Assembly: GCA_023487035.1 (NCBI GenBank)
Contig: JAMDEN010000083.1
Location: 1 to 52,333, forward strand
Source of the DNA: Actinomycetota bacterium
Lineage (GTDB): Bacteria; Actinomycetota; Humimicrobiia; Humimicrobiales; Humimicrobiaceae
Length of the DNA stretch: 52,333 bases
Direction of reading: 5' to 3'
Program-made: the position numbers and the translations under genes
Part shown: positions 1-52,333 of the stretch, piece by piece
How positions within the stretch are numbered: position 1 is the stretch's first letter
Layout of the letters: every line of letters starts with the position of its first letter
Notes under the pieces: model-generated
Seen by the model: only the letters and a program-made list of their open reading frames with translations
What the model was told of the DNA's origin: nothing
Databases searched by the model: none

Positions 1-331
1 GAAATATTAAATCAATCTTATATCTCATCCAGAATGTATGAATGCTGTTGCAATTTTCAATTACAAATCCCTGATTATTCTTTAAGTTTTTAAATATAAG
101 ACCAAAAAGCCTGCTGAAAAAATTATTCGCAAATAATAATTCACTGCAAATTAATTTATATTCATCATTATCATCATATTTATCATTTTTATTATTATAC
201 CCATAAATATTTTTGTTGGAATTATCACTAATATTGTTATTTTTAGCATCATTATTGCCGATATCATAATTCAAAGCATCATCACTATTATCGTTGTTAG
301 GATTAGTAATAATTTTTTTATAAAGCTTCAT
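1..331 (-). CDS. DUF192 family protein, runs off the left edge; Asn/Asp-rich N-terminal insert
   Basis: Manual translation from ATG at 331: MKLYKKIITNPNNDNSDD...ICSELLFANNFFSRLFGLIF...ENCNSIHTFWMRYKIDLIF. The FFSRLxGL and IHTFxMRxxIDLIF motifs fit DUF192. Not in the ORF track. Confidence 0.8.
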   Translation of the reverse strand, partial: MKLYKKIITNPNNDNSDDALNYDIGNNDAKNNNISDNSNKNIYGYNNKNDKYDDNDEYKLICSELLFANNFFSRLFGLIFKNLKNNQGFVIENCNSIHTFWMRYKIDLIF

Positions 332-806
332 TTAATTTTTCCAATTTCTATAATAAACTTTATCTTAAATCCTTTATAAATATCAAGTTTATAATAAATC
401 TTTTTTATTTAAAATTTGCAATATTCAACTTAGTCGCAATTTCTGAGCGAAGCTCGAACTTTTTCTGAACTACAACCTCTGTGCTCTGACAAGTATAAAC
501 CTGCTCCGTCGCTCTTGCTGAGCGAAACAGGAAGGCAAAATTCCTTCCCCCAATCCCATTCCTTTTTGTCTGCCTGCAGAAAATCCCGGAGCATTTTTTC
601 GGACAGTAGGATCTCAAATTGTGTGGTGGGTGAAGTCAGGAAAAATTTCTCAGGTATTCTTTAATTCTTTCATGATCTTCGCTTTCTTTGTCGCCCTTAA
701 AATATAGTCAAGAGTAATGTAAATAAATTATACATCCCGCTTGCTTTCTATCGAAAACAGTTCGAGCAATCAAACCTATTATCCTGAAAATTCGCAATGT
801 TTTGTA

Positions 807-885
807 TGGTCGGGATGGAGAGATTTGAACTCTCGACCTCAGCGTCCCGAACGCTGCGCGCTAAACCAAGCTGCGCTACATCCCG
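807..885 (-). tRNA. tRNA-Pro (anticodon CGG)
   Basis: Reverse complement CGGGATGTAGCGCAGCTTGGTTTAGCGCGCAGCGTTCGGGACGCTGAGGTCGAGAGTTCAAATCTCTCCATCCCGACCA; anticodon arm CAGCG-TTCGGGA-CGCTG, GTTCAAATC T-arm, encoded CCA. Confidence 0.97.
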
Positions 886-1125
886 ATAATCATCCGATAA
901 AAAATCAGATAATAAATAATATATTACAAATAATATATATCTGACTATTAAACTATTAAGATATTTATATAATAAAAACAATACTTATTAATATTAAGAT
1001 AAAATAATAATTTTAACTATATTTAAATTTCAATACAATTATTTTTTTATTTTAACCTGTAAGCACTTTAAATTATAAGCCAAATTTAAAATATTAAAAT
1101 TACTTTCGCTTTATGAACTTTAAAT

Positions 1126-2391
1126 TTATGAACATTTCAAGTTTTTTAAAATTTTTGCAGCATCTTCAAAAGTATTTATTTTAAAGAACTCATGCTTAAT
1201 ACTTGAAATATCCTTTTTGCCTTTAAAAGCCCATCCCAAAATTTTTCTGAATTCTTTTACAGCTTTTCCCTCGCCTTTAAAAAGAATTAAAAATTTAAGA
1301 TATAAAAGCATGTAATCTGCCTTTAAATTATTACTTATTAAAAACCTTAAATTTACTAAGCTATCATTAGCCTCACTGCCATTAGTAAAATCATTTGCCT
1401 CACCACTATTAGCAAATTTAAGTAAAGTATACTGATTTTTCTTTAAAATAATATTTTTTTTAACATTATAATTCTTAATATTTAAATTATTGTTTGAGAC
1501 CAATAGCCCTAAAAGTAACTGCAGAAAAATCCATGGGTTTCCTCTTGCTGCTCTTCCTATCATCAAGCCATCACACCCTGTATATTCCATAACCCATTTT
1601 GCTTTATTTAAATTATCAATATCTCCACTTGCTATAACAGGAATATTAACAATGCTTTTTACCTTTTTAATATATTCATAATCAGCTTTTCCCGAATAAC
1701 CCTGCTTTACCGTTCTGCCATGAACTGATATTGCGTCAACTCCCTCGCCTTCTGCAATTTTTGCAATTCCAAGTATATTAATTTTGTTTTCATCCCATCC
1801 AATTCTTAATTTAACTGTTACCGGTTTTTTTATCTTTCTCTTAACTTTTTTTATAATTTTACCAATAGTTTCGGGTTCATTTAATAAATACCCTCCACTT
1901 TTTGTTTTTAACACTTTTGGAACAGGGCATCCCATATTTATGTCGATTATATCCGCATTTTCTTCGATTAAACTTGCAGCTTCTGCAATTACATTCGCAT
2001 CATTTCCAAAAATCTGAATTGCACATGGTTTTTCATAATCAGTTAGTTTTGTAATTTCAAAAGATTTTGCATGGTTATATATTAATCCATAGCTAGTTAC
2101 CATTTCTGAAAATGTGAGTGAGCAACCAGGATATTTTGCAAAAATCCTGTAAGTATTATCACTAATACCAGCCATTGGAGCAGCTATAACAGGATTATTT
2201 ATATTAACTGAAGAAATTTTAAAAGAATTGAATTTTATTTTTGAAAAATCCCCATCAACATCATCAACAATATCTGAATTTTCATCTTTAAAATTTATAT
2301 CATAAAAATCTGATAATTCTAGAAATAAAAGCTTATTTATTTCTTTAAATTTAAATATAAGTTTTTCTAATTCTTTCTTTTCATAATCCAT
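1126..2391 (-). CDS. dusB: tRNA-dihydrouridine synthase (DusB/NifR3 family)
   Basis: APMAGISD, SEMV, QIFG, DINMGCP, VKLRIG, VHGRT, SGDI and MIGRAARGNPW motifs. Confidence 0.92.
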   Translation of the reverse strand: MDYEKKELEKLIFKFKEINKLLFLELSDFYDINFKDENSDIVDDVDGDFSKIKFNSFKISSVNINNPVIAAPMAGISDNTYRIFAKYPGCSLTFSEMVTSYGLIYNHAKSFEITKLTDYEKPCAIQIFGNDANVIAEAASLIEENADIIDINMGCPVPKVLKTKSGGYLLNEPETIGKIIKKVKRKIKKPVTVKLRIGWDENKINILGIAKIAEGEGVDAISVHGRTVKQGYSGKADYEYIKKVKSIVNIPVIASGDIDNLNKAKWVMEYTGCDGLMIGRAARGNPWIFLQLLLGLLVSNNNLNIKNYNVKKNIILKKNQYTLLKFANSGEANDFTNGSEANDSLVNLRFLISNNLKADYMLLYLKFLILFKGEGKAVKEFRKILGWAFKGKKDISSIKHEFFKINTFEDAAKILKNLKCS

Positions 2392-2419
2392 TATTCATAA
2401 TTTATATTAATTAAAATAA

Positions 2420-3226
2420 TCAGCATTTATCTTCTTTTTTAATCTTATTCATATCATTTAATATTTTTATTCCTTTAAGAGTTAAATCATCATCAAATAT
2501 TTTTATATATTTACTTTTATTTTTTAGCAAATAAGACAATCCACCTGTTCCAATAATTAATGGGTTAAAATCTTCTTTACCATTTTTTTCTTCTTCAATT
2601 ATTTTTTCAATTATATAATCAACCTGACCAAGAAAACCAAATAATATCCCGGAACGTAATCCATCATAAGTATTTTTACCAATTATTTTTTCGGGCCAGC
2701 TTAAATCAACTTTTGAAAGCTTTGCTGCATACTTAAAAAGAGCTTCAGATGATATTTCAATACCAGGTGTAATTACTCCTCCAATATAATTTCCCTCATC
2801 TGATACAATATCAAATGTTGTAGCTGTTCCAAAATCTGCTACTATGGCAGGAAACCCATAAAGTTTTTTTGCTGCAATAGAGTTTGCTATCCTGTCAGAA
2901 CCAACCTCCATCGGATAATCATATATTATTTTTAATCCTGTTTTAACAGAACTGTTAATTATAAACGGCTCACACTTAAAATATTTCATACTCATTTTCT
3001 TTATTTCTTCAAGCATTCTTGGTACAACACTTGAAATTGCTATCTCCTCCACGCTTAAAGCATCGTAGCCTGAATTATTAAGAAAATTTAATAGTATTGA
3101 TCCTATCTCATCTGCCGTTTCATACCTGTATTTTGGAGTCCCCAGCCTCCATGTTGCTAAAATATCATCATCTTCAAATAAGCCTATAACAGTATGAGTA
3201 TTACCAACATCAATTGCTAAAAGCAT
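2420..3226 (-). CDS. coaX: Type III pantothenate kinase
   Basis: LLAIDVGNT, VGSDR, DFGTATTFD, GGVITPG and GTGG motifs. Confidence 0.95.
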   Translation of the reverse strand: MLLAIDVGNTHTVIGLFEDDDILATWRLGTPKYRYETADEIGSILLNFLNNSGYDALSVEEIAISSVVPRMLEEIKKMSMKYFKCEPFIINSSVKTGLKIIYDYPMEVGSDRIANSIAAKKLYGFPAIVADFGTATTFDIVSDEGNYIGGVITPGIEISSEALFKYAAKLSKVDLSWPEKIIGKNTYDGLRSGILFGFLGQVDYIIEKIIEEEKNGKEDFNPLIIGTGGLSYLLKNKSKYIKIFDDDLTLKGIKILNDMNKIKKEDKC

Positions 3227-3318
3227 TTTAGTCTCCTATTTTATAAAAAAATTAACAAAAATAATTAATAAAAACCGATAAACAATTAATTTGTCAAATT
3301 AAATAAATTAAAATAAAT

Positions 3319-3533
3319 TGTACTATCTAAAAGAACTGTTTACAGTTTATATTTAATGGCTTTTAGATAATATAATAAAATTAAAAAATTTATTTAATAA
3401 ATGTTACAAATATAACTAAAATAAGATTAATATTAAGGTTTATGTAACATATAAAAAAATTATATTTTTTAAAATATTTGTTATCTCTTTACTTTTATTA
3501 TAAAAACTGTAAACACCAAGCTTAGATAGTACA
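3319..3533. mobile_element. 215-bp non-autonomous element (MITE) with TGT...ACA ends, probably derived from an IS481-like family
   Basis: Terminal inverted repeat TGTACTATCTAA-N6-TGTTTACAGTTT at 3319-3348 and its reverse complement at 3504-3533; flanking direct repeat AATAAAT at 3312-3318 and 3534-3540; no ORF inside. Confidence 0.7.
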
Positions 3534-3708
3534 AATAAATTAATACTAATAAAAGTAGTTTCTGATGAATAAATCAACATTTTGGAAAAATCATTAAAAT
3601 TTTAGCTTAAATTCTTTAAATATTTTTAATTTTTTCCAATTATTCAGCATTAAATAAGTAATTATGAGTTATTATAAATTAATCTAAAAAAATAAAAAGA
3701 GACAGCTT

Positions 3709-4551
3709 TTAAACATTAACATAACTTCTAAAAGAAAGAGGAAGATCAAGTCCATTTTCAAGAAGAAATTCTTTATTTTTTAAAATTTCTTTTGTTATTC
3801 CATCATAAACAATTTCACCATTATTTAATATTATACATCTTTCTGAAAATTCATAAGCCAAATCCATATCATGAGTTGAAATAATCATTGTTTTGTTTAA
3901 TGACTTTATTAAATTAATAAAATTCTCTCTGTTTTTCGGATCAAGATTACTGGACGGTTCATCCAAAATTAATATTTTTGGATTATAAGATAAAGCGGTA
4001 GCAAGAGCAGCTAATTTTTTTTCACCGAAGCTTAAAAAATGAGGAATCTCGTCTTCTTTATTTTTTAAATTTACTTTGTTTAATGTTTCAATAACAGTAT
4101 CTTTAATATATTGCATATTACTTGCTCTTAAATCATTATTTTTTTTAAGAAAATTAACAAGACCGAATGCAACATCTTCAAATACCGAAGTTGAAAAAAG
4201 CTGATCATCAGGATTTTGAAAAACAAATCCTATATTTTCTCTAATATCATAAATATTTTTTAAATTCATTTGCTTACCAAAAATATAAATATTACCACCA
4301 CCGGAATTGTTTTTGTTTTCTTTCAAGTATTCTTCCATAAGCCCGGCAATATTTAATAATAAGGTTGATTTACCAGCTCCATTTGGTCCGATAATAGATA
4401 TTTTTTCACCAACATTAACAGTAAAATTTATATTTTTTAAAACTTCTTTATAAGACAGGATATGATAATTCTGTCTTTTTGCCTGCATATATCTAAAGCT
4501 GAAATTTTCAACTTTAATAGCTTCAGTAATAAAATTAAAATTTTCTTCCAA
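3709..4551 (-). CDS. cbiO: ECF transporter ATPase (CbiO/NikO)
   Basis: GPNGAGKS, VFQNPDDQLF, LSFGEKK, LILDEP and THD motifs; position in an MNQO operon. Confidence 0.9.
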   Translation of the reverse strand: MEENFNFITEAIKVENFSFRYMQAKRQNYHILSYKEVLKNINFTVNVGEKISIIGPNGAGKSTLLLNIAGLMEEYLKENKNNSGGGNIYIFGKQMNLKNIYDIRENIGFVFQNPDDQLFSTSVFEDVAFGLVNFLKKNNDLRASNMQYIKDTVIETLNKVNLKNKEDEIPHFLSFGEKKLAALATALSYNPKILILDEPSSNLDPKNRENFINLIKSLNKTMIISTHDMDLAYEFSERCIILNNGEIVYDGITKEILKNKEFLLENGLDLPLSFRSYVNV

Positions 4552-4619
4552 TTGTAATCCTTGATTTAGTAATGAATTATTATTTATTAAAAATTAAAAT
4601 AATTTTTTAATAAATAAGA

Positions 4620-5387
4620 TTATAACAATAGAAAATGTTTTATAAAAGGGAAATTAATAAAGCTAATAATTCTTATCAGAATATCGAAAAATAATAAAGA
4701 TACGATTACTGCAATTCCAGCCAAGCTGATTTTTTGATTTTCAGCTAAAGAATAAAAACTTCCATCAAAACCTCTTGATTGCATAGCCATAAAAATATTT
4801 TCTGCTCTTGTAAAAGTTCTAATAAACAAATTACCAATAAGATAAGCTGTTTTTTTGTCTGCAATAAAACCTGATTTCTTAAACATTCTGGAATTAATTG
4901 CTCTTTTACCTATTTCAAATTCGTCTTTAAACAAAAAAAGATATCTATACATCAGAAATATTATTGAGACAACTATCTTAGGAACATAAAGTTTTCTTAA
5001 ACCCCAGAAAATTTCTCTTTCATCAGTTGAAGTAATTAGTGCACAAAGAAGAAATAAAGACAAAAAAGATTTAATTAACACTGAATAAAAAGTTATCAAC
5101 CCATTATCTGTTATATGAATTTTAATAAAATTTAAATTAATTTCATATAATATAATACCCTTGCTGGCAAAAGGTATAAAAATTGAAAGAAAAAAAGGAA
5201 TTAAAAACAACTTAAAAAGTCTTTTTACAAATTTTAAAAAATCAGGTTTAAATAAAATAGAAATAATAATAGCTAAAACAAAATAAAAACAAAAAATATT
5301 ATAGCTGGCTTTACCAACACTTACTATAAAAAAAATAGTAACTATTGTAATAATTAATTTTACTCTTATATCTATTATATCTTTCAT
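4620..5387 (-). CDS. cbiQ: ECF transmembrane T component (CbiQ/NikQ)
   Basis: Hydrophobic; MYRY and RAENIFMAMQSRGFDG T-component motifs. Confidence 0.88.
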   Translation of the reverse strand: MKDIIDIRVKLIITIVTIFFIVSVGKASYNIFCFYFVLAIIISILFKPDFLKFVKRLFKLFLIPFFLSIFIPFASKGIILYEINLNFIKIHITDNGLITFYSVLIKSFLSLFLLCALITSTDEREIFWGLRKLYVPKIVVSIIFLMYRYLFLFKDEFEIGKRAINSRMFKKSGFIADKKTAYLIGNLFIRTFTRAENIFMAMQSRGFDGSFYSLAENQKISLAGIAVIVSLLFFDILIRIISFINFPFIKHFLLL

Positions 5388-5552
5388 AAAAATATTATGT
5401 TTTTAATAAAAATTCATAAAAAAACTTGTTTTTAAATTTTTAATTTTTTAATCTTATAAAACAAAATAAATCATTAAAATGAAATTAATCAGCATGTGAA
5501 ATGTTTAATAAAGTATTTTCGTATTTTTATTTTCGTATCTTTTTTAATTTAT

Positions 5553-5876
5553 TTAATGCTTATTTTTTAAATTTTTATTTTTATTTATCAAAAAAGTTAT
5601 TACATAAATTAAAGCAAAAACTACAAAAATAATTAAAACTCCAAAAAATCCAGCAAGAGAAGTTTGCCAGAAAGTGCTTTTTATACCAGGAAATGAATAA
5701 TCCGGTATTATAAATTTAATATTTACAAGATTTGCTGCTTTATCTGCAAAACCTAGTTTATCTGCTACTTTTTCAAGCCCATCAGGATACTTTGATGCTA
5801 AAGGGGATAAAAACAAACCAACAAAAATCGCTGCTATTGCAATAATTATAATAAATATTTTATCTTTCATTTTCAT
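5553..5876 (-). CDS. PDGLE-domain membrane protein (NikN/CbiN-type ECF accessory subunit)
   Basis: ASKYPDGLEKVA and PDY between two transmembrane helices; lies between cbiM and cbiQ. Confidence 0.88.
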   Translation of the reverse strand: MKMKDKIFIIIIAIAAIFVGLFLSPLASKYPDGLEKVADKLGFADKAANLVNIKFIIPDYSFPGIKSTFWQTSLAGFFGVLIIFVVFALIYVITFLINKNKNLKNKH

Positions 5877-6055
5877 AGTAACTCTCTTTACTTTAATTAT
5901 TTTTTTACTTTGTTTTAGTTTTAATTAATTTATTAAAATATATTTATAATGATCTTTTATTTTTTAATATAAATGCTGTTGTGATTCTATTAATAAATTT
6001 ATTAATTATCTTTTATATTTTTTATTTATTATTTGACTATAATATTTATCTTATT

Positions 6056-6730
6056 TTACTTATTATTTTCTTTAGCTTCTATTAAAGCAGGTTTATCCCA
6101 ATTTCTTGTAAGTATAATATCCGGCTTAACTTTATCAATAAATGCAATTACCAGAGTGGTTATAATTGCTTCACCAACTCCGATTAACATATGGATGGGA
6201 ACCATGGATCCCAGAGTAATACCAAGAGAATAAGTACCTGAAATTGCAAGTTCAAAGCTGCAAAAAGTTGCAGCAACTACTACAGAAAACCATGAAGAAA
6301 AAGCTACAGCAGTATAAAAAACAGCACGTGACTTCGAAAACCTTGTAATAAGTTTATATATCATATAAGCACTTATAACGCCTACTATTGCCATATTAAA
6401 AACATTTGCTCCAAGTGCAGTAATACCGCCATCTCCAAATGCAAAAGCCTGCACTATTAAAACAATTGTTATGATAATTCCACCAGCATAAGGTCCTAAA
6501 ATAATAGAAACTAATGCTGCACCTAATAAATGTCCGGAAGTTCCTCCAATTATTGTAAAATTAATCATTTGTGCTGCAAAAACTAAAGCTGCAAAAACAC
6601 CCATAACTACAACTACTCTTGCCCTGAAAAATTGCTTCACCTTAATTATTGCTACAATAAATCCTGATAAAGAAAATATTCCTGTACCTGCAGCAGTTTT
6701 CAAATCAATAAAGCCATCTGGAATATGCAT
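6056..6730 (-). CDS. cbiM: Ni/Co ECF substrate component (CbiM/NikM)
   Basis: N-terminal MHIPDG; GTSGHLLG, DGGITALGAN and GVGEA motifs. Confidence 0.93.
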   Translation of the reverse strand: MHIPDGFIDLKTAAGTGIFSLSGFIVAIIKVKQFFRARVVVVMGVFAALVFAAQMINFTIIGGTSGHLLGAALVSIILGPYAGGIIITIVLIVQAFAFGDGGITALGANVFNMAIVGVISAYMIYKLITRFSKSRAVFYTAVAFSSWFSVVVAATFCSFELAISGTYSLGITLGSMVPIHMLIGVGEAIITTLVIAFIDKVKPDIILTRNWDKPALIEAKENNK

Positions 6731-6761
6731 TCACAATCCTTTCTTAAGTTATTTTAGCTAA

Positions 6762-6792
6762 AAGTGTTACTTTTTTAAAAAAAATAACACTT
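6762..6792. promoter_or_regulatory. Palindromic operator upstream of cbiM/nikM, NikR-like
   Basis: AAGTGTTAC-N13-ATAACACTT inverted repeat about 30 bp upstream of the ATG. Confidence 0.6.
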
Positions 6793-6887
6793 ATTTATAT
6801 TAGCACTTAACAATTATGATAGCAACAAAAATAATAGAAATTTTTAAAAAAATTTTTTATAAAAAAATATTAAAGTGGAAATAAGAG

Positions 6888-6982
6888 GTAGCTAATAAAT
6901 TACATCTATAACATGTCGTAACACAGCTTCTTCTGGCAGAGGTTTTAAAAGTAGCTAATAAATTACATTTAGAGCATGTGGT
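6888..6982. repeat. Imperfect ~32-bp direct repeat (63-bp period) overlapping the folK stop
   Basis: GTAGCTAATAAATTACAT is identical at 6888-6905 and 6951-6968; similarity continues CTATAACATGTCGT / TTAGAGCATGTGGT. Confidence 0.75.
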
Positions 6983-7859
6983 TTATTTTTATTACCTTAT
7001 CAGAAAAGTTTTTTATTTTTATATATTCATTAATATCCATATCATTTATCTTAAAATCTGGAGCTATTTCTGATAAAGGAATTAAAACAAAATTTCTTTC
7101 AGATAATTTCGGGTGAGGAATTTTTAAAATATCTGAATCTATATTTAATCCCTCAATAAATAAAATATCAATATCGATTATTCTTGGACCGTTTTTTATA
7201 ATCTGATTTTCTCTTCCCATTTCAAATTCAATATTCTTAATATTTCCAAGAATCACAAAAGGATTAATTGAATTTTTAATTGCAGTTTTTATAACAATAT
7301 TATAAAAATTTTCCTGTTCTTTATAGTACATGGGTTCAGTTTCATATATAGATGAAACTTTTAAAATTTCAAAAACAGCGGATTCATTTATCATTTTTAA
7401 TGCTTTTTTAATATTTTCTAGCTTATTTCCTTTATTTGTGCCAATTGAAAGATATATGATTCTGTAATTTTCAGATTTTTGAGACTTTTGATTAAATTTA
7501 TTTAATGTTAAGTTAAAAGAGACACCAACACTATCAAGCTTTTCATCTATAGGCGGATTTATTTTTTCTACTTTAACTTTTACCTTGCTAATTAAAGAGG
7601 ATAACTCAAAAATTTTATAACAAATTTTCTCTGCTAAGGTTTCAAGCAAATTAAATTTGTTACTGGAATTAATTTCTTTTATTATTTTTATAACTTCAGA
7701 ATAATTTACCGTTTCAGATAAATTATCAATCCCGTTAAAGCTACCTTTATTTATTATTATTCCAACATTAAAAACAAAATACTGTCCTTCTTCTTTTTCT
7801 TCAGGTTTTACTCCATGATAACCATATAAGCTTAAATTTTTAATAAATATTTTAAACAT
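6969..7859 (-). CDS. folK: Bifunctional dihydroneopterin aldolase / HPPK (FolB-FolK fusion)
   Basis: N-half YGYHGV..E, TVNYS and LLETLA (FolB); C-half LSIGTN, SSIYETEP, GPRIIDIDIL and PHP..ERNFVL (FolK). Confidence 0.93.
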   Translation of the reverse strand: MFKIFIKNLSLYGYHGVKPEEKEEGQYFVFNVGIIINKGSFNGIDNLSETVNYSEVIKIIKEINSSNKFNLLETLAEKICYKIFELSSLISKVKVKVEKINPPIDEKLDSVGVSFNLTLNKFNQKSQKSENYRIIYLSIGTNKGNKLENIKKALKMINESAVFEILKVSSIYETEPMYYKEQENFYNIVIKTAIKNSINPFVILGNIKNIEFEMGRENQIIKNGPRIIDIDILFIEGLNIDSDILKIPHPKLSERNFVLIPLSEIAPDFKINDMDINEYIKIKNFSDKVIKINHML

Positions 7860-9060
7860 TTTGAATTGCCTTCACAAGACTAATAGCTTTTATTGTTTCT
7901 TTCACGTCATGCACTCTTAAAATACTTGCACCATTTAAAACACAAATAGTTGCTGCTGCAAGACTGCTCTCTAACCTTTCATTTGGGGGCAAATTTAATA
8001 ATGCTCCTGTAAAAGATTTTCTTGAAGCCCCAATTAAAATAGGATAGCCAAGAGATTTAAAATCAGCTAATTTTTTTATGATTATAAAGTTATGCTCAAG
8101 AGTTTTTCCAAAACCTAATCCCGGATCAATGATTATATTTTCTGATTTTATCCCGGCTTCTAAAGCAAGAAGAATCTGATTATTAAAAAAATTATAAATT
8201 TCACCAGTTACATCTTTATATGAAGGGTTTTCCTGCATATTTTGCGGGTTACCCTGCATGTGCATCAAAACTAAATAAGAACCGGAATCTGCTATAATCT
8301 TTTTTAAATCTTTATCAAAATTAAGTCCGCTTATATCATTTACAATTTCAGCACCTGCTTGTATTGCTTCACTGGCTACCTGGCTTCTGTAAGTATCAAT
8401 CGAAACTGATATATCGTAATTTTTTTTAATATAGCGCACTACAGGAATTGTTCTTTCAAGCTCATCTTCAAGGCTTACCGGTTTTGAACCAGGTCTTGTC
8501 GACATACCACCAACATCAATAATATCAGCACCTTCCCCAACAATTTTATCAACTCTTTTATATGCATCTTCAAGCTTAAAATATTCTCCTCCGTCAAAAA
8601 AAGAATCAGGAGTTACATTTACAATTCCCATTATTACTGTTTGTTTTTTAATATTAAATTCTTTTTTAGCAATTCTTAAAATATTATTTGCTTCATCTTT
8701 TTCAAGTTTATTTAAAAATTCTTCAAGTTCTAAAGATAAATTTTTTAATCCAAATGGCTGCAGCTTTATTTTTTCAACCATACTTCTGATATTTTTTTTC
8801 GTCCCGAAAATAATTACATCTGACTTACTTCCTGAAGAGTATAGTGCTTCCCTCGAAGTTACAACATCCCCATTCCTTACCAGCATTTCCTGCTTTAAAA
8901 TGTTTGCTGCTCTATTATCAATATCATCCACTTTAATAGCAATATTTATGATTTTTTCTGACATTATTTCTGCACCAGGAGGTGTTGCACCTATTTTTAT
9001 AAATTCATTAAATGCATCCGATTTATTATTTATAAATATCTGTCTTATCTTATAATTCAT
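7852..9060 (-). CDS. folP: Dihydropteroate synthase with ~130-aa N-terminal extension
   Basis: MGIVNVTPDSFFDGG, DVGGMSTRPG, SIDT, DPGLGFGK, SRKSF and RVHDV motifs. Confidence 0.95.
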   Translation of the reverse strand: MNYKIRQIFINNKSDAFNEFIKIGATPPGAEIMSEKIINIAIKVDDIDNRAANILKQEMLVRNGDVVTSREALYSSGSKSDVIIFGTKKNIRSMVEKIKLQPFGLKNLSLELEEFLNKLEKDEANNILRIAKKEFNIKKQTVIMGIVNVTPDSFFDGGEYFKLEDAYKRVDKIVGEGADIIDVGGMSTRPGSKPVSLEDELERTIPVVRYIKKNYDISVSIDTYRSQVASEAIQAGAEIVNDISGLNFDKDLKKIIADSGSYLVLMHMQGNPQNMQENPSYKDVTGEIYNFFNNQILLALEAGIKSENIIIDPGLGFGKTLEHNFIIIKKLADFKSLGYPILIGASRKSFTGALLNLPPNERLESSLAAATICVLNGASILRVHDVKETIKAISLVKAIQNV

Positions 9061-9346
9061 TTTTTTTATAATCTTTTAAAAAATTATTAGCTAAATCAGT
9101 TAATATAATTAGTATTTAAAAAATTTAAAAATTATTTTAATTAAGGCAGCTATAACTTAATGTAACTTATTTTAACTTCAGAATTATTGGAATAATTTAT
9201 AATTTATTACAATTAATTTATTATTAATTTATTACTCATTTCTTATTATCAATAATTAACCACATTATTACTGGTACCAGGTTTGATGTCTGCTTCTCTT
9301 TAATTTATGCTTGTCTTTTATTTCTTATTTTCTAATTATTAACTAC

Positions 9347-9913
9347 TTATCTATTATCTTTTATTAACGCAAATGCTTCAGCTCTTGAAGCAGCATTTCT
9401 TCTAAATAGTCCTCTTAAAGCAGATGTTATAGTAATAGTTCTTGGCTTTTTTACACCTCTCATGCTCATACAAAGATGTTCTGCTTCCACAATTACCAGA
9501 ACTGCTCTTGCCTGTAGCTTGGATTCAAGCATATCAGCTACTATAGTAGTCAACCTTTCCTGAACTTGAGGTCTTTTTGCAACAACATCAACAAGTCTTG
9601 TTATTTTTGATAAACCAGCTATCTCACCCTTAATATTAGGGATGTATGCAACATGAGCTTTACCTATAAAAGGAAGCAGATGATGTTCGCAAACAGAATA
9701 AAAAGGTATATCTTTAATTACAATAATCTCATCATGATTTTCATCAAACATTGAACTTATTACTTCAGAGGGGTTCTGATTTATGCCGGAAAATATTTCC
9801 TCATACATATCAGCAACCCTTCTTGGAGTATCTATAAGACCTTCCCTATTAAGGTCTTCACCAATTCCCTTTAAAATTAACCTTACACCTTCTTCAATTA
9901 ATTTCTTATCCAA
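9347..9913 (-). CDS. folE: GTP cyclohydrolase I
   Basis: TPRRVA, CEHHLLPF, GLSK, QVQERLT and HLCMSMRGV motifs; TTG start. Confidence 0.97.
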   Translation of the reverse strand: MDKKLIEEGVRLILKGIGEDLNREGLIDTPRRVADMYEEIFSGINQNPSEVISSMFDENHDEIIVIKDIPFYSVCEHHLLPFIGKAHVAYIPNIKGEIAGLSKITRLVDVVAKRPQVQERLTTIVADMLESKLQARAVLVIVEAEHLCMSMRGVKKPRTITITSALRGLFRRNAASRAEAFALIKDNR

Positions 9914-9934
9914 TTAAACCTTATTTCTACAAAA

Positions 9935-11878
<1,944 letters not shown>

Positions 11879-12036
11879 ATTAAATCAACTCCTGTTTATT
11901 AAAATTCAATTTCCCCCTAAAAAACTAAGTTAACAATATATAAAAATTCTTCAAAATATTCAAAATATAAAATAGCATTTCTAAAAACATCAAAAAAAAT
12001 TATCAGAACTAAAGCTAAACGACTATAATATAATAA

Positions 12037-12600
12037 TTAAATTATATTTTCAATATATCCTATATATGGAAGATTTCTGTAATTTTCGGCATAATCCAGC
12101 CCATAACCTACAACAAATTTATTCGGGATATCAAAACCTTTATATTTAATCTTATTTTTAAATTTACCCGGCACATCTTTATCAAGTAAAGCACATATTT
12201 CAACACTTTTCGGATTTCTTGACTTTATATTTTTAATAAGATAATTAAGGGTTCGTCCTGAATCAATTATATCCTCTATTATTAATACATCTCTATTCTC
12301 AATACTGTAATCCAAATCCTTTGTAATCCTTACTACACCTGAACTTACCATGGAATCACCATAACTTGATACAGCCATGAAATCAAAAATTACAGGAATG
12401 GTTAATTTTCTGCAAAGATCAGCAATAAAAATAAAAGAACCCTTTAAAACAGCAATCAGTATCGGATTTTTATCAGAATAATCTTTAGAAATAATAGCTG
12501 CCAGCTCCTTAACTTTTTCTTGAATGACTTGTTCAGATAATAATACTTTTATACTTTCCTTCCAGTTTTTTAATTCATTTTTTGAATTAAGTTGTTCCAT
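12037..12600 (-). CDS. hpt: Hypoxanthine phosphoribosyltransferase
   Basis: VLKGS, SSYG, IIEDIIDSGRTL and FVVGYGLDY motifs; tilS-hpt-ftsH synteny. Confidence 0.96.
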   Translation of the reverse strand: MEQLNSKNELKNWKESIKVLLSEQVIQEKVKELAAIISKDYSDKNPILIAVLKGSFIFIADLCRKLTIPVIFDFMAVSSYGDSMVSSGVVRITKDLDYSIENRDVLIIEDIIDSGRTLNYLIKNIKSRNPKSVEICALLDKDVPGKFKNKIKYKGFDIPNKFVVGYGLDYAENYRNLPYIGYIENII

Positions 12601-12821
12601 ATCACCTCAATTATTAAAAATTAATTTTAACAAATAAAACAGGTAAATAATTATCCTTAATTAATTATATTACAAAATAAATAAATTACTCCTGAATAAT
12701 TAAAAATAATATTAAAAAATTAATGGGTTAATTTCTGTTTATTTTTTACTAACCTTAATCAAATTCAGTTTCATTTTAAATTCTTTAAATTCAATCTTGT
12801 CTAATTTCACGTTAGCCTTTT

Positions 12822-14663
12822 TTACGTTAGCCTTAAATATAATATGGTTTTTGTTTTTTCACTAACTTTTACTCTATCATCAATTCTTAAATTTCCAACC
12901 CATATTATTTTTTCCAAATCACAAAAAACAAAAATCTTTTTCCTTAAATGAAAAGTAATACCTGAGTCTATAAAAAAATCCTGTAACTTTTTTTCCCCAT
13001 TCAACCCAAGCGGAATAAAGCTATCACCTGCATGCCAGTTTCTTACAACTACAGGAAATTTTATGCTATTTATATCCATATATGCTTCATTTTTTTCTGC
13101 CTGTGTAAAAAACTTTTTATCATAATTAATTATATTTAAAACTTTAATATTAATCTTAGCATCTAATTCGTTAATGGTTTTATTAATTTCGCTGATAAGT
13201 ATCGGTTTTAAGTTATTTTCTGATTTTATACTATTCTTTGGTTTTATATCATTATCTGGTTTTATATTATTATTTAAAATTGTTAAATCTGTTCTTAAAT
13301 CTGGCTCATTATTGTCTTCTTTATATTTTTCCTTGTTTTCCTCTTTGTTCTTTTCTTTATATCCCCTTTTGGTTTCTTTATTATTTTTTTCTTTATTTTC
13401 TATTTCATCTTTATTTTTACTGCTCAGGTTTCCTTTAAAAATTTTCTCTCCAGCTAATAAAGACCTGGCATCATCTTCACTGATTACAATAATTCCATCA
13501 TCAAATATATTTTTATTTTCTTTGGAAAAATCATCATCACCAAAATTTTTACCAGATATAAATAAACTATTCAAATTTACCTTTTTGCCATCATAAAAAT
13601 AAATAAAATCTCCCTCTTTTACAAAAAATATACCATCAGATAAATTTATTTTCTTATTTTCCCCTTTCTGGTAGCAAAATTTAAGGATATCAGTAATATT
13701 TTCTAAAGTAATATCTTTTAAGCTGCCTTTAACAAGTTCAATTAACTTGAATATTAATGCGGTTTTTAAAAAATCATCTGAATTTATAATATTAAGGATA
13801 GGGAATTTTATAAAACCTTTATTATATATAACCTCTGCAATATCCTGTACACTTATATTCTGCTTTTTAAAAATCTCAATTATTTCTTTATCAACATAAT
13901 CATTTGCGAGTTTTAAATTTTCTATAGCTTTTACAATATTGTTTTTAAAACCTTCTCCAAACTCACTTTCCATGAAAGGAATTAATCTATTTCTAATCTT
14001 GTTTCTAAAATATTTACTTTCCAGATTTGTCCTGTCAACGCAAAAACTTATATTATTTGAAATTAAAAAATCAGTTATATCTTTTTTAAAAATATATAAA
14101 AGCGGTCTTATTATTTTTCCACTCACGGGCTTTATTGCACTTAATCCTCTCAGGCCTGCCCCCCTGATTAAATTCATAAAAAATGTTTCAAGATTATCAT
14201 CAGCATTATGCGCAATTGCTATTTTATTTATCGCATTCTCATTACTGTATTTTTCAAGAAGGCTTTTCCTTAAAAGTCTTGCCCCTTCCTGAAAATTAAT
14301 TTTTTTCTCAGTGCACCATCTTTTTACATCAATCTTTTCACTAAAAAGAGTTATTGAGTATTTTTTGCATAAATCGCTTACAAAGGCAGCATCTTTTGTT
14401 GATTGGCCATTTCTTGTTAAGTGATCAAGATGAAAAGCATAAAGCTTTAAGTTATATTTATTCTTAATAAGATTAAAAACATGGGTAAGAAATACCGAGT
14501 CAGGTCCGCCTGAAATAGAAATAAGAACACAGTCTCCTGAACTTAGCATATCATATTTTTCAATAGTTTTTATTAAGTCATATATTATGTCAACTTTATT
14601 AAAACTATTTATAATATTTAAATCTTTAAAAAAATTAAATTTTTTATTTTCTTTAAATTTCAT
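12822..14663 (-). CDS. tilS: tRNA(Ile)-lysidine synthetase with a K/E/N-rich insertion
   Basis: SGGPDS, AHNADDNLET, IRPLL, DRTN...RNKIR motifs; C-terminal GDSFIPLG..KKLQDFFID. Confidence 0.95.
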   Translation of the reverse strand: MKFKENKKFNFFKDLNIINSFNKVDIIYDLIKTIEKYDMLSSGDCVLISISGGPDSVFLTHVFNLIKNKYNLKLYAFHLDHLTRNGQSTKDAAFVSDLCKKYSITLFSEKIDVKRWCTEKKINFQEGARLLRKSLLEKYSNENAINKIAIAHNADDNLETFFMNLIRGAGLRGLSAIKPVSGKIIRPLLYIFKKDITDFLISNNISFCVDRTNLESKYFRNKIRNRLIPFMESEFGEGFKNNIVKAIENLKLANDYVDKEIIEIFKKQNISVQDIAEVIYNKGFIKFPILNIINSDDFLKTALIFKLIELVKGSLKDITLENITDILKFCYQKGENKKINLSDGIFFVKEGDFIYFYDGKKVNLNSLFISGKNFGDDDFSKENKNIFDDGIIVISEDDARSLLAGEKIFKGNLSSKNKDEIENKEKNNKETKRGYKEKNKEENKEKYKEDNNEPDLRTDLTILNNNIKPDNDIKPKNSIKSENNLKPILISEINKTINELDAKINIKVLNIINYDKKFFTQAEKNEAYMDINSIKFPVVVRNWHAGDSFIPLGLNGEKKLQDFFIDSGITFHLRKKIFVFCDLEKIIWVGNLRIDDRVKVSEKTKTILYLRLT

Positions 14664-14836
14664 TAAAAAATAATAATAATTTTTTTATTGCACTTATTGC
14701 ACTTTAGATTAAAAAACTCCTGATAAATATTAATAAATTTTTAGTTTTAAAACTTATAATAAAAATTTCATATTTAATATTTACAATATATGTTATATGT
14801 GATTTTTATATAAATTTTAATCAAAATCTGTGATTT

Positions 14837-15628
14837 TTAATCAAAAATTTTTTTGCTTATTCTTTTAATTGAATTTGATTTCCCTGTTTTTTCATCAATA
14901 TCTATAACAACCCCGTTTATCCAGTTATCTGAATCTGCTACACTAAATCTTTGAGGAAGCATATTAATAAATCTGTCTACTATTATTTCCTTTTTTACCC
15001 CAATAACAGAATTTCGGGGACCGCACATCCCTACATCTGTTATATAAGCAGTGCCTTTATTAAGAATTCTTTCATCTGCAGTTTGAATATGAGTATGAGT
15101 TCCAAGTACTGCACTAACTCTTCCGTCAAGATACCAGCCCATTGCAACTTTTTCACTTGTAACTTCAGCATGAAAATCAAGTATAATAATTTGTGTTCTT
15201 TTGCTAATAAAACTTAAGATTTTATCAGCTGTTCTGAAAGGACAATCAAAATTATCAATAAAAACTCTGCCGCATAAATTAAAAACAGCTACTTCACAGC
15301 CATTTGTTTTTTTATTTGAAAAAATATAAACTCCATTACCGGGAGTATCAGGCGGATAATTTGCAGGTTTTAAAAGTCTTGGTTCTTTTTCAATATAATC
15401 AAAAATTTCCTTCTTTTTATAAATATGATTGCCTGTAGTAATAACATCAATTCCAAACCCTAAAAGTAAATCACTTATTTCAGGAGTAATCCCTATACCA
15501 CCTGCGGCATTTTCACCATTAGCAATTACCACATCAGCTTTTTCTTCATTAATTAAAATACTGAGATCTTTTTCAAGACATTTTCTGCCAGGATTACCAA
15601 TAACATCACCTAAAAACAATACAATCAA
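14837..15628 (-). CDS. YmdB-like metallophosphoesterase (TIGR00282)
   Basis: GDVIG, NGENAAGG, TTGNH, DFHAEVTSEK, GTHTH and TDVGMCG motifs. Confidence 0.93.
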   Translation of the reverse strand: MIVLFLGDVIGNPGRKCLEKDLSILINEEKADVVIANGENAAGGIGITPEISDLLLGFGIDVITTGNHIYKKKEIFDYIEKEPRLLKPANYPPDTPGNGVYIFSNKKTNGCEVAVFNLCGRVFIDNFDCPFRTADKILSFISKRTQIIILDFHAEVTSEKVAMGWYLDGRVSAVLGTHTHIQTADERILNKGTAYITDVGMCGPRNSVIGVKKEIIVDRFINMLPQRFSVADSDNWINGVVIDIDEKTGKSNSIKRISKKIFD

Positions 15629-15923
15629 TTTTACCTCAATTCCTATTTGCTATTTATGATTAATTTCTTATTTTTTTAACTTTTAAATTTTAGTAAATTT
15701 CAAATCAATAAAATTTTTTATTAAAAACATCACAACATAATTAATGATATAATTTTGATAAAAATAAACCTTACATTTTCGCTTTAGTATAGTTATTTAT
15801 TATAGTTAAGTAAATCAATCAAATACTGAGACCGAATTCCGCTTACTTCATCACTTACTATCCAATATATTTGTAACCACTATAATCACTAGTATTAATA
15901 CATTAATATATATTATATTTCTA

Positions 15924-16418
15924 CTAATCCCAAAAATTAATTTTCCAGCTCCCATCTTCCTCTTTTACCAGTGACACAACAAGATCCTTGTAAACTTTTT
16001 CTTCATTATCATAACTGTCTGTTAAATCTATTCCGACATTTGCAATATTATTTTTTACTTCTACCCAGTTTATTTTAACCTCAACAATTTTAGTAACATT
16101 TCTAAATTCTTTTTTAAAATCATCAAAATTATGATTTGATTTATCCTTAGAAGATATTAAATTAAATGCTTCATTAAGACTATCTGACTGCAAATATTTA
16201 AAAAAATTATCAACCACATCAACAGCAGCATTCATTTCATCTTCTCCTGACAATTTGCTCTTTAAAAGAGTTTTAATGTCTACTTTTTTACTGCAGCCTG
16301 CTGCGCTTATGATAAAAACTATTATAATGAAAAAAATAGAGGTATAAATAAGAAATGATTTCAAGAATATTTTTAATGCCGAATTTAAATTTTTTAATTT
16401 AAAATTTATCTTCATCAT
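15924..16418 (-). CDS. Putative lipoprotein with an NTF2-like/DUF4878-like domain
   Basis: Hydrophobic signal ending in SAAGC lipobox; C-terminal LVKEEDGSWKI. Confidence 0.6.
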   Translation of the reverse strand: MMKINFKLKNLNSALKIFLKSFLIYTSIFFIIIVFIISAAGCSKKVDIKTLLKSKLSGEDEMNAAVDVVDNFFKYLQSDSLNEAFNLISSKDKSNHNFDDFKKEFRNVTKIVEVKINWVEVKNNIANVGIDLTDSYDNEEKVYKDLVVSLVKEEDGSWKINFWD

Positions 16419-16768
16419 AATATCCTAAATTATAATTTAAAAATAAATATTTAAGAATATTTGATAAAAATAAATTAATAATCTTTTAGAATCCTTTCGA
16501 CATGAACATGGAAGCTTAATAAAAAATTGTTAAAATCATATTGATATCATTACCATTGTCAGAATTATATTATATGCCCTTGACTATTTAGCACATATCA
16601 GTAGATCAAATTTATAGATTTTTTATATATATCCTGCACATGATTTATTACAGTTCTTTATATATCAAACCTATTAAATCTCGAAGTAAGATAAACATTA
16701 TGATATTCAGTACTGAAGTTTCTCAAATACTCAAAGACTATTTTCTGCTGGTATTTTAAGTTTTATTT

Positions 16769-17443
16769 TTATTCTACAATTATTACCCTGCAGGGTAAAC
16801 CTGTAGTATTAAGGATTTTTAAAGGACAGACATATAACTTTACCTTGTATTTAGTAATTTGTTCAATATTTATTAAGGGAGCAACAATTAAAATATTATT
16901 ATTAAATATTAAATCCCATATTCCCTGTTTGCCTTCAACATTATCAAAAGAAGGAGTGTCAGCAGCAAATATAAAGGGGGTTTTACTTACCAGATACTCC
17001 ACTGCATCTTTTTTAAAAAACCAACTATTTGTTAAAAAATCAGGCTTATCCCAATGCTGTCCCCAACCAGTAGCAAAAATAATAGCAGACCCATTGAGAA
17101 TTTCATCTTTTTCAGCAGCTTTAACATCTGCTTTAGTAATGCAAGGTCTGTTGCCTATTTTAACTATTTTTTCCAAATTAAATTTCAACACATATGCATC
17201 TATCCCAAAAAGTTTTTCAATCGGAACATCGTTTATGGCATAAGATTTTTCTAATCCTAACGCGTGTGATGGACCATCAATATAAGTTCCTGTTGCTGAT
17301 GATAAGCCTTTAAACTCCTGTGAATATGCAGTAAAATCAACCCATTCAGGGTTTTTAAGATCAACCAGTTCAAAGTCTGGAAATGGTGGACCATAAGACC
17401 ACATTCCATTATAAATTGGTCCTGAAGCATCAATTATTTTCAT
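16769..17443 (-). CDS. Cyclase (kynurenine formamidase-like) family protein with a degenerate metal motif
   Basis: IIDAS.PI start, TGTYIDGPSH, TGW, DTPSFD and PLKI...GLPCRVI. Confidence 0.8.
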   Translation of the reverse strand: MKIIDASGPIYNGMWSYGPPFPDFELVDLKNPEWVDFTAYSQEFKGLSSATGTYIDGPSHALGLEKSYAINDVPIEKLFGIDAYVLKFNLEKIVKIGNRPCITKADVKAAEKDEILNGSAIIFATGWGQHWDKPDFLTNSWFFKKDAVEYLVSKTPFIFAADTPSFDNVEGKQGIWDLIFNNNILIVAPLINIEQITKYKVKLYVCPLKILNTTGLPCRVIIVE

Positions 17444-17515
17444 AAAAATTCCTTTTAAATAATAAATTTATAAATAAAAATATTATTAAAAAATCTAATT
17501 GTACTATTAAAATAA

Positions 17516-18535
17516 TTATTTCAGATAAACAGTATTTTTATTTTTTGCAGACTCTATTGCTGCTAAAGTTAATTTTAATGATTCTCTTCCATCAGCAATT
17601 GTTGCTTTTTCTATAGGTCTATTAAAATCAAGGCAGTTAATAAAATATTCGCATTCGGTTAAAAATGGGTCTTTTTGTTCTACATTAGGTACATACACCG
17701 ACCCGTCAGACCTGTAAACTATAAGATCATTTTTCTGGTTTCTTTCCTCAATATTTTTCCCAGCTCTAAATACCCATTCTATAGTACCATTTTCGCAAAT
17801 AATTCTTAACACCATCGTAAAAGGAAAGTTTCCAGTAAAACTCCATCCGCCTTCAGCAAAGCCAGAAAAACCATTTTTAAATTCAATATTTGTTGTTATA
17901 TGTACAAGCCCACCCAATTTGGGATTATAAACACCTTGCGACTTTACAATAACTGGTTTACCCAGGAGCCATATCAGGTAATCAAGGTCATGTATATGAA
18001 GGTCTAAAGCTGCACCTCCACTATGCTTTTCATCAAAACCCCACTTGTTTACATGCCAATCGGGTGTTACAGTAAGTCTCTCACTAAATGCAAATAAAGG
18101 TTTGCCAATATCACCACTATCCACTATTTCTTTTGCCTTAATATATTCTGGCCAAAACCTTAGAACATGTCCAACCATTGCTTGGACTTTATTTCTTTTA
18201 ACAGCCTCAATAATCTTGTCAGCCTCTTCTAAACTTAAGGAAAGTGGTTTTTCGATTAAAAAATCCTTACCTGCATTAGCTGTTTTTATTGCCATTTCTG
18301 AATGTAGAAATGTTGGAGAACAAATATCAATACAATCAATATCCGCTATATTTTTATCATTTAAAAGTTCATCTATATTTGAAAAATAATTTGCATCAAA
18401 TTGATCTGCTAATTTCTTACCTTTTTCTTCAATGCTATCAACTATTGCAAATATCCTTGCATTGTTGATCTGTTTATATGTGTTGGCATGAACCTGCCCA
18501 ATATAACCAGCACCAATAATTGCTACATTTATCAT
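17516..18535 (-). CDS. Gfo/Idh/MocA family oxidoreductase
   Basis: IIGAGYIG, EKP, GHVLRF and DLHIHDLD motifs. Confidence 0.92.
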   Translation of the reverse strand: MINVAIIGAGYIGQVHANTYKQINNARIFAIVDSIEEKGKKLADQFDANYFSNIDELLNDKNIADIDCIDICSPTFLHSEMAIKTANAGKDFLIEKPLSLSLEEADKIIEAVKRNKVQAMVGHVLRFWPEYIKAKEIVDSGDIGKPLFAFSERLTVTPDWHVNKWGFDEKHSGGAALDLHIHDLDYLIWLLGKPVIVKSQGVYNPKLGGLVHITTNIEFKNGFSGFAEGGWSFTGNFPFTMVLRIICENGTIEWVFRAGKNIEERNQKNDLIVYRSDGSVYVPNVEQKDPFLTECEYFINCLDFNRPIEKATIADGRESLKLTLAAIESAKNKNTVYLK

Positions 18536-18579
18536 TAACAATCTCCTAATTTAAAATATAACTAAAATTTAATTTTATA

Positions 18580-19383
18580 TTATTGGACATACCCAAAACT
18601 CTTTAAAAAATCATAGGATTTCTTAACATCTGCATTTATTTCTTTTAGAGAATGATCTTTGCCTTCATACTCTATCTCTACACTCATTGGACCAGAATAA
18701 TCTTTTAATAATGAAAATATTTTCTTAAAATTTGTTTTACCACTACCAAGAGCGGGGAAGTTCCATTCAAATAATTTGCCACCACTATCTTTTAAATGTA
18801 TAAATGCTATATAAGGAAGTGCATATTGTATATCTTCTTCAGGCTTTACTCCCCCATATAACATTACATTTCCTGTATCGTAATTAAGCCTCAGGTTGTT
18901 TTTATTAACTTTTTTTATGATTTCTGCTCCTTTTTTTGCATTATTGCAGTAATTTCCATGCGTTTCCAGACAAATCGTAATGCCATTTGCACCAGCATAT
19001 TCAGCAATTTCATTTATATCTTTAAAGAATTTTTTTTCATCCTCATCTGACTTAATTTCACCAGCGTCAGTCGTAATAAATTTAACATCACATAATTTAG
19101 CAAAATCAATTAGCTTTTTAAAATTTTTAACAGTATCTTCCTTCATCATTCTTGTATGACCAGCAATTGCATAAAGTTCCAGTTCATATTTTTCACATAA
19201 GCGTAAAAGATTTTTTGCATCAGCCTCGGTACTTAATTCTGGCCTTGGCAAAATATGCTCAAAATAACTTGGTGCAGATGCCATTTCAACATATTTAAAT
19301 CCTGCTTTTGAAATTCCATCTAATGCTTCTAAAACATTATTTTTTGGATATGTAGATGTGACTACGCTAACAATGTTCTTCAT
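18580..19383 (-). CDS. Sugar phosphate isomerase/epimerase (xylose isomerase-like TIM barrel)
   Basis: LETHG, YDTGN, IHLKD and VEIE metal motifs. Confidence 0.88.
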   Translation of the reverse strand: MKNIVSVVTSTYPKNNVLEALDGISKAGFKYVEMASAPSYFEHILPRPELSTEADAKNLLRLCEKYELELYAIAGHTRMMKEDTVKNFKKLIDFAKLCDVKFITTDAGEIKSDEDEKKFFKDINEIAEYAGANGITICLETHGNYCNNAKKGAEIIKKVNKNNLRLNYDTGNVMLYGGVKPEEDIQYALPYIAFIHLKDSGGKLFEWNFPALGSGKTNFKKIFSLLKDYSGPMSVEIEYEGKDHSLKEINADVKKSYDFLKSFGYVQ

Positions 19384-19580
19384 ATTAACACCACTCTTAT
19401 AAAATTTTTTATATTAAAATTAAAGTTTAAATTTTGTTAACTTCTTCAAAATTATTTAATATTTTTGCTTTCAAAAAATACTTATATGGAAACTAAAAAA
19501 TATCACAAACATTAATTATATTTATAAGTACATTTTTGTTTATTATTCTTAAATATGCTTCTAATGTATGATTAGCAATA

Positions 19581-20444
19581 TTACTCTGACCAGTTTGTTG
19601 TCTTATTACCTACAATTGTCATTATTATCCATATGGAAATCCCAATAAGTGCAACTAATAAAATTATTGCAAAGAAATTAGACATTCTTGCTAATGACGC
19701 GTAATATGATATTCTATTTCCAAGTCCGATCTTGCCACCAACCATATCAGATCCTACAGCAGTTATTAATCCAAAAATTCCTCCTACTAATAAACCTACA
19801 TTAATCATAGGCAATGCCAATGGAAATCTGATTTTATAAAAAATTTGAAAAGTAGATGCACCATATGATTTTGCCAGAGCTATTTTTGCTAAATCAGTTC
19901 TTCTAAAACCTGTTGTTGCATTAATCATTACCATAGGACCTGTTGCAAGAGCTACAGCAAAAATACGTGGTCCTATCCCAAACCCCCAATATAGCATTAA
20001 TAAAGGCACTAAAGCAATTGTTGGTGTTGTCACTAATATCAAAATATATGGGGTAATTATTTTTTCTATAAATGGCATTTGGGTAAGTACTGCAGCCATT
20101 ATAAGTCCTACCGCCGCTCCAATTAAATACCCAGATACAAGTTCTGCTAATGTAAAAAGTAAATGCTGATAAATATTTGGGAAAGAAGTAACGAGTGCAA
20201 CAATGATTTTGCTAGGAGGTGGTAGAATAAAATCTGGCACATTAAGAACCCTTACAAGTAGTTCCCACAAACCAATTACAAAAATAGCTACAGCAATAAT
20301 TCCAACTGTTTGTTTCCAGCCGCGAATTTGCGTTGAATAAGCAGCACTAGAAATATTCAAATTAGAAATTTCCTTAGAATGGGTATCCTGTTTTTCTTCA
20401 AAATCAGGAACTTTTTGTTCTAATTCTTTATCATAACTATCCAT
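19581..20444 (-). CDS. ABC permease, NitT/TauT family
   Basis: ILPPPS, TPTIALVPL and AKSYGAS..IF.KIRFPLALP motifs; multiple transmembrane helices. Confidence 0.9.
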   Translation of the reverse strand: MDSYDKELEQKVPDFEEKQDTHSKEISNLNISSAAYSTQIRGWKQTVGIIAVAIFVIGLWELLVRVLNVPDFILPPPSKIIVALVTSFPNIYQHLLFTLAELVSGYLIGAAVGLIMAAVLTQMPFIEKIITPYILILVTTPTIALVPLLMLYWGFGIGPRIFAVALATGPMVMINATTGFRRTDLAKIALAKSYGASTFQIFYKIRFPLALPMINVGLLVGGIFGLITAVGSDMVGGKIGLGNRISYYASLARMSNFFAIILLVALIGISIWIIMTIVGNKTTNWSE

Positions 20445-20539
20445 AAAAACTCCTTACAAAATATAGCTACTGATTAATATTTATTTAATAAAAAAAATAA
20501 ACCAATCTATTTATTAATATTCATATTTTTATTCATAAA

Positions 20540-21355
20540 TTAGGTGATAGTACTATAAGCTTGACTTTTATACTTACCTTCTTTTTTTTGCTTTTCAACA
20601 TCTTCAACAATTTTTCTTTTTATCTCAGCAACAATATTAAAATATCTCATTTCCATTGTAATTCCTTCAGGCCTTGGTCTAGGTAAATCTATATTAAAAA
20701 TTGCTGAATTTGTACCAGGTCTTGCTGTCATTACATATACTTTATTTGCAAGATATACTGCTTCTTCTATCCTATGCGTTACAAAAACTATAGTTTTTTG
20801 GGTTTTCTCCCATAATTCCAATATTAAAGTATCCATCTCATCTCTTGTATATGCATCTAGAGCACCAAAAGGTTCATCCATAAGCAATATTTGCGGATCA
20901 AACGAAAGTGCTCTTATAATTGAAGCTCTTTGTTGCATTCCTCCTGATAACTCTCTCGGATGATGATTTTCAAATCCATCAAGCCCAACACTTTTTATTA
21001 AATCTTGTATTTTACTCTTATATTCCTTAATATTCTTACCCATTATTTCAAGTGGAAAATATATATTTTGAATTAAATTTCTCCAAGGAAGAAGATTTGC
21101 TTGTTGAAAAACAATTCCTACACTTTGTCTAGGTTTGTCAACAATTTTATCAAGTATTATTGCTTTACCTGAAGTAAAAGGATGTAGTCCGGTTAAACCC
21201 CAAAGTAATGTCGTTTTACCGCAACCACTAGGACCAACAATTGCTACAAAATCTCCTTTTTCTACTTCCATTGAAAAGTTTTTTACAGCTTCTACTGGTC
21301 CTCTATCACTATCATAAGTCTTACTAACATTTTCAACTATTATATCTTTAACCAT
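20540..21355 (-). CDS. ABC ATP-binding protein, NitT/TauT family
   Basis: GPSGCGKT, LLPWRN, LSGGMQQR, MDEPFGALD and ARPG motifs. Confidence 0.93.
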   Translation of the reverse strand: MVKDIIVENVSKTYDSDRGPVEAVKNFSMEVEKGDFVAIVGPSGCGKTTLLWGLTGLHPFTSGKAIILDKIVDKPRQSVGIVFQQANLLPWRNLIQNIYFPLEIMGKNIKEYKSKIQDLIKSVGLDGFENHHPRELSGGMQQRASIIRALSFDPQILLMDEPFGALDAYTRDEMDTLILELWEKTQKTIVFVTHRIEEAVYLANKVYVMTARPGTNSAIFNIDLPRPRPEGITMEMRYFNIVAEIKRKIVEDVEKQKKEGKYKSQAYSTIT

Positions 21356-21371
21356 TTAAGCTCCTTGACTT

Positions 21372-21419
21372 TAAAACAGCTGCTAATCTTCTGCTTGGCA
21401 GAGACCAGCAGCTGTTTTA
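21372..21419 (-). terminator. Long intercistronic hairpin after the substrate-binding protein gene (terminator or mRNA stabiliser)
   Basis: TAAAACAGCTGCT ... AGCAGCTGTTTTA 13-bp stem plus an inner TCTGC/GCAGA stem. Confidence 0.65.
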
Positions 21420-21469
21420 TTTATAAAACTATTATCTTTAAAATCATTTCAAAATAATAATCTACAATT

Positions 21470-22675
21470 TTACCAGTTTCCTGTAACTTCCACATTTTTC
21501 CATGTATCATCTAGTTTGAAGTTTTCAGCATCACTTTTTACTTTTGCTTTATCAAAACTATTAATATCCTTTATTAGATCATTTGTAATTACCTGATCTA
21601 CTGTTAAATGATTTTTAGTTTGTCCTAATTGATAAATAGTATCTAGATAATTTTTCCATGAATCTACTGGAGACATACCATAACCACCAAGTTTTCTTTC
21701 ACTTTCTGTATACGCCCAGTGCAGTTGATTCATTGAATCCAAAGCAAGCTTTGGCGTCATTTGCTCTCTCACAGCAGCAAATTTATTATAAGTTATTTGT
21801 GCAGCTGCTCGCGGATTTATTCTTGCAAATTCAATTCCCATTGCTGCTGCTTTAAAGAATTTTACATATAAATCTTTCTTTGCAGAATCACTTAAATCTG
21901 ATTTTCTTACACAATAACCATTTGCTGGGTGCTTTGAAAATGTCTCACCAATTAAATATCTTAAATTAAGACCTTGAGCATCCCACTGTGCTCTTAAACC
22001 TCTCCAACATAAAGCAGCATCTGCTTGACCTTGTGCTACAGCCTGGCCCCAAGATTCTCCAACAGTTACATATTTTACAGATTTTGGATCTATGCCAGCT
22101 TCAACAAGTATAGGATCAACGATTACAGTCCAGCCTGACATACCTATTGAAATTGTTTTCCCTTTAAGATCTTGTACAGTTTTAATTGGGCTATCTTGTT
22201 TAACAGCAAAGTCAAAAACCTGGCTTGCCATCATTTCAAAGACTTGTATTACATCCATACCTGTATCAACACTTGCTGTAAGAACACCTGGAGAAGGATA
22301 CCCAACATCTGCTTTTTTCTGATCAACAAATTTTGTTGTTGCTAAAGCATCATTAGGTCCCGGTTCCATATCAACATCAATCCCAAAATCTTTAAAATAA
22401 CCCATTTCAATTGCAACCCATAAGTTATAATCATCCATAACTTCAAGAGTCCCTCTCGGACTTATAAATGTCATCTTTGTTAAATTCCCAGGCGCAGCAG
22501 TAGTTGTTGTCTCTTCGGCAGCCGCAGCAGTAGTTGTTGTCTCTTCGGCAGCCGCAGCAGTAGTTGTTGTCTCCCCCGTAGTTGGAGCATTTGATTTACA
22601 TCCAACAAAAGAAAAACTTACAACTAATAAAATTATTAAAACTGTTACAAAAAATAATAGCGTTATTTTTTTCAT
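21470..22675 (-). CDS. ABC substrate-binding lipoprotein, NMT1/THI5-like
   Basis: FVGC lipobox, Thr/Ala linker, VAIEMGYFKDFGIDV and SPIKTVQDLKGKTI motifs. Confidence 0.88.
   Translation of the reverse strand: MKKITLLFFVTVLIILLVVSFSFVGCKSNAPTTGETTTTAAAAEETTTTAAAAEETTTTAAPGNLTKMTFISPRGTLEVMDDYNLWVAIEMGYFKDFGIDVDMEPGPNDALATTKFVDQKKADVGYPSPGVLTASVDTGMDVIQVFEMMASQVFDFAVKQDSPIKTVQDLKGKTISIGMSGWTVIVDPILVEAGIDPKSVKYVTVGESWGQAVAQGQADAALCWRGLRAQWDAQGLNLRYLIGETFSKHPANGYCVRKSDLSDSAKKDLYVKFFKAAAMGIEFARINPRAAAQITYNKFAAVREQMTPKLALDSMNQLHWAYTESERKLGGYGMSPVDSWKNYLDTIYQLGQTKNHLTVDQVITNDLIKDINSFDKAKVKSDAENFKLDDTWKNVEVTGNW
22493..22573. repeat. 30-bp coding tandem repeat (~2.7 copies) encoding the ETTTTAAAAE linker
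   Basis: CGCAGCAGTAGTTGTTGTCTCTTCGGCAGC repeated perfectly. Confidence 0.95.
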
Positions 22676-22869
22676 TTTGTGTCTCCTCCTTACACTAATG
22701 AAATTTATAAATACCTTTAAAACTTAAAAAAGATATGATAATTATTCTATAATCTACCTCCTTCTAAAAATTTAAAAATATCTAATAATTTCTAAAATAA
22801 AAATAATGTTTTAGAAAATATAAATTCCTCCTTCCTTATAAAAATAATTCCTGTTATTAAAAAATTATT

Positions 22870-23799
22870 TTAATGCATCTCAGCTTCACAAGTTCCTAAT
22901 GCTGGTTTATAAAAATTAAATTGAACATTAGAATGATCGGCCAATAACGACATTGGTACAGATGAATCTTGAATCTTTTTAGAAATCATATATGTTGTAA
23001 GCCTCATTCCAAATGGGTTATCATGCATTCCTGCATGCCATATTGAAACTTTATCAGATTTCCAAGTTTCAACAGGACCTACTGTTATCGCTTCTGAAGG
23101 AATATTTGAAACAACTCCACCTGCTGAAGTCCTTGCATTTTGTATGAGGGTTATTGGATGTAGCTTTACTACTCTTGCATTTAACTTTCGAAATTCTTCA
23201 GGCAATGGAGGACTATCTTTGTATCTTCCTTCTCTTCTTACAGGATCATTAAAAGCCCAATGTTTTGTCTCTCCCTGACCACCTTGCATAATAAGGCATT
23301 TAATGCTGTCGTAAGATTTAGAATATTCTTCAATATTATCAGCTCTTAAAAAATGAATATTTTCATCAGGCATTCTTAAGTCTTTCCTAATTTTATTAAA
23401 ACATAAATCCATATCAGCTTTTGCAAAACTTAAAGGATTAGTAATAGGAGCTTCTTTTCCATTAATAAACCATTCATCCATAGCCCAAAAATGTCCATCT
23501 TTAACATTTATTTCAAGATCATTTACAATTTCTGCTACAAGAGGCAGTTGCTCTGTTGGACCAATAGGACCACATATTCCTACAGGGTTAGTACTTGTAG
23601 ATTTTTGCCAGCAATATATATATTCAAGAGCTTCAGCCACATAAAAAGATTCAAGGGTATCATAAAACTTTACAGTAAAGCCCGGTCTTGAAAGATTTAG
23701 CATATCGTCTGCAGTAAGTTTTGCAGCTTCTTTTAGTATTTCTTCATCTAAAGTAGTATAATCCCACCACTCTGGAGCAATCTTACTTAAATTCCTCAT
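22870..23799 (-). CDS. Divergent glucosamine-6-phosphate isomerase/deaminase (NagB-like) family protein
   Basis: [25 protein letters not shown] and P.EAITVG motifs; ATG at 23799 follows a GGGGG RBS. Confidence 0.75.
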
Positions 23800-23905
23800 T
23801 TTTCCCCCTTTCAAAAAATTTTCAGTAAATCAGTTTAATATATTCAAATTAATTTAAGTTAATTTCTTTAAAATAATTATAAAATCTAAAAAACCAATTA
23901 AATTA

Positions 23906-25198
23906 TTAACCACACCACTCATTTATAAATATTATAAATATGGTAATAAGTGAATATATATCCTCCAACAATACCCATTCATCTGAACCATGAATATTAT
24001 CACCACTTGGACCTAAAATTATTACCGGCATTTTACCCTGATCTCCGTAAATAGCCATATCACATGACAAAGATGCACCACTGACAACCTGGCTAATCTT
24101 TGTATAATTCTCATAAACTTCAATCAGTTTCTGAATTCCACTATCATTTAAATCAGATTCCCAAGGTCTTACATAATGAAATGTGGGTATTATTTCAAAT
24201 TCAAATAATTTTAAAATTGGATCAGTTTTGAAACTCTTTTCCCAGAACTTTTTAAATTCATTATAAAAATATTTTTCACTCATACCTGGGTAAGACCATA
24301 CAATCCATGAAATTTTTGTCATAAGGGGATTTCCCATTTGTGTAAACTCTCCTGGTATTTTTGAGTCTATATCCCATAAAAGTATATTTAACTCTTTCCC
24401 CGGTTCATTAAATAAATCGTGTTTATTTACAGATCTCCAGTATTTTTCCCATTCCTTAAATAGTTCAATAACTCTTGCAGCGCCATTTATCGGATTGGGA
24501 ATTGAATAACCCATAAAAGGCATACCACCTGCTTTACCTTTTAAAACTAAATCTCCTAAAAATGCACCCAGGCATGCCACACAAATCTGCATCCTTGTAG
24601 GTTCTGTAAGAATTGCCAGATCAGCATTATATCCTTTAAGTCTAGATGCCAATGTCCCATTACCGCCTGCAAATTCTTCATCAACAACACTTTCAAAAAT
24701 TATGTCCCCTTGCGGTTTAAAACCTATTTCTTTTAATATCCTGATAGCCCAGTATGCTGAAGCCAAACCACCTTTCATATCAACAGTACCTCTTCCATAA
24801 AGCTTTCCGTCTTTTTCAACGGGCTCGTATGGTCTGCATACTTTCCAGTTATCAGGTTCAAAAGGTGCAACATCTACATGCCCGCTAAATAATAAGGATT
24901 TACCTTTTTTTATTCCTTCCCATTTTGCAACAACATTTTTCCTGTTGTTTGAATAATATCTTCCATTAAGCCAGAAAGGATTATCTTTTATCCCTGGAAT
25001 ATCTTCAGGTGAAAACATATCTGTTTTAAGTCCGATAATTGAACACTCTTTTTCAATAAATTTTTGAGCTTCTCCCTCATTTCCATTCGGAAAACGGTTT
25101 TCACTTGGAAAACGCACCAGAGACTTTAGCCATTCAATAATTTCACCTTTTCTTTTTGAAACTTCTTTCTGAACTATTTCCGGAGTTATTTTTATCAT
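23906..25198 (-). CDS. M20 (ArgE/DapE-like) metallo-amidohydrolase/deacylase
   Basis: SGHVDV, GRGTVDMKGG, DEE, EPT and IHGSDE metal motifs. Confidence 0.9.
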   Translation of the reverse strand: MIKITPEIVQKEVSKRKGEIIEWLKSLVRFPSENRFPNGNEGEAQKFIEKECSIIGLKTDMFSPEDIPGIKDNPFWLNGRYYSNNRKNVVAKWEGIKKGKSLLFSGHVDVAPFEPDNWKVCRPYEPVEKDGKLYGRGTVDMKGGLASAYWAIRILKEIGFKPQGDIIFESVVDEEFAGGNGTLASRLKGYNADLAILTEPTRMQICVACLGAFLGDLVLKGKAGGMPFMGYSIPNPINGAARVIELFKEWEKYWRSVNKHDLFNEPGKELNILLWDIDSKIPGEFTQMGNPLMTKISWIVWSYPGMSEKYFYNEFKKFWEKSFKTDPILKLFEFEIIPTFHYVRPWESDLNDSGIQKLIEVYENYTKISQVVSGASLSCDMAIYGDQGKMPVIILGPSGDNIHGSDEWVLLEDIYSLITIFIIFINEWCG

Positions 25199-26361
25199 AA
25201 TTCTATTATTTCCCTTTTATAACTTGTAAGTTCTTTTATACCTTTATCAGTAATTAAAATTCCATCCTCATAACGTAAACCGTTAATTCCATCTGAAAGC
25301 CATATATCAATATTAAAAAGCATTCCGGGTTCTATAATAAAATCTGCATTCTCTGCAAGCCAAAAACCTTCAACCTCTGAATGTCCAGTTCCGTGTGCAG
25401 GTCCATATAAAGTAAAATTTTCATAACCATAATTAGACAGAATCTTATAATAACCATCAAATATACTTGACGCAATTATTCCAGGTTTAATATTATCAAG
25501 TGCATACTGAAATGCTTCCAATGCAACTTCCATCAATGCTTTGGCTGATTTGGGAACTTTACCTATTGAAAAAGGTCGGCACATATTACCGCAATAACCC
25601 ATATATTTTGCTCCAAAAGTAAACTGTATTAATTCATTTTTTTCTATAGGCTTATCTGTCGAGCGGCATAAGCTCAATCTTGTATGATCACCTGAACATA
25701 CCCATGACGGATAAGGCATCCCTTCTGCACCCATGGATAACATTTTTGTACGTGCAATAGCTTCCACCTCCCACTCTTTCATACCAGGTTTTACAGCATT
25801 AAGAGCAGTTTTCATTGCTTCTTCTGATATATGGTATGCTTCAATAATATATGGTATTTCATCTTTTGATTTTATTTTTTGAACATTTAATAATAGATTA
25901 TCTGCTCTAGAAAATTGTGCATCTGGAACAGCCTTATTTAATTCTTTAAATAATACATAAGGGAAAATATTCCAGTTACCTATACCAATTTTTTTTGGAT
26001 TCTTTTTGCAGACTTTTGAAATTATTTCACTAAAATTCATTTCATCCACTTTTGGTACCCACTCGGGTGCACAAGTTTCAACAAGCAATGGATTTATAAA
26101 TATTAAAGGTACTGATGAAAATTCTTTTGCAAATTCATATGATTCAGGTCCACCTGTTAAAAGTGCAGCTTTACCTTCTGCAGGAACAATTACAACAGCA
26201 AAATCAAAAAAAGGCCAGAAACCTGTTAAATAACGTGAAGAAGCAGATTCACATTCACTACTGTAACTTATAAACAAATCAATTCCATTTTTATTTAATT
26301 CTTTTTGTAATCGAGCTACCCTATCGTCATATTCCGAAGAAGGGAGTGGATTTAATCTCAT
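25195..26361 (-). CDS. M24 pita-bread fold hydrolase (Xaa-Pro peptidase/creatinase-like)
   Basis: Creatinase-like N domain RYLTGF; IKSKDEI, PGMKEWEV, HGTG and GLRYED motifs; 4-bp overlap with the M20 gene. Confidence 0.85.
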   Translation of the reverse strand: MRLNPLPSSEYDDRVARLQKELNKNGIDLFISYSSECESASSRYLTGFWPFFDFAVVIVPAEGKAALLTGGPESYEFAKEFSSVPLIFINPLLVETCAPEWVPKVDEMNFSEIISKVCKKNPKKIGIGNWNIFPYVLFKELNKAVPDAQFSRADNLLLNVQKIKSKDEIPYIIEAYHISEEAMKTALNAVKPGMKEWEVEAIARTKMLSMGAEGMPYPSWVCSGDHTRLSLCRSTDKPIEKNELIQFTFGAKYMGYCGNMCRPFSIGKVPKSAKALMEVALEAFQYALDNIKPGIIASSIFDGYYKILSNYGYENFTLYGPAHGTGHSEVEGFWLAENADFIIEPGMLFNIDIWLSDGINGLRYEDGILITDKGIKELTSYKREIIEL

Positions 26362-26433
26362 TACCTTGCCTCCTGATATCAGCTATCTATAAATATAAAA
26401 TTTTCGACTAATAAAATATCGCATTAATTATTT

Positions 26434-26790
26434 CTATTTTTTGCCTTTATCGAACCATTGATTTTTATTTCCTAAATACTGCATAAGTTCAACGACAGTG
26501 CCATCTTTGTATTCATAAAAACCAACTTTTAAAAAACCTCCAACTTCAAATGGTTCTAAAAGTACTTTAAGCCCTTTTGATGCCTCTTCTAAATTATCTA
26601 CGTTATAAGCTATATGACTTCTCTCTCTTACCGGGCCTTTTACAGGTGTGTCATTTTCATAACGTAACCATTCAACATGAAAAGGGTGATCTTTTGGATT
26701 AGTAACCCAGACTCTTGTTGATTCCACCCAATTTTCATCATCCTTTTTTTTATCTGTTATTAATCCAACATGATCAAACTCCATTTTCAT
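26434..26790 (-). CDS. Small hypothetical protein, possible VOC/glyoxalase-like fold
   Basis: FDHVG, HIAYNVDNLE and G.VVELMQ motifs; GGAGG RBS. Confidence 0.6.
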   Translation of the reverse strand: MKMEFDHVGLITDKKKDDENWVESTRVWVTNPKDHPFHVEWLRYENDTPVKGPVRERSHIAYNVDNLEEASKGLKVLLEPFEVGGFLKVGFYEYKDGTVVELMQYLGNKNQWFDKGKK

Positions 26791-26868
26791 TTAATTGCCT
26801 CCCTTATATATTCATAAAATTATTACTGGTTTATGTTTCTGTCTTATAAATAATTAATAATTTAAAAG

Positions 26869-27870
26869 CTAAAATTCAATTACCCTATTTTCTTTTGCTG
26901 ATTTTTCTGCCATCCTCATAGCATAAACTACATCCCTTGATTCCTGAGGTGTTATTATTGTTGGCTTTTTCCCTTCTGAAATACACTTAAGGAAATAATC
27001 GAATTCTTCTTTTAGATACCCTCTTCTCATCCCATGGACTTTCGGCCAATATGTAGATTGAGGATAACTTATACCTTTTTTTGTAAGAACAGAATAATAA
27101 TCGCCTGAATTATTAATATTAATGATTCCGTCTGTGCCTATTATTTCCATTTTTGCATCAATAGCAAAGGGGGCATTATCAGGTAAACTCCAAACATTCT
27201 CGATAACTGCAAAAGTTCCATCATCCAGTCTAAAAAAGGCCCATGCTACGTCATCATACTTAAATTCAGGTCGAGTACTGGTAGTCTGTGCATAAACTGT
27301 TTTAGGTTTTGCACCTGTATACCATAACATTAAGTCAAAATCATGTATCCCGTCACCAAATAATGCACTTATTTTATTTAGTGAACTTTCTGTTATCCAT
27401 TTGGCAAGATTTCTTTTTGCATGAATGGATATTATCTTACCAATACTGCCTGCATCAATTTCTTCTTTTGCAAGAGCATAAGCCGTATCAAATCTGCAAA
27501 CATGTCCTACCATAAAAAATTTATCAGTATTTTTTAAAGCTTCCAATATTTTGTCACATTCCTCAGCATTATTTGCCATAGGTTTTTCAAGAAATACATG
27601 CTTCCCTGCATTTATTGCATCTATTGCCGGCTGCATATGGTCGTAAACATGTGTAACTATTGAAACCATGTCAATATCCTTATCAGCAAGAAGTTCATGA
27701 TAATTAGTATATGTCTTCTTAATATTATATTTGTTAGCAATTTCTTTAAGGCGTTCCTCACGTCTAGTACAAACAGCAGTTACATCCGCAAGAGGAAGTG
27801 CTTGCAGAGTATCGATATGATGCTCACCAAACCATCCTAAACCAATAACTCCGACTTTAATTCTTTCCAT
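26869..27870 (-). CDS. Gfo/Idh/MocA family oxidoreductase
   Basis: GVIGLGWFG, EKP, GHVCRF and DGIHDFD motifs; ATG at 27870 follows GGAGG. Confidence 0.92.
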   Translation of the reverse strand: MERIKVGVIGLGWFGEHHIDTLQALPLADVTAVCTRREERLKEIANKYNIKKTYTNYHELLADKDIDMVSIVTHVYDHMQPAIDAINAGKHVFLEKPMANNAEECDKILEALKNTDKFFMVGHVCRFDTAYALAKEEIDAGSIGKIISIHAKRNLAKWITESSLNKISALFGDGIHDFDLMLWYTGAKPKTVYAQTTSTRPEFKYDDVAWAFFRLDDGTFAVIENVWSLPDNAPFAIDAKMEIIGTDGIININNSGDYYSVLTKKGISYPQSTYWPKVHGMRRGYLKEEFDYFLKCISEGKKPTIITPQESRDVVYAMRMAEKSAKENRVIEF

Positions 27871-28063
27871 ATTTATTATTACCTCCTTTAAAAAAATAAT
27901 TTGCTTCACAAATACATTATTAATTTTAAGCTCACGATATTAATTTATTATGGATTTATTATGGCCTTATTGCATATATTCTTTTTGTTTTATAACTAAA
28001 ATTTAGATCTTAAAAATATTAAAAAATTTTTTTAATACTCCCTTAATTATTCTTAAGCCTTAC

Positions 28064-28107
28064 ATTAACGTTAATATTACTTTATCGTTAATGTTAAATT
28101 TTGTCAA
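28064..28107 (-). promoter_or_regulatory. Sigma70-type promoter overlapped by a LacI-type operator
   Basis: Minus-strand TTGACA (28102-28107), 17-bp spacer, TAAAGT (28079-28084); perfect CG-centred palindrome ATTAACGTTAAT at 28064-28075. Confidence 0.7.
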
Positions 28108-28287
28108 GTTTTATTTATTATTTATTATTAAAAAAAAGAAAAAAATTCTTATTTTTTATAAATTTCAAGATAATTTATCTTTTTTCTTCTTACTATTTTT
28201 TGAAAATATTTTTAAAAATGGAAAATAAGAATATAAGGATTTAAAATTTTAAAAAGAGGTTTTAATGATTTTTTATTTCATTTACAA

Positions 28288-29307
28288 TTATCTTACTATG
28301 AGATTGGTTTCAAATATATATTGTTTGAAATTGTCATGAAATTTTTCTTCAATATTACTTAACAATATATCAACAGCTTTATATGCAATTTTCTTTTTTG
28401 AATAGTTTACTGTTGTCAATGGGTAAGGATAAAAAAATCTTGATTGAATATTATCAAAACCAATAACGGGAATATTTTTAAATCTATTTTTATCTATATT
28501 TTGCAATGCATATATTATCTCCCAAGCTACTATATCACTAAACGCAAATACTGCACTAAATTCCAATCCCTCTTGAATAATCTTATTTATAGCTTTAATA
28601 CTATATCCAGAGGTATTTCCAACTTCTTTTATGAGATTTTCATCTAATTTAACGTTGTTTTCAACAAATGCTTTTTTATACCCTTCCAATCTTTCTTTAG
28701 CAGATGAAATATACCCTGGACCATTCATAAATAGAATCTTTTTATGACCTTTTTTTATAAGATAATCTATAGCTAAAAAACTTCCATGAACATCATCTGA
28801 TATTACATAATCCGTTTCCAAGTCATAAAATCTTCTTCCAAGAAGCACAAAAGGGACACCATTATTTATTAAAAATTTAATATCTTTATTATCTTTTTGA
28901 GTAGGGCATAAAATAATTCCATCAACATTTTTACTTAAAGCAAAAAATATTGCATCTTCTTCTATTTCATACTCTTCTTCAGTATTTATAATAAATGTGT
29001 TATAATTATTTAATCTCAGTCTTGTTTCTATGTCTTTTACCCATATAGCAATTAATGGGTCTGAAATATCAGGAACAATAGTAGCAATTGTTCTTGTCTT
29101 GCCTGAACGCAATGAACCAGCAATACTATTTGGGATATACCCCATCTCTTTAGAAACTTTGTAGATATATTCCCTAGTTGCTTTAGAAATATCTTCTTTA
29201 TTTTTTAAAGCTCTCGATATAGTATTTGCAGAAAAACCTGTTTTTTTTGCTATATCTTTTAAAGTTATTTTCTTTTTTCTGCCTTTATTTTCTGATAAAT
29301 CTTTCAT
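28288..29307 (-). CDS. LacI family transcriptional regulator
   Basis: ITLKDIAKKTGFSANTISRALKN HTH; YIPNSIAGSL, IGFDNI and LTTV motifs. Confidence 0.96.
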   Translation of the reverse strand: MKDLSENKGRKKKITLKDIAKKTGFSANTISRALKNKEDISKATREYIYKVSKEMGYIPNSIAGSLRSGKTRTIATIVPDISDPLIAIWVKDIETRLRLNNYNTFIINTEEEYEIEEDAIFFALSKNVDGIILCPTQKDNKDIKFLINNGVPFVLLGRRFYDLETDYVISDDVHGSFLAIDYLIKKGHKKILFMNGPGYISSAKERLEGYKKAFVENNVKLDENLIKEVGNTSGYSIKAINKIIQEGLEFSAVFAFSDIVAWEIIYALQNIDKNRFKNIPVIGFDNIQSRFFYPYPLTTVNYSKKKIAYKAVDILLSNIEEKFHDNFKQYIFETNLIVR

Positions 29308-29533
29308 TCAGATAAAAAATAATTTTAAGTTTGTTTTTATATTTTTATTTTACTATTTTATTTTATATTATAATGGTAACACAATTTTAATCATAATAAT
29401 TAAAAATCATATTAAATATCTGTATTACTTTAATTTACCAGCCTATTTTTAGGATTGAAGTTTATTAATTCTTATTTTTAATACCTAATATTATAATGAT
29501 TAAATTAGAAAAATTCATAAGTTTAGTCAAATT

Positions 29534-29806
29534 TCAATAAATTTCTGAATGATTTCCAACGTCTATTAATATTATTTTGTCTTCGTCAATAATAAAGACA
29601 ATAAATATCCTATATGAAATACTAATTGATACAGAATAAAGATCTGATAGCTTCCCCTCTAATTTATGTAATCTTAGTGAAGGATGAAAAGGATTTAATT
29701 CTAAAAGTTTAAGTGTTTTTTCATATTGTAGGAGAATATCAGGATGTCTTTTAGAGAATTTTTTTGCCCTTTTAATATAACTTTCTGTATATATTATTTT
29801 AGCCAC
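29534..29806 (-). CDS. Type II TA toxin, RelE/YafQ-like mRNA interferase
   Basis: PFHPSLRLHKLEGKL..YSVSI..SYRI and DVGNHSEIY; overlaps the upstream antitoxin. Confidence 0.88.
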   Translation of the reverse strand: MAKIIYTESYIKRAKKFSKRHPDILLQYEKTLKLLELNPFHPSLRLHKLEGKLSDLYSVSISISYRIFIVFIIDEDKIILIDVGNHSEIY

Positions 29807-30056
29807 TTGTTATTCTTTTAATATGGTCTTCGACAGATTCTTCAATAAAGTTACCTGTTTCAATATCCATTTTTGACTGTCCTAACGCAGATTCAAGTTC
29901 GCACTCTCTTAAATAGTTATACGTCTCTATAGGAAGAACAATATACTTTGTTTTACCCCTTACAGTTATAGCAGTTTCAATTTCATCTGATGCAACTTTA
30001 TTTAATGCAGATACACCTTTAGTTTTAAGTTCATTTGCTGTAATTATGTTTACCAT
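29799..30056 (-). CDS. Type II TA antitoxin, Phd/YefM family
   Basis: ITANELKTKG and ITVRGKTKYIVL; ATG at 30056 follows AAGGAG. Confidence 0.88.
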   Translation of the reverse strand: MVNIITANELKTKGVSALNKVASDEIETAITVRGKTKYIVLPIETYNYLRECELESALGQSKMDIETGNFIEESVEDHIKRITSG

Positions 30057-30125
30057 TATAACACTCCTTTTAGTATTATTAATAATATTAATATTAGTAC
30101 TGCTTGTCAAATTTTTATATTTTTA

Positions 30126-31516
30126 TGTCATTTAAAAGTTAAAAGTGAACTGTTTTTATTAAATTTAAAAGTTAAAAGTGAACACCTGCTTTAGCTATAA
30201 TTTAGATCTAAAAAGAAAGGATCTTAACTATGGCAAAGCAGCTTCATAAAAAATTTTCTGATATTCAGATTAAGGAACTTATCAGCCGGTATTAGAGGGT
30301 AAAATAAAAAGAGAACATATCCAAAAAGTACTGGGCATTGGTAAAACAAGATTTTTTACACTACTTAAAAAATACAGACAGGAACCTAATTTTACAATTG
30401 AATATGTAAGAAAAAATGCAACAAATAAAATAGCTCCTGAGGTGGAAGAAAATATAATGAATGAGCTTGCTATTGAGAAAAAATTAATAACTGATCCAAA
30501 TATTCCGCTCCGCTTATACAACTACAGCTATATAAAGGACAGGCTTGAGGAAGTATATAAACAAAAAGTATCTCTGCCAAGTATTATTTCAAGAGCAAAG
30601 GCAGCTGGCTTTTACATCAAAAAGAAAGATCCAAAAGCTCATGACAGAGAGGTCTTAACCAATTATCCTGGAGAGCTTATCCAGCATGACAGTTCCCATC
30701 ATAAGTGGAGTCCTTATGCTGACTCTAAGTGGTATCTTATCACCTCGCTTGACGACTATTCAAGATTTATCCTTTATACAGCTCTTGTGGAAAAAGAGAC
30801 AAGCTGGGCTCATATACAGGCTCTGGAGTATGTTATACTTAAGTACGGAATTCCAGCATCCTATTATGTGGACAGCCATTCAATATTTAGATTTGTTCAG
30901 GGCAGAGACTCCTTTTGGAGAAAACATTACAGTTTAACAGATGAAGTAGATCCTCAATGGAAACAGGTACTTTCTGAACTGGGAGTTGAAATTACATATG
31001 CACTTTCCCCTCAGGCAAAATGTAAAATTGAGCGTCCTTATGAATGGATTCAGGATAGACTTATTTAGGACTTGTGCAAGAGAAGGAATAAGCCAAATTC
31101 AAGATGCACAAAAGGTGCTTGGCCATGAAATAAATGCCTAAAACCATAAAAGGGTTCATTCCACCACCGGTGAAGTTCCTTATTTTAGATTTCAAAGAGC
31201 AATTAAAAACAATATTTCACTTTTCAGACAGTTTAGTCTTATCTACCCATATAAATCCACAAAGGATATATTTGCCTTAAGACTACAAAGAATAATTGAT
31301 GCCTATAGAAAAATATCCATAAGCAACCTACAGATAAAACTAAACTCTAAACCCAGAGAAACTAGATATCCGTATATATCCTCTAAATTCCCAGATTTCT
31401 GAGGTTAGATTCTGGGTTAGAGATGAGCTAATCGATATTCAAAAATTAAAGAACAGTGATTTAAAAATGGTTCACTTTTAAATTTTAAAGTGTTCACTTT
31501 TAAATTTTAGGTAACA
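30126..31516 (+). mobile_element. Insertion sequence, IS1202/ISNCY-like (IS481-related), 1391 bp, with a 15-bp target duplication
   Basis: Ends TGTCATTTAAAAGTTAAAAGTGAAC and GTTCACTTTTAAATTTTAGGTAACA, each with a second internal copy; ATTTTTATATTTTTA at 30111-30125 and 31517-31531. Confidence 0.9.
30230..31481 (+). pseudogene. Disrupted DDE (rve) transposase
   Basis: MAKQLHKKFSD... from 30230; GELIQHDSSHHKW, LDDYSR, YVDSHSIF and SPQAKCKIER motifs; frameshifts near 30293, 31066 and 31363; in-frame TAA near 31139. Confidence 0.88.
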
Positions 31517-31717
31517 ATTTTTATATTTTTAAAATAAGTTGATCTGTATTTGTGGTAGAGCAGTCGTTAATATTTTTTTGTGCAGAGTAAGTTTTTTAGT
31601 GTAGATTTAATTTAAAAAATTAAGGCTTTAATTTTATAAAATTGGTTGGCCCATTTTTTGGCAAAGGCCACATATTTAAACATTCATTAAAAGTTTTTCT
31701 TTTGATTTTATAGTTTC

Positions 31718-31794
<77 letters not shown>

Positions 31795-31960
31795 ATGATA
31801 ATTTAGAGTAATTGAATTATTTTATGAACTCTTATTTCTCTTTATTACAGAAAAGTAATTATAATTATTTTTTTTAATTATGTAAATACAAATTATAAAT
31901 CTTCACGGAAGAAAATGTTTGTTGTTTTTTAGAAAGGTAAATATGACTGAAATTAAAGAT

Positions 31961-32236
31961 TTAGTTTTTTCTGTTCTTAATAACCTTATAAATATCTTTG
32001 CTGTGTCTAATTCCTAAAATTAAAATTTCTCTTTCCCTTACTTTATATATAATTCTATAATCACCTATCTTCAACTTCATATAGCCTTTTAAGTTTTCCT
32101 TTAATGGTTCACCGTATTTTGCTGGTTCATTTATTAATTTTGTTTCAATAGCTCTTTTAATCCTTGATTTTGATATACTATCCAAGCTATTTAAATCTTC
32201 TTTTACAGCCTTGTGGTATTTTATCAGGTAAGCCAA
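31961..32236 (-). CDS. Type II TA toxin, RelE/ParE family
   Basis: P..YGEPLKENLKGY.KL.IGDYRIIY; likely TTG start 2 bp after the antitoxin stop. Confidence 0.88.
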   Translation of the reverse strand: MAYLIKYHKAVKEDLNSLDSISKSRIKRAIETKLINEPAKYGEPLKENLKGYMKLKIGDYRIIYKVREREILILGIRHSKDIYKVIKNRKN

Positions 32237-32238
32237 AT

Positions 32239-32469
32239 TTACCCCCAAACCTCATCATGGGTTAAGGACTCTTTCTCAGAAAATGTCTTTTCTCTCTCTT
32301 CTGCAAATTCAGTTAGTGCAATATCCTCCTCAAGTTCTTCTTTCTCCATCATACTTCTAAGATATTCCTCCACTACTTCAGATATTGTAACATCTCTTTC
32401 GGCTGCCTTAATTTTAATCATTTTTCGTATCTCCGGGTCTAATACAACAGTTAGTCTTTCTTTTTTCAT
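32239..32469 (-). CDS. Ribbon-helix-helix antitoxin (RelB/CopG-like)
   Basis: RLTVVLD...IKIKAAE...SEVVEEYL RHH pattern; acidic tail ELEED...LTHDEVW. Confidence 0.8.
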   Translation of the reverse strand: MKKERLTVVLDPEIRKMIKIKAAERDVTISEVVEEYLRSMMEKEELEEDIALTEFAEEREKTFSEKESLTHDEVWG

Positions 32470-32487
32470 AGTTTATCATCCCGTAAC

Positions 32488-32535
32488 ATATTATAAAAGT
32501 AGTATATTATAAAGTTGGTATATCATAAAAGTAGA
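32488..32535. repeat. Three 16-bp tandem repeats upstream of the RHH antitoxin (probable autoregulatory operator)
   Basis: ATATTATAAAAGTAGT / ATATTATAAAGTTGGT / ATATCATAAAAGTAGA. Confidence 0.6.
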
Positions 32536-32805
32536 AAATTATGAATAAGCTTTCCGGACAATAAAATAAGTTTTCTTTAAAAGATAAGCACAAATTAGCT
32601 TGATTTCATTTAGCCATAAAACGATATAAAAATTATAAAATTTATTTTTCAACCTTATAAATTTTAATTATAATGAAAATCATAAATACTAAAGCAAAAA
32701 AGACAGGACATGCGCTCCTTCTTTTAGAGGATCTGAAATACCTATATCACACTAACTAATTCATTAAATTGTAGATGCTGGTTCGAGAGCTCCTATGCCA
32801 TTAAA

Positions 32806-32988
32806 CTATTTAAAAATACCCAAATATTTTTTAATATGATTTGCCAGTGAATTATCAATCTCAGAATGTCTTGGAACTGGCTGTTTTTGTCCAGTTTTAG
32901 GATTTAAATAAATATCATGCTTTGATCCAGGTCTTGACAATATGCAACCTTCTTTTTTTAACTGTTTTATCAATTCGCTGCGTTTCAT
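32806..32988 (-). CDS. hicA: HicA family toxin
   Basis: MKRSELIKQL..EGC...R.GSKHDIY.NP...PVPRH.EI. Confidence 0.93.
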   Translation of the reverse strand: MKRSELIKQLKKEGCILSRPGSKHDIYLNPKTGQKQPVPRHSEIDNSLANHIKKYLGIFK

Positions 32989-33176
32989 ACAGATATTTCT
33001 TTTAATTTATAATCAGAGGGGACATCATCCATTAGCATTAATTTATAAGCATCTTTGAGGTTTTCTTCAAGTTCTTCAATGGTTTCACCCTGGCTCATGA
33101 TTTCAGGATGCTCAAGAATTTTACCTAACCAAAATCTTTCACCCTTCCAGTAAACTATATTTAATTTTGTGTTCAT
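32985..33176 (-). CDS. hicB: HicB family antitoxin (short, no DNA-binding domain)
   Basis: P.IMSQGETIEELEENLKDA; 4-bp overlap with hicA. Confidence 0.9.
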   Translation of the reverse strand: MNTKLNIVYWKGERFWLGKILEHPEIMSQGETIEELEENLKDAYKLMLMDDVPSDYKLKEISV

Positions 33177-33399
33177 TATCATCTCCATTAAATTAATATT
33201 TTAACATTATAAATTTTTTATCATAAAAAAGATTGTAAACCGTAATAGTTTAAACTCTTGTGATATTATAGCATAATTAATCACTGCTCTAAATTTTTTT
33301 CTATTATAATTTTCTATTATAATTATTTTACTTCAAGATTAATTTATTGATAATATTAAAATTAAAAATATTAATAATAGTGATGGTAATAATAGTGGT

Positions 33400-33437
33400 A
33401 ATGGCGCTAAACTAAATCAAAATTTATTAGCGCCATT
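33400..33437. other. 11-bp stem hairpin between divergent TA modules
   Basis: AATGGCGCTAA-N16-TTAGCGCCATT followed by a T-run. Confidence 0.5.
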
Positions 33438-33592
33438 TTTAAAAAATTATATCAATTAACTACCATAACTCCTGCAAATATATAAAGCCAAAAAAATTTA
33501 TTTATTTTTATTTAAAAAAATAATATCAGAATAATATTAAATTAATATTTAAAATTACCCTGGTTTTTTTTGCTTGCATTTTTCTTATTGCA

Positions 33593-33614
33593 TGTTATAC
33601 TATGTTGTATAACA
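33593..33614. promoter_or_regulatory. Palindromic operator overlapping the promoter of the plus-strand AbrB-VapC pair
   Basis: TGTTATAC-N6-GTATAACA containing a TATACT -10-like hexamer. Confidence 0.6.
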
Positions 33615-33625
33615 GAGGTGAAGGA

Positions 33626-33892
33626 ATGTTAGCAAAAGTTTTTAACAAAGGACAAATTGTAATACCTGCTACACTAAGAAAAAAATTCAGTATCGAAATA
33701 GGCGAGAGAGTGAACATTATTGTTGAGAAAGATGGTATTAAGATTATACCCGCAAAGAAGAGGGTGGACGCAAAAGAACTTCTGGGTGTATTTTACAAGT
33801 ATGCAAAAAACAAACCATTCCCGAAAGAAATAGAGATAGAGAAAGCAACAGAGGAAGAATTTGTTAAAGGATTCACAGATGAGAAACATTGA
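33626..33892 (+). CDS. AbrB/MazE/SpoVT family antitoxin
   Basis: KVFNKGQIVIPATLRKKFSI. Confidence 0.9.
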   Translation: MLAKVFNKGQIVIPATLRKKFSIEIGERVNIIVEKDGIKIIPAKKRVDAKELLGVFYKYAKNKPFPKEIEIEKATEEEFVKGFTDEKH

Positions 33893-34277
33893 TACAAATG
33901 TCTTTTTGCGTTTCCTTGTTACCGATAGAGAAAACCCGCCAAAGGGACTTCTAAGTTTTTTCTCAAAACTGCAGAAAAGTGAGGCCGAGGTATTTTGCCT
34001 TGACATTGTATTCTTTCAGGTAATATTCGTGCTAAAAAGCTTTTACCAAGTGGAAAAAGAAGAAATCATTAATAGGATGCTTGATTTGGTTTCATTTGAT
34101 GGTTTATATATGAAGGACAAAAGAGTAATTGAAAGAACTCTGGAAATATGGAAAGATTATTCAGGAGATGTTATTGACTGCTATATAGTGGCTAATATGG
34201 AAAAATCGGGTGAGAAAGAGATCGTAAGCTACGATAAGAGGGTTGAAAAGTTGGGCATCAAAAGGATGGAACCGTGA
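33879..34277 (+). CDS. PIN-domain (VapC) toxin
   Basis: IDTNVFLRFL, DVIDC and SYD motifs; overlaps the antitoxin. Confidence 0.88.
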   Translation: MRNIDTNVFLRFLVTDRENPPKGLLSFFSKLQKSEAEVFCLDIVFFQVIFVLKSFYQVEKEEIINRMLDLVSFDGLYMKDKRVIERTLEIWKDYSGDVIDCYIVANMEKSGEKEIVSYDKRVEKLGIKRMEP

Positions 34278-34429
34278 AGAACAATAACTGTTTCCTACTT
34301 GGTCCTCAAAGTCAAGCAAAATTCCAGAGTAAAAAGGCATGAAAATTCAAACCTTAAGTAAAAAATTATTCAATTTCATATCGTACAATAAATTAATAAG
34401 TTTTTAATATTAATATCATATTATATAAT

Positions 34430-34870
34430 TTATATAATTATGGTCTTTATTCCATATTCCTCTGCTAAATCCGTGAGCTTTTTATCTGAACATACAAATA
34501 CAATGTTTTGCAATTCAGAATTTAGTTGTAATGCAGTTGCAAGCTGAATAGAATCTAAAGGGGTTATATATTTCTTATCTATAAGGGTTACTGCTTTAAT
34601 AATATTTTCTGGTAAAACGTCTACTGTATTAATATTTTCAAGTGCTATATCATTAAAAAATTCTTTTTTAATTTTGGAATATATTTCGCTATTTAATTCT
34701 CTGGTTATCTCATTTTTTCTTTTTAAATTCGACATTATCTCAATTATGGTTACATCAGAAATATAAAAAGTACTATCAGTTTGGTTAAAAATATCATCAA
34801 TCTGTTCGGTTCCTTGTTCAGGAAAATACCTTTTAAATAAAGCACTTGTATCAATAAAATAATTATTCAT
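34430..34870 (-). CDS. PIN-domain (VapC) toxin
   Basis: YFIDTSALFKRY..E.G, LDSIQLATA and FVCSDKKL motifs. Confidence 0.92.
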   Translation of the reverse strand: MNNYFIDTSALFKRYFPEQGTEQIDDIFNQTDSTFYISDVTIIEIMSNLKRKNEITRELNSEIYSKIKKEFFNDIALENINTVDVLPENIIKAVTLIDKKYITPLDSIQLATALQLNSELQNIVFVCSDKKLTDLAEEYGIKTIII

Positions 34871-35159
34871 CAATTACAGCTTCCTTCTCCCTGATTTCTC
34901 TTACCTGTTCTGACATATCTGAATTAAAATCTTTAGCCATTTCCCTGACTTTAGATATGCCAATGCTTCCAAGGCTTTCTTTATATGCATAATTTAAAAG
35001 CTTAATTTTATTGCTATCTTGAGGTAAAGGCTTAAGAATCAGATTTCCATCTTGAATATAAGCGCTCATATACATTCCTTCTTTTACATTTATTTTTTCT
35101 CTTAAAGCTTTTGGAATGGTTATTTGTCCTTTAGATGTTATTTTTATTTTGCTAATCAT
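34863..35159 (-). CDS. AbrB/MazE/SpoVT family antitoxin
   Basis: KITSKGQITIPKALREKINVKEG; CTTACT repeated three times just upstream. Confidence 0.9.
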   Translation of the reverse strand: MISKIKITSKGQITIPKALREKINVKEGMYMSAYIQDGNLILKPLPQDSNKIKLLNYAYKESLGSIGISKVREMAKDFNSDMSEQVREIREKEAVIDE

Positions 35160-35541
35160 TATAATTAATCCTTACTTCTTACTCCTTACTTTATTTTATT
35201 GTATTGTATTATTTTTTTTAAAAAGTAGCAATATATTTGTTTATGTGAATTTAAAACTATTCCATTATTTCAGATGAAAATTCCCTCTGCTATTAAAGGA
35301 ACCTGTTTAGTTTGCGAAACAAAAGTTTTTAAAATTAAATCGAACAAAAATCATTTAGGAGATTAAGAAAAATTTGAATAAATTTTTAAATTGCAATGGG
35401 TTTTATGTTTAATTCTAAATGAAGATTATTTTTTTTCTCCATAAAGTAGCATGCTTTTTGATTGAAATTTGTTACATTTTTCGATTGAAAAAACAGATGT
35501 TGAAAACGGTATGAAATCATTTAAGGGATTTTTATAATTTT

Positions 35542-35988
35542 TTATGTTTGTTTTTTTACCAATTCTAAAAATTCTTTAGGAGTTAGTATTGTTATTGGTA
35601 GATTTGCCTGCCTTATAGCTTCTGTCTGAAAGTGCTTACGGTCTAAGGTAATAAGAAAATCGGATTTGCTTTCCAGGGCACTAACAAGCACATGGCGGTC
35701 CTTTAAAGCAATAACATCATCATACTGGCTTAGTTTTTCTTTAGTTGGTGGTTTAATAATGTCTGGATTAAGATTACCTATTTCCTTATAGAAACATAGG
35801 AGAGCTTCAGAGGATAACTTCTTGCGAACATTTCTCTGAGCTTCTAAGAGAATTTTCCGGGTTGTAACAGCAGAAAAGCAGAGTCCTCTACAAACCTCCA
35901 AAATTAAAGAAGAACCGCCACTGGCAGACCCTGCAGCAGCAACAAAAATAGAGGCATCCAGAAAAACTTTCTTCTTTTTCACAACCAT
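35542..35988 (-). CDS. PIN-domain toxin (PIN_3-like)
   Basis: VFLDASIFVAA, KDRHVL and LITLDRKHF motifs. Confidence 0.9.
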   Translation of the reverse strand: MVVKKKKVFLDASIFVAAAGSASGGSSLILEVCRGLCFSAVTTRKILLEAQRNVRKKLSSEALLCFYKEIGNLNPDIIKPPTKEKLSQYDDVIALKDRHVLVSALESKSDFLITLDRKHFQTEAIRQANLPITILTPKEFLELVKKQT

Positions 35989-35989
35989 A

Positions 35990-36280
35990 TTAAAGTTTCC
36001 CCTCAGTAAGAAGCCTTTTTACAGTTCTGACTGTTTCCTGATCTATCTTATCATCCTGTAGAAACTGGGAAATTTCTTTGTCAGTGTATTCCCTCAGTTC
36101 TTCCTCATCAACTTCCCGGACTATGGCAGGGACAATCTCTATTTTGTTCCCTTTTAAAGCAAGGCTTAAAATAGTATTGGAGTCTATTCCAAGTTTTTTA
36201 CGAAACTCTATCGGGATAGTGATTTGTCCTCTAGATAATGGTCTAACAAGTTTAGTCATAAGCTTTTCCCGCTCAGCCAA
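35990..36280 (-). CDS. AbrB/MazE/SpoVT family antitoxin
   Basis: RGQITIPIEFRKKLGI; likely TTG start after GAGGAGG. Confidence 0.88.
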   Translation of the reverse strand: MAEREKLMTKLVRPLSRGQITIPIEFRKKLGIDSNTILSLALKGNKIEIVPAIVREVDEEELREYTDKEISQFLQDDKIDQETVRTVKRLLTEGKL

Positions 36281-36765
36281 TCTGAACACCTCCTCTTTTC
36301 GGATTATCAATAATACGTATTTATTGTAATACGGAAATACTATTTGTCAATAATCAAAATTTTAATTATATTCTCCCAGAGGCGCATACCAGATGAAAAT
36401 AAGCCAAAACATTAAAAAATAACTATAAGCATTAATATAACCAATATAACCAGATAATGAGTAAAGAAGCAAAGAAAAACAAAAACAGCCAGAGAAAGGC
36501 ACTTCTTTCTCTTATCTATCAGCCGGAACTATTTGATTTTATAAACACCAGTTCCTGAAATTAAAAGTTTTAACCTTTATAACGATTTTCATAAACACAG
36601 GCAGTAAAACTTACTCTTAGCATCTCTAAGGCATTTAAATAATACTCCTATGAAGATTTTAATGACCTTATACTCTGTAATTTTGCTTGATTTTGAAGAT
36701 TATTTACAAGTAGCAATATTTTTTAATTAAAATATAGTAAGTATGGTTTTAAGTCAATATAATGG

Positions 36766-37137
36766 CTATTTTTTAAAATATTTTACACTTTCTAAATCTT
36801 TAAAATGAGAGTCTTGGGTCCAGACTATTGCATCATACATCCTGGCAGTTGCATATATTATACTGTCAGCCATTGGCATTTTAAATTTTATGCTTAGCCT
36901 GGCTGCAAGAATTGATATTGAATTTGTTACATCTATAACTTTTGCCTGCTGCATTAACGCTGCAGCCTGGATAGCTTCATTTTCATCTTTTTCTGATAAT
37001 ACCTTTTTATATACTTCATATAAATTAATGACTGATATAATAACTTCAGTAGTATTTTCAATTACTGGAGCAAAGAATTCAGCATTATTGCCATCTGTAA
37101 AATATTCTAACCAAGCTGATGAATCAATTAAATTCAT
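36766..37137 (-). CDS. PIN-domain (VapC) toxin
   Basis: LIDSSAWLEY, LYEVYK, MADSIIYATA and WTQDSHF motifs. Confidence 0.93.
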   Translation of the reverse strand: MNLIDSSAWLEYFTDGNNAEFFAPVIENTTEVIISVINLYEVYKKVLSEKDENEAIQAAALMQQAKVIDVTNSISILAARLSIKFKMPMADSIIYATARMYDAIVWTQDSHFKDLESVKYFKK

Positions 37138-37340
37138 ATCCTGTCTTCTTCCCTAAAAATATCAGAATTCATACCTTTTAGAAAACCTCGAGCATCTTTA
37201 ATATCTTTTAAAATAATATATTCTATTCGATCTTCTTCCTGAATTACCTGTAACTTTTGACCTGGTTTTAATTTTAATTTTTCACGTATTTCTTTAGGAA
37301 TCACTACCTGATATTTCGGTGAAACTGTTATTGTCTTCAT
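37134..37340 (-). CDS. AbrB/MazE/SpoVT family antitoxin
   Basis: VSPKYQVVIPKEIREKLKLKPG; 4-bp overlap with vapC. Confidence 0.92.
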   Translation of the reverse strand: MKTITVSPKYQVVIPKEIREKLKLKPGQKLQVIQEEDRIEYIILKDIKDARGFLKGMNSDIFREEDRI

Positions 37341-37580
37341 TTTAATCTCCATTAAAATTTCTATTACTTTTACATAGTAATATATCGATAGTTATTTAGT
37401 ATGTCAATATTTTAACGATATTTTAGTGAGATAAATTTTAAATTGACAATATTATTTAGTAAATCAATTTAAATTTAATCATATTTTAAATATATGTTAA
37501 ATCTAATTATTTTAATAATATTTATTTAATTAAGTGGTTATATCAAATAATACATCCCAGTGGCACTGCGGCATGTCAGA

Positions 37581-37598
37581 TTATACGTCCCTGTGACA
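37581..37598. repeat. 18-bp direct repeat, copy 1 (att-like or REP-like)
   Basis: TTATACGTCCCTGTGACA, identical at 51687-51704. Confidence 0.8.
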
Positions 37599-37644
37599 TT
37601 CCCGTGACAATTATTTATTTACTAAGCCAATTATTTTTTTAATA

Positions 37645-39015
37645 TTAGTGCGCAGGCCAGTACTTTATATTTAAAGTTATTCCAGTTTGATCATATTCCC
37701 AGCCATCCCATACACCATCACCATCATTATTTGGAGATGTAAAACCAACAAGTAATTGAAAACGCTGTTTTCCTGAATTTATTGCATTTTGTATTTGAGT
37801 TTTAAGAGCATCTCCATAATAGGAAAAACTTGGAGCAGCTGCACTATAAATTGGTATCCCGCTTATAGAAAATAATGACTGTGAAATAGGAGTTGGACCA
37901 TAATTAACAACTTCTACTACCATTAAAGAACCTGCATGTTCAGTTGGATTACCATAGGTTTTCTTTAAAAGAAAAGTAACTGAAGCCCAGTCAATAGTAG
38001 CTCCTGCAAGAGATGAGATATCATAACTCATAAATCCATAACAATAATTATTTGCTCCAGAATCTCCAGCATAAACGCAACCACCTGCATTAGTTATCCC
38101 GCCATGTTCAATATAACCTCCTTCTGAATAAACAGCAGGAACTTTTAAGGTAATTAAAGAAAGTAAAACTACATTTACATTTTTAGTTTTTACAGTAATG
38201 CCACCATGCCCATCATTTACGGTTAATGTTAAAGTATAATTTCCTGCTGCTGCAGGTGCTTTCCACTGAGCAGGATTAATATTGGGATTAATCCATGTTC
38301 CGCCTGTAGAAGACCAGGCATAAGTTAATGCATCACCATCAGAATCTGATGCTGCTGCTGAAGCTACATAAACGGAATCAGTATATAAAGTACCGGATGA
38401 AACATTAATATCTGCAACATCAGGTGGATGATTTACAGGTATTGACGAGGAGCTTGAGCTTGAACTTGAGCTTGCTGATCCCGGAGCAGTCAAATTAATA
38501 TTTGCTGATGCTGTTCCAACAGAATTTTTAGCTGTTGCTATTAAATTATAAACCTCACCAGGATGAAGATTTACCTGTGCTTTTTTATTTCCCCATGCTC
38601 CATTACTATCATCTTTACTCCAGGTAACAGTTGGATTTGGATTACCTGTAACATGAGCTTCTACTCTGAAATAATAAATATTATCTGCTGCAGAATAAGT
38701 TGGACCTTCATATATATTTAAATCTATAGTCGGACTTCCAGATGCCGATGAAGAAGTTGAAGTTGTTACAGCAGAACTGCTTTGCGTGGTAGATGACTCT
38801 CCTGATATCTGTGTAGTGGAACTTCCCTGATCATTCGAACTTGTTGTAGATTAATTTCCTGTTCCACCTGAAGTATTACTTTGACTTACACTCGTAGAAC
38901 CTTCAGAACTTGAAGTTACTGCCTGGCTAAAACAATTATTGCATATTGCAGCTGTGCTGAAAATTAATACAGTAATTAGTGCCAATAAAATGAGATAAAT
39001 TTTTTTTGTACTCAT
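37645..39015 (-). pseudogene. Secreted/surface Ser-Thr-rich protein with Ig/PKD-like domains, interrupted by one in-frame TAA (codon 55)
   Basis: ATG at 39015 after GGAGG; MSTKKIYLILL...STAAICNNC signal region; TAA at 38851-38853; the same frame then stays open into the track ORF (NHPP...DSDGDALTYAW...YTLTLTVNDGHGG). Confidence 0.8.
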
Positions 39016-39431
39016 ATTTGGCCTCCATTTTGATTTTTAATACACTCTTTTTGTTTTTTATTATTAATTTAATATTTTTATTAAATATATTTAAACAATT
39101 ATTATTAATATTTTTATTTTATAACAATATTTTAATAAAAAATATATAAAAAATATTATTTTATTCAGAAATTTCAAAATTATAAAAAATTACTTAAAAA
39201 AGGGAAAAAATAAAGAAAATTGTCAAATAATTTCTAAATTTCTAAATTAAGATTACCTGATTCTTTATAAAAGCTCAAATAGAGCCTCAATGGATAAAAA
39301 GAAGTTAACATAAAAGTTTAAACCTTTGAAGTTTTTAATATTTTTTGTGATAAAATAACTTCTTATAATAATGGTTAAAGAATTTTTAAATTTGATAATT
39401 AAAATATTTAAAATCAGATAACGGGAGTAAT

Positions 39432-40202
39432 ATGAAAAATATAGCAATTGTTTGTGATGTAATGAAGGGCGAGTTAGAAAGATTAAAAAGCCTTAAAAAA
39501 TTAAATAATTTAGATATTGTATTTCTTGAGCAACACTTGCATGACACTCCAGATAAAATGAGAGAAAAACTACAGGAAGAAATAAATAAGGTAGATGATA
39601 GATATGATAAGATAATACTGGGATATGGTCTGTGCAGCAACGGTGTTGTGGGGCTTAAATCAGATAAACATGAAATAATAATCCCTAAAGTAGATGATTG
39701 CATTAGCCTTTTTTTAGGTTCAAAAGAAAAATATATAGAGGAGTTTAAAAAGGATCCGGCAACATATTATCTATGTAAAGGATGGATTGAATACGGAAGT
39801 GACCCTTACAGGGGCTATCTGGTAAATACTGATCAGGAATATAAGATCCCGCAAGGATGGATAAGAAATAGAGAAAGATACGGAAGAAAAGGGATGGATG
39901 AGGAAACTTCCAAATTCCTTATAGCGCAGATGATGAGAAACTATAACAGGGTGCTTCTTATTGATAATAACGATCTTGAGGAAATCCATAGAAAATATGC
40001 CCAGGATATGGTCGATTTCCTTAGCAACCTCTTAGATAAAAAAATTGAGCTCGTTGAAATAAAGGCTTCACCCGAACTTTTAGAAAAACTATGTTGTAAT
40101 AAATGGAATGGAAATATTAATTACAAGGATAATGATTATATTAAAAATAACTTTGTCATTATCCCCAAAGGTAAGAAGGTATCCCAGGAAGAGTTTATGT
40201 AA
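39432..40202 (+). CDS. DUF1638 family protein
   Basis: LH..PDKM...LQE, ILGYGLCSNG, P.VDDCISLFLGS and TYYL.KGW motifs. Confidence 0.88.
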   Translation: MKNIAIVCDVMKGELERLKSLKKLNNLDIVFLEQHLHDTPDKMREKLQEEINKVDDRYDKIILGYGLCSNGVVGLKSDKHEIIIPKVDDCISLFLGSKEKYIEEFKKDPATYYLCKGWIEYGSDPYRGYLVNTDQEYKIPQGWIRNRERYGRKGMDEETSKFLIAQMMRNYNRVLLIDNNDLEEIHRKYAQDMVDFLSNLLDKKIELVEIKASPELLEKLCCNKWNGNINYKDNDYIKNNFVIIPKGKKVSQEEFM

Positions 40203-41397
40203 TTTTTATATATGGTATTGACTTTAAAAATTCTTCCAAATCATAAATATTTTTAATCTCAACTTTCTTTTTACTGGTAATACTATTAAAAACATGTCTC
40301 TGTTTTTCATTCATTTCAGAATTATATTTGACTTCAATCAAAGTTTTATCATAAGTTAAGAAATCAATCTCAAACCCATCTTTATAAATATAACAGGGAT
40401 TGAAATTTTTGATTTTTAAATAAACATAATTTTCAAATAAACTACCAAGATCTTTAAATCCAGTAAAAAGAGATTTAATTCCAAGATCTGAAGCATAAAC
40501 TTTTTTTGGTGACAATATTTTTTCATTAGTTTTACCACATCTTGTAACAGTATATATTAAGTAAGATTCAATAAACATATCAAAATATCTTTTTGATGAA
40601 TCAGGAGAAATGTCTAAAATTTTCGCAATTTTATTTAAGCTCACCTGCTTGCCTACTCTTTCCATAAGAAGAATAAAAAAATCTTTGAGGATGCCTACAT
40701 TTTTGACTTTATATAAATTTGCAATATCTTTATTTATCACATCATCAACAAGTTCCTTTAAGTATTCAATATCTCCATTTAAAACATATTCTGGAATGCC
40801 CCCAGTTTTCATATAATCTTTAAAATATTCCTGAACCAAATTTAAATCCATCTTAGAAATTTTTATTTTCCTGAAATCAAGAAATTCCTCAAAATCAAGA
40901 GGCAATAATTCAATTAAAATATATCTTCCAACAAGATAAGGTTTTCTGCTTCTAAGAACTGAAGAACTTGAAGAACTTGCAAAAATTTTTACATTACTCA
41001 TGTCATAAAGATTTTTTAGTTGAATCTCATAATCATTTTTATAAGTTATTTCATCAAGAAAAACAAAAATTTTATCAGAAAAAGAAATCTTATGAATTTT
41101 TCTGTATTCTTCTATTATTTCAATTATGTTATTTTTTAATAACAAGTAATCATCAAGACTGATATAAAATATTTTATTGCGACTGATATTTTTATCTTCA
41201 AGTAATTTTTTGATCACTAATTTAAATATGGTAGTTTTTCCAACACGTCTTAAACCTGTAAGAAATATAATTTCTTTTGAAGATAATTTTTCAACAAGTA
41301 ACTTGGTAATATTTTTCCTGTCATATATATCTCTTAAAGTATAGTCCCCTTCCCACCAGGGATTATATCTGTAAAAGAGTTCCTCAAGATCTTCCAT
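40195..41397 (-). CDS. AAA_14 ATPase with DUF4143-like region
   Basis: YNPWW, GLRRVGKT, FLDEI, LLPLDFEEF, GGIPE, K.Y..DLG, FENYV and EIDF...IEVK motifs. Confidence 0.88.
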   Translation of the reverse strand: MEDLEELFYRYNPWWEGDYTLRDIYDRKNITKLLVEKLSSKEIIFLTGLRRVGKTTIFKLVIKKLLEDKNISRNKIFYISLDDYLLLKNNIIEIIEEYRKIHKISFSDKIFVFLDEITYKNDYEIQLKNLYDMSNVKIFASSSSSSVLRSRKPYLVGRYILIELLPLDFEEFLDFRKIKISKMDLNLVQEYFKDYMKTGGIPEYVLNGDIEYLKELVDDVINKDIANLYKVKNVGILKDFFILLMERVGKQVSLNKIAKILDISPDSSKRYFDMFIESYLIYTVTRCGKTNEKILSPKKVYASDLGIKSLFTGFKDLGSLFENYVYLKIKNFNPCYIYKDGFEIDFLTYDKTLIEVKYNSEMNEKQRHVFNSITSKKKVEIKNIYDLEEFLKSIPYIKIT

Positions 41398-41442
41398 CTT
41401 TCCACCTATTATTATTTTGGAATAATAAATTAGTTTTAATAA

Positions 41443-41482
41443 TTATACGTCTATATCGTATAAAATGTCAAATTATTATACG
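41443..41482. promoter_or_regulatory. Promoter/operator of the AAA_14 ATPase gene
   Basis: TTATACG (41443), CGTATAA (41457) and TTATACG (41476) around a minus-strand TTGACA at 41466-41471. Confidence 0.55.
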
Positions 41483-41523
41483 ATTTCAGTTTAAAATAGC
41501 AGAATTTAATTTATTATAATTGA

Positions 41524-42930
41524 TTAAAATATATAAGGTTCATCTTTATTTATTAAAAAAATGTTTTTTTCGTTTTTGGCTATTTTTATAAGGTCTTTTG
41601 TAAATCCTGAGCGCGAAAATAATATATAATATTCTTTTCTTTTTTCTTCTTCCCGCTTAACAAATGAGCTTTTCTTTTTTAATTCATACAATATATTTAT
41701 CCCTACCTTTTTATTTGACCATTTTGCTTCACCAAAAAGAATATTATTATTATCATTATTAATAGCAACAATATCAATTTCGATAGATTCCTTACCTATT
41801 GTATCCCACCAGCTTCCTATTTTTTGAAATTTAAGAACATCTTTTAATTTTACTTGAATAATTTCCTTGCAAACATCTTGATATATTAAAGATGTTGTAA
41901 AGTTAAATTGTTTATCAAAAAACTTAAAAATTTCATCCAAATCTCCAAATTCAATCTCACTTTTAAAAGGAAGTAGGTATTTAAACCAAAAATTTAAAAA
42001 TGGATCAATTATTTTGTATAAACCTTTGCGTGATTTCTCTGGTTTTTCTTCAGTTATCGGAACTCCCTTTCTAATTAACTGAAACTCTTCAAGAACATAT
42101 AAATATTTATGAATGGATGTTTTACTTAATCCGGTGTAATTTAATATTTCTCCAAATTTAGTTTTTCCAAGTGATAAAGCTTTAAGTATGGCAAAATAAA
42201 TTCTTAGCTCTGACAACTGCTCACTTAAAATAATATTTCCCTCATCATATAAAACTGAATTTTTATTAAAAATATTTTCTTTTAAGTTATCACGAAAAGA
42301 TATTTTAGGATTAAACTGTTTTAGATAAAGTGGGATACCTCCACATATTGAATATATATTTAGAAAATTATCAAAACTTAATTCAGGGAAAAACCCCCAT
42401 GCATCATAAAAATTTAAAGGTTTTAAAAATATTTGACCTGTTCTTCTTCCGTATAATGGTGCATTGTGTGCAATTGTTTCCTTAAGCATCATTGATATAC
42501 TTGAACCGCACAAAATTAAAAAAACAGGCAAATACTTTAATATTTCATCCCAACCCTTCTGAAAAACAGAGGATATTGCTTTATTGGATGAAAAAAGATA
42601 TGGAAATTCATCAATGGCTATAACTATTCTTTCTTTAACTGTATCTTTCAAAAAATTAAAAAACTGATACCAATCATTGAAACCATTTTCGATAACAATG
42701 GAACTTCCAAACTTGTTACCCACTATTCTGCCAAGGTTTCTTAGATTTTCTTTCTCTGTTGCTCTATCACATAAATAATAAATAGAATTTTTATTTTTTA
42801 AAAATTCCTTTATAAGCTCAGTTTTTCCAATTCTTCGCTTCCCATATATTATAATAAATTGAGACTCTTTCTTAACCCATATTTTATTTAGAAATTCCAG
42901 TTCTAATTTTCTGTCTATAAATTTATACAT
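41524..42930 (-). CDS. Archaeal-type ATPase (COG1672-like) with wHTH, DUF234 and PD-(D/E)xK-like tail
   Basis: FIDRKLEL, YGKRRIGKT, IDEFPY, CGSS, GGIPLYL, DPFLNFWF and EIDIVA...GEAKW motifs. Confidence 0.9.
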   Translation of the reverse strand: MYKFIDRKLELEFLNKIWVKKESQFIIIYGKRRIGKTELIKEFLKNKNSIYYLCDRATEKENLRNLGRIVGNKFGSSIVIENGFNDWYQFFNFLKDTVKERIVIAIDEFPYLFSSNKAISSVFQKGWDEILKYLPVFLILCGSSISMMLKETIAHNAPLYGRRTGQIFLKPLNFYDAWGFFPELSFDNFLNIYSICGGIPLYLKQFNPKISFRDNLKENIFNKNSVLYDEGNIILSEQLSELRIYFAILKALSLGKTKFGEILNYTGLSKTSIHKYLYVLEEFQLIRKGVPITEEKPEKSRKGLYKIIDPFLNFWFKYLLPFKSEIEFGDLDEIFKFFDKQFNFTTSLIYQDVCKEIIQVKLKDVLKFQKIGSWWDTIGKESIEIDIVAINNDNNNILFGEAKWSNKKVGINILYELKKKSSFVKREEEKRKEYYILFSRSGFTKDLIKIAKNEKNIFLINKDEPYIF

Positions 42931-42992
42931 AATATTATAACAATGTTGTAATATAACCTGTATAATTTTAATAATTAACCCTTATTAAAATA

Positions 42993-43029
42993 TAGTCTAC
43001 TTTAAAGTAGTCTAATACAAAGTAGACTA
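42993..43029. promoter_or_regulatory. Triple 11-bp box upstream of the ATPase gene (probable operator)
   Basis: TAGTCTACTTT (42993), AAAGTAGTCTA (43004) and AAAGTAGACTA (43019). Confidence 0.6.
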
Positions 43030-43107
43030 AAATTCAAGTTTTATTGTATATCAGTTATGGCTCAGATATTACTCCTGCAAAGGAGCTTGAAAGACTGCTA
43101 AGGCAAA

Positions 43108-43671
43108 TTACTTATTTTTTTCTTTTAATAAATATTGTTTACCTAAATCAGTAATTTTCCAAATCCCTCTTTGAGAATCTGACGATAGCAATCCCTCATT
43201 CACCATAGTATTGCGACACCATTGTGCAGAATTTTCCCATCTTACCTGGTTGGGATTTGATAATAATGGTTCTTTATCATAATCATTTAAGCGATCCTTC
43301 ATCTTAATATAAACTTTTTGTAAAGCTTCTTTCATTTTTGCTTCACCATTTAATTCTACTAAAGTTTCTAAAATTGGAATCCTAAATTCTTTTTCATTTG
43401 TTTTTAGCCCTTTTTGTAATTTCTTCGATTTCTTTCTTCTTTTAATCTTTACAGGCAATTTTTCGATGAAAATGCTTTTCCATTCTTTTTGCAGTTCTTT
43501 TACTTTGTCTCTAAAAGCAATTAATTTTGTTGCATTTTCACTTAGAATTTTTGCTTTTTCATAATTTTGACTTTTAAATGATTTTTCGCCTTCATTATTT
43601 AATGAATCTAAGACATTTTCAATTTCACCTAATAATATTTCAAAAGCACTATTAACTTCATTCCTCTCCAT
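43108..43671 (-). CDS. Coiled-coil plus Mrr N-terminal-like winged-helix protein, no nuclease domain
   Basis: FRIPILETL..L.G, RWENSAQWCRN.MV.EGLL and RGIWKITDLG motifs; AGGAGG RBS. Confidence 0.75.
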   Translation of the reverse strand: MERNEVNSAFEILLGEIENVLDSLNNEGEKSFKSQNYEKAKILSENATKLIAFRDKVKELQKEWKSIFIEKLPVKIKRRKKSKKLQKGLKTNEKEFRIPILETLVELNGEAKMKEALQKVYIKMKDRLNDYDKEPLLSNPNQVRWENSAQWCRNTMVNEGLLSSDSQRGIWKITDLGKQYLLKEKNK

Positions 43672-43710
43672 AAAAGCCTCCTAAGAAAAATAAATAACTT
43701 AAAAAAAATA

Positions 43711-46700
43711 TTATTTTTTTACTAATATTTCCCCGCAAATAACTTTAGGTATCTCTTGCTTTTCCAGGTCTATGGTTTTTCTTTCTTTAAGTAAGTCAAA
43801 TTCATTTACTATTCTTATCAGTTCACTTATAAGTTCATTATCTGACAATCTCTTCCTATAAAATATTCTAAGCTTTTTATTTATACCAGTTGGTATAACT
43901 GATGAGAATATCTTAATTAAATTTGAAATAGTTAATTTTCTTTGCTCGTATTCTTCACTAAATTCGTTTAAATTGTTTAATAACATTTCCAATTCTTTTA
44001 ATACATAATCCTGCTCTCTTGTTCTGCTTTTAAATTTTCTATCTTTATCTAATTGACTTTCTTTCATCTTTTTCCTGAAAACGTCAAATGTTTTAGAAAT
44101 AATACTATTTGCCTTGCTTGGCAATTCTTTTAATCCAATCTCATTAGGGTCAGCTTTAACCAGCCTTATAGCTTCATCTTCATTCTGGCTAATAATTTCG
44201 CCATTTTCATCAGTTATATAGAAAGAATAATGTTTCCCCAATCTGCATAAAATAACATACTTGTTTTCATCAGTTTTCCTGATACACCTTACACCATCCT
44301 GCATATTTTTTATCTTTTCAAATAATTCAGGATTATTGTCCTGAAGCTGTCTAATCACGCCTTCAGCTTCACTGATTATGAATTCTTTCTCATCAAAAAT
44401 TTTCTCATCCCTTATATCATAAATTGCATACATATCATTCGGATTTAAAATTTCATTGTCATCAAGATACTTACCGTCCTCACCAAATATATTGTGAATT
44501 TCCTGAATTCTTTTTGAAACCCTTTCTCTAATACCCAATTTTTCTTCAAGTTTTGCTTCAGGCAAGAAATTATAAACAAATATTTCATCCTGCTCCGAGC
44601 CAATTCTGTCAACTCTTCCAACTCTTTGAATTAACCTGACAGGATTCCAATGAATATCATAATTTATAATTACATTACAATCTTGAAGATTTTGTCCTTC
44701 GCTTAACACATCCGTTGAAATAAGAATGTTTATCTGATTATTAAAATCATTTTCAGTTCCATCATTTGCCTTAGGCGAGAACCTTCGTACAATTGAAACA
44801 AGATTAACTGTCTCACTGCTAACTTTCTCAATCTCACCATTAAAATCATTTCCCAGGTTTTCATAAATATATTTTGTAGTATCCGTAAACTGAGAAAATA
44901 TTAGTATTTTTTTATTTTTCTGTTTTATTTCTTTAATTTTTACTTTTAACTGATTAAGTTTATCATCATTTTGAGCCGTAATATTAGCAATGATATTTTT
45001 TATTTCTCTAAATATATTTAAATCATTTAAAAGATCACTTTTTAACTTTTCTATTTCAAAGGCATATATTTCATATTTTTCACCATGTGCTTCAATGATT
45101 TTTTCCAGCTCTCCAGTAAAATCAATCTCATTATCAAGATATTCATCAGTACCATAAATAAAAGATTGAGCTTTATCGCCTATAGGTAAAAGCTTAAGAT
45201 TATCTATTGCTTCTAAATATACTTCATGAATCCTTATCATTGTATTAATTGTTTTTCTGAATGCTTCAATACTGCTTTCAATTCTTTTAAGTAATAATAC
45301 TTTTACAAATCCTCTTAAATTTTTACCGGCATTTTTTAACTCTCTATAAGGACTTTTTCCGTTAAATTCTTTTTTAACATAAGAAAACAAGTTATATCTT
45401 GCATATTTTAATGAACTTAAATAATTTAAAATTTCAGAATACATATTGCTGTAAACATTTTCTATGCTGTAATTTATTGGCTCAGGGATATTTCTTTTTG
45501 GGAAGACTATTGGTTTTCCATTTATTTTTTCATCAGGATAATATTTTTTTATGTGAGCCCTTGTTCTTCTTATTAGAAGATGCTCAAGAAGAGACTGTAA
45601 ATTTACTTTTTTTTCTATTGCTAAATTAATAAATTCCTTAATATTTGCAGGCGTAATCGGAATATCTGTTTCATCTTCATGATGAAATAACTTTATCTGG
45701 TTATATATATCCATTGGAGAATTATTTTGAGGGGTGGCACTCATTAAAATTAATTTCTTATCATAAGGTAAAAGAAATTCAGATAAATTTTTATATCTAT
45801 TATTTTCATTATTTCTAAAATTATGTGATTCATCTATTAATATTATTTCTTTATCTATATATCTTTTTAATCTTGAAAGTCCATCACTTAGGCTTAACTC
45901 CCCTATGGAAATAATTTCAGCACCTAAATCATAAATATTATTGTAGCTTTGCCACATCTGCAAAAGTCTTGGTGGACAAATGATAAGAGCTCTTTTTCCT
46001 TTTTTATGATAATAATCGATAAGAGCAGATCCAATATAGCTTTTACCTAAACCAACTACATCAGATATGAAAACCCCATTATGTTTTTCAAGCATATTAA
46101 TTGCAAGAGCAACAGCTCTTTTCTGAAACTTTGCAAGATCAATAAAAATATCACTATCACCTAATATGAGTTCATCGCTATCTTCCAGCCTGTCTTTGAC
46201 AAGATTGTATAAAATCTTCAGATATATTTCATAAGGAGTTGGATAATTAATAGCCCAGGAATTATTGATTTCAGTAAGCATTTGTTCACTAAAATCTTCA
46301 CTATCATCCCATAGTTTTTCAAACCATTTTGTTAAATATTCATGTTCTCCTTTGCCTTCAATCAGAACATTTAGTTCAGTATTATGGGTTAACCCGGCAA
46401 GGGTAAAGTTTGAAGAACCAACAATAGCAACTCCATCTTCCACAATATTTACCGGATTTCCATCATTATCAAATAATTGTTTTTTATAATCAAAAATATA
46501 TGCTTTTGAATGAAGCTTGTTTTTTAGATAAACTTTAAACCTTATTTTTTTTTCTTTTATAAAATCAGCAAGTCTTTTTAAAGTTAATTCATTTTCATTG
46601 GTGACTTCTGAAGTTTCTATCGATAACCTTACATCGCTTTTTGCATTCTCAATTAAAGGCTCCTTGGCTCTTTTGGTTAATTTTTTATCATTGTTTTCAA

Positions 46701-46950
46701 TTTCCTTAGCAGCATCATCTAAATATCTATAACCTAATGCTATCTCTTCTATGGTTTCTTTATTTGAACTATTGCCAATTATAATATCTATATTTTCAAG
46801 TTTATCTAATTTATTTATCAGGTGGTTAAATCCTTTAATAAAAAAATATCCTGTGGCTATTTTCAAAGATTTGGACATAAGTATGTAGGATTCAATCCTA
46901 TTTAACAAGGAATTTTCTCCTGTAGAATTATCTATTATTCTATGCTGCAC
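43711..46950 (-). CDS. PLD-nuclease / SNF2-type helicase fusion
   Basis: ATGYF, LHSKAYIFD and GSSNFT...ELN (single HKD); DVVGLGKS, DESHNFRN, SATP, SEGQNLQ and WNPVRLIQRVGRVDRIG. Confidence 0.92.
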   Translation of the reverse strand: MQHRIIDNSTGENSLLNRIESYILMSKSLKIATGYFFIKGFNHLINKLDKLENIDIIIGNSSNKETIEEIALGYRYLDDAAKEIENNDKKLTKRAKEPLIENAKSDVRLSIETSEVTNENELTLKRLADFIKEKKIRFKVYLKNKLHSKAYIFDYKKQLFDNDGNPVNIVEDGVAIVGSSNFTLAGLTHNTELNVLIEGKGEHEYLTKWFEKLWDDSEDFSEQMLTEINNSWAINYPTPYEIYLKILYNLVKDRLEDSDELILGDSDIFIDLAKFQKRAVALAINMLEKHNGVFISDVVGLGKSYIGSALIDYYHKKGKRALIICPPRLLQMWQSYNNIYDLGAEIISIGELSLSDGLSRLKRYIDKEIILIDESHNFRNNENNRYKNLSEFLLPYDKKLILMSATPQNNSPMDIYNQIKLFHHEDETDIPITPANIKEFINLAIEKKVNLQSLLEHLLIRRTRAHIKKYYPDEKINGKPIVFPKRNIPEPINYSIENVYSNMYSEILNYLSSLKYARYNLFSYVKKEFNGKSPYRELKNAGKNLRGFVKVLLLKRIESSIEAFRKTINTMIRIHEVYLEAIDNLKLLPIGDKAQSFIYGTDEYLDNEIDFTGELEKIIEAHGEKYEIYAFEIEKLKSDLLNDLNIFREIKNIIANITAQNDDKLNQLKVKIKEIKQKNKKILIFSQFTDTTKYIYENLGNDFNGEIEKVSSETVNLVSIVRRFSPKANDGTENDFNNQINILISTDVLSEGQNLQDCNVIINYDIHWNPVRLIQRVGRVDRIGSEQDEIFVYNFLPEAKLEEKLGIRERVSKRIQEIHNIFGEDGKYLDDNEILNPNDMYAIYDIRDEKIFDEKEFIISEAEGVIRQLQDNNPELFEKIKNMQDGVRCIRKTDENKYVILCRLGKHYSFYITDENGEIISQNEDEAIRLVKADPNEIGLKELPSKANSIISKTFDVFRKKMKESQLDKDRKFKSRTREQDYVLKELEMLLNNLNEFSEEYEQRKLTISNLIKIFSSVIPTGINKKLRIFYRKRLSDNELISELIRIVNEFDLLKERKTIDLEKQEIPKVICGEILVKK

Positions 46951-46952
46951 GA

Positions 46953-49900
46953 TTAAACACTTCCTGCTTTATTTAATCTATTTTGAACTAATTCACAAAC
47001 TGCCCAATATACTTCTTTTCTCTCTTCTTCAGTTAAGCCTAAAATATCGAAAATAATATCATCTAATGCTTTACGATCTGGAAGAGGATTTGGTTCTTGG
47101 GAACGAATTGGAATTTTTGGGTTAAAACCACATTCCTCAAAAATAGATAATATTTTTCGTGATAAAAATCCTTTATTAATTTTTTCTAATATTTTATTAT
47201 TTAAAAATTCTGGATTTAATACAAAAATTCTCTCTGCTTCATAAACTTTAAAATCAAGTGCTCCTTCTCCTAGATTTGTTCTTGCTCCTAATTCAATGAA
47301 AATTGGAGTAATTGAAGAATTCAATATGACTGTTAAAATATCATAATCTTTTTGATTATATAAATAAATATCATATAGCCTAGCATCTACTAAATTATTT
47401 TTGTTTTGCCAAAATATGTGTCTATCATTAAAACTCATCATACAAAAAAAATCGCTATTTTCAGATACTTTTAAACTACTCCAATTATGTCTATTTGAAC
47501 ATGTTGGTCTCTTATGAAAATTTTGTCTTTCCCCCCATTCAATGTATTTTAAAGTATAGGTATCTTTGAGCTCCTGTTTGGATTTATTGCATAGAAAAAC
47601 TTTGTACTTTAAATCTTTGGGATTAATTATAATTGACTTACATTCTCTTGGAGATTTAATAACAGGTTTTAAAAATTCTTCTTCAATAAAGCCCTCCCAT
47701 CCAGCACCATTTCTAACATGTAAAAGCCCTTTAGGGGCTGGTTTTCCAGTAGGCTCAACGTAGAAGAATTCATTTGCACCAGTTTTAATTCCAAATCTTA
47801 CTTCTGCAACTTCTTTCAATGGAATTAATTTACCTTTTCCTTTTTCCAGTATCTTATAATAAATATCTGGGGCTCTTAAATATTTTCCTCCCCATTTTGA
47901 ACCTGTATATTTGCCAATATTATCCTTATAATCAATTTCATTTTCATCATTTTCAATACCTTCTTCTAAAAGATCTTTCTGGCTTTTAACAATCATTCTA
48001 TAGTATTCGTTATTTATTAGATCATTTTTTAAATAAATTTCTAAAATATTTTTTAGTGTTATAGAGTTCTCAAATGCAGTTTTGTGATTTATAAATTTAA
48101 CCTTATTTAACAAGACATCATAATTTTTCTCAGGTTTTCCAATTGAAATAATTATTGTGTTTATATCAGCACTTTTAAAAGACCTTTTAGCTGAGTTATC
48201 ATGAATGTCTATAATCCTGAAATTTTTTAAAAGAAATTCCTGAAGGAAAACTCCATATCCTACATCAAGCCATGAAGTAGAATTTATAAAAGTAAAAATA
48301 CCTTTTTCTTTTAGCAATGAAAGAGAGATAAAATAAAAATAAACATAGTAATCTGACTTTTTATCAAATTTACTAATTTTTTCTTTCCCATAAATATTAA
48401 TAACATTATTTATTAATTTTTCTTTATAATGGCTTTTAATCTCAACGCTAATCTTATCTTTTTCAATTAAAGGTGGGGCTATCTCTTCCTGTCTAATATA
48501 AGGTGGGTTCCCGATTACTATATCAAAACCCCCTTTTTGCACTTCAAAGAAAACATCAGCAAAATCAAGATCCCATATAAAGAAGCCTTTACCTTTTAGT
48601 TCAGAGATTTTATTAATAATATTATCAATTCTTTCAATCTCCAAATTTAGATTTTTCTCATTTAGTTCTCTTTCTAATCTAAATTTATATAGATCAGCCT
48701 TTTCCTTTGTACTGCTTTCAAAAAGCTGTGATGGATCTGCAACTTTTTCAGCATTATAAAGTAACTCAAATTCTCTAATTAAATCCCGTTTTTTAAGAAT
48801 AAGGATGGATTTTATTATTTCCCTCTCTTTTTCTTCAATATCTTGTTTAGTGATATTAGAATCGTCATGATAATAATATCTTAACTTTAAATCCTTTAGC
48901 TCTTTTATATCTTTTAGTATTTTAGGATTAGTTTTATTAGCAGAATTAGTATCCCTTAATATAATTTGGTAACCCTCTATTTCAGATAGCAGACTGTCAC
49001 CATGTCTAATTTTAAAATCAAGAGATGGTAGTATTGGATTATAACCAAAATTGGTAATACTTCCTTCATAATCTCCAATAAGATAAAGCCAAAGCCGCAG
49101 TTCTGCAATCTGAACAGCCCAAGGTTTTATATCAACTCCATGGATTACTTTCTCTATTAAATCCTTTTTTAATTTAAAAATTTGTTCAAAAAAATGAATC
49201 TCAGATTCAAAAATGTTGATGTTTTCCAGTTTAATAAAAATATTTATTATATTTTGAAGTATACCTATAAGAAAAGCACCGGAGCCGCATGCCGGATCAA
49301 CAACTTTCATATTGTTTAATGCTCTTGATATAAGTTCTTTTTCTGAAAGAGTGAGGGTTTCAGAGTAATTCTCAGATTCTTCTTCTAAATAATGTTCAGA
49401 AAATATTAAATTAATAAGTTTTTTAAGGTCGACTTTTGTCTCTGAACTTAGAAAATGCAATAGTGATTTTTTGCACATAAAATCAACTTCAATTCGAGGA
49501 GTATAGAATATGCCTGAACCTGATCTTTCATCTGAATTTACTATTCCCTCATAAATAAGGCCCAGCATTTCCGGATCTATTGCAATTTCTCTATCAAATG
49601 GAGTATCTTCAGTTATTGTAAAATTATATCTATTTATTATTTCAGAAAATATTTCATTTATAAATTCATCACTAATTGCAGCTTCATTAATATCAAGTTC
49701 GCTTTTCTCAAATAAGCCTCCATTTAAATATGGAAGTTTTTCAAATTCAATAATAAGCTTCGGGGAAAGATTTTTTGGCATATATTCTTTATGCTTTGAA
49801 AAAGCATAAAAAAATAAAGGCTGAAATATATCAATATAAATTGAAGAATTCAGGTTAGGGTTTTCTGAAATATAAGATTTATACCTTTTTAATAATTCCT

Positions 49901-50594
49901 CTAAAAAATTGGGATTATTATTTAACCATTTTTTCTTTTCAATATATTTTAAAAATAAAATACGGTTAAAAAACTGGAGAGCAAATGCTTTTGATTGCTG
50001 CAAATCATTAAAATATTTATAGAAATTTTCAGACAGCTTATCCACATATTTTTTTATTATTGCAAAAAACTCTTCTGTTACTGGTTCTATGTCAAATATT
50101 TTATTACTACTTATGTGTTTTATAATATCAGCCTTTGAATAGTTATTGCCTATCTCAAGCTTTGCAATCTGCTCTGAAGCCGTCCTTAGTTTTTCACTTT
50201 TTGCAATTGTGTAACTCGATAGTTTGATGTTATCCTCAGATTTAACAGATACATAAGTAATTTTAAATATATTTTCAGAATTATTTGAAAAAACTATGAT
50301 ACAATCAGTTTTCTTTGAAATTTTTCTGGAAATCTCTCTTTGAATAATGCGGCCTTTATTTAAATCTGGTAATTTTAATTTACAGAAAAATATAAAAAAA
50401 TTATCAACCTCATTAATTAAATTTATAGAGTCAATATTATCTTTTAATTTGGAGCTGATAAAGTCTTGTACTAAATTAATTTCGGATTGCAATGAGGTAG
50501 TTGGTTCAAAATTTAATTCAGTAAATAGATTCTGGACATCCTGCTTTGAATTAAGGTTGTGAAAAATTGTAAATACTTCTTTCGGATCCATCAT
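46953..50594 (-). CDS. Large N6-adenine DNA methyltransferase (Eco57I/type IIG-like) with C-terminal target-recognition region
   Basis: YLNGGLF, DPEMLG.IYE, GIFYTPR, DPACGSGAF, GFDIVIGNPPY and GIKTGANEFF motifs. Confidence 0.92.
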   Translation of the reverse strand: MMDPKEVFTIFHNLNSKQDVQNLFTELNFEPTTSLQSEINLVQDFISSKLKDNIDSINLINEVDNFFIFFCKLKLPDLNKGRIIQREISRKISKKTDCIIVFSNNSENIFKITYVSVKSEDNIKLSSYTIAKSEKLRTASEQIAKLEIGNNYSKADIIKHISSNKIFDIEPVTEEFFAIIKKYVDKLSENFYKYFNDLQQSKAFALQFFNRILFLKYIEKKKWLNNNPNFLEELLKRYKSYISENPNLNSSIYIDIFQPLFFYAFSKHKEYMPKNLSPKLIIEFEKLPYLNGGLFEKSELDINEAAISDEFINEIFSEIINRYNFTITEDTPFDREIAIDPEMLGLIYEGIVNSDERSGSGIFYTPRIEVDFMCKKSLLHFLSSETKVDLKKLINLIFSEHYLEEESENYSETLTLSEKELISRALNNMKVVDPACGSGAFLIGILQNIINIFIKLENINIFESEIHFFEQIFKLKKDLIEKVIHGVDIKPWAVQIAELRLWLYLIGDYEGSITNFGYNPILPSLDFKIRHGDSLLSEIEGYQIILRDTNSANKTNPKILKDIKELKDLKLRYYYHDDSNITKQDIEEKEREIIKSILILKKRDLIREFELLYNAEKVADPSQLFESSTKEKADLYKFRLERELNEKNLNLEIERIDNIINKISELKGKGFFIWDLDFADVFFEVQKGGFDIVIGNPPYIRQEEIAPPLIEKDKISVEIKSHYKEKLINNVINIYGKEKISKFDKKSDYYVYFYFISLSLLKEKGIFTFINSTSWLDVGYGVFLQEFLLKNFRIIDIHDNSAKRSFKSADINTIIISIGKPEKNYDVLLNKVKFINHKTAFENSITLKNILEIYLKNDLINNEYYRMIVKSQKDLLEEGIENDENEIDYKDNIGKYTGSKWGGKYLRAPDIYYKILEKGKGKLIPLKEVAEVRFGIKTGANEFFYVEPTGKPAPKGLLHVRNGAGWEGFIEEEFLKPVIKSPRECKSIIINPKDLKYKVFLCNKSKQELKDTYTLKYIEWGERQNFHKRPTCSNRHNWSSLKVSENSDFFCMMSFNDRHIFWQNKNNLVDARLYDIYLYNQKDYDILTVILNSSITPIFIELGARTNLGEGALDFKVYEAERIFVLNPEFLNNKILEKINKGFLSRKILSIFEECGFNPKIPIRSQEPNPLPDRKALDDIIFDILGLTEEERKEVYWAVCELVQNRLNKAGSV

Positions 50595-50726
50595 TATTTA
50601 AAAATATTAATTTAAATAATTATATGTACTATTAACAAGTTAGGTTAACAGTTAGCTCTTTGAAAAAATCAAAGGCCATGTAAACACTTTTGGTATAAAA
50701 CTAGATTTTTATAATACCCATTCTAT

Positions 50727-51503
50727 CTATCTCGATAATGTTAATTTCTTTTTTATTAATGTCCCATTTTTAATATGATAATTAATTTCATGATCAAGAC
50801 AAAAATTAATAATTTGATCGCTTAGTTTATTATAATAATTAATTCTATCCATATATTTCGTAACCATGGCATTATAATTTAATTTTCCAAAAATAATCTT
50901 ATTCACAAAAGATATTGATTCTAATATTTTTTTGAAATCCTGGACTAAAATGTTTGGTGTAGGATAAGGTTCAATACTAACCCAGGTTTTAAAACCTTTT
51001 CTATGCAGATGATAAAGACTCTCAATTCTTTTAAGATAAGGTGCAGAAAAAGGTTCATATTTTAGCCTGAAGATTTCATTTAAGGAGATTAATGTAATAC
51101 CATATTCATTTTCTTCTGATAGCTCAGAAAGTGCTTCCGGTAAAATTCCTTTAGTAAGAACAGTGCATTTTATATTATTTTTATTTAATTTTTCTACTAC
51201 CTGAAAACTTAAATCCATGACTTTTTTTTGATTATACATGAAGGGATCAGTTGAAAAACAAAGGTGGACAAACTTTATTTTGTTTTTAAATTTTGGAATT
51301 TCCTCATCTAATAATTCTAATGTATTAGAGACTATTTCTGGCCGAATCCATTCTTCATAATTTTTCACCTTGCCAAACCTTTTTGCCATTAAAAATGCAT
51401 AACAAGGATATTTACAGCCATGAGAACATCCTTGAATATGGTTAATGGTATAATCACCATATTCAACACCTGTCTTATATAATAAAGTTTTTCTGGTAAT
51501 CAT
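50727..51503 (-). CDS. Radical SAM protein, spore photoproduct lyase-like
   Basis: N...GCSHGCKYPCYA Cys motif; STDPF, VLTKG, GITL, EP..AP...RI and TWVSIEP. Confidence 0.85.
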   Translation of the reverse strand: MITRKTLLYKTGVEYGDYTINHIQGCSHGCKYPCYAFLMAKRFGKVKNYEEWIRPEIVSNTLELLDEEIPKFKNKIKFVHLCFSTDPFMYNQKKVMDLSFQVVEKLNKNNIKCTVLTKGILPEALSELSEENEYGITLISLNEIFRLKYEPFSAPYLKRIESLYHLHRKGFKTWVSIEPYPTPNILVQDFKKILESISFVNKIIFGKLNYNAMVTKYMDRINYYNKLSDQIINFCLDHEINYHIKNGTLIKKKLTLSR

Positions 51504-51686
51504 TCGCTATGAATTAATTATTTTTTAGAATAAAACAATTTTATACTTGAACCTTGCCAACTGTTTGTCAGTTTAAAAAATATTTTATTCTCTTTATAAA
51601 ATAAAAACAATTAATATAACATATAAATATTAAAGAGAATTAAAAAGATTAAAGTTTTATTTTTTATTAAATAAAAAATTTTTAAC

Positions 51687-51704
51687 TTATACGTCCCTGT
51701 GACA
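51687..51704. repeat. 18-bp direct repeat, copy 2, covering the GNAT stop codon
   Basis: TTATACGTCCCTGTGACA, identical at 37581-37598. Confidence 0.8.
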
Positions 51705-52333
51705 ATTTTTTGTAATAGGTGAACGTGTAGTAAGCTCTCTTTTTGAAAATAATCTTTCAAATAAAGATTGCTCTTTCTCTGTAACTTTTTCTATTGTAGT
51801 TAAATCAAGCCTTACAAGCGGGAAATATTCATCATTTTTTCTAATTAAAAAACCATTTTTTATAAGAAATTTTAAAGGAATTAAATGAACATTTCCAAAT
51901 TCTTCTTCATCAATATCTTCATTTTGTCTTTTTGCAATTGCTTCTATTGATTTTCTTCCCTGCTCTAATGTATCCTTTTCAATTGAAAGAAGCAATCTCT
52001 CACCAACGCCAAAGTCTTCATATTCGGGTTCAATAAACATACATGCAACAAATATACTTTCACCATCAGGGGGATAAATAAAAAATTCTTTTAATCTGGG
52101 AAATAAATAATAATCTCCGTAAATTACCGCACCTATTATGTTGTTTTTATTTACGTATGCAATTTTTATTTTACCGCCGTTTTTAATAAAAAACTCTACC
52201 TTATTGCTGTTGTGGCTATTATTATTTTTTATTTCAAATAGTTTTGACTTAAAAAAATTTAAAAACTTTTGTGATTTTTGCAGTTCCTCTATAATACCTA
52301 ACTTACTTAATCTGTTAATTTCAAACCAGTAAT
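51687..52333 (-). CDS. GNAT family N-acetyltransferase, start beyond the right edge
   Basis: The track ORF frame stays open to the window end: ...IAYV...IGAVIYG...FP...SIFVACMFIEPEYEDFGVGERLL...GRKSIEAIA...FLIKNGF...PLVRLDL. Confidence 0.75.
   Translation of the reverse strand, partial: YWFEINRLSKLGIIEELQKSQKFLNFFKSKLFEIKNNNSHNSNKVEFFIKNGGKIKIAYVNKNNIIGAVIYGDYYLFPRLKEFFIYPPDGESIFVACMFIEPEYEDFGVGERLLLSIEKDTLEQGRKSIEAIAKRQNEDIDEEEFGNVHLIPLKFLIKNGFLIRKNDEYFPLVRLDLTTIEKVTEKEQSLFERLFSKRELTTRSPITKNCHRDV

Follow-up and report, generated by a model that had tools for sequence, protein, structure and literature searches.

Class I DISARM is built from DrmD (SNF2), DrmMI, DrmA, DrmB and DrmC. In MANTIS, an N6-adenine methyltransferase (MTase) is the specificity factor and a dimeric HKD/PLD-SF2 helicase is the effector; MtsA (DUF499 AAA+) and MtsB (DUF3780) are required, methylation needs an extra AAA+ loader, and the MTases of BR systems (type-2 BREX-related) carry a DUF1156 domain, according to the portions of bioRxiv 10.64898/2026.09.23.753747 and PMC12839542 that describe these systems. 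Pairs of a Cj0031-like 'type II RM enzyme' and a PLD (cd09178)-SNF helicase (cd18793) appear, unnamed, in Table 3 of Milman et al. 2023 (PMC9881135).

We compared these systems with a locus in a window of 52,333 nucleotides (the whole stretch of DNA analysed). Four open reading frames, all on the minus strand, lie where the original prediction placed them (Table 1), and their positions and a motif search bore out the shared orientation, spacings and motifs. The radical SAM and MTase genes are 132 bp apart, the helicase gene starts with GTG 2 bp past the MTase stop, and the helicase and Mrr_N genes are separated by 39 bp. Pfam matches above cut-off are, gene by gene, Radical_SAM; Eco57I; PLDc_2 with SNF2-rel_dom and Helicase_C; and Mrr_N. 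G+C content of the four genes (27–28%) is close to that of the genome (28.6%), so they do not form a compositional island. The assembly is 79.7% complete, which bounds every genome-wide absence given below. The contig runs on into C19, where the genes are unrelated, and no RNA is listed among the 14 sequencing runs. A sigma70-like promoter candidate matches the consensus at 10/12 positions; we grade it as weak because the search returned 95 such sites, with a mean of 79.8 ± 7.7 when the sequence was shuffled. Two ATPase genes downstream (Pfam ATPase_2/DUF234 and AAA_14/DUF4143), each with a separate palindrome upstream, were rejected as members of the system, as homologues occur at 0/80 (first) and 1–2/80 (second) helicase loci. 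We consider it likely that the locus is not one new four-gene defence system and that it brings together three separately mobile things: an RM-like pair, an optional Mrr_N accessory and an orphan radical SAM gene.

Table 1. Positions of the features of the locus within the window.
Feature	Position	Strand	Length	Remark
Radical SAM gene	50727-51503	-	258 aa	
MTase gene	46953-50594	-	1213 aa	
PLD-SNF2 helicase gene	43711-46950	-	1079 aa	
Mrr_N protein gene	43108-43671	-	187 aa	
Weak candidate sigma70-like promoter	50619-50648	-		TTAACC-18-TATAAT, between radical SAM and MTase genes

The methyltransferase and PLD-SNF2 pair

By its domain matches, the 1213-aa protein is a gamma-class N6-adenine DNA methyltransferase of the Eco57I/Cj0031-like kind (Pfam Eco57I, E 4e-28; MmeI_Mtase also matched). 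Its motifs DPACGSG (motif I, residue 433) and NPPY (motif IV, residue 696) are intact, as originally predicted. The C-terminal part is presumed to serve target recognition, and a sequence search found no solved relative.

The 1079-aa protein is predicted to be a single-HKD PLD nuclease fused N-terminally to an SNF2-type SF2 ATPase, which agrees with the original prediction. It has one PLD half-site (HSKAYIFD at 147, GSSN at 178) and the motor motifs DVVGLGKS (297), DESH (373), SATP (404) and QRVGRVDR (775). An extra HxKxxxxD pattern at 466 falls within the SNF2 core and outside the Pfam PLD match (63-214). Residues H147, K149, D154, G178-S179-S180-N181, the Walker A K303 and D373-E374-S375-H376 are invariant across 39 helicase homologues. 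The top PADLOC match is C3a139 'HKD+Snf2' (2e-71, residues 13-997). A scan of GTDB contigs with the single helicase sequence returned zero relatives.

MTase homologues were found by BLAST at 44 of the 80 helicase loci, and at 15 of the 17 well-covered loci (at least 4 kb on both sides) the MTase adjoins the helicase; both gene orders occur. A second such pair lies in the same genome (contig C145), with neither a radical SAM nor an Mrr_N gene beside it. From this conservation, the core of the locus appears to be these two genes, in a pairing that is widespread.

The pair lacks the defining partners of MANTIS, DISARM and BREX. An HKD/PLD domain fused N-terminally to an SNF2-type helicase is shared with MANTIS, Gao_RL and BR type 2, whereas the MTase here is Eco57I-like and has no DUF1156 match in Pfam at E ≤ 0.01. 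DUF499 (PF04465; MtsA) was unmatched in the genome, with the control matched in 2/14; DUF3780 (MtsB) was also unmatched in the genome, but so was its control, and the flanking genes scanned had no match to it in Pfam. With class I DISARM the locus has in common an SNF2 ATPase, an Eco57I-like adenine MTase and a PLD domain, and the DrmD and DrmMI models match in part (133 bits for DrmD, cut-off 610); here, however, the PLD sits in the same protein as the SNF2 motor. The reported absence of DrmA, DrmB, PglZ and BrxC held up: no second helicase gene (DrmA) lies alongside the pair, DUF1998/DrmB (PF09369; control matched in 8/14) and PglZ (PF08665; control matched in 2/14) were not found in the genome, and BrxC models were unmatched among the seven locus proteins scanned. 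PglX models scored far below cut-off on the locus proteins.

The pair is already in print, at least in Table 3 of Milman et al. (PMC9881135), without a name. There, too, a large Eco57I-class MTase directly adjoins a PLD-SNF2 fusion, in either order, but those loci were chosen for programmed inversions. The relevant part of that paper mentions no Mrr_N or radical SAM gene and reports no function for the pair. The literature searched, with most subscription journals outside it, names no two-gene Eco57I plus PLD-SNF2 system.

The domain make-up, the preserved catalytic motifs, the tight coupling of the genes and their recurrent pairing, together with the missing partner genes, support the original view that this is an RM-like module and neither class I DISARM nor BREX, and the pair's probable function is ATP-driven restriction-modification. 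MANTIS is, by analogy, the best experimental model of how it might do so. The MTase would recognise a short, probably asymmetric site through its own target-recognition domain and methylate adenine in host DNA. If MANTIS MtsC/MtsD and the type III/ISP enzymes are a guide, at an unmethylated site it would load the PLD-SNF2 protein, which would use ATP to move on, or remodel, the DNA. Two PLD-SNF2 protomers might then come together, each giving its one HKD half-site to a shared PLD active site, and cleave the DNA, as in the same enzymes, probably best with two sites inverted relative to each other. The pair thus resembles a minimal MANTIS without the AAA+ loader, and two-protein, MTase-directed loading of a PLD motor-nuclease becomes a testable question. 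Since MANTIS needs its extra loader for methylation, the mechanism of the two-gene version may differ.

A nuclease-free Mrr_N protein

The hairpin-Mrr_N gene is the only new observation at the locus; the literature searched (again with most subscription journals outside it) holds no description of the family. In the 187-aa protein a helical hairpin (3-67) is joined by a basic, flexible linker (73-87) to an Mrr_N winged helix (93-186; Pfam E 1e-17), and the protein stops just past Mrr_N, with no Mrr_cat nuclease domain following. Mrr_N is the binding domain of the type IV enzyme EcoKMrr, which is controlled by its oligomeric state (relevant sections of PMC12707154). The two proteins share this winged helix, whereas the one here lacks Mrr_cat and has in its place an N-terminal hairpin that is predicted to dimerise. 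The methyl-adenine readers assayed in the pertinent part of PMC11037411 have winged helices of the DpnI type rather than Mrr_N.

The AlphaFold2 model has a pLDDT of 85.7, and Foldseek returned generic winged-helix folds only, with zero matches at E ≤ 0.001. The predicted homodimer scored 0.42, which falls exactly on the mark, against 0.04 for the best control, and the predicted interface (2-20 and 42-70) includes the family-invariant residues A9, F10 and W64. The models suggest that the protein most likely dimerises via a four-helix bundle and would bind DNA through two tethered winged helices. Some relatives carry a fused reader domain for methylated DNA; the fusions comprise a SeqA C-terminal domain (above cut-off), RAMA (below cut-off) and a stretch resembling ScoMcrA.

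The family comprises 644 clusters at 50% identity (E ≤ 1e-30), some perhaps of the winged helix only, and an Atlas search returned Mrr_N clusters and nothing else. Plasmids gave zero matches, and the profile was unmatched in 10 hand-picked genomes, 301 genomes of the phylum of G100 and 121 of the phylum of G101. Ten of the 14 records found with the protein's own profile alone lie beside RM genes of three types, and seven adjoin an MTase and PLD-SNF2 pair; they should not be counted as 14 independent cases, since G810/G812 form sister rows and L180, G1299 and G1213 resemble one another. HicB, KAP NTPase and DUF1016/YhcG genes occur as other passengers in the same operons.

On one account the gene merely rides along, or acts as a defence gene in its own right, having inserted at the 3' end of RM operons without any functional tie to them; we regard this as a sizeable minority possibility. 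It fits the presence of the full-length gene at only 3/80 helicase loci, its occurrence behind RM genes of unrelated kinds (type I, type ISP), the four of 14 records with no RM neighbour and the company of the other passengers. On the helicase tree, moreover, the Mrr_N label is unclustered (9/79 rows, 8 changes, shuffled mean 8.7; 128/500 shuffles as low). This tree was made with FastTree, with long-branch and composition warnings, and omits helicases <750 aa unless they carry the label; the rows L182 (weak partial), L131 (weak hit), L108 (winged helix only, opposite strand), G1274 and G1317 (both winged helix only) were left out as well. A low-power comparison of the regions upstream of 15 Mrr_N genes and of six RM operon starts revealed no operator or palindrome in common. 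Against a mere passenger, RM adjacency by one motif rule is 7/14, well above the radical SAM family, itself a defence-region gene (6/80), and 1.9% of this genome; the gene has the same orientation as its RM neighbours in 10/10 RM-linked records; and the protein has no effector domain, nor do 36 longer relatives include a nuclease family in Pfam.

We read the hairpin-Mrr_N protein, on comparative grounds, as a putative accessory without a nuclease domain that is optional in several kinds of ATP-dependent RM system; its most likely role is that of reader or regulator. That it reads methylated host sites and damps or steers restriction is the leading option, at somewhat less than even odds; a role as a transcription regulator is rather unlikely. 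The original prediction of a DNA-binding reader is supported in part: the RM-adjacent enrichment, the predicted dimer and some reader-domain fusions favour it, but the gene is optional and not confined to this pair. A wider proposal, which we think rather unlikely, is an undescribed family of nuclease-free dimeric readers that plug into MTase plus PLD-SNF2, type I and type ISP RM systems, recognise host sites in the methylated or hemimethylated state and adjust restriction. If true, such a reader could shield newly replicated DNA from self-cutting, and its reader domains would be swappable (Mrr_N repeats, SeqA-C, RAMA, SRA-like). The family would offer a nuclease-free handle on the Mrr_N ligand and on self-avoidance of ATP-dependent RM systems.

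The N-terminal domain of the methyltransferase

It is improbable, in our judgement, that the 1213-aa protein has type IIG RM activity of its own, with PLD-SNF2 as a separate or back-up nuclease, for example a modification-dependent one like SauUSI. The best PADLOC match of the MTase is indeed REase_MTase_IIG (3e-44; DrmMI also matched, 1e-20), but this match begins at residue 164, beyond the N-terminal domain. The model of that domain (pLDDT 86.8) resembles the N-terminal nuclease domains of DrdV (Z 6.1, rmsd 3.5, 108 aligned) and BpuSI (Z 5.2, rmsd 4.3, 128 aligned), middling matches that were tied with an unrelated lipoprotein, and genes of this kind are called type II RM enzymes in Table 3 of PMC9881135. 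However, no PD-(D/E)xK columns are conserved in alignments of 18 and 24 N-termini, and across the 18 homologues not one acidic or lysine column in the first 180 aa is invariant or nearly so, in line with the original reading that no clear site is present. The domain thus appears to keep an REase-like fold without conserved catalytic residues. The MTase and helicase genes also co-travel, and the Pfam scan found no SRA or other reader family in the helicase, both of which speak against this alternative.

The radical SAM gene

The usual radical SAM motif is CxxxCxxC. The motif here, C26-x3-C30-x3-C34, is one residue longer, and each of its cysteines is kept throughout an alignment of 40 homologues, for which we found no solved relative (one chance-level match). 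TcmP lies beside 72 of the 80 radical SAM homologue loci, and TIGR04474 scored above cut-off in 4/4 partners tested; these and the other radical SAM locus counts cover homologues other than the eight closest (P0001-P0008, 74–95% identity). The MTase and helicase pair was found at 1/80 of these loci, with TcmP lying between. The original prediction took a lack of conserved linkage to the pair as one refutation, and for the radical SAM gene such a lack is what we observed.

The original model of one four-gene system, with the radical SAM enzyme modifying or repairing bases for the MTase-helicase pair, is very improbable and not worth pursuing as a base-modifying defence system: the gene lies on the MTase strand 132 bp away, TcmP was not found in this 79.7%-complete genome, and the TcmP-less copy G003/L194 is three genes from an Eco57I-like MTase while L013 and L017 adjoin type III-like mod/res genes, but the radical SAM gene is at 0/80 helicase loci, of 86 further genomes in the class, eight have the helicase and five the radical SAM gene but only G011 has both, on different contigs, and a motif-called MTase within 5 kb is not enriched at TcmP-less loci (1/8, against 12/72 with TcmP). 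Among the closest homologues there may be a local sub-lineage that lacks TcmP and is linked to RM genes. On the tree, the copies without TcmP do not group together (11 rows, 10 changes; the mean over shuffles is 10.5).

The radical SAM gene is better read, from its relatives, as belonging to a TcmP cassette and as an orphan here. TcmP (TIGR04474) is neither upstream nor elsewhere in the assembly, which at its level of completeness may simply not include it. The nearest described counterparts are the PADLOC cassettes PDC-M30 and PDC-M41 (TcmP plus a three-cysteine radical SAM/DUF5131 protein), which the PDC preprint (10.1101/2024.01.29.577857) does not mention by name in its main text. Our protein matches M41B (2e-7) and M30B (1e-6) distantly, and TcmP partners match M30A/M41A; the differences are the missing TcmP and a subfamily that scores Radical_SAM above cut-off and DUF5131 only below it. 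The gene would be the one half that survives of a TcmP-radical SAM cassette, placed here, we propose, because such cassettes insert into defence regions. In the same family, G079 carries a TcmP-radical SAM fusion, and in G003, of the same genus, a protein related to that fusion keeps only the first ~30 TcmP residues.

The methyltransferase and PLD-SNF2 helicase pair

The four co-oriented genes of the original prediction are all present, spaced 132, 2, and 39 bp apart, and carry the motifs given there. They match Radical_SAM, Eco57I, PLDc_2 + SNF2 + Helicase_C, and Mrr_N, respectively, in Pfam, and no NCBIfam model scored above its cut-off on any of the four proteins. Their G+C content is that of genome G000 (2.23 Mb, 174 contigs, 79.7 per cent complete).

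A helicase profile was built from thirty-nine homologues, and the best 80 of the 583 stretches confirmed in metagenomes were taken as helicase loci. An N6-adenine methyltransferase (MTase) homologue was found in 44/80 of these by BLAST and in 45/80 with the motif rule. Many contigs are short; among those of the 80 whose two flanks each reach 4 kb, the count is 15/17. The pairing of MTase and helicase is conserved across genomes. Either gene order occurs in the 80 loci, and passengers often sit between both genes. G000 itself carries a second pair, on contig C145, without a radical SAM or Mrr_N gene.

The PLD half-site and ATPase motifs of the helicase are invariant in the alignment of thirty-nine homologues. 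The MTase N-terminal domain has a confident structure prediction, and its model is similar to the DrdV and BpuSI nuclease domains at middling Z scores, with which an unrelated lipoprotein ties. No clear PD-(D/E)xK site had been seen in this N-terminus, and the aligned homologues likewise have no conserved acidic or lysine column. For this reason the domain is inferred to be REase-like but inactive, which would leave the PLD as the sole nuclease.

The top PADLOC matches are generic (C3a139 HKD+Snf2; REase_MTase_IIG). Pairs of the same kind already appear in Table 3 of PMC9881135, and HKD domains on RM-linked helicases are noted in PMC2292703. The pair is of a known kind, with a predicted function. 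As far as the available sources go, MANTIS is the nearest experimentally studied system. Its preprint (bioRxiv 10.64898/2026.09.23.753747) describes specificity set by the MTase, a dimeric PLD-SF2 effector with a single composite active site, and restriction that is best with inverted sites. MANTIS is there also said to require a DUF499 ATPase. DUF499, DUF1998, and PglZ were not found in G000 (79.7 per cent complete), and the pair therefore belongs to neither MANTIS nor, as originally predicted, DISARM or BREX. By analogy, the pair's mode of action most likely resembles that of MANTIS or type III RM: the MTase would methylate self DNA and direct loading of the PLD-SNF2 protein, whose PLD would cut in an ATP-driven manner.

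The surroundings are rich in defence genes. Several encode PIN proteins, and two encode PDC-S-like ATPases. Four PIN/VapC-type genes cluster with a MazE/AbrB-type antitoxin gene. Upstream of the ATPase_2-HTH-DUF234 gene lies a perfect 11-bp inverted repeat with a 15-bp spacer and a third arm copy, likely this gene's autoregulatory operator. A perfect 9-bp inverted repeat upstream of the AAA_14-DUF4143 gene overlaps a 12/12 sigma70 promoter match. The end of the window's contig, C43, shares at least 120 bases with contig C19; the genes farther on are unrelated.

Coordinates of features in the window and in retrieved loci (L numbers)
Feature	Location	Positions	Strand	Remark
Radical SAM gene	window	50727-51503	-	
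MTase gene	window	46953-50594	-	
PLD-SNF2 helicase gene	window	43711-46950	-	
Hairpin-Mrr_N gene	window	43108-43671	-	187 aa
11-bp inverted repeat	window	42993-43029		
ATPase_2-HTH-DUF234 gene	window	41524-42930		PDC-S27-like
9-bp inverted repeat	window	41455-41484		
AAA_14-DUF4143 gene	window	40195-41397		PDC-S01-like
PIN/VapC and MazE/AbrB cluster	window	33861-37137		
Second hairpin-Mrr_N copy	L189 (G207)	8162-8810		
DprA-like gene	L210	10122-10607		
DprA-like gene	L211	8492-9133		
Sigma70-domain protein	L111	3110-4900		
Sigma70-domain protein	L180	8565-9755		
TcmP-radical SAM fusion	L228 (G079:C14)	11700-13466	-	
Run with Argonaute gene	L194 (G003:C151)	297-7748		

The radical SAM gene and its TcmP partner

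The radical SAM gene had been proposed as a member of the system. It occurs in none of the 80 helicase loci (best 80 of 583), and among its own loci (best 80 of the 577 stretches confirmed in GTDB) 72/80 carry TcmP (69 by profile, two by six-frame search, and one contig-edge fragment by BLAST clustering); these counts do not support the proposal. In most of the latter loci a gene of ~380 aa lies immediately upstream. This is TcmP: TIGR04474 scored above its cut-off in all three tested from radical SAM loci and in one from a helicase locus, and the TcmP of radical SAM loci also matches PADLOC PDC-M30A/M41A. TcmP is the partner of the radical SAM family, which is tightly conserved across phyla (most of the top 120 matches share 62–78 per cent identity). 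Among the same best 80 of 577 loci, the pair was found in L054 only, with TcmP between pair and radical SAM gene, and 4/80 contain weak or full matches to the helicase profile. Across eighty-six other genomes of the class, eight have the helicase and five the radical SAM gene; only G011 has both, on separate contigs.

TcmP was not found in G000 (79.7 per cent complete). The window's radical SAM gene is intact, which counts against reading it as an orphan. Past its eight closest relatives, the nearest relative whose context was read (L024, in genome G048 of the same family) bears TcmP. Copies without TcmP do not group together on the tree (11 rows, 10 changes, shuffled mean 10.5), nor do they lie nearer to an MTase (1/8 vs 12/72 with TcmP, best 80 of 577). 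Searches of G003 and G011 (99 per cent complete) gave no TcmP match. Genome G079 has one ordinary TcmP-radical SAM pair and one 588-aa fusion of the two. The G003 copy is 67 per cent identical to this fusion from residue 284 on and retains a short piece resembling the TcmP start, consistent with internal loss of TcmP.

The fusion lies 2.6 kb from the separate pair, near a type ISP gene. The G003 copy with its TcmP stub lies in one co-oriented run with an Eco57I-like MTase, a Piwi-domain Argonaute (687 aa), and a SIR2-like protein. In L012, L013, L017, and L039, type III-like mod and res genes flank or adjoin the radical SAM gene, with TcmP present or absent.

The hairpin-Mrr_N gene

Full-length hairpin-Mrr_N is found in 3/80 helicase loci (L111, L117, L136; best 80 of 583) and in two of the seventeen well-covered ones. 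A profile that included these three proteins was searched against seven genome sets (87, 301, 401, 93, 301, 401, and 121 genomes) and viral contigs. Leaving the three out, full-length matches outside G000 came from twelve genomes and two viral contigs (14 records). Seven have the MTase + SNF2 pair (G207, G118, G810, G812, G1299, G1213, L180), and the PLD HxK motif was confirmed in every SNF2 partner except that of G118. Linkage to the pair is rare among helicase loci, whereas half of the gene's own records show it. In three further records the gene comes after MTase pieces (G312, a short contig), type I HsdS/HsdR (G025), or a type ISP enzyme (L181), and four records have no RM neighbour (G505, G833, G1525, G1206). 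Counting only the last genome set, which was searched after the idea of an RM association had arisen, gives 2/4 with RM neighbours. By the same motif rule, a gamma-class MTase lies within 5 kb in 7/14 records, a count inflated by kin, vs 6/80 for radical SAM (best 80 of 577) and 1.9 per cent of G000. The hairpin-Mrr_N label does not cluster on a tree of seventy-nine helicases (9 rows, 8 changes, shuffled mean 8.7), and the gene has therefore joined and left repeatedly. Its association with RM genes is optional.

In the model, two helices form a hairpin, which a disordered basic linker joins to a winged helix. Two copies folded together scored 0.42, vs 0.04 for the best of three controls; the score mark is attained by 20/30 solved homodimers and 1/23 single chains. 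At least 51 per cent of contacts agree between runs, with pLDDT of at least 75. Together these values support a predicted homodimer. Invariant hairpin residues of the family fall within the predicted interface. Among the best 150 representatives, 116 relatives are at most 235 aa. Nine of the thirty-six longer ones have tandem Mrr_N, single ones bear SeqA-C, RAMA (under the cut-off), ArsR, TerB, or a DEAD fragment, and none of the thirty-six matches a nuclease family. A stretch of one relative matches ScoMcrA (E 1e-4), presumably its SRA domain. Five relatives (P0293, P0306, P0383, P0395, P0427) have a common C-terminal domain of ~90 aa with no Pfam match.

The hairpin-Mrr_N protein is a modest new lead. 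As an accessory it would act as a reader. In the literature, the winged helix of Mrr is the binding domain in EcoKMrr (review, PMC12707154), Menshen has Mrr_N as an accessory domain of the sensor type (PMC12065111), and Mrr_N is among McrB-fused domains (PMC11090510). The case for a classical controller is weakened: no operator common to hairpin-Mrr_N genes was found, and within its operons the gene occupies a downstream position.

Sigma70-domain proteins (regions 2 and 4) immediately follow hairpin-Mrr_N in two helicase loci. By eye, the N-termini of these proteins can be aligned with the N-terminal domain of the MTase; a profile test of the L180 protein was weak (probability 1.9 per cent). 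Two Planctomycetota loci have a short DprA-like gene after helicase, MTase, and hairpin-Mrr_N. The second copy in G207 lies 10 kb from the first. The ~90 bp before it match the MTase 3′ end at 83 per cent identity, which suggests that the gene moved along with an MTase tail.
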